Shown here piece by piece: positions 1 through 64,000 of a stretch of 64,000 nt of DNA; the stretch's first letter is position 1, and each line of letters opens with the position of its first letter. Source of the stretch: Ignavibacteriales bacterium (lineage in GTDB: Bacteria > Bacteroidota > Ignavibacteria > UBA10030 > UBA6906); NCBI GenBank assembly GCA_037441705.1, contig JBBIRR010000011.1:17678-81677 (forward strand), given 5' to 3'. The notes below the pieces were generated by a model. It saw only the letters and a program-made list of their open reading frames with translations. It made no database searches and was not told where the DNA came from. Position numbers and translations under genes: made by a program.

Positions 1-71
1 ACAATCGCAAGCTCGTCATCAAAAAGTCTGCAGACACAATCATCATCCGGGATACTTTCGGGAAAAAATAG
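1..71 (+). CDS. 3' end of upstream gene (partial), possibly a LacI-family regulator
   Basis: Open frame from base 3 (NRKLVIKKSADTIIIRDTFGKK) stops at TAG 69-71, 3 nt before the GH13 ATG. IIIRDT resembles the LacI C-terminal LIIRES strand, and the context is a sugar operon. Only 22 codons are visible. Confidence 0.3.
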   Translation, partial: NRKLVIKKSADTIIIRDTFGKK

Positions 72-74
72 TCT

Positions 75-2036
75 ATGGGGAAAGCATACACACCACCATC
101 GGCTCTGGACATCGTGGAGGAGGTGTTGCGAAGAAAGAAGAAGGAGGCGAAGAAATACACCTACACCATCCCTTCGTTGTGGATGAAAGATGAAATCTTC
201 GATGCGCCGAGCACGCCGAAGCGTGTGAAGGTGAATCCGTTTGAATTTTTTCTGGATGCCGTGGAGAAAGCACGGCGGGCGAAGCAGCCGCCGAAGCCGC
301 AGCCGACCGGGGGCGAGTGGAGTCGGGATGCCGTCATCTACAACATGTTTGTAAGAACAACGGCGGCGTTCGACCACAACGACAACGGGAAGCTCGATAT
401 GCCGGTGAACGCCGACGGATTTCGCGAGACCGGGACGTTCATGAAAGCGTTGGCGCTGCTGCCCTACATCAAGCAGTTGGGAGCGAACACGGTGCATCTC
501 CTCCCGATTACCGCCATCGGTCACGACGGCAACAAAGGAACGCTCGGTTCGCCGTATGCCATCCGCAATCCGTACGAGCTGGATGAGAACCTCGCGGAGC
601 CGGCATTAGGACTCGATGCGAAGACGGAATTCAAAGCGTTCGTCGAAGCGGCGCATCACTTCGGACTTCGGGTTGTGGTGGAGTTTGTGTTCCGTACGGC
701 GGCGAAAGATTCCGACTGGGTGAAGGAACATCCGGAATGGATGTATTGGATCAAAGAGGAGATTCCGAACCGCGACCCTGCGCATCAGGATGAGTCGCGT
801 TACGGCTCGCCCATCTTCACGCCTCATGAATTGGAGCAGATACATCGCAAGGTGCGTGAGCATAACTTCACCGAACTTCTTCCGCCGCATCCGATCTATC
901 GCAGTTTCTTCACCGAACCGCCCGCGCCGGAGGCGGTGAGCAAGGAGAATGGGCGCTACATCGGCACGCTGCCGAACTCGCAGCGCGTGAAGATTCCCGG
1001 CGCCTTCGCCGATTGGCCGCCCGACGACAATCAGCCGCCCTGGGATGACGTCACGTATCTGCGCATGTACGTCCATCCCGACTTCAATTACATTGCCTAC
1101 AACACCATTCGCATGTACGACGAGCGTCTTGCGCGACCCGAGAATATCAATCGGCCGCTGTGGGATAGGATTGTCGGAATCATTCCGTACTATCAGCGCG
1201 AGTTTCACATCGACGGTGTCATGATCGACATGGGCCATGCCCTGCCCATGCAGTTGAAGCAGGAAATGGTGAGTACCGCGCGGAAGAACGATCCCGACTT
1301 TGCCTTCTGGGACGAAAACTTCTCGATTACACGCCGCAGCAGAGAAGAGGGATACAATGCGGTGTTCGGCTTCTTGTGGATTGATGAACACCATCCGCCG
1401 CGCATGAGGTCGTTCTGCAGACGCGCCGCTTCGGAAGGATTCCCGATTCCGTTCTTTGCGACCCCGGAGAATCACAACACGCCGCGAGCGGCGGCGCGCC
1501 CGGGCGGTATTCCCTACTCCATGTGGGCGATGGTGGTGAACAGCTTCCTGCCGGGCATTCCGTTTATTCATTCCGGCTATGAACTTGCCGAAACCTATCC
1601 CATCAACACGGGATTGGATTTCACCAACGACCAGCTGAAGCAGTATCCGTCGGAAAAACTTCCGCTGTTCAGCGAATATGCGTACAACTGGCTGAACAAG
1701 AGCCACATCTGCTGGTGGGTGAAGAAGGTGCTTGCCATCCGCAGCAAGTATCAAAAACTTGTTGTGGACGATAACCCGCTTTCCTTTGTTATGCTGCACG
1801 CCGACTCCAGCCACAGCGAACACATCCTCGCGTTTGCGCGCGTCTGCGAACAGCCGAGGAAACGTCTTGCGGTTGTGTCCAACACGAACTTCCATGCATC
1901 GGAGACGGCTCTCGTGCGGCTGGATTCATCAAGAGACAAAGTCGTGGACTTGCTCGAAGGAAAGGAGTATGCGTTGACGGACGGCCATGTGCGTGCAAAG
2001 CTGCATCCGGGTCAGTGTTTGGTGTTCGAATACTGA
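75..2036 (+). CDS. GH13 alpha-amylase-family protein, Thermotoga maltosyltransferase-like (atypical active site)
   Basis: Motifs YNMFVRTTAAFDH, GTFMKALALLPYIKQLGANTVHLLP, GSPYAIRN, DGVMIDMGHALP (nucleophile D385), WDENF (E414), ENHNTPR and PGIPFIHSGYE; 653 aa. Confidence 0.85.
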   Translation: MGKAYTPPSALDIVEEVLRRKKKEAKKYTYTIPSLWMKDEIFDAPSTPKRVKVNPFEFFLDAVEKARRAKQPPKPQPTGGEWSRDAVIYNMFVRTTAAFDHNDNGKLDMPVNADGFRETGTFMKALALLPYIKQLGANTVHLLPITAIGHDGNKGTLGSPYAIRNPYELDENLAEPALGLDAKTEFKAFVEAAHHFGLRVVVEFVFRTAAKDSDWVKEHPEWMYWIKEEIPNRDPAHQDESRYGSPIFTPHELEQIHRKVREHNFTELLPPHPIYRSFFTEPPAPEAVSKENGRYIGTLPNSQRVKIPGAFADWPPDDNQPPWDDVTYLRMYVHPDFNYIAYNTIRMYDERLARPENINRPLWDRIVGIIPYYQREFHIDGVMIDMGHALPMQLKQEMVSTARKNDPDFAFWDENFSITRRSREEGYNAVFGFLWIDEHHPPRMRSFCRRAASEGFPIPFFATPENHNTPRAAARPGGIPYSMWAMVVNSFLPGIPFIHSGYELAETYPINTGLDFTNDQLKQYPSEKLPLFSEYAYNWLNKSHICWWVKKVLAIRSKYQKLVVDDNPLSFVMLHADSSHSEHILAFARVCEQPRKRLAVVSNTNFHASETALVRLDSSRDKVVDLLEGKEYALTDGHVRAKLHPGQCLVFEY

Positions 2037-3295
2037 TGGCGGCCTCGCATACATCCGCCGCTCGCCGATGGTGCGCGGTGTTCGCTCTGGTTCTTGCTGC
2101 GGTACTCCTGACGGGTGGATGCAGGCGCCCGATGAATCCCCACCACATCGTTATCTGGCATCAGATGCGCGTGGATGAACGGGTGATTCTCGAAGCGCAG
2201 TTGAAACGCTTCATGGCGCAGAACCCGGGCATCACGGCGGAGGCCATTTACAAGGAGACGGAGGAGCTTCGCTCGGGTTTTATTGTGGCTGCTATTGCCG
2301 GGCAGGGACCTGATCTGGTGTATGGTCCTTCGGATCAAGTCGGCCCGTTTGAGGTGATGGGGATTATCGAACCCCTGGAACAGTTTTTCGAGCAAGAGTA
2401 TCTTCAACGGTTCATTCCGAAAGGATTGACCTACTACAACGGCCATCTGTACCAGATTGCTGACAAGTTAGGCAATCACCTCACGCTTGTGTACAACAAA
2501 GCGCTCGTTTCCAGGCCGCCGGAAACCGACGAAGAGTTGATCGCGATAGGCAAGAAGCTGACGATTGACAAAGACGGCGACGGCAAGATTGACCAGTACG
2601 CGTTATGCTGGAACTACACCGAGCCGTTCTTCTTCATTCCCTTCATGACGGGGTTCGGCGGATGGGTGATGACCGACGACGGCAAGCCGACGCTCGATTC
2701 AGAAGGAACGATTCGGGCGCTGCAGTTCATTCGTGACTTGCGGGACAAGTACAAAATCATCCCGGGCGAAGCGGACTACAACATTGCCGATGCGTTGTTC
2801 AAGGATGGCAAGAGTGCAATGATCATCAATGGTGACTGGTCGTGGGCGGGGTACAAGAAGGCGGGGATCGCCATCGGTGTAGCGCCGCTTCCGAAGATTG
2901 CAAGCACGGGCTTGTGGTGCGCGCCGATGGTTTCGCCCAAGGGCTACTCGCTCAATGCGAATGTGCCGCCGGAAAAAAGGCCGCTGGTGATCAACCTGCT
3001 GCGGTTTCTCATGGAGCCTGAACAGCAACTGGAAACGGCTCGTATCCTCAACACGATGCCCACACGTATCGAAGCGGTCAACTCCGACTTTGTGCAGAAC
3101 GATGAAATCCTCCGGAACTCTGCGCTGCAGATCGAGCGTGGGCGCCCCATGCCCGTTGTGCCCGAGTTGCGCGCAATCTGGGACGCGATGCGTCCGGGCT
3201 ATCAGGCTGTGCTCGGCGGGTCAAAAACACCCCAGCAGGCGGCGAAGGAAATGCAGCTCCTTGCCGTTCGCAAGATTCAAGAATTGAACGAGTAG
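2036..3295 (+). CDS. malE: Maltose/maltodextrin ABC transporter substrate-binding lipoprotein (MalE-like)
   Basis: ATG overlaps the GH13 stop (TGATG). Lipobox LLTGGC. Motifs GQGPDL, LVYNK, FKDGKSAMIINGDW and PMPVVPELRAIW. Confidence 0.85.
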   Translation: MAASHTSAARRWCAVFALVLAAVLLTGGCRRPMNPHHIVIWHQMRVDERVILEAQLKRFMAQNPGITAEAIYKETEELRSGFIVAAIAGQGPDLVYGPSDQVGPFEVMGIIEPLEQFFEQEYLQRFIPKGLTYYNGHLYQIADKLGNHLTLVYNKALVSRPPETDEELIAIGKKLTIDKDGDGKIDQYALCWNYTEPFFFIPFMTGFGGWVMTDDGKPTLDSEGTIRALQFIRDLRDKYKIIPGEADYNIADALFKDGKSAMIINGDWSWAGYKKAGIAIGVAPLPKIASTGLWCAPMVSPKGYSLNANVPPEKRPLVINLLRFLMEPEQQLETARILNTMPTRIEAVNSDFVQNDEILRNSALQIERGRPMPVVPELRAIWDAMRPGYQAVLGGSKTPQQAAKEMQLLAVRKIQELNE

Positions 3296-3303
3296 CAAGG
3301 ACC

Positions 3304-4203
3304 ATGGAAAATCGCCTTCAACATAAGCTGTTCGTCGCGTTCCTCATCGTTCCATCCTTTCTCATTCTTTTTGCGGTCGTCTTTTATCCGTTCGTGTACA
3401 ACGTGGTCATCTCGTTCTCGAACATGAACCTCCGCCACATCAAGGACTGGACGATCATTGGTCCGCAGCAGTATGTCAAAGTCTTTACCGAACCCACGCA
3501 ACCCGATTTCTACAGTGTTTTCCTGAAGACCATCATCTGGACTGTGGTGAACGTCTTTTTCCATGTTGTGATAGGAGTTTTCCTCGCGTTGCTTCTGAAC
3601 CAGCGAGATGTGAGAGGGAAGCCTGTCTTTCGGACGCTGTTGATTCTGCCGTGGGCAATTCCGCAGTACATTGTTGCTCTGACGTGGCGGGGCATGTTCA
3701 ACTATGAGTATGGCTCTATCAATCTCATTATTACAAAATACCTGAACCTCCCCGCCGTCGAATGGCTCAAAAGTCCCACCGAAGCGTTCATCGCCTGCAT
3801 TCTCACAAATGTCTGGCTCGGCTTTCCCTTCATGATGGTGATAGCGCTGGGTGCCCTCCAGAGCATTCCACATGAGTTGTACGAGGCAGCGGACATTGAT
3901 GGCGCGTCGTGGTGGCATAAGCTCTGGAGGATTACCGTCCCGCTCATCCGTCCGGTGATGGTGCCGGCGATTACGCTCGGTACCGTATGGACGTTCAACA
4001 ACCTGAACATCGTCTGGTTGGTAAGCAACGCCGGTGAACCGTCGGACCAGACGCACATCCTTGTGTCCTTTGTTTACAAGGCGGCGTTCAATCTATATCG
4101 GTACGGGTATGCAGCCGCGCTTTCGATGGTGATCTTTGTTATCCTCCTCGCGTTCAGTCTTTTCTTCATGAAGAGGACTCGAGCAACGGAGGCGGCGTAT
4201 TAG
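3304..4203 (+). CDS. malF: Sugar ABC transporter permease (MalF-like)
   Basis: Six hydrophobic segments, LILPWAIP, and EAA loop LQSIPHELYEAADIDGASWW. SD AAGGA. Confidence 0.9.
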   Translation: MENRLQHKLFVAFLIVPSFLILFAVVFYPFVYNVVISFSNMNLRHIKDWTIIGPQQYVKVFTEPTQPDFYSVFLKTIIWTVVNVFFHVVIGVFLALLLNQRDVRGKPVFRTLLILPWAIPQYIVALTWRGMFNYEYGSINLIITKYLNLPAVEWLKSPTEAFIACILTNVWLGFPFMMVIALGALQSIPHELYEAADIDGASWWHKLWRITVPLIRPVMVPAITLGTVWTFNNLNIVWLVSNAGEPSDQTHILVSFVYKAAFNLYRYGYAAALSMVIFVILLAFSLFFMKRTRATEAAY

Positions 4204-4274
4204 AATGGAGTGATGGAATGGTGGAGTGGGGGACTGATGGAAAGATGGAGTGATGGAGTGATGGGTGGGTGGGA
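4203..4274 (+). repeat. Degenerate 8-bp tandem repeat (consensus TGATGGAG, about 9 units)
   Basis: gaatggag tgatggaa tggtggag tgggggac tgatggaa agatggag tgatggag tgatgggt gggtggga, read directly between the two permease genes. Confidence 0.85.
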
Positions 4275-4364
4275 AGCTCAAGATTTGGCAGAAGGCAATC
4301 TCTTTGTACAAACGTGTGTGGTTTTGACCGGGCGATGTATTTCAACGATGTACGAGGTTTCACG

Positions 4365-5192
4365 ATGAAGCGTACGCTTCGGCTGGCGGCAACTTACCTT
4401 GCGCTGATACTCTTCAGTGTCGTTGCGGTGTATCCCGTTTCACAGGTTGTCACCATCTCACTCCGCCCTGCAGATAAGCTGCTATCGACATCCCTGGAGA
4501 TCATTCCGGAGAACGCGACGTTCGACAATTACGAGCGGCTCTTCACAGACCAGCCTTTCTTGCTGTGGCTGTGGAACAGCATTCTTGTCTCCGGCGTGGT
4601 GACGATTACCGGGGTGGTTCTCGCCGCGATGGCGGGCTACGCGTTCTCTCGCTTTCATTTCATCGGAAAGAAATTCGGCTTGCTCAGTCTGCTGACGACG
4701 CAGATGTTTCCTGCAACCATGCTGCTGCTGCCGCTCTACATCATGCTCATCAAGCTCGGACTCATCAACACGTATCTCGGCGTCATCATTATCTATACCG
4801 CGACAGCGCTGCCGTTTACGATTTGGACGATGAAGGGCTACTACGACACGATCCCGACAAGCCTCGAAGAAGCGGCACGCATTGACGGCTGCAATCAATT
4901 CCAAGCCTTCTACAAGATCATCCTGCCGCTGGCAGCGCCGGCTCTGGTCATCACCGCTCTGTTCTCATTCATGACGGCGTGGGCCGAGTATCTCGTTGCT
5001 GCACAGATCCTTCAGGACTCACAGCTGTGGACCCTCCCGCTAGGACTCAAATCGTTCGAATCGAACATGAGCACGGAGTGGGGACTGTACGGGGCGTCGT
5101 CCATTATTGTCACGATTCCCGTCGTGATACTCTTTCTTGCCTTGAGCAAATATCTCGTTTCGGGATTGACGTTAGGAAGTGTGAAGGGATAG
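4365..5192 (+). CDS. malG: Sugar ABC transporter permease (MalG-like)
   Basis: ATG 4365 follows GAGG. Motifs AGYAFSRF, QMFP and EAA loop YYDTIPTSLEEAARIDGC; ends LVSGLTLGSVKG. Confidence 0.9.
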   Translation: MKRTLRLAATYLALILFSVVAVYPVSQVVTISLRPADKLLSTSLEIIPENATFDNYERLFTDQPFLLWLWNSILVSGVVTITGVVLAAMAGYAFSRFHFIGKKFGLLSLLTTQMFPATMLLLPLYIMLIKLGLINTYLGVIIIYTATALPFTIWTMKGYYDTIPTSLEEAARIDGCNQFQAFYKIILPLAAPALVITALFSFMTAWAEYLVAAQILQDSQLWTLPLGLKSFESNMSTEWGLYGASSIIVTIPVVILFLALSKYLVSGLTLGSVKG

Positions 5193-5247
5193 GTCAGGGT
5201 AACGAACCGGAGTTTGCGTGCCGCGTTCGAAGGTCGCTGAGGATTCT

Positions 5248-8200
5248 CTATCGCGTCTCGAGGACGTCATACACATTCGGCTCATCCATTCTCGTTCTTC
5301 CACCTCCATGCCACTCGCTTGCGTTTTCTCGTACAGCCCTGAACTCACCTAAGCCCGCGCCGCCGTGATCGTCCTGCCCGCCGACGAGAACGGTGAACGT
5401 CCATTTCTCCGTTGGCGTGCCGAGATACTTCGTTGGGAGCGCGAAGCGAATAACGCCGCGTTCAGCATCGCCCAACGGATGCGAAACGTCTTCCTCCTTC
5501 GGGACGTATGCCGCAAGCACACGCCCCTCCTTGTCCTCGAGTTGAACGCCGCCGCCCACATAGATAATTCTTTCGTATGCGCGCCGAGGCGGCAGCATGA
5601 AATTTGAATTCCGTCCAACCAATCGTCTCCCGGAGTTTTCGATTCCATCTTCATCAATGGCGATGGCGATGAACGTCAACTGGAACCCATATTCGAGATG
5701 CCAGCCGGGGTTTGCTAGCGCCGCGAACTGCAGCTCGAAGTACGCCATCGAGTCGTCTGCCGAGACGGCAAACCGAGTGATGTCAAATCCCCCTTTTTTG
5801 AAATGCGGGCTGAGCGGGTACGTGAATGCTCCCGTTCCATTGTCATCGCCTTCCGGATCATCAACCGAGACAAGGCTGCGTGCCACCGGGTTGAATGCCT
5901 TGATGGCAGGATGTGGAACTAAAGCATAGTCAGGTGGACGAAGAGCTTTGAGCCCGGCACGAAGCGAAGGAGCCACGAACGCCAGCGGCGAGCGACTACT
6001 GAGGGCTGCGGCGTTGTTGATAGTTTCACTGATGAAGTTATCTCTAATTCCTTCTGATACAAGAGATAAGGCTGAATCACTTAGCGTAATGAATATGTGA
6101 GAATTAGGTCGAACCTTGAACGTGCCTGAGATTTCTTGGCTGTCATCCATCAGCAGGTGAATCTCGGCTGTCCCGCCTTTCCGCAGATTGCTGGCGTCGA
6201 TACGAACGGAGGTGGTTTCGTTCGTGCTCCCGATTTCAAACGGCAATGCTCGGCCGTTGAGGTTGATGACGGCCTTCACTGCACCGAGTGCCTTCGGTAT
6301 CCTCGGTCGGAGCACGAGGTGATGATTCAGCAAGCTGACACGAGCCCCAAGATAATCATCATAGAAATTGCGGATGAACTCAGCGAGGTTCCAAGCTTGC
6401 GAGATGGTGCCTGACAGCAACGGCTCACGCTCGTCCGCCCGCGGCAGCGCGTCGAGCAGTTCCGATTGTGTGCCGACCGCGCCTCGGTCCAGGATTTGGT
6501 GAACTGCATTTTGCGTTAGTCGGAATGCGAACTCATGCTCATTGAAATGGACCAACTCCGAAATCAGCGGACCTTGAAGCCACGTCCATACAACTCCGTT
6601 GTGGTATGCCGCGTCTTTTGGATAGTAAGGCGGATAAAGATGGTACGGATGAAAATCGTCATCCTCTTGCGAGAGCGACGCAACGCCGTACTCGTACGTG
6701 AGTTTTGAGACGACGGTTTGCACAACCTGTGCACGGAGTTCCTCGGGCAGCAGTCGTGCTGTGAAAATCTGATTGGGCCGAAGTCGGTTGTCGGGCGATC
6801 CATCTCGTCGCAGGTGGTCAACGACCTGACCGTGATGGATGAAGAAGCGGAGGAAGTTCTGTCTCAGAAGAAGGAGGTGATCACGCCACCGTTGTGCGCG
6901 GGAGCTATCCTGAAGTTGCGTTGCGAACCACACTCCGGCTTCCAGCTGCTGTGCCCATAGTGCCTGCACGTCGTTTGCCCGATTGCCGCGCGGGCTCCAC
7001 GGCCCGTCTGGTCCGACGGCGTCCATCCACGTTTCCGCGTCGCCGTGCGTGAGAAAGCCGAGGGAATCGCAATGATGGCGCAGCGTCCCTTCAATTGATC
7101 GAACGATTGTGGGATAGATGGAAGACATGAACGCGGTATCGCCGGAGCGTTCAACATACTCTCGCGCCATCATCACGAAGCGCGGCGTACCGTCTGCCGT
7201 GTTGTATGCCCGGTCGGTTGTGGTGATGATGTTGGGGATTCGCCCGTAGTCGTGCGAAGTCGAGTCGCGCTGCTGGTGCGCCGCAAAGCTCAGCAGGATT
7301 TCCTTAGCCTCGCCGAAACGTCCCAGCACAAGCGTTGCACCGGGTAGTGCAATAAACGTGTCGCGGCCCCAGTAGTTGTTGAACCACGGCAGCCCGGCGA
7401 AAATCCCCTTCATGCGTTGGTTCATCAGGAGTGCATCGAGCGAGAGTTTTGCCCACGCCAGCGCCTTGTTGAAGTCTGCATTCTCCGTCTCGACGAACGT
7501 CTCGCGCAGCAGGCGCTCCATGCGCTCGCGACGGACGCGATGATAGCGATCCTTGTGCTTGAGGTACGAGCGTGCATGCTGTACGGCTTCCTCAGGTGTA
7601 TCGCCAACGCTGAAGACGAGAACATGCGTAGTTGCCTTCCGGCCGGCGACAATGACCGGCGAGAAGTTGTTTTGCCTTTGCGTGGATTTCCTCTGTGGCA
7701 GAAAACCCGCTCCATGAATCGCCAGCCAAACGGGATACGGCTGCTGTTCTGTTTTCGAAAGATGGCTTCTACGCGCGAGAAGCACAAGCTGTTCTCGAAA
7801 CCGCGTGACGTAATCACGGGCGCCTTCGGAGAACAAGGGAATGACATCAATGTGTACAGGCTTCGGCGCAGTGACCGTAACTGAGAACAGCGCGAGGCTA
7901 TCAACGAGCCGCAATTCTTCGACAATGCCGCCCGGATACAGGCGCTTCAAGTAGTCGGGATACACGACGACCGAACGCGCAGAAGAACGGTCGAGTCTCT
8001 TTTCCTCAATCCAGATCTCATAGTCGTGAACGAACGTGTGACCGAACACGTTAAACCCTTGCCAGACCGAGCGGTTCTCTGCATGCGTTTCGCCGATGAA
8101 GAAAGCAGTTTCCTTATTCGTGAAGGCAAACTCTCGGGATACGCCCTTCACCTCGATCGCCAGCTCTTCGACAAGCGGCTGTGAGAACGATTGCGTGAGA

Positions 8201-8271
8201 AGCCTCAGAGAGAGAACTCCCACGGTCGCAAAACCGATCCGTGAGTTGCGGTGGGTATATCCGCGCCTCAT
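5248..8271 (-). CDS. Exported amylo-alpha-1,6-glucosidase (glycogen debranching family) with C-terminal glucodextranase/DOMON-like domain
   Basis: Motifs AGLPWFNNYWGRDTFIALPG, YNTADGT, ETWMDA, AYHNGVVWTW and SELLD...QAW. C-terminal DDPEGDDNGTGAFTYP...NPGW...GF is DOMON-like. Start placed at the ATGA overlap with the upstream esterase stop; N-terminus is signal-peptide-like. Confidence 0.85.
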   Translation of the reverse strand: MRRGYTHRNSRIGFATVGVLSLRLLTQSFSQPLVEELAIEVKGVSREFAFTNKETAFFIGETHAENRSVWQGFNVFGHTFVHDYEIWIEEKRLDRSSARSVVVYPDYLKRLYPGGIVEELRLVDSLALFSVTVTAPKPVHIDVIPLFSEGARDYVTRFREQLVLLARRSHLSKTEQQPYPVWLAIHGAGFLPQRKSTQRQNNFSPVIVAGRKATTHVLVFSVGDTPEEAVQHARSYLKHKDRYHRVRRERMERLLRETFVETENADFNKALAWAKLSLDALLMNQRMKGIFAGLPWFNNYWGRDTFIALPGATLVLGRFGEAKEILLSFAAHQQRDSTSHDYGRIPNIITTTDRAYNTADGTPRFVMMAREYVERSGDTAFMSSIYPTIVRSIEGTLRHHCDSLGFLTHGDAETWMDAVGPDGPWSPRGNRANDVQALWAQQLEAGVWFATQLQDSSRAQRWRDHLLLLRQNFLRFFIHHGQVVDHLRRDGSPDNRLRPNQIFTARLLPEELRAQVVQTVVSKLTYEYGVASLSQEDDDFHPYHLYPPYYPKDAAYHNGVVWTWLQGPLISELVHFNEHEFAFRLTQNAVHQILDRGAVGTQSELLDALPRADEREPLLSGTISQAWNLAEFIRNFYDDYLGARVSLLNHHLVLRPRIPKALGAVKAVINLNGRALPFEIGSTNETTSVRIDASNLRKGGTAEIHLLMDDSQEISGTFKVRPNSHIFITLSDSALSLVSEGIRDNFISETINNAAALSSRSPLAFVAPSLRAGLKALRPPDYALVPHPAIKAFNPVARSLVSVDDPEGDDNGTGAFTYPLSPHFKKGGFDITRFAVSADDSMAYFELQFAALANPGWHLEYGFQLTFIAIAIDEDGIENSGRRLVGRNSNFMLPPRRAYERIIYVGGGVQLEDKEGRVLAAYVPKEEDVSHPLGDAERGVIRFALPTKYLGTPTEKWTFTVLVGGQDDHGGAGLGEFRAVRENASEWHGGGRTRMDEPNVYDVLETR

Positions 8272-9512
8272 CGCGTACCAAAGAAGTATTCCAGGATGGA
8301 GCTGATGCGCGCTCGCCAGTTGAACCAATTGTGTCCTTCCGGATGCTCTTCGTAGTGGAGAGGATAGCCTTTCTCTTCCATCACCATTTTCATCCGATAT
8401 GCTTTCTCCTGAGCATCGTGGATCGTGCCTGTGTCGATGAAGAAGCGTACGTTCTTGCGCGGGCTATTAGCGATCAGCGCGATAAGCGAATCGTTTGCCC
8501 ACCAGTAGGCTGGAGACTGCGCCGCGCTGAGGCCGAACACATCCGGCCGGGTGAATGCCGCGTACGTTGCGATCAGTCCGCCAAGCGAGGCGCCCATAAT
8601 CCCCGTTCGGGCCGGGTCGGTGGCGGCGTTGTACCGACTGGCAATGATTGGTCGGAGTTCCTCGGCGAGGAAGCGTACGTAGGAGTCGCTCATCGTGTAA
8701 TCCATCATCCGCTTGTTAGTGCTCGGGTTGCGGGGGTCTGTTCGGGGGTCAACGAATACTGCGACGATGGGCGGGATGCGTCCATCGGCAAGCATGTTGT
8801 CCAGCACGTTCGTCATCAGCGCAAGCGAGATGTACTCGCCTCCATCGTTCACGTAGAGCGTGGCGTAGCGCGCCGAGGACGATTTTCCATAGTCGGGCGG
8901 AAGGTAGACGAAAACGGGATGCGTCCGCTGAAGGATCGTGCTGCTGATGCTGAGTGTGTCGAGTTTTCCATGAGGAACGTCTGGGCGAAACTCGACTTCC
9001 TTCGGGGGACGGTAGAGAGGCATGCAGACTTCCGAGTTAGGTCCGTAGCCGCCGATGGCCCGCCGTTGATTGATTGGATCGAGTATCCAGGCCGAATCTA
9101 CGACAAACTTGTACTCGCATCGAGCGGCAAGGGGGAGACGCTTGCTGAGGACAAACAGTTGTGTTTGGGCCACGCGTTGCATTGTGTCGGCTTCAGGATT
9201 CCAGCCGTTCAAGTCGCCTGGGACTGCTACGTGTGCAGCCGGGCCAATGTAGACGAAGTGCACCGTCGAATCCTCCACAATCACCTGCCCGTTGAAGCGC
9301 AAAGTTGCATGCAGATGTTCGACAAGTACACGCCTGCAAGTGGAGTCCGCTTCTTGAATTTCCCGCAGAATGTGAGCGAAGGGCCTTCCGAGAAAACCGC
9401 CTGCATGACGCATATCGAGCGCCTGACTTCGCGTCGTAGCGGGGATCGCCAACAGAAAGAGTGCGCTGAAAAATTGGAATGAGTGCCGGAGCGCGGCCCG
9501 AATGGGTGTCAT
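8268..9512 (-). CDS. Secreted alpha/beta-hydrolase esterase (Fes/CE1-like) with N-terminal CBM48/E-set-like domain
   Basis: Signal peptide MTPIRAALRHSFQFFSALFLLAIP. CBM48-like VPGDLNGW and YKFVVDSAWILDP. Esterase motifs VYLPPDY, NDG, nucleophile elbow GASLGG and EGHNW. Confidence 0.85.
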   Translation of the reverse strand: MTPIRAALRHSFQFFSALFLLAIPATTRSQALDMRHAGGFLGRPFAHILREIQEADSTCRRVLVEHLHATLRFNGQVIVEDSTVHFVYIGPAAHVAVPGDLNGWNPEADTMQRVAQTQLFVLSKRLPLAARCEYKFVVDSAWILDPINQRRAIGGYGPNSEVCMPLYRPPKEVEFRPDVPHGKLDTLSISSTILQRTHPVFVYLPPDYGKSSSARYATLYVNDGGEYISLALMTNVLDNMLADGRIPPIVAVFVDPRTDPRNPSTNKRMMDYTMSDSYVRFLAEELRPIIASRYNAATDPARTGIMGASLGGLIATYAAFTRPDVFGLSAAQSPAYWWANDSLIALIANSPRKNVRFFIDTGTIHDAQEKAYRMKMVMEEKGYPLHYEEHPEGHNWFNWRARISSILEYFFGTR

Positions 9513-9588
9513 CGTTTCGTAAAATGCCAACAGGTGTGCACAAACTACCTGCGATAATATACGTACCCTGCGAATGAGTTGAAACCAG

Positions 9589-9617
9589 TTGCACGTCCGC
9601 ACGGCATAAACTATATT
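9589..9617 (+). promoter_or_regulatory. Putative sigma70-type promoter of udk
   Basis: TTGCAC (9589-9594), 17 nt spacer, TATATT (9612-9617). Confidence 0.55.
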
Positions 9618-9643
9618 GGGGTAGTCAGTTTTTCTCTTCTCCT

Positions 9644-10267
9644 ATGTCATCAACGAGTATAGTTGTTGGGATAGCCGGCGGAACAAGTTCGGGAAAGACG
9701 ACGGTAACGCGTCAGATTACTGCATCGCTCGGCGAGTCGAACATCGCCCTTCTGCAGCACGACTCCTACTATAAGGACCTTTCGGCGTTTGGCGGCAAGC
9801 AGCCTCACGAAATCAACTTCGATCATCCTGATGCTTACGACACGGCGCTGCTGATCGAGCATGTGCGCAAGCTGCGCGGTGGTGAGCCGATCCAGCAGCC
9901 GGTGTACAGTTATACGACGTATCGCCGAACGAGCGAGCTGCGGTTGGTAGAACCGAAACGCATCATCATTGTGGAGGGCATTCTGGTGTTTTTCGAGAGA
10001 GAACTCCGCGACCTCATTGATGTGAAAGTTTTCGTTGACACCGATGACGATGAGCGCGTGCTTCGTCGGATTCGACGCGATGTGCTTGAGCGCGGGCGCA
10101 CAATCGAATCCGTTATTGATCAGTACATCAGTACCGTCAAGCCGATGCACTTAGAATTCGTGGAGCCGACCAAGCGCTGGGCAGATGTCATTATTCCCCG
10201 CGGCGGCGAAAACCGCGTCGCCATTGATCTCGTTGTGCGCATGCTCAAGACCCTCGATATGACGTAG
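9644..10267 (+). CDS. udk: Uridine kinase
   Basis: Motifs GIAGGTSSGKTT, HDSYYKD, NFDHPDA, IVEGIL, RDVLERGR and VKPMHLEFVEPTKRWAD. Confidence 0.95.
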   Translation: MSSTSIVVGIAGGTSSGKTTVTRQITASLGESNIALLQHDSYYKDLSAFGGKQPHEINFDHPDAYDTALLIEHVRKLRGGEPIQQPVYSYTTYRRTSELRLVEPKRIIIVEGILVFFERELRDLIDVKVFVDTDDDERVLRRIRRDVLERGRTIESVIDQYISTVKPMHLEFVEPTKRWADVIIPRGGENRVAIDLVVRMLKTLDMT

Positions 10268-10290
10268 CCCTCGGCTGCGGCGTCGAATGG

Positions 10291-10662
10291 TCATTTCATG
10301 GGAAGGGCTTCGCTGATACAGCGAAGGAGGCATCCAACCATCTCGGTCTTGCGCACGAGCTTGGTCGAAGGATGCTCAGCAATATACTGCCTGTAGGATG
10401 ATTCCTCGGAGCCGGTGAGGAAGATAAAAGGTATATCTTTCAGCACGGGATCGCGGCTGACTCGCCTGTGAAGTTCAATGCCGTTCAACGATGGCATCTC
10501 GATATCCGATACGATCAGATCAATGGGATTTTGCAGGAGGGTCGCGAGGGCTTCCTCGCCGCTGTGCGCCGCCAACACCGAGTACTCATGCAGGGCAAGC
10601 AAATCCTTGACCAGCTCCACATAGACCGGATCGTCATCTACCACAAGAATTGTTCTCTGCAT
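10291..10662 (-). CDS. Single-domain response regulator (CheY-like receiver)
   Basis: ILVVDDD, DLIVSDIEMP with intact phospho-Asp, and PFIFLTG. Confidence 0.9.
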   Translation of the reverse strand: MQRTILVVDDDPVYVELVKDLLALHEYSVLAAHSGEEALATLLQNPIDLIVSDIEMPSLNGIELHRRVSRDPVLKDIPFIFLTGSEESSYRQYIAEHPSTKLVRKTEMVGCLLRCISEALPMK

Positions 10663-10859
10663 GGCGGTGGTGATGGTTCAGAAGCTCAACGTTGTGCAGA
10701 AAATAGAAATTGTCGCTGCACGCGTCAACGAAAAAGATTTGCGAGGTCGCAAGCGATGGTGAATCGCGCAGAATTGTTTTTCACTCACTTTTCTCCTATC
10801 ATTAGCAAGTCTTTTTTGGAATGAAAACGTTTTTCATGGGAAATTACATCGGGGGCTAA

Positions 10860-11714
10860 GTGAATCTCTACCAGGCAATCGTCCTTGGTATCGTCCAGGG
10901 ATTGACAGAATTCCTTCCCATCAGCAGCTCGGCGCATCTCACCATCGCCGGCAAGCTCTTCGGACTTATCAGTCCTGCAACAACCGAGTCGTGGACAGCA
11001 TTTATCGCGGTGATTCAGTTGGGGACGCTGATTGCCGTTGTTGCCTACTTCTTCAAGGATTTGCTGCGGATGGCAGTGTCGCTCAAGAATGATTGGACGA
11101 CACACGGTGTGTTGAACGGAGTCAAGCATTACTCGCTTCACTCCCGGCTGGCGCTCTATGTCGTTCTTGGGACTTTGCCTATGGGATTAATCGGACTTGG
11201 GCTGAGCAAAGTCGTTCACAGCATGTTCACGAAGAGCACGATTGTCATTGCCTCCAGCTTGATCGGACTTGCGCTGCTGTTGTGGTTGGCAGAACGCGTG
11301 GCAAGCCACAAACGAACGCTGGATGTTCTCACGTGGTGGGACGCGCTCATTATCGGCACGGCGCAAGCATTGGCGCTCATTCCTGGATCGTCGCGCTCGG
11401 GCACGACGATTACGGCGGGACTCTTTCTGAATTTCTCACGCGAAGCTGCCGCGCGATTTTCGTTCCTCCTGAGTATTCCCGCCATAGGCGCCAGCGGCCT
11501 GTACGAATTGGCGACGGTCCAGAAGGGGATCGGCGACTTAGGAATTTTCAACGTCGTCGCAGCGACGCTCGTTTCTGCCGTGGTCGGATACGCATCCATT
11601 GCCTGGCTGCTTCGTTTTCTTCTGGTCAACACGACGCTCAGTTTTGTCGTGTACCGCATCGCGTTGGGGGTTCTGCTGTTAGTGCTGCTTTCCTCCGGCA
11701 TCATGGAATTCTGA
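10860..11714 (+). CDS. uppP: Undecaprenyl-diphosphate phosphatase (BacA)
   Basis: Motifs GIVQGLTEFLPISSSAH, QALALIPGSSRSGTTI and AARFSFLLSIP. Confidence 0.95.
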   Translation: MNLYQAIVLGIVQGLTEFLPISSSAHLTIAGKLFGLISPATTESWTAFIAVIQLGTLIAVVAYFFKDLLRMAVSLKNDWTTHGVLNGVKHYSLHSRLALYVVLGTLPMGLIGLGLSKVVHSMFTKSTIVIASSLIGLALLLWLAERVASHKRTLDVLTWWDALIIGTAQALALIPGSSRSGTTITAGLFLNFSREAAARFSFLLSIPAIGASGLYELATVQKGIGDLGIFNVVAATLVSAVVGYASIAWLLRFLLVNTTLSFVVYRIALGVLLLVLLSSGIMEF

Positions 11715-11749
11715 CGTGCTGCACGCATGAGTGTCGGAAGGGTTTGGGT

Positions 11750-12265
11750 ATGAGCACGTATTCACCCGTTCGTAAGCTTACCACTATTGCCCTCCTCGCA
11801 GCGGTCGGCATCGCGCTGTTCGTCCTCGAATCCTACATCCCCATGCCGCTGCCGTTTCTGAAAATCGGCCTGGCGAACATCTCCAGCGTCGTTGCGTTGA
11901 TGCTTCTCGGTACCACCAGTATGGTGTCGGTGGTTTTGCTGCGCGTTGTGGTGGGATCGTTGTTCATCGGAACGTTCATGAGTCCGGCTTTCTTGCTTGC
12001 CCTTTCGGCAGGTGTTGCTTCGGCCGTCGGGATGGCTGTCGTTCGCAAGATTTCGGGCAATCTGTTCAGCGTTGTCGGTCTCAGTCTTATCGGCGCGGTG
12101 TCACACAGCATCACGCAGCTTCTCATCGTTCGGTATGTGTATGTGCAAAACGCCTCGGTGCTTCATTTGCTTCCGCTGCTTCTCACCAGCTCGCTTGTCG
12201 GGGGAGTGATCGTGGGTTATCTTTCGCTGCGGCTCCTCAGCGCCCTTCCGGAGGCTGTCCGATAA
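11750..12265 (+). CDS. Gx transporter family membrane protein (EetB-like ECF S-component; often annotated heptaprenyl diphosphate synthase component I)
   Basis: Motifs LESYIPMPLPFLKIGLANI, LLRVVVGSLFIG, SAG and GLSLIGAVSHSITQL; about 5-6 TM segments. Start refined to ATG 11750 inside the longer listed ORF. Confidence 0.85.
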   Translation: MSTYSPVRKLTTIALLAAVGIALFVLESYIPMPLPFLKIGLANISSVVALMLLGTTSMVSVVLLRVVVGSLFIGTFMSPAFLLALSAGVASAVGMAVVRKISGNLFSVVGLSLIGAVSHSITQLLIVRYVYVQNASVLHLLPLLLTSSLVGGVIVGYLSLRLLSALPEAVR

Positions 12266-12636
12266 TGAAACGCTTGACGATGGGTGACGCCGCGCTTCTC
12301 GTTGTGCTTACCGCGTGTACGGTGGGGAGCTTTTTTGCGCGGGATCTGTTCGCTTCCCACGGCTTTACCGTCCTGGTCGAGCTGCGTAACATCACGGTGT
12401 ACAAGGGCAACCTCAGCGAAGAACGCAAAGTCACCGTCCACGCCGCGTACGGCGACGTGCGTATTCAGATTCATGAGGGGAAGGTGGCCGTCGTCCATGC
12501 CGAATGTCCCAACAAAGTCTGCGTGCGTACCGGCTGGCGCGGACTTGCAGGTGAGTCGATCATCTGCGTGCCGAACCGACTCGTGATTAGAATCTTAGGA
12601 GACGGGGCCACTCCGGTCCGAGGGATTACGGGATGA
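12265..12636 (+). CDS. NusG domain II-containing membrane-anchored protein (EetA-like)
   Basis: GD followed by an N-terminal TM; signature CPNKVCVRTGW...GESIICVPNRLVI. TAATG coupling to the upstream gene. Confidence 0.85.
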   Translation: MKRLTMGDAALLVVLTACTVGSFFARDLFASHGFTVLVELRNITVYKGNLSEERKVTVHAAYGDVRIQIHEGKVAVVHAECPNKVCVRTGWRGLAGESIICVPNRLVIRILGDGATPVRGITG

Positions 12637-13655
12637 GGCGACTGGTTCTTGCGGGCATGCTGTTAGCATTGATCGTCCCTTCGTGCAAGAAAAGTGGACT
12701 GCAGCGCATTGCCCGCGAAACCACCGTGATGGATACGTATCTTTCGGTCACTCTCTACGACGCACAGCTCAGCATTGCCGATGGCAACGCCATCATCGAC
12801 TCGGTGTTTGCAGAAGTGAGCCGCGTCGAACAGCTCATGACGGACTATGCCGACACGAGTGAGGTGGGAAAGATCAACGTGTACGCAGGCAGAGACAGTG
12901 TCGCTGTTTCTCCGGAGCTTATCTACGTGCTCAAGGAGGCCCACGAGTTCGCCGAGCAATCGCGGGGAGCCTTCGATGTGACCATTGGGCCGATCGTCCG
13001 GGCGTGGGATTTCCTCGCTCCGGTGCATGAGATTCCGACGAGGGGCCGGCTGCGCTTCCTTCGCCGCTTTGTGAATTTCCGCAACGTGGTCATCGATAGC
13101 CCGAAGGTCTACTTGCGTCAGCGCGGCATGCGTCTGGACTTAGGCGGGATCGCAAAGGGCTACGCTGTCGATCGGTCGGTGGAGATTCTGAAACGGCGCG
13201 GCGTCAAACACGCCATCGTTGATCTCGGCGGCAATCTTGGGGTGTGGTGGGAGGGAACCCATGCGCTCGATTCCGCTGTTGCCGAGATTTTGATCCGCCA
13301 TCCGCGCAAGGAGGGAAAGTTTTTCGGATCGTTTTCTGCCGGCACATCCGGTATATCTACCTCGGGCGACTACCAGCGCTACTTCATCAAGGACGGCGTG
13401 CGCTATCATCACATCATCAATCCCGCAACGGGAACTCCGGCCAACGATGTCGTAAGCGTGACGATCATCGCTCAGGATGCGACAACCGCCGACGCTCTTT
13501 CGACGCTCGTGTTTGTGTTGGGGAGAGAGGAAGGAATGGCCTTTATCAAAAACTCGCCCGGAGTGGAAGGTGTGATTGTTTGGGAGGAAGGTGATTCGCT
13601 CCGATACATCCTCTCTCCCGGTCTGGAAGGGAAATTCGTTCGCTCTAATGATTAG
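12633..13655 (+). CDS. apbE: FAD:protein FMN transferase lipoprotein (ApbE/Ftp/FmnB)
   Basis: Lipobox IVPSC. Motifs MDT, GAFDVTIGP, LDLGGIAKGYAVD, STSGDYQRY, HHIINPATG and ADALST. Confidence 0.95.
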   Translation: MRRLVLAGMLLALIVPSCKKSGLQRIARETTVMDTYLSVTLYDAQLSIADGNAIIDSVFAEVSRVEQLMTDYADTSEVGKINVYAGRDSVAVSPELIYVLKEAHEFAEQSRGAFDVTIGPIVRAWDFLAPVHEIPTRGRLRFLRRFVNFRNVVIDSPKVYLRQRGMRLDLGGIAKGYAVDRSVEILKRRGVKHAIVDLGGNLGVWWEGTHALDSAVAEILIRHPRKEGKFFGSFSAGTSGISTSGDYQRYFIKDGVRYHHIINPATGTPANDVVSVTIIAQDATTADALSTLVFVLGREEGMAFIKNSPGVEGVIVWEEGDSLRYILSPGLEGKFVRSND

Positions 13656-14385
13656 CGTAGATTCGCTTTCGTACCGCTATCCCGGTGCCGATCGGGATGC
13701 CCTTCGGGCCATCTGCTTACAGTTCGCGGAGGGAAGCTTCACAGCCATCATGGGCGCAAACGGATCAGGCAAGAGCACATTGGCTCGATGCCTCAACGGC
13801 CTCCTGCGTCCAACATCGGGCTGCGTACTGGTGGATGGCCGCAATACGGCTGAAGCATCCTCGCTGCCCGCAATCCGCCGGGACGTTGGGCTTGTCTTTC
13901 AAGACCCTAACACACAGATGACATCCCCGACGATCGAACGAGAGCTTGCCTTCGCGCTGCAGAACATTGGCGTGCCTGCGGCGGAGATGCACCAACGCGT
14001 GGAGGAAGAACTCCGCCGGTTGGGACTCACGAGCCGCAGAGGCGATGCTCCTTCCACACTCTCGGGCGGTGAGAAGCAGCGACTTGCCCTCGCTTCGGTA
14101 ATGATGCTGCGCGCGAAATACCTCGTGCTCGACGAGCCGACGACGTTTCTCTCTCCCTCTTCACGACTGCGGCTGATGGAGGATTTGTCTCGCCTGCATC
14201 GTGAGCAGCACGTGGCGATTATTCTCATCACCCAACATCTTCGCGAAGCAAATCACGCGGAGCGCATCGTGGTCCTGGAAAACGGCACCGTTGCCTTCGA
14301 TGATTCGCCTCAAGTGCTTGCCGGACGACGGAATGCGTTGCGCTCGTGGGGGATTGTGATCCCCCGAGAACTTGAGGTGCAATGA
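13648..14385 (+). CDS. ecfA1: ECF transporter ATPase A1
   Basis: Walker A GANGSGKST, VFQDP, signature LSGGEKQR and Walker B LDEP. The H-switch position reads ITQ. Confidence 0.85.
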   Translation: MISVDSLSYRYPGADRDALRAICLQFAEGSFTAIMGANGSGKSTLARCLNGLLRPTSGCVLVDGRNTAEASSLPAIRRDVGLVFQDPNTQMTSPTIERELAFALQNIGVPAAEMHQRVEEELRRLGLTSRRGDAPSTLSGGEKQRLALASVMMLRAKYLVLDEPTTFLSPSSRLRLMEDLSRLHREQHVAIILITQHLREANHAERIVVLENGTVAFDDSPQVLAGRRNALRSWGIVIPRELEVQ

Positions 14386-15074
14386 TGGAGATTGCGCTGC
14401 AAGAAGTCTGCTTCGCCTACCGATCGAAAGCCCTCGGCACGCGTAGCGTGTTCTCGGGCCTCACGACGAGAATTGCCCCGGGAGAAGTTGTGGCTGTCGT
14501 TGGTGAGGAGGGAAGCGGCAAGAGCACGCTGCTGCAGCTCGCAGATGGGTTGCTGCGTCCGGATTCCGGAGTCGTCTTGCTTGCGGGAGAAGATATCTGG
14601 CGGTCACCCAAACGCCTGCATGAACTCCGGAGACGCATCGGCTTTGCATTCCAATTTCCCGAGTCACAGTTTTTCTGTGAGACTGTCCGTGATGAACTGC
14701 TGTACGCGTCGCGTACCTTCGGCGTTGGGCTTCCGTCTGATGATGAGATCAAGGCGTTGCTTTCGGAACTGGGTCTCTCGCGGGAGATTCTTGGGCGATC
14801 TCCGTTCGCGCTGAGCATGGGGGAGGCTCGTCGCGTAGCGCTTGCCAGCGTGTTGCTGCACAAGCCTCAGGTGCTGTTATTCGATGAACCGACAGCCGGA
14901 CTTGATTGCTTTGGTGTTGAGTGTGTCAAGGGCTTGCTCCGGCGGCTGATGCACGAAGGCACGACGATGGTGATAGCTTCGCATGATGAGGAGTTGATTT
15001 CTTCTGTAGCGCACCGCGCCATACATCTGGCCGAGGGCAAGATAGCGAAGGAATTTTCCGGACAGTCAGCCTGA
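14382..15074 (+). CDS. ecfA2: ECF transporter ATPase A2
   Basis: Walker A GEEGSGKST, EcfA2-typical FQFPESQFFCETV and SPFALS, signature LSMGE, DEPTAGLD and ASHD. Confidence 0.85.
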   Translation: MMEIALQEVCFAYRSKALGTRSVFSGLTTRIAPGEVVAVVGEEGSGKSTLLQLADGLLRPDSGVVLLAGEDIWRSPKRLHELRRRIGFAFQFPESQFFCETVRDELLYASRTFGVGLPSDDEIKALLSELGLSREILGRSPFALSMGEARRVALASVLLHKPQVLLFDEPTAGLDCFGVECVKGLLRRLMHEGTTMVIASHDEELISSVAHRAIHLAEGKIAKEFSGQSA

Positions 15075-15080
15075 CTTTTC

Positions 15081-15830
15081 TCACAGCAGTAACACGAGAG
15101 CTATCTCCCCGAGGATGATGAGGAGAGCGATCCAATCCCTTCCCTTCAGGCGCAGCACGCTGTAGTTCGTCCGCTCGAACGACGGGTCGTAACCGCGAGC
15201 TTCCATCGCTTCGGCAAGATGATGGGACGTGCGCACTGCGGAGACGAACAGCGGCAGTGCCGCAGAGAGCGCAAACCGGATCTGCCGGATGAAGTTTGCG
15301 TCGGCATCGGCTCCTCGTGCGAGCTGCGCCCGCTTAATCTGTTGGGCTGATTGGACGAGCATCGGAACGAAGTTGACCGTCAGGCCGACGACAACGATGG
15401 TCGGTCCCAGCATGCGACGAAATGGGGAGAGGAGGCTCTCGATGGCATCCAGAATTTCCGCGGTTCGTGTTGTTTGCATGAAGAGAAAAGAACAGAACAA
15501 AAGGAGAACGAGCCGCGCGGAAAGCATAAGTCCCTGCGTCAGCCCTTCCACAGTTCCGTAATAACCGAATATCTCAACAAACACGTCGCCGCTGAGCGTG
15601 AAGGTGTTCAGGATCGTTACAAACGCGACGAACCACGTCACTCGCAACATCTTGCCGAACAGGGTCCGAAAACTGATGGGGGAAACAACCGTAGCTGCGG
15701 CGACCGCAAGTGCGGCGCCCATGATTGCCTGCAAAGTTGGAACGAACAGCAGTTGGACCGAAAGAAGGATGAGTGCGAAGAGTTTTACCCTCGGATCAAG
15801 GAGTTCGATATGTGAGCGGCGAGCGTGCAT
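15081..15830 (-). CDS. ecfT: ECF transporter transmembrane component T (EcfT/CbiQ, FmnA-like)
   Basis: LDPRVKL at the N-terminus; two coupling-helix motifs AQLARG and AMEARGY. Convergent with ecfA2. Confidence 0.9.
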   Translation of the reverse strand: MHARRSHIELLDPRVKLFALILLSVQLLFVPTLQAIMGAALAVAAATVVSPISFRTLFGKMLRVTWFVAFVTILNTFTLSGDVFVEIFGYYGTVEGLTQGLMLSARLVLLLFCSFLFMQTTRTAEILDAIESLLSPFRRMLGPTIVVVGLTVNFVPMLVQSAQQIKRAQLARGADADANFIRQIRFALSAALPLFVSAVRTSHHLAEAMEARGYDPSFERTNYSVLRLKGRDWIALLIILGEIALVLLL

Positions 15831-15951
15831 GGAACGAGCGCTGTCGTGAACAATGTATAGAAAAAGGTTACGGAATCAACCGGTGGCTGATTGTTGGCCG
15901 CCTACATCGGGGTGACCTCAAACACACGACACACTGTTTGGTTTCAGTATC

Positions 15952-16665
15952 ATGAAGCCGAATCGTCTGCCCACCCGTTTCAGAATATCTCGGAGAACAA
16001 CGTTCATGCATTGGTCCGCCGACGATAGTACACCTTCCGTTGAGAACCCTTACCACAGGGCAAAAGTGGAACATTACATGGCTCGCGCTGAAGACCTTTT
16101 CCGGATGGCTCGCTACAGCGCGGCGAAGAAAACCCTTACCACGGTGTTTCAACTGGATTCGGAGTACAGACCGGCGCGGCAGCTTCTGGCGAGCATCGAG
16201 CAGACGATGAATGCCCTCCTGAGCAATTCCACGTCCTCGGCGTTCGTTCCCAATCATATGCCTCAGGGCCTGCGGCGGAATGAGCTTGTTCTTGTGGTAG
16301 ATCAAGATGAACGCATCCTCAGCACGATGGCCGAGACGCTCCGCAAGTACGGTTTCGGTGCCGTTGGGGCGGCGAGTTTTGAGGAAGCGGTGGAGGCACT
16401 CGCCATCTTTCGTCCACACCTCATCATCTCTGAAGTCAATTTTGAAAATGGCCCCGTGGGATACGATCTGTATCTGTGGGTACGCCACAACGAAGAATTG
16501 AAAGGCATACCTTTCCTCTATCTCGCCACGCGCGTCACACGTGAGATGCTTATCGCCGGTAAGCGCATGGGAGTGGATGAGTTCATCGTCAAGCCGCTCG
16601 ATGAGGAATTGGTGATGGCTTCCGTGATCAACTGCCTCTCCCGCCAGAAGAAAAAGGTGGCGTAG
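15952..16665 (+). CDS. Atypical response regulator (N-terminal TPR-like helix pair plus pseudo-receiver)
   Basis: Receiver fold VLVVDQD...LIISEVNF...PFLYLA...GVDEFIVKP, with Glu at the phospho-Asp position. Alternative start at 16006. Confidence 0.8.
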   Translation: MKPNRLPTRFRISRRTTFMHWSADDSTPSVENPYHRAKVEHYMARAEDLFRMARYSAAKKTLTTVFQLDSEYRPARQLLASIEQTMNALLSNSTSSAFVPNHMPQGLRRNELVLVVDQDERILSTMAETLRKYGFGAVGAASFEEAVEALAIFRPHLIISEVNFENGPVGYDLYLWVRHNEELKGIPFLYLATRVTREMLIAGKRMGVDEFIVKPLDEELVMASVINCLSRQKKKVA

Positions 16666-16742
16666 AGCCTTTCTTCGCATACGCGCCTTAATCTCGCCTG
16701 CATCTCCACGCACGTCTTGCGTGAAGACTGACTCGCGCTTTA

Positions 16743-16771
16743 TTGCTTTTCCCTGCGCCTCTTCGTACCTT
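16743..16771 (+). promoter_or_regulatory. Putative promoter of queE (near-leaderless transcript)
   Basis: TTGCTT, 17 nt spacer, TACCTT ending 5 nt before the start codon; no SD. Confidence 0.4.
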
Positions 16772-16776
16772 TTTGT

Positions 16777-17442
16777 GTGATGATTTCCTCAACACACATA
16801 ACTACGCTGACGGTCAACGAAATTTTCTACAGCATTCAAGGCGAATCTACGTTCGCGGGTCTACCGTGTGTTTTTGTGCGACTGACGTTCTGCAATCTCC
16901 GCTGTGTGTGGTGCGATACGGAATACGCTTTCTACGAAGGCGCACCGATGACGATAGCGGAGATTCTCGACGAGGTTGCACGTTACGGCTGCAATCTTGT
17001 GGAAGTGACGGGTGGAGAACCACTTGCCCAGGCCGGAACGCACGATCTGTTGATGATGCTGTGCGACCGCGGCTACACGGTGTTGCTGGAGACGAGCGGC
17101 AGCATCAGCATTGCTGACGTTGACCCGCGCGTCCGCATCATCATGGACATCAAATGTCCCGGCAGCGGCATGGAGAAGAAGAACCTGTGGGACAACATTC
17201 TCCACCTGAAGCCGACCGACGAGGTGAAGTTTGTTGTAGCAAACAAGGACGATTTTGATTGGGCAGCGGATGTTGTGAGAAAGCATGAGTTGGAGAAACG
17301 ATGCGTCGTGCTGTTCTCGCCCGTCTTTGGCGACGTGCAGCCGATAGACCTCGCACAATGGTTGTTAGCGGAAGGCCTGAACGCACGACTGCAACTGCAA
17401 CTGCACAAGTTCATCTGGGAGCCGGAGACGCGAGGCGTATGA
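16777..17442 (+). CDS. queE: 7-carboxy-7-deazaguanine synthase (radical SAM)
   Basis: Motifs [29 protein letters not shown] and QLHKFIW; adjacent to queC. Confidence 0.92.
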
Positions 17443-18128
17443 GTCGTGAGCGGATAGCGGTGGTGTTAGCGAGCGGCGGGATGGATAGTTGCGTCACGAC
17501 CGCCATCGCTGCACAGGAGTACACGCTTGCGCTGCTGCATGTGAATTACGGACAAAAAACCGAACGACGCGAGCTGCAAGCATTCAACGCCGTTGCTGAT
17601 TATTATGCAGTGAACAGACGGCTCGTGGTCTCGATGGAACATCTCGCGAAGATCGGCGGTTCGAGTCTCACCGATGCCTCGATCCCTGTTTCAACGGCGA
17701 ACCTCTCCTCGAAGGAAATTCCCACATCGTACGTGCCGTTTCGCAACGCGAACATGCTCTCGGTGGCAGTGAGTTGGGCGGAAGTTCTCGGCGCATCGGC
17801 GATCTTCATCGGTGCGGTGCAGGAGGACTCCTCGGGGTACCCGGATTGCCGCCGCGAGTTCTACGATGCGTTCGAGAAAGTGATCGAGGTTGGAACGAAG
17901 CCGACAACCTCCATCGAACTCATCACGCCCATTATTCACATGACAAAAATGGAGATCGTACTGCGCGGGGTTGCGCTCGGCGCGCCGCTGCACCTGACGT
18001 GGTCATGCTACCAACGAGAAGATGTTGCATGCGGCATCTGCGATAGCTGCGCGCTGAGGCTGCGCGGGTTTCAGCTGGCGGGTGTTGAGGATCCGATTCC
18101 GTATGCACACCGGCCGATTTATGCGTGA
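17439..18128 (+). CDS. queC: 7-cyano-7-deazaguanine synthase
   Basis: Motifs [24 protein letters not shown] and WSCY...CGICDSC; ATGA overlap with queE. Confidence 0.95.
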
Positions 18129-18185
18129 GAAATCCGCGGGAGAAAAAGTACTCTCATCAACTCTTGAAAGCGAAAAGGAACCGTT

Positions 18186-19703
18186 ATGGAACATTTCAAA
18201 AGCAGCATCTACAAATTGATTGTCGAAACCTCCAGCAACCTGCCGCCCGATGTTCGGCGGGCGCTTGTCCGGGCGATGGAGGAGGAGAACCCGAATACGC
18301 AGTCCGGACTCGCGCTGCAAACCATTGCCGTCAACGTGGACATGGCGTGCGAGCTTGAAGCCCCCATCTGCCAGGACACCGGCATGCCGACGTTCGTCAT
18401 TCATTGCCCGGTCGGGGCAAATCAGATCGTCATGAAGCAGCAAATTCTGGAGGCAGTTGCCGAAGCAACGACCAAAGGCAAACTGCGTCCGAACTCCGTG
18501 GACTCGATCACGGGCAAAAACAGCGGCAACAACCTCGGGCCGGGCACGCCGGTGATTCACTTCGAGCAATGGGAAAACGACGACATTGACGTCCGCCTTA
18601 TCCTCAAAGGCGGCGGTTGCGAGAACAAGAACATCCAGTACTCACTCCCGACAGAGCTGCCGCATCTCGGTCGTGCGGATCGCAACTTAGAAGGCGTTCG
18701 CAAGGCGATCATGCACGCGGTCTATCAGGCGCAGGGCCAGGGATGCAGCGTCGGCGCCATCGGCGTCGCGATCGGCGGCGACCGCACGTCGGGTTACGAG
18801 TACGCCAAGCAGCAGCTCTTTCGTTCGCTCGATGACGTGAATCCGAACCCCGAGCTGGCGCAACTCGAGGCGCGCATCATGGCGGATGCAAACAAGCTCG
18901 GCATCGGGACCATGGGCTTCGGCGGACGCGTGACGCTCATCGGTTGCAAGATCGGCGCATACAATCGTCTGCCGGCAAGTTTCTTCGTCAGCGTGGCGTA
19001 CGACTGCTGGGCCTTCCGTCGGCTTGGGGTTGTGTTAGATTCCCGCACCGGCGCAATCAAGCGCTGGTTGTACAAAGAGGAAGGACCCGCCGTGAAGATG
19101 GCCAAACGGGAAGGTTTGCCCCTCACCGGACGCGAAGTGTCGCTCACAACGCCCATCTCCGAATCGCAGGTACGCCAATTGAAGGTCGGCGATGTTGTGC
19201 TGCTCAACGGACTCGTGCACATGGGCAGGGATATGCTCCACCATCATTTGATGACGCACGATGCGCCTGTGGACTTGCGCGGCGCGGCACTCTATCACTG
19301 CGGCCCCGTCGTGCTGAAAGCCAACGGCAAGTGGAACATGACCGCGGCCGGCCCCACGACGAGCAGCCGCGAGGAGCCGTATCAAGCCGAGATCATCAAG
19401 AAGTTCGGCATTCGTGCCGTGATCGGGAAAGGCGGAATGGGGGCGAAGACACTTGCAGCGCTGAAGGAATACGGCGCGGTGTACCTCAACGCTATCGGCG
19501 GCGCGGCGCAGTTCTATGCAAAGTGCATCACCGAAGTCAAGGGCGTGGATTTCCTTGAAGAGTTCGGTGTACCCGAAGCAATGTGGCATGTGGTCGTAAA
19601 GGATTTTCCCGCCATCGTTACGATGGATGCAAACGGCAACAGCCTCCACGCCGATGTGGACAAGGCAAGCGCGGAGGAACTGAAGAAGTTTGCGGAGGTG
19701 TGA
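18186..19703 (+). CDS. fumA: Class I fumarate hydratase (Fe-S)
   Basis: Motifs PICQDTG, LKGGGCEN, GIGTMGFGG, YHCGP, AGPTTS and IGKGGM. Confidence 0.93.
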   Translation: MEHFKSSIYKLIVETSSNLPPDVRRALVRAMEEENPNTQSGLALQTIAVNVDMACELEAPICQDTGMPTFVIHCPVGANQIVMKQQILEAVAEATTKGKLRPNSVDSITGKNSGNNLGPGTPVIHFEQWENDDIDVRLILKGGGCENKNIQYSLPTELPHLGRADRNLEGVRKAIMHAVYQAQGQGCSVGAIGVAIGGDRTSGYEYAKQQLFRSLDDVNPNPELAQLEARIMADANKLGIGTMGFGGRVTLIGCKIGAYNRLPASFFVSVAYDCWAFRRLGVVLDSRTGAIKRWLYKEEGPAVKMAKREGLPLTGREVSLTTPISESQVRQLKVGDVVLLNGLVHMGRDMLHHHLMTHDAPVDLRGAALYHCGPVVLKANGKWNMTAAGPTTSSREEPYQAEIIKKFGIRAVIGKGGMGAKTLAALKEYGAVYLNAIGGAAQFYAKCITEVKGVDFLEEFGVPEAMWHVVVKDFPAIVTMDANGNSLHADVDKASAEELKKFAEV

Positions 19704-19750
19704 GGGGGGCGCACACCATCAAAACGTTAGTGTAGATGGGAGGTGATGCT

Positions 19751-20200
19751 ATGAAGTCTCGATTCCTTATCATCTTGATGTGCCTTGGCTGCTGCTTTCT
19801 GGGCTGCAAGGATTTCGGCGAGGAATTGCAATCGGAGGACTGGCAGTTCACGGGAGTGAACAGGCCCTGGACTCTGTACTCGCTCCAGCTCAACGGTGTA
19901 CCGGTCTCGATACCTGCGGGGCAGGTATTCTCGTACTCGGTGTTGTTTGAAAATGAAACGAGCTTTCGCGCGCAGAGTCATTGCAATTCTTGCTATGGCA
20001 GCTACCGCGTTGGTTTGCGCAACGCATTTGCGGTTTCTTTTCTCTCCTGCACCGAGATGCTGTGCCCACCGCCTTCGGTGGACGGAGAGTTTCGGGAAGC
20101 CCTGCGTCGCGTTTCTTCTTATGAATCTGATGAATACTCCCTTACCCTTTGGGGGGATAATGGAAAAACCGTCTTGCGCTTCTTTTACAACATTCGTTAG
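19751..20200 (+). CDS. META-domain lipoprotein (HslJ-like)
   Basis: SD GGAGG, lipobox FLGC, WTLYSL, HCNSCYGSY, CTEMLC, and terminal LTLW...VLRF. Confidence 0.75.
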   Translation: MKSRFLIILMCLGCCFLGCKDFGEELQSEDWQFTGVNRPWTLYSLQLNGVPVSIPAGQVFSYSVLFENETSFRAQSHCNSCYGSYRVGLRNAFAVSFLSCTEMLCPPPSVDGEFREALRRVSSYESDEYSLTLWGDNGKTVLRFFYNIR

Positions 20201-20232
20201 CATCCTTCATCAATCACTTTTGGAGAATCCTC

Positions 20233-20730
20233 ATGCTCAGCAAAACCATCCACCAGGCGTTCAACAACCAAATTAAGGACGAATTGGAATCGGCGTACCT
20301 GTATCTTGCCATGTCCTCCTACTGCAACGCCCAGAGCTTTTTTGGCTTTGCAAAATGGCTGCGGATGCAGGCGCAGGAAGAGTTGGGCCACGGCATGAGG
20401 TTGTTCGACTACGTGCATCACCGCGGCGGGCAGGTGTCGCTTCAGGCAATCGAGCAGCCGAAGGCGAGTTTCCCCGATTTGTTGGAGGTGTTCACGACGG
20501 TGTTGGGGCATGAGCAGAAAGTGACCGAGCGAATCCACAAGCTGTACGAACTGACGCTGAAGGAGAACGATTACGCCAGCCAGATCGAGCTGCAATGGTT
20601 CATCACCGAGCAGGTGGAGGAAGAGCAAAGCGCAAAAACCATTGTCGAGCAGCTCGTGCTCGTCGGTGAGAACAAAGCGGCGCTGCTGATGATGGATCGG
20701 GAGATGGCGGCACGGACGAGCGCGGCATAG
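20233..20730 (+). CDS. ftnA: Non-heme ferritin
   Basis: Ferroxidase pattern NQIKDELESAYLYLAMS, QAQEELGH, HEQKVT and LQWFITEQVEEE. Confidence 0.95.
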   Translation: MLSKTIHQAFNNQIKDELESAYLYLAMSSYCNAQSFFGFAKWLRMQAQEELGHGMRLFDYVHHRGGQVSLQAIEQPKASFPDLLEVFTTVLGHEQKVTERIHKLYELTLKENDYASQIELQWFITEQVEEEQSAKTIVEQLVLVGENKAALLMMDREMAARTSAA

Positions 20731-20746
20731 TCAGGGGACGTTGCCC

Positions 20747-21979
20747 ATGCCCGCGAGGCTCTGGGATGCGCTCATCGCGGCGATGACCACGCTGGCCGGT
20801 GTGGTCATTCCGCTGGAGCTTGTTATCGGCCTGCAGATGCCTGCAGGCTTTGTTGTGTTTGAGTGGGTACTCACGGTGGTGTTTGCGGCCGACCTTGTCG
20901 TCCGGCTGCGGCAGGCTCGCCGGTCGAGACACGGCGCGCACCGCCGCTCTCACACATACACCTGGGCGGTTATTGACAGCATAGCCGCGTTCCCATTCTT
21001 CCTTTTCCCGCTGCCTCCGGTCGCACACCTCTTCCGCTTCTTCAAGTTCGGACGCCTGATGCAGGCGATGCGTACATACTGGATGCACAACATCCATCAG
21101 TCGCTTGTTATTCGGCTCGTACTGTTCAGCTACTGGTTGGTTCTTGCCACACACTGGTCTTCCTGCGTCTGGCTGATGATACGGGGGATGGACCCTCGCA
21201 CGGATGTTGAAACAAGTTATATCGGCAGCCTCTACTTCTGCATTTCCACAGTCTCCACCGTCGGCTTTGGCGACATCACACCAACGACGAACGCCGAGAG
21301 GCTCTTTGTTATAGGCATGATGCTCTTGGGTGTCGGCGTGTATGGCTTTGCCATCGGTAACGTTGCGAGCATGCTTACGCGCATCGATCCGGCCCGGGCC
21401 CACTATATCGAGAACATGGAGAAGCTCGCCGCCTTCATGCGCTATAAAGCTGTGCCCGAAGATCTACGCAGGCGGATGACCGACTTCTACACGTATTTAT
21501 GGGAGAAGCGCCTCGGCTATGATGAAGCCGCCATCCTCATGTCGCTTCCGCCGAGTTTGCGAACGGAAGTGTCGCTGTTCCTGAAGCGCGACGTCATTCA
21601 GAGAGTGCCGCTGTTCAAAGATGCGGGCGAGGCATTTGTGCGCGATATTGCGCTGCAGATGTTGCCTGTGGTGTTTCTGCCGGGCGATTTCGTTTGTCGT
21701 GCGGGAGAGCCGGGCAACACGATGTATTTTGTGAGTCGCGGCGAGCTTGAGGTTCTTTCAAAGGACGGAAAAACGGTGCTCGCCCTTCTGCGTGATGGAG
21801 ATTTTTTTGGAGAGATTGCGTTGATTCTGAACCAGCCGCGTTCGGCAAGCGTAAGAGCGAGAACCTACTGCGACCTCTATGCCCTGGATCGCCCGTTGTT
21901 ACAGCGTGTGCTCGCCAACTATCCCGACGTTGCCAGCAAGATCGAAGCGCGTGCGCGGGAGAGGAGTTTGAGGGAGTAA
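20747..21979 (+). CDS. Cyclic nucleotide-gated K+ channel (SthK-like)
   Basis: S1-S6 segments, pore SLYFCISTVSTVGFGDITP, C-linker (YLWE, LPPSLR), and CNBD FFGEIAL...PRSASVRA. Confidence 0.9.
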   Translation: MPARLWDALIAAMTTLAGVVIPLELVIGLQMPAGFVVFEWVLTVVFAADLVVRLRQARRSRHGAHRRSHTYTWAVIDSIAAFPFFLFPLPPVAHLFRFFKFGRLMQAMRTYWMHNIHQSLVIRLVLFSYWLVLATHWSSCVWLMIRGMDPRTDVETSYIGSLYFCISTVSTVGFGDITPTTNAERLFVIGMMLLGVGVYGFAIGNVASMLTRIDPARAHYIENMEKLAAFMRYKAVPEDLRRRMTDFYTYLWEKRLGYDEAAILMSLPPSLRTEVSLFLKRDVIQRVPLFKDAGEAFVRDIALQMLPVVFLPGDFVCRAGEPGNTMYFVSRGELEVLSKDGKTVLALLRDGDFFGEIALILNQPRSASVRARTYCDLYALDRPLLQRVLANYPDVASKIEARARERSLRE

Positions 21980-22028
21980 AACCGCGTCGCACGATGGTGC
22001 CGGCAGCAAACCAATTCGGCAGCAAGAG

Positions 22029-22865
22029 TCAGTACAACTCAATCTCCGGCACGGCACGAATCAGTCCCTTCTCATATCCTTTCTTGAACAGAAGCTCGAG
22101 GGCCTTTTTCCCACTCTCTCCCATATCAATCGTCAGCTCACTCACGTACATCTTGACAAACTTCTCTCCAAGCTTCTTGTCTATACCTCGGCCCCACTGC
22201 ATGGCGTAGGGGATTGATTCTTCTTGATGCGCGTAGCCGTAAGCGATGCTGTCCTTTAATCCCCGGGATAGTTTTCGCGCCAATTCGGTTCCCAGGTCCT
22301 TTCTCACGACGTCGAGTCCCAGCGGCAGCGGCAATCCGCCGGTCTCGTGCTGCCAGAGTTCTCCGAAATCAACAATCTTGTGATAGCCGAGTGCGCGGTA
22401 GGTGATCTGGCCTTCGTGGATAAGGAGTCCCGCGTCGACGGTTCCGTCGTCCACGGCTTGCATGATCTGATCGAACGGCATGTCGACGTTGCGGATGCCC
22501 GTGGTAAAAATCTTGAACAGCAGCGTTGCCGTTGTCAGCGGGCCCGGCGTGCCGACGGTTTTGCCGTCCAGCTCGGCAAGCGATCGGTATTTGCGCGATA
22601 CGATCACGGGGCCATACCCTTCGCCCATGCTCGCGCCGGTTTTCATGATCCAATACCTGTCGGCAACATAGGGGAAGGCGTGTGCGGAGATGGCGGTCAC
22701 CTCCAGCTCGGCCTTCATCGCTCGTTCGTTCAGTGACTGGATGTCCTCAAGCAGGTGCTCGATCGTGATTCCATCAAGCATCACCTTCCCGCTTGCAAGT
22801 CCATAAAACATGAACGCATCATCGGGGTCGGGGCTGTGTCCAACGCGAATAATTCGGTTTGTCAT
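22029..22865 (-). CDS. mqnD: 1,4-dihydroxy-6-naphthoate synthase (futalosine menaquinone pathway), MqnA/MqnD family
   Basis: Motifs GHSPDPDDAFMFY, GEGYGP, PGPLTTA, LIHEG and LPLPLG. Confidence 0.88.
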   Translation of the reverse strand: MTNRIIRVGHSPDPDDAFMFYGLASGKVMLDGITIEHLLEDIQSLNERAMKAELEVTAISAHAFPYVADRYWIMKTGASMGEGYGPVIVSRKYRSLAELDGKTVGTPGPLTTATLLFKIFTTGIRNVDMPFDQIMQAVDDGTVDAGLLIHEGQITYRALGYHKIVDFGELWQHETGGLPLPLGLDVVRKDLGTELARKLSRGLKDSIAYGYAHQEESIPYAMQWGRGIDKKLGEKFVKMYVSELTIDMGESGKKALELLFKKGYEKGLIRAVPEIELY

Positions 22866-22898
22866 CTTGCAAATGAAATTCTGGTCATAAACACGTGT

Positions 22899-24173
22899 TT
22901 AGTCTGCGGGATCGATCCGATAGACGACACCCAAGCCGTAATCGGCCACGTACAGTTTGCCAACGGCGTCGCGTCCAAACGTTGAGATCTGAATGGGCCA
23001 CTGGCCAAGAGCGAGAGCGTCTGACGGTGACAGGCGTTCCTCCGTATGCGTCGGCAGCCGCAGTGCCCAGATGCGCCCGGAAATGAAGTCGCCGAAGATG
23101 TATAAGCCTTTTAGCATTGCGAAATCATCAGCAAGGTAAACGTATCCGCCCGTGATCGAAAGGCCCTCCTCTCGTCCGTACACATAGAACGGCTGCGCAA
23201 AGTGCTTTCCGGTACAACCTTCGGACGTGTCGTACGGTGCAAGCCCCTCGCGGCAGCGCCAGCCGTAGTTTTTTCCTTTCTCGACGATATCAATTTCTTC
23301 CCACGCGTTTTGTCCCACATCGGCAATGATCAGACGGCCCTGCGGGTCGAACGAGTATCGCCACGGATTCCTCAGGCCGGTCGCCCAGATTTCCTGACGA
23401 ACACCCGCTGCATTCACGAATGGGTTATCGGCTGGAACGGAGTATGGGGAGTTCACCGTCGGGGTCGGGTCTATGCGCAACATCTTGCCCAGCAGGGTTG
23501 CCGTGTTCTGCCCGTTGTTGTGTGGGTCACCGATCCAACCGCCGTCGCCCCAACCGATGTAAAGATAGCCATCGGGTCCGAACGCAAGCTGCCCCGCGTT
23601 GTGATTCTGATACGGCTGCTCGACCTCCATCACGGTTCGTATGCGTGCAACGCCGGCCTTCCGTATATCGGCAGGCTGTCGGAGTCGCACTTCCAGCACT
23701 CTACTCATCCGGCCTTCTTCAGGCGTGAGGTTGACGTAGAACAGCGGGGTGTCGGGATATGCCGGATGAAACGTCATTCCCAGCAGTCCTTGCTCCGAGA
23801 CCGTTGCCACGTCGAATGTCATCACCACGCCGCTGTCGGCCGATGTCATGTCGTACCATTTCATTTTTCCTTCCTTCTCGAGCACAACCATCACCTGAGG
23901 ATTTTTCGGGTCGAATTGAATATCCGTCGGTTGATCGAGACCTCGCACGACAGGTATGAGTCTGGCCGGGACTCGCCGCCGCGACGTGTCGGGGCCTGAG
24001 AACTCGGCCTTCAGTTCGGGAATCGCATCCGGCGGGCCGTAGCTGCCGGAGAACAGATGCGTGAGCGCGCGGCGAATCTCAATGCAACCGACGAATGCCA
24101 ACGACGCAAGCAGCGTTGTGGTGATGACTCGGTTGCGTTGAACGCTGGAATGCTCGCACCAATTCATGATCAT
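22899..24173 (-). CDS. PQQ-dependent glucose/sorbosone dehydrogenase-family beta-propeller
   Basis: Motifs EQGLLG, NHNAGQLAFGPDGYLYIGWGDGG, GKMLRID, PADNPF, GLRNPWR, DVGQ and GKNYGW; N-terminal hydrophobic/lipobox segment. Confidence 0.9.
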   Translation of the reverse strand: MIMNWCEHSSVQRNRVITTTLLASLAFVGCIEIRRALTHLFSGSYGPPDAIPELKAEFSGPDTSRRRVPARLIPVVRGLDQPTDIQFDPKNPQVMVVLEKEGKMKWYDMTSADSGVVMTFDVATVSEQGLLGMTFHPAYPDTPLFYVNLTPEEGRMSRVLEVRLRQPADIRKAGVARIRTVMEVEQPYQNHNAGQLAFGPDGYLYIGWGDGGWIGDPHNNGQNTATLLGKMLRIDPTPTVNSPYSVPADNPFVNAAGVRQEIWATGLRNPWRYSFDPQGRLIIADVGQNAWEEIDIVEKGKNYGWRCREGLAPYDTSEGCTGKHFAQPFYVYGREEGLSITGGYVYLADDFAMLKGLYIFGDFISGRIWALRLPTHTEERLSPSDALALGQWPIQISTFGRDAVGKLYVADYGLGVVYRIDPAD

Positions 24174-24287
24174 CCTCTTGTGCTGAGGACTATGATAACG
24201 TGAGGGCGTACGAGATGCAAGCCGAAAAACCCTGTACGTTCGAGAGGGAGGGGAGTGAGCAAATCAGGTGGATAATTTCCTTCGGCG

Positions 24288-25571
24288 TCAGAAGTCGAAC
24301 TTGATTCCCACCGTGCCGTACACGTAGTTCCGATGTTCCCAGGCGCGCGGTTTGCGGAAGACCACTGCGGAGAACTTGATCTCGCCGTAGAGAAATGGCG
24401 GAACAATTTCCGCCCAGCCGATGAACATGAGCAGGCGGCTGTATTGTGCCGTCACGCGGAAGCGATCGAAGCGATAGTTGCGATACTCGATGCGTATGAA
24501 CGGGTCAATGAATGATTCGGGTTCGCCGGCTTTGAAGATGGAATACTTGCCGCCGACTGCCACCGCTTTCCCGAGGTTCACTTTGTGATAGCTTGCCCCG
24601 AGATGAACGTTCAAGTTCTGTCGCTTCTCGTCGAAGAGGAAGTCGAACGCGTAGTATCCTTGCACGATGGCAGAAATGTAGTAGAGGCTATCGAGGTTGC
24701 TCGTGTAGTACTCATCGCGTCGACCCGAAAGGCCGCCGAAGGCAAAGCGTCCGCCAAGTGCAGCGTACGGAAACGATTCCGATGCGATGCGGATGGTTTC
24801 CCACTCGAATTCAAATTCACCCACAATCCCGTCGCTGCCGTTGAGCAATCGGGTTGTGCTGGTAAGGACCTGCGGCTGTCCGGGCTCGGCTCGATCAATG
24901 CCGCCGTTGATGGGAACCCACGCGCCGAGTTTGATGGACTTGTACATGCCCATGAGCCACGTATTGCCCGTCGCCCAGAAGGGATAGCCCAGTTCATCTT
25001 CACCGATACGACCCACCACACCCCAGTCGTTGCCGAAGCGCAGCGACGCACCGAACAGAGAGATGTCGGCCGAGACCCAATCCGGCTTCGTGGGATGTGC
25101 CATCGGGTTCGATTCCTCGGAGACGCGGCTTTTCAGACCGAACGGCGGTTCGTTGCGCCGCGCTTCTTCCATCAGGTCGGTTTTCAAGTCGCGTGCAAGC
25201 AGCGTCTGTGCGTACAGCTTGCCGTACGAGACGTTGCCGATGCGGATGTCGGTGATCGTTTGCGAATCGGGATTGGCAATGATGATGATCTTGTCGTCTT
25301 TGGAGAATTGCTTGCCGCGGTTTCGGAACGCAGCGTAGACGCGCAATTTCAAATTCGGCTCGTTCATCTCCCAGCGCGGGAAAGACGGCGCATACGCACT
25401 GTCCACGAGATTCAGTTCGGCGAGGATGCGCTCGAGAGATTGCAGGTCGGCACGTGCCGCTTCCACTTTTGCAACGAGCGAGTCATAGCTGGACTGTCCA
25501 CGGACCGGCAGCGTGCCTGCGAGACCGAGCGCAAGAAGGGGGAGAAGGCGGAGAAGGGCGAATCGTTTCAT
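24288..25571 (-). CDS. Hypothetical exported protein, predicted outer-membrane beta-barrel (paralog B)
   Basis: Signal peptide MKRFALLRLLPLLALGLAG, N-terminal coiled coil, amphipathic strands, and C-terminal YGTVGIKFDF ending in Phe. Shares motifs with 25587..26996. Confidence 0.75.
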   Translation of the reverse strand: MKRFALLRLLPLLALGLAGTLPVRGQSSYDSLVAKVEAARADLQSLERILAELNLVDSAYAPSFPRWEMNEPNLKLRVYAAFRNRGKQFSKDDKIIIIANPDSQTITDIRIGNVSYGKLYAQTLLARDLKTDLMEEARRNEPPFGLKSRVSEESNPMAHPTKPDWVSADISLFGASLRFGNDWGVVGRIGEDELGYPFWATGNTWLMGMYKSIKLGAWVPINGGIDRAEPGQPQVLTSTTRLLNGSDGIVGEFEFEWETIRIASESFPYAALGGRFAFGGLSGRRDEYYTSNLDSLYYISAIVQGYYAFDFLFDEKRQNLNVHLGASYHKVNLGKAVAVGGKYSIFKAGEPESFIDPFIRIEYRNYRFDRFRVTAQYSRLLMFIGWAEIVPPFLYGEIKFSAVVFRKPRAWEHRNYVYGTVGIKFDF

Positions 25572-25586
25572 GAGTGCGTCCACGTT

Positions 25587-26996
25587 CTACAAGCTGAAGG
25601 TATAAGGAATTGCCACCGTGAAGAAGTACGGCGGCTCCCACGCATGACGCGAGCGCGTGATAAGGGTGGAGAACTTTGCCTCGACGCGCAGCTGCTGCGG
25701 GATGATCTCCATCCACAGGCTTCCCAATGCCCAATCACGGAAATACTGAAGACTTGCACCGAACCTCCGCGCAAATTGCTGGTTCATGTACTCCGCCTTC
25801 CCGTACGGACTCCAGAAGAACCGGTTCTCGAACGGTGCCAGTTCCACCGTCCGACCGCCGCTGCGGAGTTGTTCGTCAATCCCGATATACTCCCCGCCCA
25901 GCCCAACCTTCATGCGCAAGAGGTTTGCGGTGTTGTTGATGTTGACGGTGAACGAATACCACACCGTGCCTGCGCCTTTGATCGTGTAGACGAACGCCGT
26001 GTCGGGAAACGTACCATCGTGATCCGAACGCGGAAAGCCGATCAACAACGAACCGCCGGCGAACGCCCAGTCGAACTCTGCCGTGACGCCGTAGGTGCCG
26101 GAAAGCTGGCGCGGCTTCCAGATAGAGCTGAGCGACCCGCTGCTGGCCGTGCCCCATTTGAACGGGATGTGCCCGCCGATTTTCAGTTGATTGTACAGCA
26201 CAAAGAAATTCAAGTTGCCGGAGGTCCAGAACGGGTGTGCGATTTCCTCGTCGCCGATGCGAGCTTCGATGCCCCACATATCTCCGAACCGTATGCGAAT
26301 GTCGTCGAAGAGGCGCAGGGTGACGATCGTTTCGGTCTTGTAGTCGGGGTTGCCAAAACTATACCGATCGAACGCGTGAAGAACACTGTCGGCCTCCTTG
26401 ACCAGTTTCGGCGCACTGAGGTCGGCGATGCGGAACTTCCGATCGATCAGCTCTTTGTCTTCGCTGTACTCGCGACTCTCGAGGATCTGGCGATACATCC
26501 CGCGCTCGGGCTTCTTATCGAGTGCCTCGCGCAGACGCTGCCCTTTGCGCTCTTTGCTATTGCCGGAAAAGTAGATAGCAACAAGGTCGGTGGAAGGCTC
26601 CGGTGTGGCGATCACCTGAATGTCGCCGCGACTTTCCAGAAAGCTCGAATCGTTGTCCGACACCTCGAAGAAGTACTGAGAGATCGTGTCGTTCAATGCG
26701 TCCGAAAGGGGGATGACCCACGAACGAAGCCGCGTGAAGTAGTAGGATTGCGGACCGAATGTGACTTTGTCCAACACGCTCTGCAGCCGTTCGGTACGCT
26801 GCCGCAGCGCCCGTAAGGTGTCCATGAGCGCAGTCAGAGAATCCTGCTGTCCCATCTGAATGTGTTGCGTGGGACCGGGCTCAGCAACCGACGAACCAGA
26901 CGCCCCCGGAGGTTGATTCGGTGCAGCAAACGCCGCGCAAGTTGCCACAAGAAGATACAGCGGTATCGAGAAGAAGGAACTCGTCCGGGTATGCAT
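25587..26996 (-). CDS. Hypothetical exported protein, predicted outer-membrane beta-barrel (paralog A)
   Basis: Signal peptide ending AAFA, coiled coil DSLTALMDTLRALRQRTERL, block RFGDMWGIEARIGDEEIAHPFWTSGN, and an aromatic-rich beta-strand C-terminus. Confidence 0.75.
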   Translation of the reverse strand: MHTRTSSFFSIPLYLLVATCAAFAAPNQPPGASGSSVAEPGPTQHIQMGQQDSLTALMDTLRALRQRTERLQSVLDKVTFGPQSYYFTRLRSWVIPLSDALNDTISQYFFEVSDNDSSFLESRGDIQVIATPEPSTDLVAIYFSGNSKERKGQRLREALDKKPERGMYRQILESREYSEDKELIDRKFRIADLSAPKLVKEADSVLHAFDRYSFGNPDYKTETIVTLRLFDDIRIRFGDMWGIEARIGDEEIAHPFWTSGNLNFFVLYNQLKIGGHIPFKWGTASSGSLSSIWKPRQLSGTYGVTAEFDWAFAGGSLLIGFPRSDHDGTFPDTAFVYTIKGAGTVWYSFTVNINNTANLLRMKVGLGGEYIGIDEQLRSGGRTVELAPFENRFFWSPYGKAEYMNQQFARRFGASLQYFRDWALGSLWMEIIPQQLRVEAKFSTLITRSRHAWEPPYFFTVAIPYTFSL

Positions 26997-27010
26997 GATG
27001 GCAGTGGCTC

Positions 27011-28351
27011 TCAGTAAAGGATTGATTGCGTGATCTGGTCGGTACGTGAGCCGCCGATTCCTGTCACCGTGATTTTGATCTTGATTGCAGCGGGGCGAGT
27101 TGCAAGAAGATTCTGAACAATAAGCGTAAAGGCCTTCCCTCTGCGCGTATCCAATCGCGAAATAATTCCTTCGGGCTGGATGACCGACGCACTTTCAACG
27201 GTCACGTCGTTGTTGCCCACATCGGAGCTGGTGAACTTGAACTGGTACTCGCTCCCGTTCCATGTGGAGCCTGCAAGTTTGATCTGCGGCGGAACAGGCT
27301 TCTTGACCGGAATTTCTTTCCGCAGCATCTCCGTCTGAATCGTCGAGAGAGCACGGAACGTCAAGCTCGTCCACGTCCGCTCGGGTTTGAACACGAAGGG
27401 AAACTCGACCGCAGAGACGGTTTTGACGGGGATGGAGCCGTTGGCGAGAATCTCGATGGTGAACTTGTTCGCGTCAAGCCCGCGGATGCCGCTGGCGTAG
27501 GTGAACGGGACGTCCCAGTAGGCTTCGGCCTGAGGTTCCGGATCCCATCGCGGCGGTGCGACGGATAGGGTGAATGTTGCTGAGGCATTTTCCAGATGTG
27601 CCTCGGCGCCGCGATTGGCGTGCGCGTTCACCGTAACGGCAATGGGTGTGCTCGTCACCATCGGGTTTGCCCATTCCAATCGTATCCTGCCGACATCTTT
27701 CACAATCGTGAAGCGAGGATCGGAACACGAGAACGAGACGATATCCGGCGTTGGCCCGCCGACGTAGATATTCTTGACGTAGGGCGACCCGACGATCCAC
27801 CTATCATCGCGCGGCGGTTCGACGTTGAGCGTTAACTGCGGAGGCGGCGCGCCGGCTCCCTCGACTTTGAGCGTGAATTGGACGGGCTTGGTGGTCAGCG
27901 GGATTTCATCGCCTAACTGTCGCATGATCAGTTCGCGCACCGACTCCGGTAGATCACGAGGAAGCCCGCGGTTGACATCGGCCACGACACGCAGCCGGTA
28001 CAAACCCTTCTCCACCATCTTGCCCGAGAGAATGCCATTGCCTTCGTCATCCTTTACGATCTCGGGCGTGAGTCCATCGGGGAACGCGCCGTCCACGGGT
28101 TTGAGGTCGTACTTGATGCTTTGTTTCTCCGCGTCGGTTTCCAGCCCGCGGACGCGTATCAACGCGCGGCTGCTGTCTTTGGTAAACCAGATCAGTGTGT
28201 CGGGGACCTGCAGCTCAGGCGCTTCGGAAATCTTCTTGACAAGAATCTCTGCGATCTCGCGCTGTGCGTCGTCGCGTTCGGTGATAACGTCCAGCAAACT
28301 CACCAGCGCGACCAGATAGAGAACGAAATAGAATGACGTCTTCTGCTTCAT
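27011..28351 (-). CDS. GldM/PorM-like bitopic inner-membrane protein with beta-rich periplasmic domains
   Basis: N-terminus KQKTSFYFVLYLVALVSLL resembles GldM RQKMINLMYLV. Single TM followed by about 400 aa of Pro-linked beta-rich modules. Directly follows a GldL-like gene. Confidence 0.6.
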   Translation of the reverse strand: MKQKTSFYFVLYLVALVSLLDVITERDDAQREIAEILVKKISEAPELQVPDTLIWFTKDSSRALIRVRGLETDAEKQSIKYDLKPVDGAFPDGLTPEIVKDDEGNGILSGKMVEKGLYRLRVVADVNRGLPRDLPESVRELIMRQLGDEIPLTTKPVQFTLKVEGAGAPPPQLTLNVEPPRDDRWIVGSPYVKNIYVGGPTPDIVSFSCSDPRFTIVKDVGRIRLEWANPMVTSTPIAVTVNAHANRGAEAHLENASATFTLSVAPPRWDPEPQAEAYWDVPFTYASGIRGLDANKFTIEILANGSIPVKTVSAVEFPFVFKPERTWTSLTFRALSTIQTEMLRKEIPVKKPVPPQIKLAGSTWNGSEYQFKFTSSDVGNNDVTVESASVIQPEGIISRLDTRRGKAFTLIVQNLLATRPAAIKIKITVTGIGGSRTDQITQSILY

Positions 28352-28390
28352 CGGACTGTTCCCCTGGGTACAGTGATCTTCACGGCCGGC

Positions 28391-29161
28391 TTACGCGTTC
28401 GAAGTGCGGTTTTCCTGGAGGGACTTGTGAACTTCCTGCCGTACCATGGAGGCGAAGACTTCCTGGACTTTCAACTGCACAACCCGTTCGATTTCATTCT
28501 CCACGACCTTGCCGATGTGCGATTCGATGCGCTGCAGCACGCGGAGCGCCTCTGCCTCTGCATCGATCAATTCGCTTCGCAGCGTGTTGTACATCTGATG
28601 CTGGTCGGCGAGGAGATCGTTGGTCTTTGCAATGTGGGCCTCGGTTCGCTGCAGCGTTCGCAGCGCTTCGCTTTCGGCGTTAATCATCTCATTGCGCAGC
28701 ACGTTGTACATTTCGCGCTGGCTGGTGAGGAGCTCGTTGCGCAGCACGTTGATCAGCTCGCGCTGCGTGCCGGCAACATCATTTTTCAAGATGCGAATCA
28801 TCTCGTTCTCGCCGGTGACGATGTCGCGCTTGAGGAGTTGGAGAATCTCTTTTTCGCCGGAGAGAATCTGGCTGTCGGTGGAAGGAGCTGCGCCCCCTTT
28901 CTCTTCAGGCGTGAGGTAATACACCGCCGCAATCATCAGAAGGAGAGCCGCCTCCAGCGCCAACGCCCCAATCACAACCCAGGAAGGTATCTGTCGCCCG
29001 TAAATAGACCGAAGACCGATGATCACAACGAGGGCAGAAGCTCCGCCGTATGCCAGGCCCTGAACTTTGTTTGTATAGCGGACGATGCCGCTCTGCCCAT
29101 TGGTGGCATAGGAAATCGGTGGTGCAGTCTGGCCCCCGACGACAACTCGTTGCGTCTCCAT
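28391..29161 (-). CDS. GldL/PorL-like two-TM inner-membrane protein with cytoplasmic repeat coiled coil
   Basis: TM1 LAYGGASALVVIIG (cf. GldL YGMGAAVVIVG). TM2 ALALEAALLL with intramembrane E70 (cf. GLLTEALIF), then TPEE (cf. FEP). Long helical tail. Confidence 0.65.
   Translation of the reverse strand: METQRVVVGGQTAPPISYATNGQSGIVRYTNKVQGLAYGGASALVVIIGLRSIYGRQIPSWVVIGALALEAALLLMIAAVYYLTPEEKGGAAPSTDSQILSGEKEILQLLKRDIVTGENEMIRILKNDVAGTQRELINVLRNELLTSQREMYNVLRNEMINAESEALRTLQRTEAHIAKTNDLLADQHQMYNTLRSELIDAEAEALRVLQRIESHIGKVVENEIERVVQLKVQEVFASMVRQEVHKSLQENRTSNA
28508..28858 (-). repeat. Intragenic 15-residue repeats plus a 39-residue duplication in the GldL-like tail
   Basis: GEKEILQLLKRDIVT / GENEMIRILKNDVAG / TQRELINVLRNELLT / SQREMYNVLRNEMIN; residues 144-179 recur at 183-218. 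Confidence 0.8.
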
Positions 29162-29234
29162 GTGAGGTCCCCTCGTGTGTTGCTGTTGTAGACGTAAAAA
29201 ATTTCCGATACTGCCAGCACAAAAAACTCAGAGG

Positions 29235-29262
29235 AATATAGCAAAATCCCCCAATTTATCAA
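29235..29262 (-). promoter_or_regulatory. Putative promoter of the gldL-like operon
   Basis: Minus strand TTGATA, 16 nt spacer, TATATT with an extended -10 TG, in the AT-rich gap after hslU. Confidence 0.45.
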
Positions 29263-29328
29263 ATGCAATTGCTTCCTACTTTGCGCGCTGTATTGCCGAA
29301 CACTGGTTCGGGCCGCGAGCGACTATCG

Positions 29329-30726
29329 CTAAAGGATGTAACGACTTAAGTCTCTATTCTTGGCGATGTTGGAGAGCTTGCTTTGCACCATTTCGCGATT
29401 CACGACGATCTTCTTTTCCTGAATCTCATCCGGTGCGTTGAACAGGATGTCGTCTAGCAGTGACGTCATGATGGTATGCAAGCGTCGGGCACCGATGTTC
29501 TCGACGTTCTCGTTTACCTCGCTGGCGATTTTAGCGATCTCCTTGATTCCGTCGTCGGTGAATTCCACCTCCACGCCTTCGGTGGCGATCAGGGCTGCGT
29601 ACTGTTTGATCAGGGCGTTCTGCGGCATGGTAAGAATCTTGACGAAGTCTTCCTCTGTTAGACTGTTCAACTCGACGCGGATGGGAAAGCGCCCTTGCAA
29701 TTCGGGAATCAGGTCGGATGGCTTGGAGACGTGAAAGGCACCCGATGCGATGAAGAGGATGTGATCCGTCCGAACCATCCCGTACTTGGTCATGACGTTC
29801 GAACCTTCGACAATGGGCAGAAGGTCGCGCTGGACACCTTCCCGCGACACGTCGGGACCCACGGTGGATTTGCTGCCCGCAATCTTGTCGATCTCGTCAA
29901 GGAAGACGATGCCGGAGTTCTCGACGCGTTGCAGCGCTTCTTTGATTGCAGCATCGTGATCAATGAGTTTCTTTGCTTCCTCGTTGGTGAGGATGACGCG
30001 CGCCTCGGCGATCGTCACTTTCCGTTTCTTCAGTTTCTTCGGCATGAGGCCGCCGAACATCTCCTGAAGGTTCACGCCGATCTCTTCAAGATTCATCGGG
30101 CCGATCACCTGCATCAGCGGCATGTCGCTGGCGGGGATATCAATCTCGACGACGCGGTCCTCGAGCTTTCCCTCGCGCAGCTTCTGGCGGAGTTTCTCGC
30201 GCGTCGCGTGCGCATCTTCTCGTTCATCCGCGGTTGCATTTTCCTCCGCTTCATGACCGACTCGTTTGCGCGTCGAAGGGAAAAGGATATCGAGAAGCCG
30301 CTCTTCACACAGGTCGCGAGCCTTGTCGTACACTTCAGCGCGTTTTTCCTCCTTCACCATGTTCACGGCGTACTCGGTCAGATCCCGGATAATGGATTCG
30401 ACGTCACGGCCGACGTAGCCGACCTCCGTGAATTTCGAGGCCTCGACCTTGATGAACGGCGCGTCGGCGAGTTTTGCAAGCCGACGCGCTATCTCCGTTT
30501 TCCCTACACCCGTCGGGCCGATCATGATGATGTTGTTCGGCATGATCTCTTCGCGCAGCGCTGCCGGGACCTGCAATCGCCGCCACCGATTCCGGAGGGC
30601 GATGGCAACGGACTTCTTGGCATTCTGCTGCCCGATGATGTACTTATCCAGCTCGCGAACGATCTGATGCGGGGTTAGCTCACGCGAGCGATCGGTGGGT
30701 GTGACTTTGGAGTGTTGATTCTTCAT
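29329..30726 (-). CDS. hslU: ATP-dependent protease ATPase subunit
   Basis: Motifs [47 protein letters not shown] and NIGARRL. Confidence 0.97.
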
Positions 30727-30730
30727 GCGC

Positions 30731-31267
30731 CTACAATTCTTCGATCGTCAAATTCGTGTTGGTATAAATGCAGATCTCGCCGGCTGTTCGCAACGCTTCC
30801 TCGACAATCTGGCGTGCGGAGAGCGACGAATGCTTCACCAGCATGCGCGCAGCGGCGAGGGCGTAGCTGCCGCCGGAACCGATGGCGACGATGCCGTCGT
30901 CCGGCTCGATCAATTCTCCGGTTCCTGAGATAATGAGGCCGCGTTCCTTATCCAGAACAGCAAGCAGCGCGTCGAGGTGACGGAGATACTTGTCCGTGCG
31001 CCATTCCTTGGCAAGCTCCACGGCCGAACGCTCAAGGTTCCCGTGATATTTTTCCAGATAGTCTTCGAATTTTGTGAACAGGGTGAACGCGTCGGCAGCT
31101 GCGCCGGCAAAGCCGGCGAGAACGGAATCGTTGTACAGCTTGCGAACCTTCTTCGCTCCCTGTTTCATGACCGTGGTCCCGACGGTGACCTGCCCGTCGG
31201 CGCCGAGGACGGACTTGCCGTTGAGAGTAAGGCCGATGACTGTTGTGGCTCGAATGCGTTCGGGCAT
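30731..31267 (-). CDS. hslV: ATP-dependent protease peptidase subunit
   Basis: ATTV Thr nucleophile, ADGQVT, GFAG, WRTD, IGSGG and ICIYTN. Confidence 0.97.
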
Positions 31268-31300
31268 GAGGGGATCTGCTCGTTGCGTGGGGATGTTGGG

Positions 31301-32779
31301 TTATTTAAGCCTGCGTCGCAGACGCGCCACAGGAATATGCATGGCCTCGCGGTACTTTGCGACGGTGCGGCGTGCAATGTTGAGGCCCTGCTCGTTCAGC
31401 ATCTTGGCGAGCTTGTCGTCGCTGAGCGGTTTCAGCGGGTCCTCGTGTTCGATCAGTTCTTTCAGTTTCTTTTTGACTTCCTTGTTCGAGATCTCTTCTC
31501 CATCGGTCGTGCTGATGGAGTCGCTGAAGAAGTACCGAAGCGGGAACACACCGTAATCCGTTTGCACGTATTTGCTGTTCACAACGCGACTGATCGTGGA
31601 GATGTCCATGCCGATCACCTCGGCAATGTCCTTGTAGATCATCGGCTTCAGTCCCTCTCCCTTTTCAAAAAATTCCCGCTGCTTGTCAACGATCGTGCGC
31701 ATCACCTTCAGCATCGTTTCCCGCCGCTGATGGATGGAACTGATGAACCATTTCGCTGCTTCAAACCGCTGGCGAATGAAGTCTTTGGCCTCGGCGGGCA
31801 CGCCGTCTTTCTTCCGCTTGGACATCAACTCCTTGTACTGTTTGTTGATCCGGAGCGGCGGGATGTTCTTGTCGTTGAGTGTGATCAGGAAATCATCCTC
31901 GGTTTGTGTAACGATGAAGTCGGGGATGACGTAGTTCTCGTGCGGCGTGAACTCTCCTTCCCCCGGTTTCGGGTTGAGATGCTGAATCACCTCCAGCACC
32001 TCCTTCAAATCGTCCAGCGTAATGTTGAGCTTCCGGGCAATCTCCTCGAAGTGCCTCATCGTGAAGCTCTCGTAGTGCTCCTTCAACACCTTGAGGGTGA
32101 GCTGCTTGATGTAATGATTGTCCATCTTCTTCATTTCCACCTGGACAATCAGGCACTCCTGAAGCGTTCTACTGCCGATCCCTACCGGGTCGAGGCGTTG
32201 GATCCTCTTCAGGACACTCTCTGCCTTTTCCAGTGTAATGTTGGTGCCGTGGGAGAGGTTGAGGTCTTGAACGATGGAGGCGAGATCGCGCCGCAAATAT
32301 CCATCTTCATCCAGATTGCCGATGATCTCCGGACCCACCAACACTTCTTCGTCGTCCAGGTCCAGAAGATGGAATTGTTCCAGCAGACGGTGATAGAGCG
32401 GCACGGTGTCCGGCATGGGCAGCTCTTCCTTCTCTTCCGGATCGAACGGCTCGGCGGCTTTGTACCCCGTGTATTCGTCTTTGATGAAGTCGTCGATGGT
32501 GTACTCGTCGTCGGCCGACTTGGGTTCTTCTTCGACTTTCGCCTCGGCTTCGCCGTCGACACTCTCTTCGGCGGTTGCCTCCTCTTTCGTAGGCTCCGTC
32601 GTTTCTTCGACCATCTCCAGCTCTTCGTCGATGCCTTCTTCAAGCAGCGGGTTCATCTCGAGTTCAGCCTTGATCTTCTGCTCGAGTGCCAGCGTCGGAA
32701 GCTGCAGCATCTTCAGGTATTGCACCTGCTGAGGCGACAGCTTCATCATCATTTTATGTTGCAGAGAAAGATTCAGCAT
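31301..32779 (-). CDS. rpoN: RNA polymerase sigma-54 factor
   Basis: Q/L-rich region I, NPLLE, GNLDEDGYL, HTH DISTISR and RpoN box ARRTVAKYRE. Confidence 0.97.
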   Translation of the reverse strand: MLNLSLQHKMMMKLSPQQVQYLKMLQLPTLALEQKIKAELEMNPLLEEGIDEELEMVEETTEPTKEEATAEESVDGEAEAKVEEEPKSADDEYTIDDFIKDEYTGYKAAEPFDPEEKEELPMPDTVPLYHRLLEQFHLLDLDDEEVLVGPEIIGNLDEDGYLRRDLASIVQDLNLSHGTNITLEKAESVLKRIQRLDPVGIGSRTLQECLIVQVEMKKMDNHYIKQLTLKVLKEHYESFTMRHFEEIARKLNITLDDLKEVLEVIQHLNPKPGEGEFTPHENYVIPDFIVTQTEDDFLITLNDKNIPPLRINKQYKELMSKRKKDGVPAEAKDFIRQRFEAAKWFISSIHQRRETMLKVMRTIVDKQREFFEKGEGLKPMIYKDIAEVIGMDISTISRVVNSKYVQTDYGVFPLRYFFSDSISTTDGEEISNKEVKKKLKELIEHEDPLKPLSDDKLAKMLNEQGLNIARRTVAKYREAMHIPVARLRRRLK

Positions 32780-33381
32780 CGTCGTGTTCGTTCATCCGGC
32801 GGCACGACAGCAGTCGCACCGGTATTCAGCCTCTCACAATATTGTCGGAATTTTTCATACCAAGCTTTGCCATACTTTCGCACGAGCGGCTCGCGCAAAA
32901 ACTCGTAAAGTTTGACCTTCTCCGCCCTGCCGCGCCTGCGTCCGGCAGCACATTCCGGGATCACCTCATAGTGAAGGAATTCCCTTCCTGCCGAGCGGAT
33001 GCGCAGGGGGAAGAGATGGCACGACAGCGGCTTGCGCCAGTCGGTTTCCCCGTTCAGATACGCTTTTTCAAGACTGCAGCGTGCGATGCCGTCCTCAAAG
33101 CAGACAAAGACACACTCACGCCGCTCGACGCACGTGGTTGCGTAGCTGCCCGGGAAGCCTTCGTACAATCCTTCACGTTCGATCACGCGTATGTTCTTTT
33201 CGTCGAGGTACCGCTTGACGATGGGGTAGGCCTTTTCAAGTTCCAGCACTTCATCATCCTCCAGTGGAGCCCCTCGACCGCCCTCCCGTGTGCAACAGGC
33301 ACCTTTGCATTGTTCGAGATGGCAGCAGAACGACGCGCGGGCGACCTCGGTATCCACAACGGCTTCGCCTATGATGAACAT
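32773..33381 (-). CDS. DUF3109 family Cys-rich protein
   Basis: Motifs FCCHLEQCKGACC, GAPL, ECVF, CSLEKAY, KPLSCHLFP and FLREPLVRKYG; overlaps the rpoN start. Confidence 0.85.
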   Translation of the reverse strand: MFIIGEAVVDTEVARASFCCHLEQCKGACCTREGGRGAPLEDDEVLELEKAYPIVKRYLDEKNIRVIEREGLYEGFPGSYATTCVERRECVFVCFEDGIARCSLEKAYLNGETDWRKPLSCHLFPLRIRSAGREFLHYEVIPECAAGRRRGRAEKVKLYEFLREPLVRKYGKAWYEKFRQYCERLNTGATAVVPPDERTRRC

Positions 33382-33497
33382 ACGCGCCCCCCGCCGATTC
33401 GATAACCACACTTAAGGTACTCAAATTCAGCCAAAGAGAAAAGCCGCATCGCAATCTCCGTCCCGTGAATGTGCTTCGCGTCAGTACGAGATATGGC

Positions 33498-34616
33498 TTA
33501 CGTTTTCACAAACATCTTGCCCGGCTTCTGCCGCACGAGTCCCTTGAACTCGAGTGAGAGCAAGTGGACAAGCGCGTCGGCCGTTGACACTCTGGCGCGA
33601 TCGGCAAGCGCGTCGATGTGGATCGGGTCATCGCCCATTGCGTCGTACAACGCCTGCTCGAACACCGAGAGCTGCGGTGCAGGCGTGGGACGAGCGGGCG
33701 AGCGCGCTAGGTTCTTGAGCTGTGGACTGAGCACGGCGAGAACATCATCAACACACTCGACGAGCGTCGCCTTGCCCTGTTTGATCAGGAGATTTGTTCC
33801 GCTTCCTCGCTTTTCGCCGACGGCATGAGGAACGGCGAAGACTTCGCGGTTCTGGTCGAAAGCAATGGAGGCGGTGATCATTGCGCCTCCTTCGATGCCT
33901 GTTTCGATGATGAGGGTGCCCAATGCGATGCCGCTGATGATGCGATTGCGTCGCGGAAAATTCGGTGCATCGGGTTTGGCTCCCATCGGAAACTCGGACA
34001 TGAGTGCGCCGTTTTCGATAATCCGCTCGGCGAGCTTCTGGTTTTCTGCGGGGTAGATCACGTCCACGCCCGAGCCGACGACGGCAATCGTTCGGCCGTT
34101 TGCCCGCACGGTGGCGGTATGAGCGGCCGTGTCGATGCCGCGTGCCAGCCCGCTGACGGTGGGAATGCCGAGCGCGGCGAATCCCTGCGCAAAACGTTCA
34201 GCCATTTGTATGCCGTAGGATGATGCGCTGCGTGTTCCCACGATGGCAAGCGAGTAGCGGTCGTCGTTCTTGAGTTCACCGCGCACGAAGAGGAAAGCAG
34301 GCGGGTCGTACGTGTTGCGCAGATTCGTCGGATATTCTTTGTCCCAAAACGTTACCATCCGCGCATCAACTTTGTTGAGACGCTTCAACTGCTCGTCCAC
34401 GAAACGTTTACTGCGCGCAGCGCCTGAATCGCGGAAGAAATTCACAATCGTGAGCGCCGTCTTCTTCTCGATCCCGTCAACACGAATCAGCTCCTTCGCC
34501 GATGCCTCCGCGATCAGACGCGTGTCGTGGAAATGGTTGATGAGACTGATGAGACGCGTGGGACCGATGCCGGGGATCGTGGAGAGCGTGAGCACATCTC
34601 GGACATCAATCGTCAT
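33498..34616 (-). CDS. dprA: DNA-processing protein A
   Basis: Motifs AIVGTR, SGLARGID, FPRRNRIISG and REVFAVP; C-terminal winged helix. Confidence 0.95.
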   Translation of the reverse strand: MTIDVRDVLTLSTIPGIGPTRLISLINHFHDTRLIAEASAKELIRVDGIEKKTALTIVNFFRDSGAARSKRFVDEQLKRLNKVDARMVTFWDKEYPTNLRNTYDPPAFLFVRGELKNDDRYSLAIVGTRSASSYGIQMAERFAQGFAALGIPTVSGLARGIDTAAHTATVRANGRTIAVVGSGVDVIYPAENQKLAERIIENGALMSEFPMGAKPDAPNFPRRNRIISGIALGTLIIETGIEGGAMITASIAFDQNREVFAVPHAVGEKRGSGTNLLIKQGKATLVECVDDVLAVLSPQLKNLARSPARPTPAPQLSVFEQALYDAMGDDPIHIDALADRARVSTADALVHLLSLEFKGLVRQKPGKMFVKT

Positions 34617-34622
34617 GGCGCG

Positions 34623-34895
34623 TCACTCCACCACGTTCATCCCATCCACGACTGCGACAACGACGCTGTGCACGGGTACGTCCTTACTGCGCAGCACCTG
34701 GGCGGCCGCCTGACCCTCCTGCACAACCAGCACCGTATCGCCGATTCCCGCGTCCACCGTGTCCAGCGCAAGCAAATCTCTGCCCAGCGCTTTGCCCTCT
34801 AACGTGATCGGCTGGCAGATCAGGATGCGCTTGTCTTTGAGATGCGCATTCTTCTGCGTAGCGACGATCGTGCCGGTGACTTTCGAAAGAATCAT
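34623..34895 (-). CDS. Bacterial microcompartment vertex protein (EutN/CcmL, BMC-P)
   Basis: MILSKVTGTIVATQK, ALDTVDAGIGDTVLV and VVAVVD; 90 aa. Confidence 0.92.
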   Translation of the reverse strand: MILSKVTGTIVATQKNAHLKDKRILICQPITLEGKALGRDLLALDTVDAGIGDTVLVVQEGQAAAQVLRSKDVPVHSVVVAVVDGMNVVE

Positions 34896-34978
34896 GCTGC
34901 TTCAGAGTGTGTCAACAAAAAGATAATGTATTTGGTAGGATGAAAAAAGCCGCGGCGGGCAAGACTGCTCGCTTTTCG

Positions 34979-36361
34979 TCATGATCCTACCTGCTGTGAA
35001 AAGGCTGACACCATCTCCTGTGCCTTCTCCATCGTTCGTGCCTCGGCAATCACCCGAACGATCGGTTCCGTGTTCGATTTGCGCAGATGCACCCACGCGT
35101 CTGCGAAGTCAATGCGCACGCCGTCTTCCGTGTTGATACTTGCCTTGTTTCGATAGGCCTCCACGACCCGCCGAAGCGCTGCGTCGGGAGCGCTGTTGGC
35201 AAGCTCGACTTTTCCTTTGGCGATGTGATAGGAAGGCAGACTCGCTTTCAGCGCCGAGACGGGCCCCCCAAACTCCGCGACGAGCTGAAGAATGAGCCCA
35301 ATCCCCACCACGGCATCTCGCCCTGCGTGCACAGTCGGCAGAATGACGCCGCCGCTTCCTTCGCCGCCGATCACCGCGCCGATGGCGCGCATCTTCTTGA
35401 CCACGTTGATTTCACCGACAGGCGCGCGATACACCGCGGCCCCATACGAAGCCGCAATATCCTCCACCGCACGCGTGGTTGAAAGATTAATCACAACCGA
35501 TTGCGTGTACGTGCGGCCGAGCCGTCGTTCCTTCTCCAACACAAACTTCACCGCCGAAGCGATCGTGTATTCCTCGCCGAACGGTTCCCCCGTCTCGGTG
35601 ATGAGAACGAGACGATCCACGTCGGGGTCAACGGCAATGCCGATGTCGGCCTTTTCCGCTTTCACTCGTGCGCAAAGCTCGGTGAGATTCTCCGGCAGCG
35701 GCTCCGGCGTATGCGCAAAGACGCCGCTCACGTCGCAGTGCAGGCGAATAACTTCACACCCCAATTCGTGAAGAAGGTGGGGCACGATGAGGCCGCCCGC
35801 TGCATTCACCGCATCGAGCACCACTCTCAGCTTACGCTTCCTGATTCGTTCAAGATCGAGATAGGGGAGAGCCAGCACTGCGTCAACATGTTTTTTGATC
35901 CACGAATCGTCCGCCGTATGCGTTCCGATCCGATCCCAGCGTGCAAAGGTTGCCGCCGCCTTATCGGCAATCTCCCACACCTCCTTATTCTGCTCTGCAT
36001 CGAGGAATAAGCCGGTGGGCGCGAAGAATTTCAATCCGTTCCATTGGATGGGGTTATGACTTGCCGTTACGCTGATGCCGCCCGCGGCGCCGAGTTTTTC
36101 GACGGCGAGCGCAATCGTCGGCGTCGGGCAAATGCCGAGCGCACGGACGTTCACGCCGGTAGAGAGAAGCGTGGAGGAGACGATGTTCGTGATGATCTTG
36201 CCCGTAATTCTCCCATCTCGTCCCAGCACCACTTCAGGGCTGTGGGGGTTGGTTCTCTTACAATACTCGCCAAATGCCGCTGCGTACTTGACCACGATCT
36301 GCGGTGTGAGCGATTCCCCGACGATCCCGCGGATGCCGGAGATGGAAATCATGAGAGACAT
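34979..36361 (-). CDS. glmM: Phosphoglucosamine mutase / phosphomannomutase
   Basis: Motifs SISGIRG, TASHNP, DPDVDR, GEGSGG and RKSNTEP. Confidence 0.85.
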   Translation of the reverse strand: MSLMISISGIRGIVGESLTPQIVVKYAAAFGEYCKRTNPHSPEVVLGRDGRITGKIITNIVSSTLLSTGVNVRALGICPTPTIALAVEKLGAAGGISVTASHNPIQWNGLKFFAPTGLFLDAEQNKEVWEIADKAAATFARWDRIGTHTADDSWIKKHVDAVLALPYLDLERIRKRKLRVVLDAVNAAGGLIVPHLLHELGCEVIRLHCDVSGVFAHTPEPLPENLTELCARVKAEKADIGIAVDPDVDRLVLITETGEPFGEEYTIASAVKFVLEKERRLGRTYTQSVVINLSTTRAVEDIAASYGAAVYRAPVGEINVVKKMRAIGAVIGGEGSGGVILPTVHAGRDAVVGIGLILQLVAEFGGPVSALKASLPSYHIAKGKVELANSAPDAALRRVVEAYRNKASINTEDGVRIDFADAWVHLRKSNTEPIVRVIAEARTMEKAQEMVSAFSQQVGS

Positions 36362-36398
36362 GAGAAAGGCTCGGGTTCTGGGTTCAAGATTGCGTGTC

Positions 36399-36427
36399 AA
36401 TGTAGGGAAGGATGAAGAGAGATGCAA
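36399..36427 (-). promoter_or_regulatory. Putative promoter of the glmM operon
   Basis: Minus strand TTGCAT, 17 nt spacer, TACATT. Confidence 0.5.
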
Positions 36428-36559
36428 TGAATGCGCCGCCGTGCTGATTTCTGCGCGTAGGCTGCCCGTTCGTTGGAAGAGGGCAATCCCACCATCGCCG
36501 GCGGTTCTTCACGAACCGGCTGACGATTGTTGAGACTTGGTTTTGGCAGCGGAGAGGCA

Positions 36560-36588
36560 TTGAATGTCCCCTTGTTTTTCGTTACGTT
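36560..36588 (+). promoter_or_regulatory. Putative promoter of the amrA operon
   Basis: TTGAAT, 17 nt spacer, TACGTT. Confidence 0.4.
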
Positions 36589-36679
36589 TCGAGTGCACGA
36601 AGGCTCCCGAACCATGAGGCTGTGTGCGGATGGAATCGGCTTCGGGTAAGACCCTCGGCGTAGCGCAGGGCTCTCGACG

Positions 36680-37234
36680 ATGCTTTCAGCAGAAGAAAAG
36701 CGAGAGTTGTTGGCGGTTGCCCGTGAGGCAATTGCCGGTGTGTTAAAGGGAGAGCCATACACCGTGCCGCGACCGAGCACGGAAGGTTTGGCACAGCCCG
36801 CCGGGGCGTTTGTAACTCTGCGTCTCCATCACGAGTTGCGCGGGTGCATCGGATATATCGAATCCGAGAAACCGGTGATTGAGGTGGTGGCGGAAGTCGC
36901 CGTCAAAGCGGCTTTCGACGATCCGAGATTTGCTCCGTTAACGCCCGAGGAATTTGAGAACGTGACAGTTGAGGTGTCCGTTCTATCGCCCCTTCGACGC
37001 ATCCATTCGATAGAAGAAATTGAGGTAGGCGTGCACGGCATTGTGGTTGCGCTGGGATTGAGACGCGGACTGCTGCTGCCGCAGGTTGCAGTCGAATACC
37101 ATCTCGATCGCGAAGCCTTTCTGGAGGCGGCGCTGCGCAAAGCGGGCCTGCCTCCTTCATTCCGCCATGCACCCGATCTTGAGATGTATGTGTTCGAGGC
37201 AGAGGTGGTGACGGAAGCTGATGTCCTGCAGTAG
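36680..37234 (+). CDS. amrA: AmmeMemoRadiSam system protein A (AMMECR1 family)
   Basis: Motifs GAFVTL, LRGCIG, AAFDDPRF, EVSVLS, LLPQV and KAGL. Confidence 0.93.
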   Translation: MLSAEEKRELLAVAREAIAGVLKGEPYTVPRPSTEGLAQPAGAFVTLRLHHELRGCIGYIESEKPVIEVVAEVAVKAAFDDPRFAPLTPEEFENVTVEVSVLSPLRRIHSIEEIEVGVHGIVVALGLRRGLLLPQVAVEYHLDREAFLEAALRKAGLPPSFRHAPDLEMYVFEAEVVTEADVLQ

Positions 37235-37246
37235 AAGGAGATCGGA

Positions 37247-38083
37247 ATGAGCCTGACAACGCACATTCGTCCGCCCGCGGTAGCGGGAAAATTCTATCCC
37301 GACGATCCCGAGCAGCTTCGGGAGATGGTGAGTGGTCTGTTGCATGAAGCGGAAAGCGAGCCGGTGCGTGGAGAGATTCGCGGCATCATCGCGCCGCACG
37401 CGGGGTATGTCTATTCGGGCTTCACGGCGGCGCATGCGTACAAGCTGCTGCGCGGAAGAAGCGTTCCCGTGGTTGTGGTCGTCTCGCCGAGTCACTTCGA
37501 TTTCTTCCACGGGGTGTCGGTCTACCCGGGCGATGCGTACGAAACGCCGTTAGGCACAATCCCGGTGAACACGGCGTTGAGAGATGCGCTCGTCGCCGCA
37601 AGCGATGTCGTGATCATGTCGGAGGTTGGGCATCGAAGCGAACACGCTCTTGAAGTTCAGCTGCCGTTTCTGCAACTGACGCTGCGGCCCGGTTCGTTTA
37701 CGCTCCTGCCGGTCGTCGTCGGCGAACAGAAGCGGGAAACGTGCTTTGCGCTCGCCCGTGCCCTCGGGGAGGTGTTGCGCGATCAAGACGCGCTGCTCGT
37801 CGCAAGCACGGATCTTTCGCACTACTATCCCGCGCCCGTTGCCGATCGGCTGGATGCGGTCATCGCCAGGGACATTGCCGCATTTGATTATGAACAGCTG
37901 ATGGCCGATCTCGAAGCGCATCGCACGGAAGCGTGCGGCGGCGGGCCAACCGTTGCGGTGATGGCAGCGCTGGAGGATCTGGGCGTACGAACGATGAAGG
38001 TGACGCATCGCAGCAACTCCGGCGACACAACGGGCGACTATAGCAGCGTGGTCGGCTATCTCTCCGCGGTGGCCTGCGCGTAA
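37247..38083 (+). CDS. amrB: AmmeMemoRadiSam system protein B (MEMO1 family)
   Basis: Motifs RPPAVAGKFYP, PHAGYVYSG, EHALEVQLPFLQ, STDLSHY, ACG, NSGD and VVGY. Confidence 0.93.
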   Translation: MSLTTHIRPPAVAGKFYPDDPEQLREMVSGLLHEAESEPVRGEIRGIIAPHAGYVYSGFTAAHAYKLLRGRSVPVVVVVSPSHFDFFHGVSVYPGDAYETPLGTIPVNTALRDALVAASDVVIMSEVGHRSEHALEVQLPFLQLTLRPGSFTLLPVVVGEQKRETCFALARALGEVLRDQDALLVASTDLSHYYPAPVADRLDAVIARDIAAFDYEQLMADLEAHRTEACGGGPTVAVMAALEDLGVRTMKVTHRSNSGDTTGDYSSVVGYLSAVACA

Positions 38084-38110
38084 TTCCAACCGGATGAAAG
38101 GTTCCTGTAC

Positions 38111-39007
38111 GTGAACATTGCAATCGTCGGCGCCGGCAAGGTCGGGTCGGTGTTGGGAAGGATACTGGCGGAGAACGGCGAACGCATCGTTGCGGTCGTT
38201 TCGCGCTCGATGCGTTCGGCGCGCGCGGCCGGGCGTTTCGTGCGCTGCAAGAATGTGTCAACGTCGCTTGCGGCAATCCCGCCACGGACCGATCTCGTGT
38301 ACATCACGACGCCGCATGCTGCGGTACAGGAAGTCGCCCACAAACTTGCAGCGGTCGCACACTTGAATTTTCGTCGCCTCGCGGTGTGCCATGCGTCGGG
38401 GATGCTCACCGCGGCGGCACTCGAGCCGCTGGCGAAGAAAGGAGCGACGGTGTTCTCGTTCCATCCTCTGCAGACGTTCCCGCGGGATTTCTCCCCGAAG
38501 GAGATTCTGCCGACGGCGCGCAACATCTGGTACGGTGTTGACGGAACGCGAACGGCGCTCCGCAAAGCGCGGCAACTTGCGCGCGCGTTGAAAGGCAACG
38601 TGGTTGTCATCCGGCCCGAGAGGCGAGCACTCTATCATGCCGCCTGTGTCGTTGCCTCCAATCATCTCACCACGATGTTGTGGGTGGTGGAACAGATGTT
38701 CAAAGCGCTGAAGACGAACGAGCGCACGTTCTACCCTCTCTTCGAACCGATCATCATGGCAACGCTGCACAACGTCGCGCGAACGAGTCCGGCGCAGGCG
38801 CTCAGCGGGCCGATCGCCCGAGGCGGTGTGGAAACGGTGGCAGAACATTTTGATGCGCTTCGGCAATTTGCTCCGCAGTTGATTCCGTATTTTGCCGCGG
38901 TTTCCGCTGAAACCACGCGTCTGGCGGAGGCGAAAGGCTCGATAGATGCGGCAAAAGCGCAAGCACTGTATGAGCTGATCGCATCGCAAACCAGCATTCG
39001 AGAATGA
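38111..39007 (+). CDS. Rossmann-like/DUF2520 oxidoreductase (PanG-type ketopantoate reductase candidate)
   Basis: Motifs IVGAGKVG, HASG, FHPLQTF, YHAACVVASN and LSGPIARG. Confidence 0.85.
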   Translation: MNIAIVGAGKVGSVLGRILAENGERIVAVVSRSMRSARAAGRFVRCKNVSTSLAAIPPRTDLVYITTPHAAVQEVAHKLAAVAHLNFRRLAVCHASGMLTAAALEPLAKKGATVFSFHPLQTFPRDFSPKEILPTARNIWYGVDGTRTALRKARQLARALKGNVVVIRPERRALYHAACVVASNHLTTMLWVVEQMFKALKTNERTFYPLFEPIIMATLHNVARTSPAQALSGPIARGGVETVAEHFDALRQFAPQLIPYFAAVSAETTRLAEAKGSIDAAKAQALYELIASQTSIRE

Positions 39008-39023
39008 AATTGAAAGGTCGCCG

Positions 39024-40088
39024 TTGAAAGCACTCATCGCCAGCGGAGGACGTGGAACACGACTGCGTCCCATCACGCATACACAAAACAAACATCTCAT
39101 CCCCATCGCCAACAAGCCGATACTCTACTACGCAATTGAAGCGGCGGTTGATGCGGGCATCAAAGAGATCGGGATTGTGCACAACGCCGATAGTCTCGAA
39201 GTGCCCAACTACGTCGGCGACGGCTCGAAATGGGGAGTGCGCATCACCTACATTCCGCAGGAAACACCCGGCGGTCTCGCTCAGGTGGTGATGTTGGCGG
39301 AGAAGTTCATTGGCGAGGACAAGTTCATTTTCTATCTTGGCGACAACATGGTGGTCGGTGGCGTGAAACGCTTCATCGAGGAGTTCGAACGCAGCGGCTG
39401 CAATTGTTTTCTCACACTGGCCAGGGTCAAAGACCCCGAGCGCTTCGGTGTGCCGGAAATCCGTGACGGAAGAATTGTCGGTGTCGAGGAGAAACCCAAA
39501 CACCCAAAAAGCGGCTACGCCGTGGCAGGTATTTATCTGTACGACAAACATATCTTCGAGGCAGTCAGGGCCCTGAAACCGAGCTGGCGCGGCGAGTTGG
39601 AAATCTCTGACGCACATCAGTATCTTATTGATAAGGGATACAAAGTCGGCTACACCGAGATTACCGGTTGGTGGAAGGATACCGGCAAGCCGTCCGATTT
39701 GTTGGAAGCGAACCGGCTGATTCTCGATGCAATCGAACCGCGCGTGGAGGGCGACGTTGATACGATGTCCGACGTCGCAGGCAAAGTCGTGATCGAGCCG
39801 GGAGCCAAAATCATCAATAGCAAAGTACGAGGACCTGCAATCATCGGCAAAGAGTGTGTCATCGAAAACAGCTACATCGGTCCGTTTACTTCCATCGGCG
39901 ACCGAACGATAGTGCGTGACAGTGAGGTCGAGTACAGCATCGTTCTGCGGGACTGCAAGATTCTCAGCGTCGGTATTCGCATCGAAGGAAGTATTTTGGG
40001 GAATGATGTGGAGATTGTGGAAGCCAACGGCAAGCCGCGCGTCCACAGGTTTATGATTGGTGATCAGAGCAGAGTGGAAGTAGCATAA
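39024..40088 (+). CDS. rmlA: Glucose-1-phosphate thymidylyltransferase (long form)
   Basis: Motifs SGGRGTRLRPIT, YLGDN, EEKP, RGELEI and WWKDTG; C-terminal left-handed beta-helix. Confidence 0.9.
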   Translation: MKALIASGGRGTRLRPITHTQNKHLIPIANKPILYYAIEAAVDAGIKEIGIVHNADSLEVPNYVGDGSKWGVRITYIPQETPGGLAQVVMLAEKFIGEDKFIFYLGDNMVVGGVKRFIEEFERSGCNCFLTLARVKDPERFGVPEIRDGRIVGVEEKPKHPKSGYAVAGIYLYDKHIFEAVRALKPSWRGELEISDAHQYLIDKGYKVGYTEITGWWKDTGKPSDLLEANRLILDAIEPRVEGDVDTMSDVAGKVVIEPGAKIINSKVRGPAIIGKECVIENSYIGPFTSIGDRTIVRDSEVEYSIVLRDCKILSVGIRIEGSILGNDVEIVEANGKPRVHRFMIGDQSRVEVA

Positions 40089-40102
40089 AATCTACTACCC
40101 AG

Positions 40103-40170
40103 CCGCGAATTCACGCGAATGAACGCCACTCATGGTTTCTCAATTCGCGACAATTCGCGTTCATTCGCGG
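40103..40170. repeat. Inverted array of 10-bp units (ACGCGAAT / ATTCGCGT core) forming a hairpin
   Basis: Left arm ccgcgaat-tcacgcgaat-gaacgc; right arm attcgcgaca-attcgcgttc-attcgcgg. Confidence 0.8.
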
Positions 40171-40209
40171 TCCAAATATCGGTTCGATAGTTTGTTGGAA
40201 CGGCACTAT

Positions 40210-40237
40210 AATCCAAAATCCAGAATCCTGAATCCAT
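40210..40237 (+). repeat. 7-bp tandem repeat (AATCCNN, 4 units)
   Basis: aatccaa aatccag aatcctg aatccat, immediately before the crt ATG. Confidence 0.75.
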
Positions 40238-40239
40238 CA

Positions 40240-41022
40240 ATGAACTACCAAACGCTTCTTCTCGAAACCGACAATCGCATCGCTATCATTACCATCAACC
40301 GTCCCGACAAACTCAACGCGCTGAACGCGCAGGCGAAGTCGGAACTGCGCGATGCCTTCACACAAATCAAGACGGATGGAAATGTTGATGTCGTAGTTCT
40401 GACCGGAGCAGGAGAGAAAGCATTCGTTGCTGGGACGGACATCGGCGAACTGACGGTCTTGAATTCGGAGAGCGGGAAGGAGGTCTCCGCCAAGGGCCAG
40501 GAAGTTTTCGATCTTATCGAGAATCTCGGCAAGCCGGTCATCGCCGCCATCAACGGCTACGCGCTCGGCGGCGGCTGCGAGCTTGCCCTCGCCTGCCACA
40601 TTCGGATTGCTTCGGAGAACGCAAAATTCGGACAGCCGGAAGTGAACCTCGGCATCATTCCCGGGTACGGCGGAACGCAGCGGCTTGCGCGGCTCATCGG
40701 CCGCGGCCGTGCGATGGAAATGATTCTCACCGGAAATCCCATCGATGCACAGGAGGCTCTCCGCATCGGTCTGGTCAACAAAGTGGTACCGCAGGCGGAG
40801 CTGCTGGCAGCGGCAAGGGCGATGGCGCAGCTCATCGCGAGTAAGGGGCAAATCGCCATTCGCATGGCGCTGAAAGCCGTGAACATGACGCAGGAGACCA
40901 CACTCAGCGACGGACAGAAGCTCGAGGCTTCCCTGTTCGGCGTTTGCTGCGATACGGAGGATTTCAAAGAGGGGACCGCGGCTTTCATGGAGAAACGCAA
41001 GGCGGTGTTCAAGAACAGGTGA
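40240..41022 (+). CDS. crt: Enoyl-CoA hydratase / crotonase
   Basis: Motifs NRPDKLNAL, KAFVAGTDI, GYALGGGCEL and FGQPEVNLGIIPGYGGTQRL. Confidence 0.9.
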   Translation: MNYQTLLLETDNRIAIITINRPDKLNALNAQAKSELRDAFTQIKTDGNVDVVVLTGAGEKAFVAGTDIGELTVLNSESGKEVSAKGQEVFDLIENLGKPVIAAINGYALGGGCELALACHIRIASENAKFGQPEVNLGIIPGYGGTQRLARLIGRGRAMEMILTGNPIDAQEALRIGLVNKVVPQAELLAAARAMAQLIASKGQIAIRMALKAVNMTQETTLSDGQKLEASLFGVCCDTEDFKEGTAAFMEKRKAVFKNR

Positions 41023-41447
41023 AGAGTCAGCCAAAGAAATCAGTAGGGCGTTTTCTCATCGTCTTGCTGGTGCCGATCATCGCTGCCGCGCTGTGGATTC
41101 TTCTCGAACCCCGACAGACGAAGGACACTTCCGAGAGCATGACTTCGGAGGCGGCGGACATCGAGCGCGTTGTTCAGCGGCTCTTCACGAAATATCGAGT
41201 TGGTACCGTCCGCACTCGCAGCATCGTCACGGGCGGCCGTGGCTTCAGGAGAATCGAGCGAAGAGCTGCCGTGCCGGCGGAGTTCAACACGCTGAGTTTC
41301 AACCACGACCTGAGTCGGGCACTTGCTGAGCACGGGGCGACGGTGATAGCGACGGAAAAACTCGAGGACAATTCGGTGGGAATGCACATTAAGAAGGATG
41401 GCGTGATCATCGAGACGATTGTGTTCGAAATGAACCGAACGCGGTGA
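41019..41447 (+). CDS. Hypothetical membrane-anchored protein
   Basis: GTGA overlap with the crt stop; basic N-terminus, one TM (FLIVLLVPIIAAALWILL), then a soluble domain. Confidence 0.65.
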   Translation: MKSQPKKSVGRFLIVLLVPIIAAALWILLEPRQTKDTSESMTSEAADIERVVQRLFTKYRVGTVRTRSIVTGGRGFRRIERRAAVPAEFNTLSFNHDLSRALAEHGATVIATEKLEDNSVGMHIKKDGVIIETIVFEMNRTR

Positions 41448-41587
41448 CGAAAACTCACCGCACGCATCGAGCATTCATTCATTTCATCATTCATCAGACA
41501 GCGCCTGATCATCAGAAACAAGAAAGGAGTACAGCAATCAGCACCCAGCAGAAGCAACGGCCGGCTGCGCAAAACAGTGCCGGCATA

Positions 41588-43036
41588 ATGGACAAGATCG
41601 TCTCGCTTGCAAAGCGGCGGGGCTTTGTGTTTCAATCGAGCGAAATTTATGGCGGCTTGAACGGCTGCTGGGACTACGGGCCGATGGGCGTCGAGTTGCT
41701 GCGCAATATCAAGGACGCATGGTGGCAGGCGATGACGTATCGAGAGGATATCGAGGGGATTGATGCCGCCATCCTCATGCATCCGCGCGTATGGGAAGCA
41801 TCAGGGCATGTCGCCAACTTCACGGACCCGATGGTGGACTGCAAGAACTGCAAAGCACGCTATCGCCTCGATGTTCTGCTGGAGGAGCTTTCGACGAAGA
41901 AGAAGAAAGAAGTTTTGCGCGAGTTGTTTCCGGGGGAGTTCGAGGGGCAACAGGCCGAGGAACGCATCCTCCAGGAGTTTGATATACGATTGCGCGACAA
42001 CACGACTCTTGCCAGAGCGTTGAGAGACAGCATCGCCTGTCCCAACTGCGGTAGCAAGCAGACGTTCACGGAAGCGCGGCAGTTCAATCTGATGTTCAAG
42101 ACGTTCGTCGGGCCGGTGGAAGATGCGAGTGCCGTTGTGTACCTGCGTCCGGAGACGGCGCAAGGAATCTTCGTGAACTTCCTGAATGTCGCCTCGGCAT
42201 CGCGCCAGAAGCCCCCCTTCGGCATCGCGCAGATCGGCAAGGCATTCCGGAACGAAATCAACACCAAAAACTTTCTCTTCCGCACGCGGGAGTTCGAGCA
42301 GATGGAGATGCAGTTCTTCGTGAAGCCGGGAACGGACGAAGAGTGGTTCGAGAAGTGGCGCGCCGAACGCATGCAGTGGTTTCTCGATTTGGGAATGAAG
42401 AAGGAAAAACTTCGCTGGCATCGGCACGAGCCGGATAAACTCGCACATTACGCGAAGGATGCGTACGACATCGAATATGAGTTTCCGTTCGGATGGGGAG
42501 AGATCGAAGGCATTCACAACCGCTCCGATTTCGACCTCAGCCAGCACGAAAAATACTCCGGCAAGTCCATGCAGTACTTTGACGAAGTGACGAAGGAGAA
42601 ATACACGCCGTACATCATCGAAACATCGGCGGGCGCGAGCAGGTCGTTCATGGCCTTCCTCGTCGACGCCTACCACGAGGAAGAAGCGCCCACGGCCGAT
42701 GGGAAGATGGAAATGCGGACCGTTCTCAAATTCCATCCACGGCTCGCGCCCACCAAAGCGGCCATCTTTCCGCTGGTGAATCGTGACGGCATGCCGGAGA
42801 TCGCGCGCAAGCTCGAAGCGGAACTGCGGCCTCACCTGCGTGTCTTCTACGACGACAGCGGTGCAGTCGGCAGGCGCTACCGGCGGCAGGATGAGATCGG
42901 CACACCGTTCTGCATCACGATCGATTCGCAGACGCTGAGCGATCAAACGGTGACCGTACGCGACCGCGATTCAATGAAGCAGGACCGCATTGCACTTGCT
43001 GCCGTGCTGAGCTATCTTCGGGACCGCATCCGGTAG
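41588..43036 (+). CDS. glyQS: Glycine-tRNA ligase, homodimeric type (start may be 41537, see findings)
   Basis: Motifs LAKRRGFVFQSSEIYGG, SGHV, YLRPETAQGIF, FRTREFEQME and GRRYRRQDEIGTP; CxxC pairs flank the insertion domain. Confidence 0.95.
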   Translation: MDKIVSLAKRRGFVFQSSEIYGGLNGCWDYGPMGVELLRNIKDAWWQAMTYREDIEGIDAAILMHPRVWEASGHVANFTDPMVDCKNCKARYRLDVLLEELSTKKKKEVLRELFPGEFEGQQAEERILQEFDIRLRDNTTLARALRDSIACPNCGSKQTFTEARQFNLMFKTFVGPVEDASAVVYLRPETAQGIFVNFLNVASASRQKPPFGIAQIGKAFRNEINTKNFLFRTREFEQMEMQFFVKPGTDEEWFEKWRAERMQWFLDLGMKKEKLRWHRHEPDKLAHYAKDAYDIEYEFPFGWGEIEGIHNRSDFDLSQHEKYSGKSMQYFDEVTKEKYTPYIIETSAGASRSFMAFLVDAYHEEEAPTADGKMEMRTVLKFHPRLAPTKAAIFPLVNRDGMPEIARKLEAELRPHLRVFYDDSGAVGRRYRRQDEIGTPFCITIDSQTLSDQTVTVRDRDSMKQDRIALAAVLSYLRDRIR

Positions 43037-43190
43037 CGCCGAGAACACGAGGGAAGGAACGCTGAACTTCTATGCAGCTCGATGCCGGAGGTTTGCGGAT
43101 GCATTCTTCGGCAGACTCAGGTTTTGTTTGCACAGGGTTTTTCGCTATATTTTTTCCGCGTCTGATTCTGTTGAACTACGGAGGATATCC

Positions 43191-44141
43191 ATGGGGGCCA
43201 AGTCGTTCGCGTGGGTACTTGCAGCGTTCTTTGCTGTGCTTGCTCTTGGTGGGGGTTGCAGCAAAGAAGAGAATACGCTCGTCTACAGCAAGACGAAGTT
43301 GACGGGGGTAACGAACCTCCGCGCGTTCTCTGCGGGAGCAAATTCCGTCGGTCTTATTTGGTCGCCAACCCCCGACACGACCAACGACCAGTTCATCGCT
43401 ATCAAAGTGACTGCCAAAGTCGGTACGACGGAATGGTCGAGTACAACGCTGCCCAAGAACACAGCCGAGACATTCGTCGTGATGGACTTTCTGAACGAAG
43501 GAACGGTTTACACTTTCGAAGTGGTGTGTAAGGCTGCGGACAATTCTGCCAACTACACCGATAGCGATCCGGTGAGGATAACATGGGCGCCCGCGCGGCG
43601 CCTCAACAGCGATAATGCTGTTAAGGTTTATGAAGTCGCCGCTCCCGATTCCAACGGCCTCCAGTTGTTTGATGGCATTGGCCCGCACGTTTTCTCGAGC
43701 AGGGTTCCGGCCTATCAACCGATCATTGATGTGGTGCTCGACAGCACGGCTTCCGGCATCGTGATTATGAAGAGCGCCCACCTCAACCGGTTCGGCGGCG
43801 GCACACGGCGAACAAAGTTCTCCACCTTTGACACGCTTGCCAGTACGTTCAATTACGGCCGTGTTGCCCCTCCCGATCCATCAACGTATGTCCGAGATTC
43901 CATTTTCATCGGCCCGGAAATCATTACGAGCGGACGAGTGTATTACGTGATGACGCAAGACGGCAATTATGCGCGCATTCTTCTTGAGAAGAATTCACCC
44001 ACGCCTGGCGAACCCGGATCGTTACTCTTCGGTCAGGCACCGAATCGGTACTTACGTATTCGCGTTTCCTATCAAACATCGGCCGGGGTCATCTACGCAA
44101 AGCCGGCGGTGAACGGAGCTGGAACAGTTCCTGCACAGTAA
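43191..44141 (+). CDS. Hypothetical lipoprotein with FN3-like domain
   Basis: SD GGAGG, lipobox LGGGC, and FN3 pattern VTNLRA...VGLIW...LNEGTVYTFEV. Confidence 0.75.
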   Translation: MGAKSFAWVLAAFFAVLALGGGCSKEENTLVYSKTKLTGVTNLRAFSAGANSVGLIWSPTPDTTNDQFIAIKVTAKVGTTEWSSTTLPKNTAETFVVMDFLNEGTVYTFEVVCKAADNSANYTDSDPVRITWAPARRLNSDNAVKVYEVAAPDSNGLQLFDGIGPHVFSSRVPAYQPIIDVVLDSTASGIVIMKSAHLNRFGGGTRRTKFSTFDTLASTFNYGRVAPPDPSTYVRDSIFIGPEIITSGRVYYVMTQDGNYARILLEKNSPTPGEPGSLLFGQAPNRYLRIRVSYQTSAGVIYAKPAVNGAGTVPAQ

Positions 44142-44232
44142 TCTCCAGCATGCACAAACCGAGTGTACTGCTATTCCTGATGGTTTGGGTGGGCAATGAG
44201 TCCACCCTTTTGTTTGACGTGGGACTTGACCA

Positions 44233-45144
44233 ATGAACTTGAAGCAAATCCTGTGGAATGATGTGAACGAGCTGAGGGCGGGCTGGCAGATTTTGGTGTT
44301 CGTGATTGCCCTTGCAGGTGTTAGCGCTGTCGTTGTCTTGCCGCTGGTGGCTTTCTTCGAAGTGCGTGATGCAATGACGATGAACGCAGCGGTGCTTGCA
44401 GCAGCGCTCGCAGCAACGTGGATTGTGACTCGATTCGTGAACAAGAAGCCGTTCGTTGCGGTAGGTCTTGCCGTCAACCGATACACGATGCGCGAGCTTG
44501 CCCTCGGTTGCTTGCTCGGCTGGCTCATGCTCACGACAATTTTCGGGATCGAATACCTCTCGGACGATGTCAAAGTCGCTGCCGCGGATGTTTCGTTTGA
44601 GGAGGGTGCACAGATGTTCGGTACTGCGTTCATCTTCTTTGCGCTTGCAGCGATGACGGAAGAAGTCCTGTTTCGCGGGTATCCTTTTCAGGCGCTCGTG
44701 CGCGGCATCGGCCTGGTACCGGCCGTTGTGTTGGTGAGCGTGCTGTTTGGTGCTGCTCATCTACGAAATCCCAACGTCAGCATCTTTGCCTTTTTCAATA
44801 CCGCGCTTGTCTCGGCAGTTTTCTGTTTGGCATACTGGCGGACGCGCGGGTTGTGGCTGCCGTTCGGCATTCACTTCGGCTGGAATTTTTCGCAAACCGT
44901 TCTTTACGGGTTTCCCACCAGCGGCCATCACTTTCCGGAATACGAACTCACCCGATTGACACAATTCGGGGCTGAGTGGATGACGGGCGGCGCGTACGGG
45001 CCTGAAGGCGGCGCGCTTGCAACGCTGACGATTTTTCTCTGCGGGGTGTATCTGTACTACGCACCCTCGCTTCGCCCGCACCCGAATGTCGTGACGCTCG
45101 ACCGGAACGAAGAACTGTTAGAACCGGCGAAGGAGGCTGCATGA
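44233..45144 (+). CDS. CPBP (CAAX protease/Abi) intramembrane glutamic endopeptidase
   Basis: Motifs EEVLFRGY, FGAAH, HFGWN and TGGAYGPEGG. Confidence 0.92.
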   Translation: MNLKQILWNDVNELRAGWQILVFVIALAGVSAVVVLPLVAFFEVRDAMTMNAAVLAAALAATWIVTRFVNKKPFVAVGLAVNRYTMRELALGCLLGWLMLTTIFGIEYLSDDVKVAAADVSFEEGAQMFGTAFIFFALAAMTEEVLFRGYPFQALVRGIGLVPAVVLVSVLFGAAHLRNPNVSIFAFFNTALVSAVFCLAYWRTRGLWLPFGIHFGWNFSQTVLYGFPTSGHHFPEYELTRLTQFGAEWMTGGAYGPEGGALATLTIFLCGVYLYYAPSLRPHPNVVTLDRNEELLEPAKEAA

Positions 45145-46292
45145 GGCGACTCGCAGTTGCCGTGGTGCTGATTGTGGTGCTTGCGACTCAGACTCTTGCA
45201 CAGACAGTCCCCGGGCCTGAGTTCGACGAGTTGACGCGCAAAGGCATCGAGTACATTTATAACCTGGAATTCGAACATGCCGAGAAGATCTTCCAGGGAC
45301 TGGCCAAAGCGTACCCCCGGCACCCGGCCGGCCATTTCTTTCTCGCTATGGTGACCTGGTGGCGGATTCTCATCGACATTGACGATGAGCAGTATGATGA
45401 GGCATTCTACGATGCGCTGGATCGGGTGATTGATTTGTGCGATGAGCTGTTGGAAGAAAATGAGAATGATGTGACGGCGCTCTTTTTCAAAGGCGGCGCG
45501 ATCGGATTCAAAGGGCGTTTGAAAGCGCATCGCAGCTCGTGGCTCGATGCCGCCAACGCCGGACGCAAAGCACTGCCGATTGTGCGCGAAGCATCCGCTC
45601 TCGATCCGAACAACAGCGACATTCTGCTCGGGACCGGCATCTACAACTACTACGCCGAGGTGATTCCGAACGAGTATCCGTTCGTGAAACCGTTGCTGCT
45701 GTTCGTTCCCCCGGGCGACAAGGTGAAAGGTATCCAGCAGATTACAACCGCTGCCGAAAAAGGAAAGTACGCCAACATCGAGTCGACGTACTTTCTCATG
45801 CAAATCTACTATCAATTCGAAAAAGACTATCCGAAGGCGTTAGAACTTGCCCAGAAGCTGCATCAGCGCTTTCCGAACAACATGCTTTTTCACAAGTACC
45901 TCGGACGCTGTTATGTGGTGCTGGGTCGGTGGGACAACGTCAAGGAGGTGTTTGGGGAAATTGCCGCGCGGTGCAAGAAGAACCAGCGCGGCTACGGTCC
46001 ACTCGTCGAGCGTGAAGCCGAATACTACCTCGGCATGTACGACCTGAATGTTGGCGCACATGAGTCGGCCTTGAAGCACTTCCTGCGCTGCGACGAGTTG
46101 AGCCGAACACTCGATAAGGACGGCCCCTCCGGCTTCATGGTGCTTGCCAACTTGAAGATGGGTAACATCTACGATGCGCTTGCCAGGCGCGATCTTGCTC
46201 TGCTACAGTATCGCAAGGTCCTCAAGATGAAGGAGTTCAAGGACTCGCACGAGCTGGCAGAGCAGTACATCAAAACTCCTTTCTCGCGATAG
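45141..46292 (+). CDS. Exported tetratricopeptide-repeat protein
   Basis: Signal peptide and repeated helical TPR patterns (ALDPNN, AEYYLG, MGNIYD); ATGA overlap with the CPBP gene. Confidence 0.8.
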   Translation: MRRLAVAVVLIVVLATQTLAQTVPGPEFDELTRKGIEYIYNLEFEHAEKIFQGLAKAYPRHPAGHFFLAMVTWWRILIDIDDEQYDEAFYDALDRVIDLCDELLEENENDVTALFFKGGAIGFKGRLKAHRSSWLDAANAGRKALPIVREASALDPNNSDILLGTGIYNYYAEVIPNEYPFVKPLLLFVPPGDKVKGIQQITTAAEKGKYANIESTYFLMQIYYQFEKDYPKALELAQKLHQRFPNNMLFHKYLGRCYVVLGRWDNVKEVFGEIAARCKKNQRGYGPLVEREAEYYLGMYDLNVGAHESALKHFLRCDELSRTLDKDGPSGFMVLANLKMGNIYDALARRDLALLQYRKVLKMKEFKDSHELAEQYIKTPFSR

Positions 46293-46298
46293 GGTTCG

Positions 46299-47045
46299 AT
46301 GCACCTCACAGTAATACTCTACGGTTTGGTTGCCGCCTTCGCGGAGATTCTTGGCGGATCGCTCGTGGTTCTTCGCAAGGAGTGGCCCCGACAGGTACAG
46401 GAGTATTTGCTTGCCCTGAGCGCAGGATTCATTCTCGCCCTGGTGTTCGTGGAATTGGTGCCTGAGAGTATCCATGCGGTGGGAACGCATGCGACGCTCT
46501 ACATGCTGCTCGGCTACTCGGTGCTCCATTTCTTCGAGCACACCGTGGTGCATCACCTGCATTTTGGAGAAGAGACGCACCCCGAGATGATGGTCTCGAA
46601 GGTCGCAAGCTTCACAACATTCGGCGGACTGTTCATCCACGCATTCTTCGATGGCTTTGCCATCTCGGCGGGCATGCAGTTCGACTTCTACCTCGGCATT
46701 CTGATTTTCGTTGCTGTGCTTCTGCACAAGATTCCCGAGGGGCTGACCATTGCCTCGGTGATGTTGGCGGCCGAACACCGGCGGCGGACGGCATTCCTTG
46801 CGTCGCTGGCCATCGGCATTGCCACGATGCTCGGCGTCGTCAGTGTCTTTCTGCTGGCGGATGTTAATGAGAAAATCGTCGGCATTGCATTCGCATTTTC
46901 GGCAGGACTGGCAACGTATGTGGGGGCAAGCGACCTGATTCCGGAAATCAATCATTCAAAGAATCGGATCATACCTCTTCTGGTGTTTGGAGGCATAGGG
47001 TTGTTTTATGTGGGGAAGGTCCTTCTCTCGCCGCTTGCCCATTAA
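46299..47045 (+). CDS. ZIP family divalent metal transporter
   Basis: His-rich loop HHLHFGEETH; motifs HAFFDG, LHKIPEG and SDLIPE. Confidence 0.92.
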   Translation: MHLTVILYGLVAAFAEILGGSLVVLRKEWPRQVQEYLLALSAGFILALVFVELVPESIHAVGTHATLYMLLGYSVLHFFEHTVVHHLHFGEETHPEMMVSKVASFTTFGGLFIHAFFDGFAISAGMQFDFYLGILIFVAVLLHKIPEGLTIASVMLAAEHRRRTAFLASLAIGIATMLGVVSVFLLADVNEKIVGIAFAFSAGLATYVGASDLIPEINHSKNRIIPLLVFGGIGLFYVGKVLLSPLAH

Positions 47046-47050
47046 ATGCG

Positions 47051-47074
47051 AAAGCCGCTGCAGTGCACAGCGGC
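47051..47074 (-). terminator. Hairpin between convergent ZIP and PorV/PorQ genes
   Basis: Stem GCCGCTG / CAGCGGC with a 7-nt loop; short T-run on the minus strand. Confidence 0.45.
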
Positions 47075-47098
47075 GTCGTTCCCTTGAAAGGCGTGGAA

Positions 47099-48046
47099 TT
47101 AGAACGTGCTGCTGATGGTTATGCGATGCAGATTCCCGATTGAACCGAGTGAGGAGAGAGCGTAATCCAGTTTGTACTCTTTGATTGTTATTCCAATCCC
47201 GCCAGAAAATCCTGCGAGGCCCCCTGAGGTTCCGGTTTTCAATTCCTGCCGGTGCTCATTGTTATAGCCCACGCGCGCTTGAAAGACTTTGCTCAGCGTG
47301 AACTCACCGCCGATCGAGAACGCCTTGAAGCGATCACCGAACGTCGCAACATCCTCGTTCAGTTTGTGGAAGTTCAGATTCAACAGCAGCGGAATTCCTT
47401 TCGGGATAATGGACATTCCAACGACAAGATCGAGGGGGAGATTCTCTTTTGTGGATGCATACGCGCTGAGTTGGGCGCCAAGGTTCCGCAGGCTGGCGCC
47501 GAGCGTGACGCGGCTGTCGGGGATGTTGTACAGCAATCCGAAGTCGACCGCAAGTCCCGTGGAGGAATATTCGGCGATGCCGGAATAGATGAACTTCGCG
47601 TTCACGCCGTAGTAAAGGTTTTCTTCCCACATACGTGAGTACCCGAGCGATACGGCAAGCTCGTTGGCGCTGAACGTGCCCAGCGTGTTGCCTAAGTCGT
47701 CGGTGCGGTTGAACGAGCCGTAGTTCATGTAGAGGACGCCCACCCCGAAGTAGCCGAGGTCTTCGTATTCCTGCGCGTAAGCCGCGTAGCCCGAATTGAT
47801 GTCCAGAAGATGTTTGTAGAATCCGATGGAGCCGGTCGGCTGCTCGATCGTTGCCAGTGCCGCGGGATTGTAGAAGATTGTCGTCGCGTCATTCATGATC
47901 GAGACGTAGCTTCCTGCCAATGCGCCGGCGCGAGCACTCACGTCGGACCGCAGGAAGTCGTATGTTGAATTGCTTCCCGCAAAAGATGCAGAACGAGCGA
48001 AGAGGATCAGAGCTGCACTCAGCAGGCACAGCGCGGTGGACTTCAT
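47099..48046 (-). CDS. PorV/PorQ-family outer-membrane beta-barrel (type IX secretion)
   Basis: Signal peptide; motifs YDFLRSDVSARAGALAG, IFYNPAAL, AVDFG, LRNLG, RVGYN, LDYA and HRITISSTF. Confidence 0.85.
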   Translation of the reverse strand: MKSTALCLLSAALILFARSASFAGSNSTYDFLRSDVSARAGALAGSYVSIMNDATTIFYNPAALATIEQPTGSIGFYKHLLDINSGYAAYAQEYEDLGYFGVGVLYMNYGSFNRTDDLGNTLGTFSANELAVSLGYSRMWEENLYYGVNAKFIYSGIAEYSSTGLAVDFGLLYNIPDSRVTLGASLRNLGAQLSAYASTKENLPLDLVVGMSIIPKGIPLLLNLNFHKLNEDVATFGDRFKAFSIGGEFTLSKVFQARVGYNNEHRQELKTGTSGGLAGFSGGIGITIKEYKLDYALSSLGSIGNLHRITISSTF

Positions 48047-48167
48047 GGCATTTCTCCTTCACGATAGAACATCGCTCCCTCAATCTATCGAATCAATATC
48101 GGAATAGCAACTTATCCCTCCACCGAAAGCAGCCTCGACAGACCCAACGTTCCTGCCGAACCGGAGT

Positions 48168-48196
48168 TTGCGTCTCTACATCCATTTGGTTATCTT
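48168..48196 (+). promoter_or_regulatory. Putative promoter of rpmE
   Basis: TTGCGT, 17 nt spacer, TATCTT. Confidence 0.5.
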
Positions 48197-48241
48197 TTTT
48201 GCAGTTCAATCATCCAGTATTTGCGTGAGGAAGAGAGCAGC

Positions 48242-48460
48242 ATGAAACCCGGCATTCATCCCGAATACAAAAAGGCAATTGTGACCTGCGTGTGCGGCAA
48301 CACGTTCGAAACGCGTTCGACGGTAGGCGACCTCCGATTGGAAATCTGTTCCAACTGCCACCCCTTCTTTACCGGACGCCAGAAGTTGGTTGACTCGGCA
48401 GGCCGTGTCGAAAAATACAACCGGAAGTACGCTAAGAAGTCGGCTCCGGCACAAGCCTGA
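48242..48460 (+). CDS. rpmE: 50S ribosomal protein L31 (Zn-binding type)
   Basis: Motifs [24 protein letters not shown] and GRVEKY. Confidence 0.97.
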
Positions 48461-48493
48461 AGCCGCGGCAGAGCCGCACGAAGTGAGTTCATT

Positions 48494-48523
48494 CTGGCGC
48501 CTGAACCGGGGCGCCAGTTTTGT
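48494..48523 (+). terminator. Intrinsic terminator after rpmE
   Basis: Stem CTGGCGCC / GGCGCCAG followed by TTTTGT. Confidence 0.65.
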
Positions 48524-48638
48524 ATCCAACGGTATCTACGTTGAGCGCGCATCATGCACCTTGGTAGTTGCATCACATCTTCTTCCTTTCCTGCTGCCCA
48601 GGACGCCCTCACCAGATCGACTTCTTGGGTGACGAGCA

Positions 48639-50015
48639 ATGGCTGAGCACGACACTGAAACGCAGGAACCACGTCGGCGCACACTGTACGAAGGTGTGCG
48701 GGGCACGGCGGTGAAGATTCTTAACCGCGTCGAACGTACCGACGCCTATCTCGACAAGTTGTTGGATAGCGAGCTTCGCTCCGGGGAAATCCCGGATGTG
48801 GACAAGGGCTTGCTGACGGAGCTTGTGCACGGCGTTCTGCGCTGGCAGAACAAGTTGGATTGGGTTCTGAACGGCTTTTCCCACGGCAACTTTGCCAAGT
48901 CCGAAATTAACGTGAAGAACGCGCTTCGTGTGGGATTGTATCAAATCCTGTTTCTCGAGCGCATTCCGCATGCCGCGGCGGTGAACGAAGCGGTGGAATT
49001 CATCAAACGCATTCGCGGCGAGAAACCTGCCGGGCTGGTGAACGCCGTTCTCCGCAACATCATCCGCAACATTGACGGCATCCGCTATCCCGATCCGGCG
49101 CAGGACCGCGTCCAGCATCTTTCCGTCGTTCTGTCTCACCCTCACTGGATGGTCAAGCGATGGGTCGCGCGCTTCGGTCCCGAAGAAACCGAAAAACTTC
49201 TCACCGTCAACAACGAACGCCCGCTTCTTTCGCTCCGCATCAACAAACTCAAAGTTGAACCGGGAGCCTTTCTACGGCAACTCGACGTTCAGCAAATTCC
49301 GTATCAAGGTTCGAGCCACATTGACTATTTTATCAAAGTGAAGAGCTTTCCGCGCATCGGGCAGAATGAAATGTTCCGCACCGGTCTCTTCACCATTCAG
49401 GATGAAAGTGCAGCGTTTCCGTGTCTGCTGCTCGGCGCGAAGCCGGGCGAGCGGGTTCTTGACCTGTGTGCTGCCCCCGGCGGCAAAACGACCCACATTG
49501 CCGAGATCATGAAGAACGAAGGCGAGGTGATTGCCCTCGATAAGTACGAGGTCAAGCTCAACTTCATCCGCGCGGCGTGTGATCGGCTCGGCCTGAAGAA
49601 TGTGAAATTTGTTGTGGGCGACGCGGCAACCTTCGAACACGAGCCGGTCGACCGCATCATGCTTGATGTTCCGTGTTCCGGGTTGGGCGTGCTTGCCAAG
49701 AAGCCCGACCTGAAGTGGAAGCGCGACATTGCCGATGTCATCAAGCTGTCACGGATTCAACGGGAACTGATTGAAAACGCTGCGCGTCTGCTCAAGCCCG
49801 GGGGCGTTCTCGTGTACAGCACCTGTACCACCGAGCCGGAAGAAAACCAGGAGGTTGTCCGTCACTTTCTTGCCAACCATCCGGAGTTCGTGCTGGACAA
49901 CGCCGCGCAGTTTGTGAGCAAGGATGTCGTGACGCCCGAGGGCTTCATCGAGACCTTCCCGCATCGCCACGGCATGGATGGATCGTTTGCTGCACGACTG
50001 GTGAAGAAAGGATGA
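48639..50015 (+). CDS. rsmB: 16S rRNA m5C967 methyltransferase
   Basis: NusB-like N-domain (VNAVLR); motifs SHPHW, IQD, DLCAAPGGKT, DVPCSG and YSTCT. Confidence 0.93.
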   Translation: MAEHDTETQEPRRRTLYEGVRGTAVKILNRVERTDAYLDKLLDSELRSGEIPDVDKGLLTELVHGVLRWQNKLDWVLNGFSHGNFAKSEINVKNALRVGLYQILFLERIPHAAAVNEAVEFIKRIRGEKPAGLVNAVLRNIIRNIDGIRYPDPAQDRVQHLSVVLSHPHWMVKRWVARFGPEETEKLLTVNNERPLLSLRINKLKVEPGAFLRQLDVQQIPYQGSSHIDYFIKVKSFPRIGQNEMFRTGLFTIQDESAAFPCLLLGAKPGERVLDLCAAPGGKTTHIAEIMKNEGEVIALDKYEVKLNFIRAACDRLGLKNVKFVVGDAATFEHEPVDRIMLDVPCSGLGVLAKKPDLKWKRDIADVIKLSRIQRELIENAARLLKPGGVLVYSTCTTEPEENQEVVRHFLANHPEFVLDNAAQFVSKDVVTPEGFIETFPHRHGMDGSFAARLVKKG

Positions 50016-50045
50016 TCACGTATCTGACACTACCGGGAGACTATC

Positions 50046-51263
50046 ATGGCTGATTATCTTGAACTTGTGACGAAAGAACTGAAGCAGTTGGAGGAGACCA
50101 AAACCTACAAGTACGAAGTTCCGCTGCAGGGTCCGCAGGACGGCGTTGTTCGCGTCAACGGCAAGAAGGTCGTCATGCTGGCATCGAACAATTATCTTGG
50201 ACTATCCAATCACCCCGTCATTCGGAAGGCGGCGATTCAGGGCATCAGAAAGTACGGCTACGGTGTTGCGTCTGTGCGCTTTATCTGCGGTACGCAGGAT
50301 ATTCACCTTGAGCTGGAAAAGAAAATCTCGAAATTCCTCGGCACGGAGGATACGATTCTCTTTTCATCCTGCTGGGCTGCGAACGAGGCATTCTTCGCTG
50401 CGCTGACGAACGAGAAGCTGGGCTACGAAACCTACAAGGATGTTATCTACTCCGACCGACTGAATCATGCAAGCATCATTGACGGGCAGCGACTCTGCAA
50501 GGCGGAGACGACGGTCCGCAAAATCTACAATCATAACGACGTGGACGATCTTGTCCGGCAACTGGAAGAGGATCGCTACACCGACTCTCGCTTTCGCATT
50601 ATCGCAACCGACGGTGTCTTCAGCATGGAGGGAGACCTTGCGCACTTAGACAAGCTGGTAGAGGTTGCCCGCAAGTACAACGCCATCCTGTTTGTGGATG
50701 ATTCGCATGCCGTTGGTGTGTGCGGCAAATCCGGGCGCGGAACACCCGAAGCGAAAGGCGTACACGGGAAGATTGATGTGCTGACCGGAACGCTCGGCAA
50801 AGCCATCGGCGGGGCGGCCGGCGGCTACATCAGCGGCAAGAAGGAGCTGATTGCCTACATGCGGCAGAAAGCCCGGCCGTACACGTTCTCCAACTCGTTG
50901 CCGGCACCGATCGTTTACGGTGCTCTTGCTGCCTTCGACATGCTGATGAGGAACCGCTCTCTTGTAACGAAGCTGCACAAAAACACCGCGTACTTCCGCC
51001 GGGAGATCGTCAAGCTCGGCTACACCATTCTCGAAGGCGAGCACCCGATTGTTCCCATCATGCTAGGCGAAGCTGCCGTCGCTCAGGAGATGAGCCGGGA
51101 GTTGTTGAAGGCCGGTGTGTACATCAAAGGACTCTGGTTCCCGGTTGTGCCGCGCGGCGAAGCGCGCTTGCGTGCGCAAATCTCCGCCGCGCTTGAGAAG
51201 AAAGATCTCGATCGCGCCCTCGATGCATTCGAACAGGTGGGGAAGAAGATGAACGTGATTTGA
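50046..51263 (+). CDS. kbl: 2-amino-3-ketobutyrate CoA ligase (glycine C-acetyltransferase)
   Basis: Motifs [43 protein letters not shown] and FPVVP. Confidence 0.9.
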
Positions 51264-51546
51264 CAGTCTCTCACTTATGGATTAGATTGTTGTGAGACCA
51301 CGGTGCCACCTGTCTCGCGGCGATTCAAGAAAGGTGCGCTCATTGTCTTGATGAACATAGCAGGGAGATGTTGGAAGTTATCGGATCGAGATCGAGACAA
51401 GGCGTTGGTTGTCGCCCGGAAAGGAATTGCCTCCGATCTGGGCGCCAGAGTGCCTTCGATTCTTTTGTGAGAAGTACGAAGTGAAAATCAAGCGCGCCCA
51501 CAAATTCGAAGTACCAGTCCAGTCATAACTGCGAAATAGATTGAAT

Positions 51547-52638
51547 ATGAAACCGCTGACAGAAGACAACATTCGCGCCGCGTTGAGAGCCGTCAAAGAC
51601 CCCGACCTGCATCGGGACATCGTTTCGCTCAACTTCGTGAAGGATGTAAAGATTGACGGCAGGGATGTGTCGCTCAAAATCGAGTTGACGACGCCGGCCT
51701 GTCCGGTGCGTGACGAATTGAAAGCTCAAGCAGAGCGTGCTATTCGCAGTTCTATTGAAGGAGTGGGCGCGGTCAACATCGAGATGACGTCGAACGTCAT
51801 GCGGCATGAAAACAAGCAGAAGGAAGCCATCCTCCCCGGCGTGCGCAACACGATTGCGGTGGCCTCAGGCAAAGGCGGCGTCGGAAAATCCACCATTGCC
51901 GTGAATCTTGCAGTCGCTCTGGCCAAAGACGGTGCGCGGGTCGGGCTTGTTGACGCCGACGTGTACGGGCCCAGCATTCCTCTGATGATGGGGCTGAAAG
52001 GACGTCCGCAGGTCAAAGGGCAGCGGCTTCAACCGATGGAGAACTACGGCGTGAAGGTGATGTCCATCGGCTTTCTCGTCGATCCGATGCAGGCCGTCAT
52101 CTGGCGAGGACCGATGGCAAGCGGCGCAGTCAAGCAGTTCATGTCCGATGTGGATTGGGGTGAGCTTGATTATCTCGTGTTCGATCTTCCGCCCGGCACC
52201 GGCGACATTCAACTGACGCTCGTGCAGACGATTCCGCTGACCGGAGCCGTCATCGTCACGACGCCGCAGGATATTTCTCTTGCCGATGCGCGCAAAGGGT
52301 TCGTTATGTTTCAGAAGGTGAATGTTCCGGTGTTCGGCATAATCGAGAACATGAGCTACTACATCTGCTCGCATTGCGGCCAGCGCGAGAATATTTTCGA
52401 CAACGGCGGCGGTCGCCGCGCCGCGGAAGAGCTGGGTGTTCCTTTTCTCGGCGAAATCCCGATCTATACGTCCATCAGAGTCGCAGGCGATACGGGAATG
52501 CCGGTGGTGATGGATGAGCGCTACAAGGCGCAGGGTGACATCATCCAGCAGATAGCTCGCAATCTTGCCGCGCAGATCAGCATCCGCAACGCTCAGCAAG
52601 AGACTGCCCCTGCGATCGATATTCAGTTGATGCAGTAA
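51547..52638 (+). CDS. apbC: Fe-S cluster carrier Mrp/ApbC with N-terminal DUF59 domain
   Basis: Motifs VKDPDL, LTTPACP, SGKGGVGKST, DADVYGPS, WRGPM, DLPPGTGD and ENMS...CSHC. Confidence 0.93.
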   Translation: MKPLTEDNIRAALRAVKDPDLHRDIVSLNFVKDVKIDGRDVSLKIELTTPACPVRDELKAQAERAIRSSIEGVGAVNIEMTSNVMRHENKQKEAILPGVRNTIAVASGKGGVGKSTIAVNLAVALAKDGARVGLVDADVYGPSIPLMMGLKGRPQVKGQRLQPMENYGVKVMSIGFLVDPMQAVIWRGPMASGAVKQFMSDVDWGELDYLVFDLPPGTGDIQLTLVQTIPLTGAVIVTTPQDISLADARKGFVMFQKVNVPVFGIIENMSYYICSHCGQRENIFDNGGGRRAAEELGVPFLGEIPIYTSIRVAGDTGMPVVMDERYKAQGDIIQQIARNLAAQISIRNAQQETAPAIDIQLMQ

Positions 52639-52748
52639 ATGCCCACGCTGCATCTACGGGAATGAACGCAAATCCCCAACGGGATAGTACGTTATGCGCT
52701 TCTCGTTCTTGAGCGCCAACGCGCAGCGATCAGTTGATGATTTTCCCG

Positions 52749-52985
52749 ATGGATATTACCGAAAAAATAGAACGCGCCCTGGAAACCTGCCGCCCGTACC
52801 TGCGTGTTGATGGCGGCGATGTGAAGCTTGTCCGCTTCAAACCCGATGTCGGCGTAGCGGAACTGAAGTGGGAAGGGACATGCCGAATCTGTCCGATCTC
52901 TGTGCTTACACTGCGCGCGGGTGTGGAGCGAGCGATCATGAAGAATGTGCCGGAAGTAAAGCGGGTCGAAGCCGTGGCGGGCTGA
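52749..52985 (+). CDS. NifU/Nfu-like Fe-S scaffold domain protein
   Basis: Motifs RPYLRVDGGDV, GTCRICP and TLRAGVE. Confidence 0.9.
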   Translation: MDITEKIERALETCRPYLRVDGGDVKLVRFKPDVGVAELKWEGTCRICPISVLTLRAGVERAIMKNVPEVKRVEAVAG

Positions 52986-52998
52986 CGCGGTGTGATTC

Positions 52999-53661
52999 TC
53001 AGAAATCCTTCACTTCTAACACTCTCCCATCTCGAATCTCCAGCACGCGCGCATTCACTTTCTTGACAAGTTCGTGATTGTGTGTTGCCATGATGACGGC
53101 GGTGCCGCGCGTGTTGATGGTCTTCAGAAGCTGAATGATGTCCCACGACGTTGCCGGATCGAGATTGCCGGTTGGCTCATCAGCGAGGAGGAAGAGGGGA
53201 TTGTTGACCAGCGCGCGTGCGATGACGACTCGTTGCTGCTCGCCCCCGGAAAGTTCGTGCGCCATCTTGTTGCGCTGATGGCTCAGACCAACATCGGCCA
53301 GTGCACGCAGCACGCTCTTCTTGATGTCCTTGCCCGGCGTGCCGGTGACGTGCAGTGTGAAGGCAACGTTGTCGAACACCGTTCGATCTTCGAGCAGCCG
53401 GAAGTCTTGGAAAACAATCCCAAGTGTTCGGCGAAGGTGTGGCTTCTCCCGCCGCGTGATGGTTTGGGAGTTGAATTTTCCGACGATCACGCTGCCTTTC
53501 GTCGGCATGACATCCATATAGATAAGCCGCAAGAAGGTACTCTTCCCGCTGCCTGTTGCCCCGACAACAAAGACGAACTCTGCAGGTTGAATGAGCAGCG
53601 ACACATCTTCAAGGACGTTGTGGCCGTTGAATGCGGCGGTGACGTTGGAGAATTGAATCAT
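52999..53661 (-). CDS. ftsE: Cell division ATP-binding protein
   Basis: Motifs [37 protein letters not shown] and MATHN; ATGA overlap with pdxA. Confidence 0.85.
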
Positions 53662-54692
53662 CGTTTCGTTCTCGCTCGAAAGACTCCTCTGTTGATGGCA
53701 ACCTGTGCGGCAAGCTTGATCGCTTCGATCATGCTGCCGGGATCGGCAATGCCCTTGCCCGCAATATCGAACGCCGTGCCGTGGTCGGGCGAGGTGCGGA
53801 CGATTGTCAGGCCGACGGAAATGTTCACGGCCTTGCCGAACGATGACATTTTCAGGGGAATCAATCCCTGGTCGTGATACATTGCTACCACTGCATCGTA
53901 CGTGCCCGGCCTGTACTTCCCGAAAAACGCGTCCGCAGGGAATGGGCCCTCGACCTTGATGCGGCTCTTGCGCAGTTCCTGAACGACCGGGCCGACAACA
54001 TCCAGGTCTTCTCTTCCAATATCTCCACCTTCGCTCGCATGCGGGTTGAGGCCCAGCACAGCGACGCGCGGCGAGCGAATCCGCCAATCTGTTCGCAAAG
54101 CATCGTGGATGATGAGAATGCGATCGCGCAGGAGCTGGCGCGACAACATCTCGGACACTTTGCGGAGCGGAACATGAATCGTAGCAAGCCCGACGCGCAG
54201 CCAATCAGACACAAGCATCATGGCCACAGCGGGCGAGTCGGAGAGCCGTTGCAGCAACTCCGTTTGCCCGGGAAAGTCCACGTGGGCAAGATGCAGCGCT
54301 TGCTTCGATACCGGAGCGGTGACAAGAGCGTGGGCCGTTCCGCTTTTGATGAGATAGACGGCGCTTGTGATAGCTTCTGCGGCAACACGTCCGGCCTCCG
54401 GCGAAAGAGTCCCGGGCTCGATGTCGAGTCGAGAGAGTTCGTCGGCAGATTCAAATAGCGGCAGCACGGACGGCTTCGCGGAGATAGTACCGTCGAATGC
54501 GACGAACTGCAAAGGCAATCGCAAGCGCCGGGCGTAGTACGCAAATACTTCTTTCGGCCCGACCAACAATGGTCGGCATACCGCGCGAACGGAGGGATGG
54601 CGGACGCTCTTCAACGTCACCTCCGGTCCGATACCGTTGAAATCGCCGACCGTGATGGCGACAATCGGTTTGGTGGGTTGTGTTCGCATCAA
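53658..54692 (-). CDS. pdxA: 4-hydroxythreonine-4-phosphate dehydrogenase
   Basis: Motifs TVGDFNGIGPE, TAPVSK, LNPHA, GPFPAD, MYHDQGL and RTSPDHGTAFDIAG. Confidence 0.95.
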   Translation of the reverse strand: MMRTQPTKPIVAITVGDFNGIGPEVTLKSVRHPSVRAVCRPLLVGPKEVFAYYARRLRLPLQFVAFDGTISAKPSVLPLFESADELSRLDIEPGTLSPEAGRVAAEAITSAVYLIKSGTAHALVTAPVSKQALHLAHVDFPGQTELLQRLSDSPAVAMMLVSDWLRVGLATIHVPLRKVSEMLSRQLLRDRILIIHDALRTDWRIRSPRVAVLGLNPHASEGGDIGREDLDVVGPVVQELRKSRIKVEGPFPADAFFGKYRPGTYDAVVAMYHDQGLIPLKMSSFGKAVNISVGLTIVRTSPDHGTAFDIAGKGIADPGSMIEAIKLAAQVAINRGVFRARTKR

Positions 54693-56059
54693 AGGTTTTG
54701 CGTTGCCACGAGAATGTAGTTACCGTTCTTCGATTGATCAATGAAGACAAACTTCTTTCCGTGTTTGTCGTAGGTCCAGATTTCCTGGTATCCTGCTTGC
54801 GGATCGAGCATCCGCTCGGTTCTTGTCGGCGGGCCATAGAGGATGTAGATACGCCCGCGGTCGGTTTTGTACCCGTCGTCGCCGCGAATCGAGCTAAACT
54901 CCCGCATCGCATAGTCCACCCGCCGGTAATACTCCACCATGACCTCATTATACTCGGTCTGCGGCGTGGTGTCCTTCGCTCTCCAGAATTCTTCCAGATG
55001 CGTCAGCCGTGTGCTCTGCGAGCCTGTCTTCAGCGAGTCGAGTTCTTCGGGGCGTGTAATATGCCGCAGCGCCTCGAGGGCGAAATCAATGTCGCGCAAC
55101 GATTGCGGCATATCGGGCCACACCATTTTGAATTCGCGCTTGAGCGAAAACTCAACCTTGCCCTGTGTGATCTTCATCTGCAATGTGAACGGCCGAAGCG
55201 GAAGCTTTTCGGCTTTCAGCGGAACAACCACGGCTTGAACAGTTGGCGCAGCGGGTTGACCTGCGAGCGTGTATGACGTCGGCGTGTCGGTAAGACGTGT
55301 GGGGGAGGGGGCGCGCACAACCTGCACAGCAGGAAGGGTATCGCTCACAACCGTTGTCGGGTCTTGAAAGAGAAATCGCTGTGTCGCAATGGAGTACTCG
55401 ACCCTGACCGGGTCGGAGGTAAGGCTGGGCGACTGAAGCTGCACAAACACCGCGGCGCCCTTCCCGAAGAGCATCTCTCCGCCGAAATTGATCGGCGTTA
55501 TCACATCGGGATGCTGAGGTTCGGGCGGAAAGATAAACAGCAGGGAGGAGGTCTGCGTCGTGGTGCCGTCGAACGCCTTCGCTGTGATCCTCCGTCTGTT
55601 GTCCAGGCGTTTGCGCGTTGATTCAAGGTCATCCACTTCAAACACAACGCGATACTCTCCAGGATCCACCGTCAACGCAGCGACACCTTCATACCATCTC
55701 TTCTGCTCCGGTACTCTCTCGGGATTCATTTCGCCGATCTCGATACGTCGTATCTCGCGAGCTTTGGAGATATCCTTCTCGTCGAACAATTCTACCAACA
55801 CCTCGCCGCGCCGCACGAACGGATAGGGGATGTCCGGATTCGTGTTGCGCACCGCGACGAAGAACTGTGTGTCGATGCGATAGAGAATGTCCACACGGGA
55901 CTTCCCCGGCACATCGGCGGCGAAGTTGATGGCTTCCAGGAAATACGACATCTGCTCGCCCGCCTGTACTTCCGGCGGCTGCGGCATTTGCATCGGCTGC
56001 TGTGCTTGGGCCACCAACGTCGCGAGTGTTAGTACCGATACTGCAAGAATCTGCTTCAT
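54689..56059 (-). CDS. GWxTD domain-containing exported protein
   Basis: Signal peptide; C-terminal FW...DTTPQTEYNE...YYRRV...GYKTDRGRIYILYGPP...EIWTY. Confidence 0.88.
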   Translation of the reverse strand: MKQILAVSVLTLATLVAQAQQPMQMPQPPEVQAGEQMSYFLEAINFAADVPGKSRVDILYRIDTQFFVAVRNTNPDIPYPFVRRGEVLVELFDEKDISKAREIRRIEIGEMNPERVPEQKRWYEGVAALTVDPGEYRVVFEVDDLESTRKRLDNRRRITAKAFDGTTTQTSSLLFIFPPEPQHPDVITPINFGGEMLFGKGAAVFVQLQSPSLTSDPVRVEYSIATQRFLFQDPTTVVSDTLPAVQVVRAPSPTRLTDTPTSYTLAGQPAAPTVQAVVVPLKAEKLPLRPFTLQMKITQGKVEFSLKREFKMVWPDMPQSLRDIDFALEALRHITRPEELDSLKTGSQSTRLTHLEEFWRAKDTTPQTEYNEVMVEYYRRVDYAMREFSSIRGDDGYKTDRGRIYILYGPPTRTERMLDPQAGYQEIWTYDKHGKKFVFIDQSKNGNYILVATQNL

Positions 56060-57609
56060 CGCCCGTCTCCTTTCCAATCCGTTCGTGTCTTCGCCCATGT
56101 TCTCAGGAATTCGGACAACAATCGCACGCCCACGCCCGATGCTCCTTTGGGAACGTAGTCGAGTGCCTCGTTCAAGATTGCGGTGCCCGCAATATCCAGA
56201 TGCACCCACTTGTAGTTGCCAATAAAGCGCTTCAGGAACAGGGCCGCCGTGATGGCTCCAGCTGGCCTGCCGCCCGAGTTCTTGACGTCGGCAATGTCGC
56301 TCTTGATTTGCTTCTCGTACTCCTCATACAGCGGAAGCTGCCACACGCGTTCGTACGTTCGTTCGCCCGCCGCTCGCAGCGCATCCATCACGCCTTGGTC
56401 GTTGCCCATCATACCGGTGACGTGATGGCCGAGTCCTACAACCACGTGGCCGGTGAGCGTAGCAAGATCAATCACCAGCTCGGGCGCGAAGCGTGATGCG
56501 TACGAAAGCGCGTCGGCAAGAATCAAGCGGCCTTCAGCATCCGTGTTGTCTACTTCCGATGTTTTTTTGTTTAGATGAACGATCACATCACCGGGTTTCA
56601 TCGCCGCTCCGCCGAGAAGGTTTTCGACGGCAGGGACGAGGCCGATGACGCGGAGCGGCAGTTTCAGGCGCGCAGCGACACCGAGCGTGGCAATGACTGC
56701 CGCCGCGCCGGCCATATCCATCTTCATCTCACTCATGCCCGTAGCGGGTTTGATGGAGATGCCGCCCGCGTCGAACGTCACTCCCTTGCCGACCAACACG
56801 ATTGTCGAGGCCGGACGACGCGACGGTCTGTAGTCCATGATGATAAACCGCGGCGGCCGAGCGCTTCCCTGCGCAACGGCAAGCACGCCGCCCATCTTCA
56901 GTCGCTTGATCTGCTGTTCATCCAACACCGTCACGCGAAAGCCATACTCTCGGCCCGCACGCCGTGCGTGTTGTGCCAGCGATTCGGGATAGAGGGCATT
57001 GGGGGGTTCGTTCGCAAGATCCCGCGCAAGGCAGGTTGCTTCCGTTGTGATGTCGGCGAACGCCGCACCGTTCTTCATCGCGCGCATGCGTGAAGCGTCG
57101 CGGCACAAGATTTCCGCTCGTCGCAGCGTTGGCGTTTTCTGATTTTCGCTTGTGAAGTATTTGGGGAACGAATAGAGGGACAACCTCACACCTTCCACAA
57201 GCACCTGTCCGATCATCTGCCAGTCCTTTCCCCAGTCGAGCCGCATGAAGGCCTGCGGTTCCGGTTCGGCAATCGCAAGATGCTGCGCCTTGAGGGAGTT
57301 CGCCGTCTTCGCGGCGGTGGCTGCGGCACGACGAAGGCGCTCCGGAGTGAGTTTCTCCGGCGTTCCTAATCCCACCAATACCAATCTCGCTCGATGTTCA
57401 GAAGGAAAGAGAGAGAGCGTTTCCTGAAGCGTGCCGTTGAACAGGCCGGGTCGGAGCGCAGGCGTGATACTCGGAAAGTGGGATTTCAGAAAACGTACTT
57501 GCGACGTGAAAAGCTCTTTACCGGAGTCCTTATTCTCGAAGATGAAGAAGGCGACGGCGTCAGCCTCTGTTTTCTCGAGTGGGGTTCGTGTGACGTGAAC
57601 GGATACCAT
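56056..57609 (-). CDS. pepA: Leucyl aminopeptidase (M17)
   Basis: Motifs VGKGVTFDAGG, MKMDMAG, NTDAEGRLILAD, ATLTG and HLDIAG. Confidence 0.95.
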   Translation of the reverse strand: MVSVHVTRTPLEKTEADAVAFFIFENKDSGKELFTSQVRFLKSHFPSITPALRPGLFNGTLQETLSLFPSEHRARLVLVGLGTPEKLTPERLRRAAATAAKTANSLKAQHLAIAEPEPQAFMRLDWGKDWQMIGQVLVEGVRLSLYSFPKYFTSENQKTPTLRRAEILCRDASRMRAMKNGAAFADITTEATCLARDLANEPPNALYPESLAQHARRAGREYGFRVTVLDEQQIKRLKMGGVLAVAQGSARPPRFIIMDYRPSRRPASTIVLVGKGVTFDAGGISIKPATGMSEMKMDMAGAAAVIATLGVAARLKLPLRVIGLVPAVENLLGGAAMKPGDVIVHLNKKTSEVDNTDAEGRLILADALSYASRFAPELVIDLATLTGHVVVGLGHHVTGMMGNDQGVMDALRAAGERTYERVWQLPLYEEYEKQIKSDIADVKNSGGRPAGAITAALFLKRFIGNYKWVHLDIAGTAILNEALDYVPKGASGVGVRLLSEFLRTWAKTRTDWKGDGR

Positions 57610-57624
57610 GATGCACAATCAAAT

Positions 57625-58662
57625 CTATTGCTGAACGTACTTGCCTGCTGCTTGCAGAACCTTGTGCCGTATTTCATCGAGTGAGCAGTTGTAGAGCCGT
57701 GCGCCTGCAGCGTTCTTGTGTCCGTTGCCGCCGAACTCTTTCGCAAGTTCGTTGATGGGGATATCGCCTTTGGAGCGAAAGCTGATTTTCACGCCATCCT
57801 TCAGCTCGAGGAACAGAATTCCTGCCACCACGCCGGCGACGTTCATCGGATACACAGTGAAGTTGTCGGTATCCACTTCGGTGGTGTTGGTCTGCCTCAA
57901 GTTCTCCTGCGTGACCGTGATGTGGGCGAGCTTGCCGTTGTATTCCGTTTTCAGGCTGGCGAGGGCATCGCCCAACAACTGAATGCGACCGGCCGTCCAT
58001 TGCTCATAGACTTGATGGTAGATGTCCACGGGGTCTGCGCCGCATTCGATCAGGTGGGCGACAATGCGATGCGTCTCCGCATCCACGCGCGGATAACGGA
58101 ACGATCCGGTGTCGGTCATGATCGCGCAGTACAATGCCCGGGCAATAATAGGCGAAAAGGGATGAGGATCAACGTGCGTGAGCAAACGGTAGATGATCTC
58201 CCCGGTCGAAGTCGCATCATCGTCAAGGATGTAGTGCCGGGCAAATGGGTGCGGATCAAGATGATGATCAATGCACACTTTGACGGCGGAGCTTGAAAGC
58301 ACATGGCGCTCCATCGAGCGCAGCCTGTCTGTATGATTCGTGTCCATAACGATGATAACGTCGGCGTGTGCAATCGTCGCCGCGTCCTGCGCCTCGTCGA
58401 ATTTCCGGATGCGCTTGTTCGGGTCGAGAAAGAGATAGAAATCCGGCGTTGCGCTGTGGTTGAGGATGACGGCCTGCTTCCCGCGGGCGATCAGCCATTC
58501 GGCAAGAGCGACTTCCGAGCCGAGTCCATCGCCGTCGGGATTTACGTGCGTGGTAAGAATAAACGTGTGATGGTGATTGAAGAGTTGAGCGACTGCTTCG
58601 AGTGCCTGCTGCATCCACGAGTTCAGAGAATTGTCCGATTGAATGTGAAGCAATATACTCAT
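57625..58662 (-). CDS. nrnA: DHH-family bifunctional oligoribonuclease/PAP phosphatase (start uncertain, alternative 58614)
   Basis: Motifs HVNPDGDGLGS, IDHH, TDTGSF, SFRS and GGNGHKNAAG. Confidence 0.92.
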   Translation of the reverse strand: MSILLHIQSDNSLNSWMQQALEAVAQLFNHHHTFILTTHVNPDGDGLGSEVALAEWLIARGKQAVILNHSATPDFYLFLDPNKRIRKFDEAQDAATIAHADVIIVMDTNHTDRLRSMERHVLSSSAVKVCIDHHLDPHPFARHYILDDDATSTGEIIYRLLTHVDPHPFSPIIARALYCAIMTDTGSFRYPRVDAETHRIVAHLIECGADPVDIYHQVYEQWTAGRIQLLGDALASLKTEYNGKLAHITVTQENLRQTNTTEVDTDNFTVYPMNVAGVVAGILFLELKDGVKISFRSKGDIPINELAKEFGGNGHKNAAGARLYNCSLDEIRHKVLQAAGKYVQQ

Positions 58663-58766
58663 TGCACACACAACAAGAAAGAGGAACTCGCCCAACGCCC
58701 GCCGGTGTTAGTATTGGTGGAAGTTTCGTTACGTCAGTGCATGTTTGACAACGACAGGAGGGACGT

Positions 58767-59165
58767 ATGAAACACCGCCCACTTCTTTTGCTTGCAGTTC
58801 TCCTCATGTTATTCGGGGTCGCCTGTCAGACTTCGACAGAGGTTCAAGACCCCCAGATTCAATTTCATACCTCGGTCGTCGCAACAGCGACGCTTTCCAA
58901 ACCCTTCGATGAATCGCGGATGTACCACTACAAGTATGCAGAAGTGGACCCCGATTCTGTGCTGATGGAATTGTGGATGTCGGGCGTACCGGTTGTGCAG
59001 GGGCTGCTTCCTCTGGACAACATGTGCATGGACCCGGTTGGGCCGCGATTCACCGTCGAACTCGAGAAAACCGATGCTCGAGTCGAAAAGTTTGATTTCT
59101 TGCCGGGAAGCGGAAGACTGCTGTGCGCGACGAAGGTTCGTACCTACCGAATCGTTCCTCGATAG
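58767..59165 (+). CDS. Hypothetical lipoprotein
   Basis: SD GGAGG, lipobox FGVAC, and two further Cys residues. Confidence 0.7.
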   Translation: MKHRPLLLLAVLLMLFGVACQTSTEVQDPQIQFHTSVVATATLSKPFDESRMYHYKYAEVDPDSVLMELWMSGVPVVQGLLPLDNMCMDPVGPRFTVELEKTDARVEKFDFLPGSGRLLCATKVRTYRIVPR

Positions 59166-59202
59166 GTAGCTGAAATGGTGAGAGGCAGGAAGCCTGTGCA
59201 TC

Positions 59203-59242
59203 AAAACGCCAAGGCCGCTCGCACGCCTGCGGGCAGCCTTGG
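59203..59242. terminator. Hairpin between convergent genes
   Basis: Stem CCAAGGCCGCTCGCA / TGCGGGCAGCCTTGG, preceded by AAAA (T-tail on the minus strand). Confidence 0.55.
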
Positions 59243-59314
59243 TTGCTTATGATGTGGAGTGAGCAAAAGGATTCTTGGTGTGGATTTCAAGTTGCCATCA
59301 GCTATATCGGTACC

Positions 59315-59668
59315 CTACTTCCTCAAAATCTTCTCCATCGGTCTGCCCTTCGCCAATTCATCAATCAACTTATCCAAGTAACGGACTCGCTGTATGACCT
59401 TGTCTTCTATTTCTTCCACTCGATACCCGCAGATGACGCCCGTAATCTTTGAAGCATTGGGATTGAAATGCGGTGCCTTCGTGAAGAATGTTTCGAGATC
59501 CGTTTTCTTTTCTATCTGCTGCTGCAACGTCCGTTTGTCATATCCTGTAAGCCAGAAGATGATTTCATCCACTTCCTTCTTCGTGCGACCTTTCCTTTCC
59601 GCCTTCTGGATGTAATGCGGATAGACACTTGCAAACGGCATTCTATACACTCGAGTATTGTCTTTCAT
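59315..59668 (-). CDS. DUF2200 family protein
   Basis: Motifs FASVYPHY...[24 protein letters not shown] and [13 protein letters not shown]. Confidence 0.9.
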
Positions 59669-59750
59669 ACCTTTTGGGTACTTAGTAGATTCTCGTAAGG
59701 ATTTCTTGCGTTCAGGGAGAACTCAGCAGCGCCGGCTGCTTATCACCTCA

Positions 59751-60206
59751 TCATTCGTCCCGCATGAGCATCCGCTCAGGCGACGCGGTTTCGATGTTAT
59801 GTGGACTTATCCAGAATGTGAACGGTCCCCAACTGAATGGTTTGGTGATGAACTTACCGCTGAGCGCGACACTGGTATCCCAATTCTGAACCTTCATGAT
59901 ACCAACGAAGAGTGTATCCCAAGTCCATTGATGCGTATCGCTCGCGTAGATCACTGATGATGTACCGCTGTCGGCACGCATTTCAACGTTTCCGGAAAAC
60001 ACCAGAACGTTGTTGCTTGCCGGGACTTCAAATGTCTCGCCGGTGAGTGCAAACGCTTCTCCGATATATCCGGAATCCGGCGTGCAAGTCAGAGTCGGTT
60101 GGGCAACAGGAGTCGACGTAGGAACCGTCTTGCCCATATCAATGCACCCGATTGCCGGCAGCAACAGAATCGGGACTAACCCGAAAACGTGTGCTAGTGT
60201 GTTCAT
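59751..60206 (-). CDS. Lipoprotein with incomplete IPT/TIG-like domain (possibly internally deleted)
   Basis: SD GGAGG, lipobox AIGC, and TIG-like PDSGYIG...LTGETF...NNVLVFSG. The pattern breaks after VIYA. Confidence 0.55.
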   Translation of the reverse strand: MNTLAHVFGLVPILLLPAIGCIDMGKTVPTSTPVAQPTLTCTPDSGYIGEAFALTGETFEVPASNNVLVFSGNVEMRADSGTSSVIYASDTHQWTWDTLFVGIMKVQNWDTSVALSGKFITKPFSWGPFTFWISPHNIETASPERMLMRDE

Positions 60207-60314
60207 GGCAACCTCCGTGTGTAATGGTGTGCGCGAGCATGAGTTTGCGCGCCGCTCGCGTCCGCCAGATGCCGAAGATCCCGATTTATGTCGGGAGTGA
60301 CTGCGTTTGGGTGG

Positions 60315-60774
60315 CTACCGAATCTCAAAGGAATTCGATACCAGGTTCAAAGACGTATCTGCTCGCTCAACGTAGACCGTGACCGTCAGGCGAAACGTCC
60401 CGGTGGAGTAGAACGTTTCAGCCGGCAGCCAATGTGCAAAAGTCGCGTTCATCTTGACGGTCTGGGGAACAGTCATGCACCGCAGCGACATGTATGGGAA
60501 CCATAGATTTGTCGCTCCAACCCTCATTCTCACGTTTCTGATAGAACATCTCAAGATACCACCCGCATCGTAAACCAACTGTTATATCAGACCGAGAGTT
60601 GTTCGAGAGTGATAGTCGGATAGTGTCGGATGGGGCGTACGATGTTCTGTCCGTCGTAAAGCGGAGTTCTTCTGATGGTGTGATCGGCTGTGTGGACTGA
60701 TTCGCGCAGCCAACAACCTGCAGGAGGACGAACGGCACGATCAGTCTCACGGTCGTTACAATGCGTGATTTCAT
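60315..60774 (-). pseudogene. Frameshifted Ig-like lipoprotein gene
   Basis: Lipobox VVGC. N-half TTDRTSY...EGWSD and C-half NLWFPY...GTFRL...SNSFEIR join if one A is removed from GACAAATCTA (plus strand ttt 60508-60510). Confidence 0.75.
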
Positions 60775-60833
60775 GACGCTGCGCTCCTCTGATTGGTATA
60801 TAACGATTTCTCTCTTCAGTTGCACAAAATTGT

Positions 60834-60913
60834 GGCTAACGCTCAGCATTGGCCGCCACCCCCGCGCAGCGACTGTTTGCTCGAAGCGCTCGATGTTTCG
60901 GCCGCCCATAGGC
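60834..60913 (-). mobile_element. Degenerate attC-like site
   Basis: Starts 2 nt after a stop codon (GCCTATG instead of GCCTAAC) and ends GCGGCCAATGCTGAGCGTTAGCC on the minus strand, like an attC 3' half with an intact GTT core. Confidence 0.4.
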
Positions 60914-60915
60914 AG

Positions 60916-61812
60916 CTATCGCGCCACCGTTGCAATCACATCGGACTTTCCATCTGCCGAGACTTTCCTCACACGCGGCACCCACCGGTCTTCCTTCTCG
61001 GCGTGGAAGTACTCAAGCACACAGATATCGGAACCGAAGAGTGCAACTGCTGTCGGTGACCATGGAGGCTCGCACTGGACCAGCTTGGTGATGCGTCCCT
61101 CCGGGGTGATTTTCAGCAGGCTGCCGCATCCGCTGGCCGCCACGTAGATCACTCCGTTTGCATCGACACTCAGCCCCCGAAGGTGGGGGCCCTCACTCTG
61201 TGAGTTGCCCGGAATTGCCACGCAACCCGGGACCTGTACGTTGCTAACGACCGTCTCGACCTTACCCTGCAATGTAACGCGTCGAATAGAACTGTTCTCC
61301 GTGAAGTACAGGTGGCCGTCGGCGCCGCCGGTCAATCCGTTCAGCCACTGCAGCGGCGTGCCGCTTGCAGTTGTTGCGGGTAGTGTTACGATGGTTGCCG
61401 GCAAACCGCCCGGCGACGCACGCATGATCTGCACTCGACCACTCCTCGCAACCGATGGATAGTAGAGATTGCCGTCTCGCCCCATCGCGATCGGATAATC
61501 GCTTGCGATGAGCAGCGTGGGACTTTCACCCACGGCCGCAACGTCACGCGGAAGTGTGGCGCCGGCGAAGCGATTGTCCTGATCCAGTGTCATCCAGTGG
61601 AAGCGATCTCCTCCGACATGGATCAACGACCCGCGGGTGTCGATCTTCCAGAGTCCGGCGCCCGTGTCCATGAACCAGATCTGGCCCAGCCGATCGACGA
61701 CGATGCCAGAGCCTGGATGTGCCTGCGCGAGTGTCGCTGCAAAAAGCGCAACGGCAGCAGCGATGACCACGGTGAAGTTCCTACGATGGGTTCGTATTGG
61801 TTGGGATTTCAT
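60916..61812 (-). CDS. Secreted NHL/SMP-30-like beta-propeller protein
   Basis: Signal peptide ending AQA. Repeats GIVVDRLGQIWFMD, AMGRDGNLYY, GADGHLYFTE and GLSVDANGVIYVA. Confidence 0.8.
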   Translation of the reverse strand: MKSQPIRTHRRNFTVVIAAAVALFAATLAQAHPGSGIVVDRLGQIWFMDTGAGLWKIDTRGSLIHVGGDRFHWMTLDQDNRFAGATLPRDVAAVGESPTLLIASDYPIAMGRDGNLYYPSVARSGRVQIMRASPGGLPATIVTLPATTASGTPLQWLNGLTGGADGHLYFTENSSIRRVTLQGKVETVVSNVQVPGCVAIPGNSQSEGPHLRGLSVDANGVIYVAASGCGSLLKITPEGRITKLVQCEPPWSPTAVALFGSDICVLEYFHAEKEDRWVPRVRKVSADGKSDVIATVAR

Positions 61813-61952
61813 GTTACGCTCTATTGAGGGTTCGATCGCCGGATTGTGTTTGACATGTAGCCTCTGCGCGCTACACTTTGCAGAGCGCGCCCGTTGTTGA
61901 AACCATTGAACGCAGCCCCGGAAGGTTTCACTGAACAGAGCTATGATGGTGT

Positions 61953-62011
61953 GACTAAGGCCTTGTGGCTTCAGCGACGCCCCTTCGGTCGGGTTGAGCC
62001 GCTGGTTTGCC
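61953..62011 (-). mobile_element. Degenerate attC-like site
   Basis: Minus strand GGCAAAC-CAGCGGCTCAACCCGAC...GTCGCTGAAGCCACAAGGC-CTTAGTC, an imperfect palindrome starting 2 nt after a TAG. The core GTT is mutated to CTT. Confidence 0.45.
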
Positions 62012-62514
62012 AGCTAGGGCGAAAGCAAATAGCAAATAACCAACACCCACTGCCGCCGCCACGATTGACACATAGAACATTGAAGTCTTCTCTGACGTGC
62101 TGATCCTTTGAATATTATCGGCCAAGATGGTGCCTTCAAACGACTCGAACCTTGACTCACCTTGCCGATAAAGTTTCCCTTTTCCCCGAAGTACACGCTG
62201 TCGAGTCGAGGAGAATCGCTCGAAAAGATCCAGTTAACGAGAGGACAATCAGACCTATAACATAGATAGAGCCATATTGCATGAGTGAACTGCTATTCTT
62301 GTGCATTGGTGGGTGAATTGCCACGTTCCTTGTTTCAAGTATGTTGCACCGACAATCTGCCGCCAATTTACAAAACGGCTCAACGGCTGTCAAGAAACCT
62401 TTCAACGCGATTTTCACCTGAGGCAACGAATCACCGTTCGAGTAGGTTTTCTCGTGAGGCAATAAGGCAATCCCATCGTAATCGAGATCGTCTCTTGTCG
62501 CAGGGAACCAAACC

Positions 62515-63339
62515 TCACCCTGCGTGTCTCCTCCGTCTCGCCTCATACAGCATCACGGCGCTTGCGCTTGCAACGTTGAGCGAGTCCATCGCATTGTGCA
62601 TCGGGATGCAGACGCGAGAGCTTGCAGCGTTCTCGACCTCCGCCGAAACGCCGGAGTCCTCGTTGCCGAAGACGATGCAGATGTTTCCCGAGAGTTCCGC
62701 GTCGTGGAGTGTTTGCGCGGCGTGAGCATCGGCAACGATGATGCGTGTCCCATACTGCTGCTTCAGCCACGTGAGCGATTGCGCGAGATGCTCCACGTGC
62801 ACAACCGGCACGACAAACACCCCGCCCATCGAATTCCGAACCGCGCGCCGCAGATACGGACTTGCTGAAGTTGAAGAGACGATGACAGCGTCAACGCCGA
62901 ATCCGGCGCAGTTGCGCATGACCACGCCCACGTTCTCGGCATGAACCAGCCCATCAAGCGCAACGAACAGATGCGGAGAGCGAAGCGACGCAACAGTCTC
63001 CGACAATGGGCGTTCCCGCGGCACTTTTCCGACGGCCATGATGCCTTGATGCAAAGGGAAGCCGACGATGGTTTCCAACAAGTTCTTCTTCGCAACAAAA
63101 ATTTCTGCTTCACCTAATCGCTGCACAGCGATCGCGGGAATGACGGCGTCGAACCATTCCGGCGTCAGAAGAAGAGAGAGGACAGGCCAGTCGGAGGCAA
63201 GGAACCGTCGCACAACTTTCTCGCCCTCTGCCACAAAAATTCCCTGCTTCAGATGTTCCTGCGGGCGACGCAGCGTTCGGTAGGGTTGAAGCTGCGGAAC
63301 GTCAAGCGTGTCAACATGGTGAATCCGCAATGCACTCAT
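62515..63339 (-). CDS. TrmH/SpoU-family RNA methyltransferase
   Basis: Motifs FVAEG, HQG, ENVGVVMR, RRAVRNSMG, FGNEDSG, IPM and DSLNV; ATGA overlap with the upstream gene. Confidence 0.92.
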   Translation of the reverse strand: MSALRIHHVDTLDVPQLQPYRTLRRPQEHLKQGIFVAEGEKVVRRFLASDWPVLSLLLTPEWFDAVIPAIAVQRLGEAEIFVAKKNLLETIVGFPLHQGIMAVGKVPRERPLSETVASLRSPHLFVALDGLVHAENVGVVMRNCAGFGVDAVIVSSTSASPYLRRAVRNSMGGVFVVPVVHVEHLAQSLTWLKQQYGTRIIVADAHAAQTLHDAELSGNICIVFGNEDSGVSAEVENAASSRVCIPMHNAMDSLNVASASAVMLYEARRRRHAG

Positions 63340-64000
63340 ACCGTCTCTGCAAATGACTCGATGTTCTTCGTGGAATACGGAATCTTGCCGAGCGAGAACA
63401 AGAGGGTGTGCAGCACGAGGAACAGGACAATCGGATACAACTCGTACACGTCGCGCAGTTCCACAATCACGCCGCCCCACATCACCAACAGTCCGAAAGG
63501 AAGAGCTACCGCCAGCGAGCGGCGTAGCACGGGATGCTTGTTTGCAAAGTCATGAACGATCAGCCACAACAGCAGCACGCCGACGATCAGCGTTACCACC
63601 CCGTATCCGCTCAGAAGGATGTGGAGATTGAGGTAGAGATGAAAGTCGAGCAGGTTCCCCGGGTTGTCGGCAAAAACAATGAAGAGTATGAGCTTGATGA
63701 TGCCGAAGAGAAGAAGCTGTGCCCCGGTGTGGGCGAGAACGCTTCTGGTTGGGAGATGATTTCGAAACAGAATCAAGAAAAGAAACGTCAGCAACACCAT
63801 CGTTTCCTTGTTGAGGCAACCGAGAAAGAAGATGGGGTAGAAAAGCAACCATCGTTGTTGCACCAGGAGCAGAAGTCCCAGCGTAAAGAAGAACAACGTT
63901 GGAAAGTCGTAGATGTAATGCGGTCCGGTCGGGAAGATCGGTGGCAGCGCAAGCAGCGCGATGATGGGAACGAGGTTGCTGACGCGCGGCTCGGTCTCGT
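63336..64000 (-). CDS. Multi-pass membrane protein, 5'-truncated by the window edge (possibly GT-C-like)
   Basis: Frame is open to the window end; hydrophobic, with YIYDFP, LNKET and ELRDVYE motifs. Confidence 0.6.
   Translation of the reverse strand, partial: ETEPRVSNLVPIIALLALPPIFPTGPHYIYDFPTLFFFTLGLLLLVQQRWLLFYPIFFLGCLNKETMVLLTFLFLILFRNHLPTRSVLAHTGAQLLLFGIIKLILFIVFADNPGNLLDFHLYLNLHILLSGYGVVTLIVGVLLLWLIVHDFANKHPVLRRSLAVALPFGLLVMWGGVIVELRDVYELYPIVLFLVLHTLLFSLGKIPYSTKNIESFAETV

What the first reader, a model, noticed from the sequence alone, without database searches (positions are those of the whole stretch)
24288..29161. Candidate new envelope machine: GldLM-like proton motor plus two paralogous outer-membrane proteins, without GldK/GldN
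Seen: four tightly spaced co-oriented genes with their own putative promoter. Gene 1 has two TMs with YGGAS and an intramembrane Glu (ALALEAALL, then TPEE) plus a long cytoplasmic helix. Gene 2 has one TM with basic residues and LYLV, then a long periplasmic beta-rich arm. Genes 3 and 4 are exported paralogs with barrel-like C-halves. Established: the T9SS/gliding motor is GldL5-GldM2, with an essential TM2 Glu in GldL and Arg/Tyr (RQKMINLMYLV) in GldM, and is normally encoded as gldKLMN where GldK is an FGE-sulfatase-fold lipoprotein. No GldK- or GldN-like gene flanks this operon, although a PorV/PorQ gene lies about 18 kb away. Inference: this is either the unrecognised energising module of a divergent T9SS in Ignavibacteria-like bacteria, with integral OM proteins replacing the GldKN ring, or a new PMF-driven trans-envelope system.
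Basis: partly seen in the sequence, partly recalled or inferred. Interest (0 to 1): 0.88.

Follow-up and report, generated by a model that had tools for sequence, protein, structure and literature searches.

The report
GldLM-like envelope motor operon, unnamed
Four adjacent genes of an Ignavibacteria-type bacterium encode two inner-membrane proteins built like the proton motor of type IX secretion plus two outer-membrane barrels. They belong to no named family and probably form a separate, optional envelope-spanning machine rather than the missing secretion motor.

Summary
Four tightly spaced minus-strand genes (24288-29161) encode:
- g1: a 2-TM hairpin protein with an invariant membrane Glu and a coiled-coil tail.
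- g2: a bitopic protein with four Ig-like periplasmic domains.
- g3 and g4: two paralogous outer-membrane barrels.

None matches any Pfam, NCBIfam or PDB entry.

Similarity to GldL is weak, but it is reciprocal and in register:
- hhalign P is 2e-4 to 6e-4.
- 1 of 200 column shuffles reaches the real score.
- Canonical GldLs take 7 of the top 25 ranks among 20,699 sequences.

For GldM only the periplasmic part aligns (84% probability). The TM motif is not significant.

The genome has SprA, PorX, PorU, PorV, PorQ and about 140 CTD cargos, but no canonical GldK/L/M/N. However:
- In 121 genomes of the class, SprA is in 121 and PorX in 120, while the g1 hairpin is in only 60.
- Module-negative genomes still carry 32-150 CTD cargos.
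- A second paralogous copy lies elsewhere in this genome.

So the module is accessory. It is probably a distant GldLM-type motor driving its own barrel pair, not the core T9SS motor.

The scan has met this family before on other DNA (e.g. e1-3556940). My literature searches found no description of it.

The parts
29235..29262 (-). sigma-70-like promoter candidate (TTGATA-16-TATATT with TG), about 74 nt upstream of the g1 start
   Evidence: This is a consensus match only. The region has no excess of such sites over shuffles. A TGGCAG word lies nearby, but it has no TTGC -12 element.
28391..29161 (-). g1: 256-aa inner-membrane protein. TM hairpin (about 36-82) with invariant Glu70, invariant R51 in the loop and a P85-E86 exit motif, followed by a roughly 170-aa coiled-coil tail. 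GldL-like.
   Evidence: conservation; weak similarity to the GldL hairpin; no curated family or PDB match
27011..28351 (-). g2: 446-aa bitopic protein. N-terminal TM helix (conserved S-F-Y-F..Y, then E-R-D at the periplasmic exit) and four Ig-like beta-sandwich domains. GldM-like arm.
   Evidence: AF2 pLDDT 85; hhalign 84% to GldM 233-487; only generic Ig folds
25587..26996 (-). g3: 469-aa exported protein with a periplasmic N-half and an outer-membrane barrel C-half. Paralogue of g4.
   Evidence: 27% identity to g4 over 253 aa; aligns with the g4 family; matched by the h6 model built from the g4-family alignment
24288..25583 (-). g4: 431-aa exported protein. Signal peptide, alpha/beta N-domain (about 31-160), beta-barrel 170-431 ending in ...KFDF.
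   Evidence: AF2 pLDDT 77; generic porin/OmpG matches, TM-score 0.2-0.4; Atlas lead: DUF3078-type barrels

Best explanation
The four genes encode an optional, lineage-restricted machine that spans the cell envelope.

g1 and g2 form an inner-membrane unit of the GldL/GldM type. g1 oligomers surround the g2 TM helix. Protonation and deprotonation of the buried Glu70 of g1 converts ion flow into movement of g2. The four Ig-like domains of g2 reach across the periplasm.

The tip of g2 engages the periplasmic N-domains of the two outer-membrane barrels g3 and g4, which are the output device. In relatives a fifth, peptidoglycan-binding OmpA_C protein joins the set.

What is shown:
- gene structure
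- conservation of the Glu and of the operon
- predicted folds
- weak similarity to GldL and GldM
- phyletic pattern

What is inferred:
- ion-driven motion
- stoichiometry
- g2-g3/g4 contact
- the process that is powered

The module is present in only about half of a class in which the T9SS translocon is universal, and it occurs in one to three paralogous copies. I therefore read it as a motor for its own barrel-based outer-membrane process, not as the core T9SS motor.
For: Architecture and invariant residues:
-.
- The TM Glu is invariant in 25 close and 109 remote homologues.

g1 hairpin versus canonical GldL hairpin:
- hhalign probability is 28-47% and P is 2e-4 to 6e-4. E70 sits on GldL E49 and YGGA on YGxGA.
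- 1 of 200 column shuffles reaches the real score; the reversed control scores 9.9 against 24.6.
- A GldL-hairpin HMM ranks g1 18th of 20,679 ORFs.
- The g1-hairpin HMM ranks canonical GldLs 4, 5, 11, 12, 18, 22 and 25 of 20,699 sequences.

g2 versus GldM:
- hhalign probability 84%, E 7.6e-6, over g2 172-417 against GldM 233-487.
- GldM ranks are 6 and 20; the best GldN control rank is 753.

Gene order and synteny:
- The order L-like then M-like matches gldL-gldM.
- Of 20 loci fetched around hairpin hits, 13 have an adjacent g2-like gene and 8 have two barrel genes after it. These 8 come from at least five families of the class.
- A VWA+OmpA_C or TSP3+OmpA_C gene follows in several loci.

Distribution:
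- The hairpin occurs in 12 of 37 same-class genomes of the phylum sample and in 0 of 114 genomes of other classes.
- Canonical GldL shows the reverse pattern: 0 of 37 same-class genomes, with all 37 matches over cut-off lying in other classes.
- Hairpin 60 of 121 and g2-like 51 of 121, with the same family-by-family pattern, against SprA 121 of 121 and PorX 120 of 121.
- A paralogous second operon lies in the same genome.
Against: - No curated GldL or GldM model matches g1 or g2.
- With a broader, messier alignment the GldL similarity drops to P 0.015 and probability 3%.
- The g2 TM motif is not above chance: 28 of 200 shuffles reach it.
- g2 lacks the helical first periplasmic domain. Its Ig-like domains match only generic Ig folds.
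- The barrels match only generic porins.
- No expression data and no interaction data exist.
- A buried conserved Glu and a hairpin-plus-bitopic pair could serve purposes other than ion-driven motion.
Confidence: 0.5

Rival explanations
1. [quoted passage not shown] The barrels g3/g4 would replace the GldK/GldN ring.
For: - The genome has SprA, PorX, PorU, PorV, PorQ and 142 CTD matches, but no canonical GldL, GldM or GldN. GldK-type hits are sub-threshold FGE-sulfatase hits only.
- At class level the hairpin and canonical GldL are mutually exclusive.
- PorX is reported to bind PorL. I saw only the title of PMC5005315 in a search listing.
- In two other genomes a hairpin-family gene directly precedes a PorU-like C25 protein, one of which carries a T9SS CTD.
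Against: - SprA is in 121 of 121 and PorX in 120 of 121 class genomes, but the hairpin is in only 60 of 121 and the g2-like gene in 51 of 121.
- It is missing from G036, which is of the same family and 100% complete.
- Five negative genomes gave nothing with a broader profile at E up to 0.1.
- Four negative genomes carry 78, 32, 136 and 150 CTD matches.
- Paralogous copies exist within one genome.
- The operon is not next to any T9SS gene; PorQ is 18 kb away.
- CTD genes are so numerous that adjacency to one is weak evidence.
Confidence: 0.15
2. It is a TonB/Tol-like energiser. The g1-g2 pair gates or powers transport (uptake or export) through the g3/g4 barrels, or maintains outer-membrane integrity together with the OmpA_C protein.
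For: - Two integral barrels with periplasmic N-domains follow the pair in 8 of 20 loci.
- A peptidoglycan-binding OmpA_C protein follows, as Pal does in Tol-Pal.
- An earlier scan note reports a TonB-C gene in front of the module in another phylum (e1-1236865, not checked here).
Against: - No similarity to ExbB/ExbD/TolQ/TolR/TonB was returned by Pfam or NCBIfam.
- The barrels carry no TonB-dependent-receptor plug or other known signature.
- The OmpA_C gene is absent from this window's operon.
Confidence: 0.15
3. It is not a motor. It is a static trans-envelope tether or scaffold, or a signalling pair, in which the conserved Glu serves helix packing or ion binding.
For: - All homology to a known motor is in the twilight zone.
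- The Ig-like arm and the barrels are generic folds.
Against: - An invariant acidic residue in mid-membrane across more than 100 divergent homologues is costly. It is typical of ion-coupled stators.
- GldL hairpins are the best non-self matches of the g1 hairpin profile among 20,699 sequences.
Confidence: 0.2

Closest known systems
GldL/GldM (PorL/PorM), the proton-driven motor of type IX secretion and gliding in Bacteroidota
   Same: - Gene order: hairpin protein, then bitopic protein.
- A 2-TM hairpin with G/A-rich TM1, a basic residue after TM1, a Glu in mid TM2, a Pro-Glu/acidic exit and a helical cytoplasmic tail.
- A partner with one N-terminal TM and Ig-like periplasmic domains.
- Weak reciprocal profile similarity.
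   Different: - No curated model matches.
- There is no gldK or gldN; two integral barrels follow instead.
- g2 has no helical first periplasmic domain, and its TM lacks the invariant R-Q..M-I..M-Y-L-V pattern of GldM.
- The module is accessory and multi-copy, and is not co-distributed with SprA.
Tol-Pal and TonB-ExbBD systems (5:2 stator units that energise outer-membrane processes)
   Same: The logic is the same: an inner-membrane ion-coupled unit, a periplasm-spanning arm and outer-membrane partners. In relatives an OmpA_C peptidoglycan-binding protein is also present.
   Different: - No sequence match.
- The acidic residue sits in the hairpin subunit, as in GldL, and not in the bitopic subunit. 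That ExbD/TolR carry it in the bitopic subunit is recalled, not tested here.
- The barrels have no TonB-dependent-receptor features.
The same unnamed family as seen earlier in this scan (e1-3556940, e1-4916333, e1-917831 and others)
   Same: A four- or five-gene module of a GldL-like gene, a GldM-like gene and two barrels in Ignavibacteria/Kapabacteria-type genomes. The earlier follow-ups reached the same reading.
   Different: This copy is on other DNA. Here the phyletic comparison with SprA, PorX and CTD cargo, and the rank and shuffle controls, were added.

Membership tests
GldL/PorL | Match to the curated family model (NCBIfam TIGR03513; Pfam GldL N-terminal model) | tested here: not met
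   - g1 has no such hit at E up to 1.
- The own genome has no TIGR03513 match at E up to 10.
- My own HMM of 20 canonical GldLs finds nothing.
- The model does work: 37 of 151 phylum genomes score over the cut-off.
GldL/PorL | Two-TM hairpin with a conserved Glu in TM2 and a cytoplasmic helical tail | tested here: met
   E70 is invariant in 25 and in 109 sequences. It aligns with invariant E49 of the canonical alignment.
GldL/PorL | Detectable homology by profile-profile comparison | tested here: inconclusive
   - hhalign probability 28%, 47% for the hairpin alone and 3% with the broad alignment.
- 1 of 200 shuffles reaches the real score.
- Rank enrichment: 7 of 20 GldLs fall in the top 25 of 20,699 sequences.
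GldL/PorL-GldM/PorM complex | 5:2 ring-around-helices assembly | not testable with these tools
GldM/PorM | Match to the curated model (TIGR03517) and the invariant N-terminal R-Q-x-M-I-x-x-M-Y-x-V TM motif | tested here: not met
   - No hit.
- TM against TM, 28 of 200 shuffles reach the real hhalign score.
- The GldM N-terminal HMM does not list g2 among its hits.
GldM/PorM | Periplasmic part: a helical D1 followed by Ig-like D2-D4 | tested here: inconclusive
   - hhalign probability 84%, E 7.6e-6, to GldM 233-487.
- The AF2 model has four beta-sandwich domains but no helical D1.
- Fold searches list only generic Ig folds.
T9SS core module (gldKLMN/porKLMN) | Encoded with GldK (an FGE-fold lipoprotein) and GldN | tested here: not met
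   - There is no GldN match in the genome, but the control rang nowhere, so this is weak.
- The GldK model gives only sub-threshold FGE-sulfatase hits on other contigs: 110 and 73.5 bits against a cut-off of 350.
- The neighbours of the operon are hslU and a PQQ dehydrogenase.
T9SS core module (gldKLMN/porKLMN) | Co-distribution with the SprA translocon | tested here: not met
   SprA 121 of 121, PorX 120 of 121, hairpin 60 of 121, g2-like 51 of 121. Negative genomes keep 32-150 CTD matches.

The most novel reading that the evidence does not exclude
g1-g4 define a new branch of ion-driven envelope motors: a very old sister of GldLM that drives a dedicated heteromeric outer-membrane barrel pair. 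In this class the hairpin family has diversified into several motor-output combinations, including barrel pairs, 720-770-aa arms and PorU-like neighbours. One of these could be the still-unknown power unit of the Ignavibacteria T9SS.
Probability: 0.4. Interest if true: 0.85.

Novelty: new variant of a known kind. Interest (0 to 1): 0.62.

Why it matters
Only a handful of ion-driven stator families are known that carry energy from the inner to the outer membrane: MotAB, ExbBD, TolQR, GldLM and a few others. This list is recalled, not tested here.

A conserved, unannotated relative with its own barrel partners would add a new output type. It would also give a handle on how GldLM arose.

The work exposes a class-wide puzzle as well. 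All 121 sampled genomes of this class have SprA and 120 have PorX. The genomes counted here carry tens to about 150 CTD cargos. Yet none of the 37 same-class genomes searched for canonical GldL has it. The motor of their T9SS is therefore unknown, and this module covers only half of them.

Tried and rejected
- Complex prediction of g1 (residues 22-105, 4 copies) with g2 (residues 1-48, 2 copies): no answer, score 0.09 against a mark of 0.32, controls not run. This is not evidence either way.
- RNA runs: no RNA holder was listed for 24288-29330.
- PDB sequence searches with g1, g2 and the g1 profile returned only coiled-coil noise.
- Foldseek and VIA-align on the g2 model returned only generic tandem Ig folds. 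GldM/PorM was not among the rows shown.
- Foldseek on g4 returned generic porins and OmpG with TM-scores of 0.2-0.4.
- The Atlas search for g4 gave DUF3078-type barrel clusters at 0.92-0.93 with low recognition. This is a lead only.
- Family scans of 109 remote hairpin homologues: no GldL model appears among the 25 families shown of 32 in either NCBIfam or Pfam. Seven families per library were not displayed.
- A GldK-like operon elsewhere: the best FGE-sulfatase gene, on C52, has unrelated neighbours.
- PorX as a discriminator: it is universal in the class, so it says nothing about the module.
- Literature: five full-text searches found no paper on a T9SS motor or a GldLM-like module in Ignavibacteria.
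- timed out. It was rerun with ORFs of at least 80 aa.
Full report
THE OBJECT

Four minus-strand ORFs lie at the coordinates given:

| gene | coordinates | length |
|---|---|---|
| g1 | 28391-29161 | 256 aa |
| g2 | 27011-28351 | 446 aa |
| g3 | 25587-26996 | 469 aa |
| g4 | 24288-25583 | 431 aa |

- They are separated by 39, 14 and 3 nt.
- Upstream, after 167 nt, lie hslU, hslV and rpoN. Downstream, after 114 nt, lies a PQQ-dependent dehydrogenase-like gene.
- A sigma-70-like site (TTGATA-16-TATATT, 10 of 12) lies at 29262-29235. Such sites are no commoner here than in shuffles, so it is only a candidate promoter.
- None of the four proteins matches any Pfam or NCBIfam model at E up to 1, beyond sub-threshold noise.
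- None has a PDB relative by sequence.

ANATOMY

g1:
- It has a TM hairpin. In 25 family members G39, G40, A41, L44, G49, L50, R51, E70, A71, P85 and E86 are invariant.
- A profile search of 1.84 billion representatives found 118 proteins at E up to 1e-3. Most share only the hairpin.
- In an alignment of 109 of them the Glu, one Gly and one Leu stay invariant.
- The rest of g1 is a coiled coil with an internal repeat that shorter orthologues lack.

g2:
- Conserved positions at the N-terminal TM are S6, F7, Y8, F9 and Y12, followed by E25-R26-D27.
- AlphaFold2 (pLDDT 85) gives a helix at 4-41 and four beta-sandwich domains.

g3 and g4:
- They are paralogues: 27% identity over 253 residues, E 1e-21.
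- The g4 model (pLDDT 77) has a signal peptide, an alpha/beta N-domain and a barrel at 170-431.
- Fold searches returned only generic Ig tandems for g2 and generic porins for g4.

IS IT GldL/GldM?

I fetched gldL-gldM-gldN from 20 genomes of other classes of the phylum and aligned them.

g1 against GldL:
- hhalign gives probability 28% and P 6e-4. YGGA lies on YGxGA and E70 on the invariant E49.
- With the hairpins alone the probability is 47% and P 2e-4. One of 200 column shuffles reaches the real score, and the reversed control scores 9.9 against 24.6.
- With the broad 109-sequence alignment the register is the same, but P is only 0.015.
- Rank tests agree in both directions. A GldL-hairpin HMM ranks g1 18th of 20,679 ORFs of this genome. 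The g1-hairpin HMM ranks canonical GldLs 4, 5, 11, 12, 18, 22 and 25 of 20,699 sequences. These are the best non-self matches apart from a few decoys.
- The 20 GldLs are kin, so this is not 20 independent events.

g2 against GldM:
- hhalign aligns g2 172-417 with GldM 233-487: probability 84%, E 7.6e-6, 11% identity.
- GldMs rank 6 and 20, and then from 127 down. The best GldN control rank is 753.
- The TM motif (LYLV against MYLV) is not above chance: 28 of 200 shuffles reach it.
- The helical first periplasmic domain is missing.

Conclusion: g1 is probably a very distant GldL relative. g2 is GldM-like in build with only weak kinship. Neither is a member of the curated families.

THE GENOME AND THE CLASS

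The genome is 100% complete in 92 contigs.

Present:
- SprA (880.6 bits).
- PorX next to SprA (711.6 bits).
- PorU (966.8 bits).
- PorV (256.4 bits).
- PorQ in the window.
- 142 CTD matches.

Absent:
- Canonical GldL, GldM and GldN.
- A true GldK: only sub-threshold FGE-sulfatase hits were found.

Presence across sampled genomes:

| sample | feature | present |
|---|---|---|
| phylum sample, 151 genomes | canonical GldL over cut-off | 37 |
| phylum sample, 37 same-class genomes | canonical GldL over cut-off | 0 |
| phylum sample, 37 same-class genomes | g1 hairpin | 12 |
| phylum sample, 114 genomes of other classes | g1 hairpin | 0 |
| class sample, 121 genomes | SprA | 121 |
| class sample, 121 genomes | PorX | 120 |
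| class sample, 121 genomes | g1 hairpin | 60 |
| class sample, 121 genomes | g2-like | 51 |

- The hairpin and g2-like genes show the same family-by-family pattern.
- Whole families lack both, as does G036, which is of the same family as this genome.
- Five negative genomes gave nothing with the broader profile at E up to 0.1.
- Four negative genomes carry 78, 32, 136 and 150 CTD matches.

The module is therefore accessory, while the T9SS outer-membrane machinery and PorX are universal in the class.

CO-CONSERVATION AND PARALOGY

- Of 20 loci fetched around hairpin hits, 13 have a g2-like gene directly after the hairpin gene.
- Eight of the 20 then have two barrel genes. These eight come from at least five families.
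- One locus has two tandem L-M pairs.
- A VWA+OmpA_C gene follows the barrels in three distant loci.
- This genome has a second, paralogous operon on contig C2. It holds:
  - a 121-aa hairpin protein;
  - a 193-aa g2-like N-part;
  - a separate 375-aa secreted protein;
  - two barrels;
  - a TSP3+OmpA_C protein;
  - a split FGE-sulfatase gene, which is intact in a genome of the same genus.
- In two other genomes a hairpin-family gene directly precedes a PorU-like C25 protein of 1793 or 1862 aa. These score 224 and 193 bits, below the cut-off of 450, and one carries a T9SS CTD. This is a weak link to T9SS, since CTD genes are very common.

READING

Best-supported (about 0.5): a distant GldLM-type, ion-driven inner-membrane unit whose arm works on its own pair of outer-membrane barrels. 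It is optional and multi-copy in this class.

Other readings:
- The T9SS-motor reading is kept at about 0.15 because of the phyletic mismatch.
- A TonB/Tol-like transport or integrity role is about 0.15.
- A non-motor scaffold is about 0.2.

LITERATURE

- Five full-text searches found no description of this module or of an Ignavibacteria T9SS motor.
- PMC3534657 (passage read) mentions Por sorting domains only in a legend on carbohydrate-active enzymes of Melioribacter. PMC4814513 (passages read) does the same for the chitin-degrading hydrolases of a Fibrobacteres isolate.
- PMC11205867 (passages read) restates the GldL5-GldM2 motor.
- Supplementary files were not consulted.

EARLIER SCAN NOTES

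The same family was reported before on other DNA, with the same GldLM-like reading: e1-3556940, e1-4916333, e1-917831, e1-917833, e1-891979, e1-725365, e1-977125, e1-3631018 and e1-1236865. These are not independent evidence.

Noticed in passing
window 47099-48046 (-): A PorQ gene (NF033711, 256 bits, cut-off 220) lies about 18 kb from the operon. The rest of the T9SS set (PorX-SprA, PorV-PorU) is on contig C19.
   Followed up: yes
L009 (G000 C2:52000-71000), 9026-13983 (-): A second, paralogous module lies in the same genome. It holds a 121-aa hairpin protein with LYLEAGLL, a 193-aa g2-like N-part, a separate 375-aa secreted protein, two barrels of 506 and 454 aa, and then a TSP3+OmpA_C protein.
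   Followed up: yes
L009 5861-6992 (+): An FGE-sulfatase-domain gene next to the paralogous module is split into two overlapping ORFs of 205 and 209 aa. The orthologue in a genome of the same genus is intact at 415 aa. This is either a frameshift or an assembly error.
   Followed up: partly
class-wide (121 sampled genomes): SprA is in 121 of 121 and PorX in 120 of 121 sampled genomes. No canonical GldL was found in any of the 37 same-class genomes searched. The motor of the T9SS of this whole class is unidentified.
   Followed up: partly
L053 2301-9224 (+) and L061 1429-8619 (+): In two other genomes of the class a hairpin-family gene of about 506 aa directly precedes a PorU-like C25 protein of 1793 or 1862 aa. 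Both score below the cut-off, and one has a T9SS CTD.
   Followed up: partly
L042 8816-10270, L043 5419-6750, L045 5627-6958: A VWA + OmpA_C protein is encoded right after the two barrels in three distant loci, as a likely fifth component. It is absent from this window's operon.
   Followed up: partly
window 28391-29161 (-), g1 residues about 150-215: The g1 coiled coil contains an internal repeat of about 31 residues (...MYNVLRNEM.. and ..MYNTLRSEL..). The 207-217-aa orthologues lack one copy.
   Followed up: no
window 24585-26816 (+): A 743-aa open frame runs antisense across g3 and g4. Given the conserved genes on the minus strand, it is a spurious frame.
   Followed up: no
L046 (G193 C19:42000-58000) 7937-13065 (-): Two L-like/M-like pairs lie in tandem ahead of one barrel pair in another family of the class.
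   Followed up: partly
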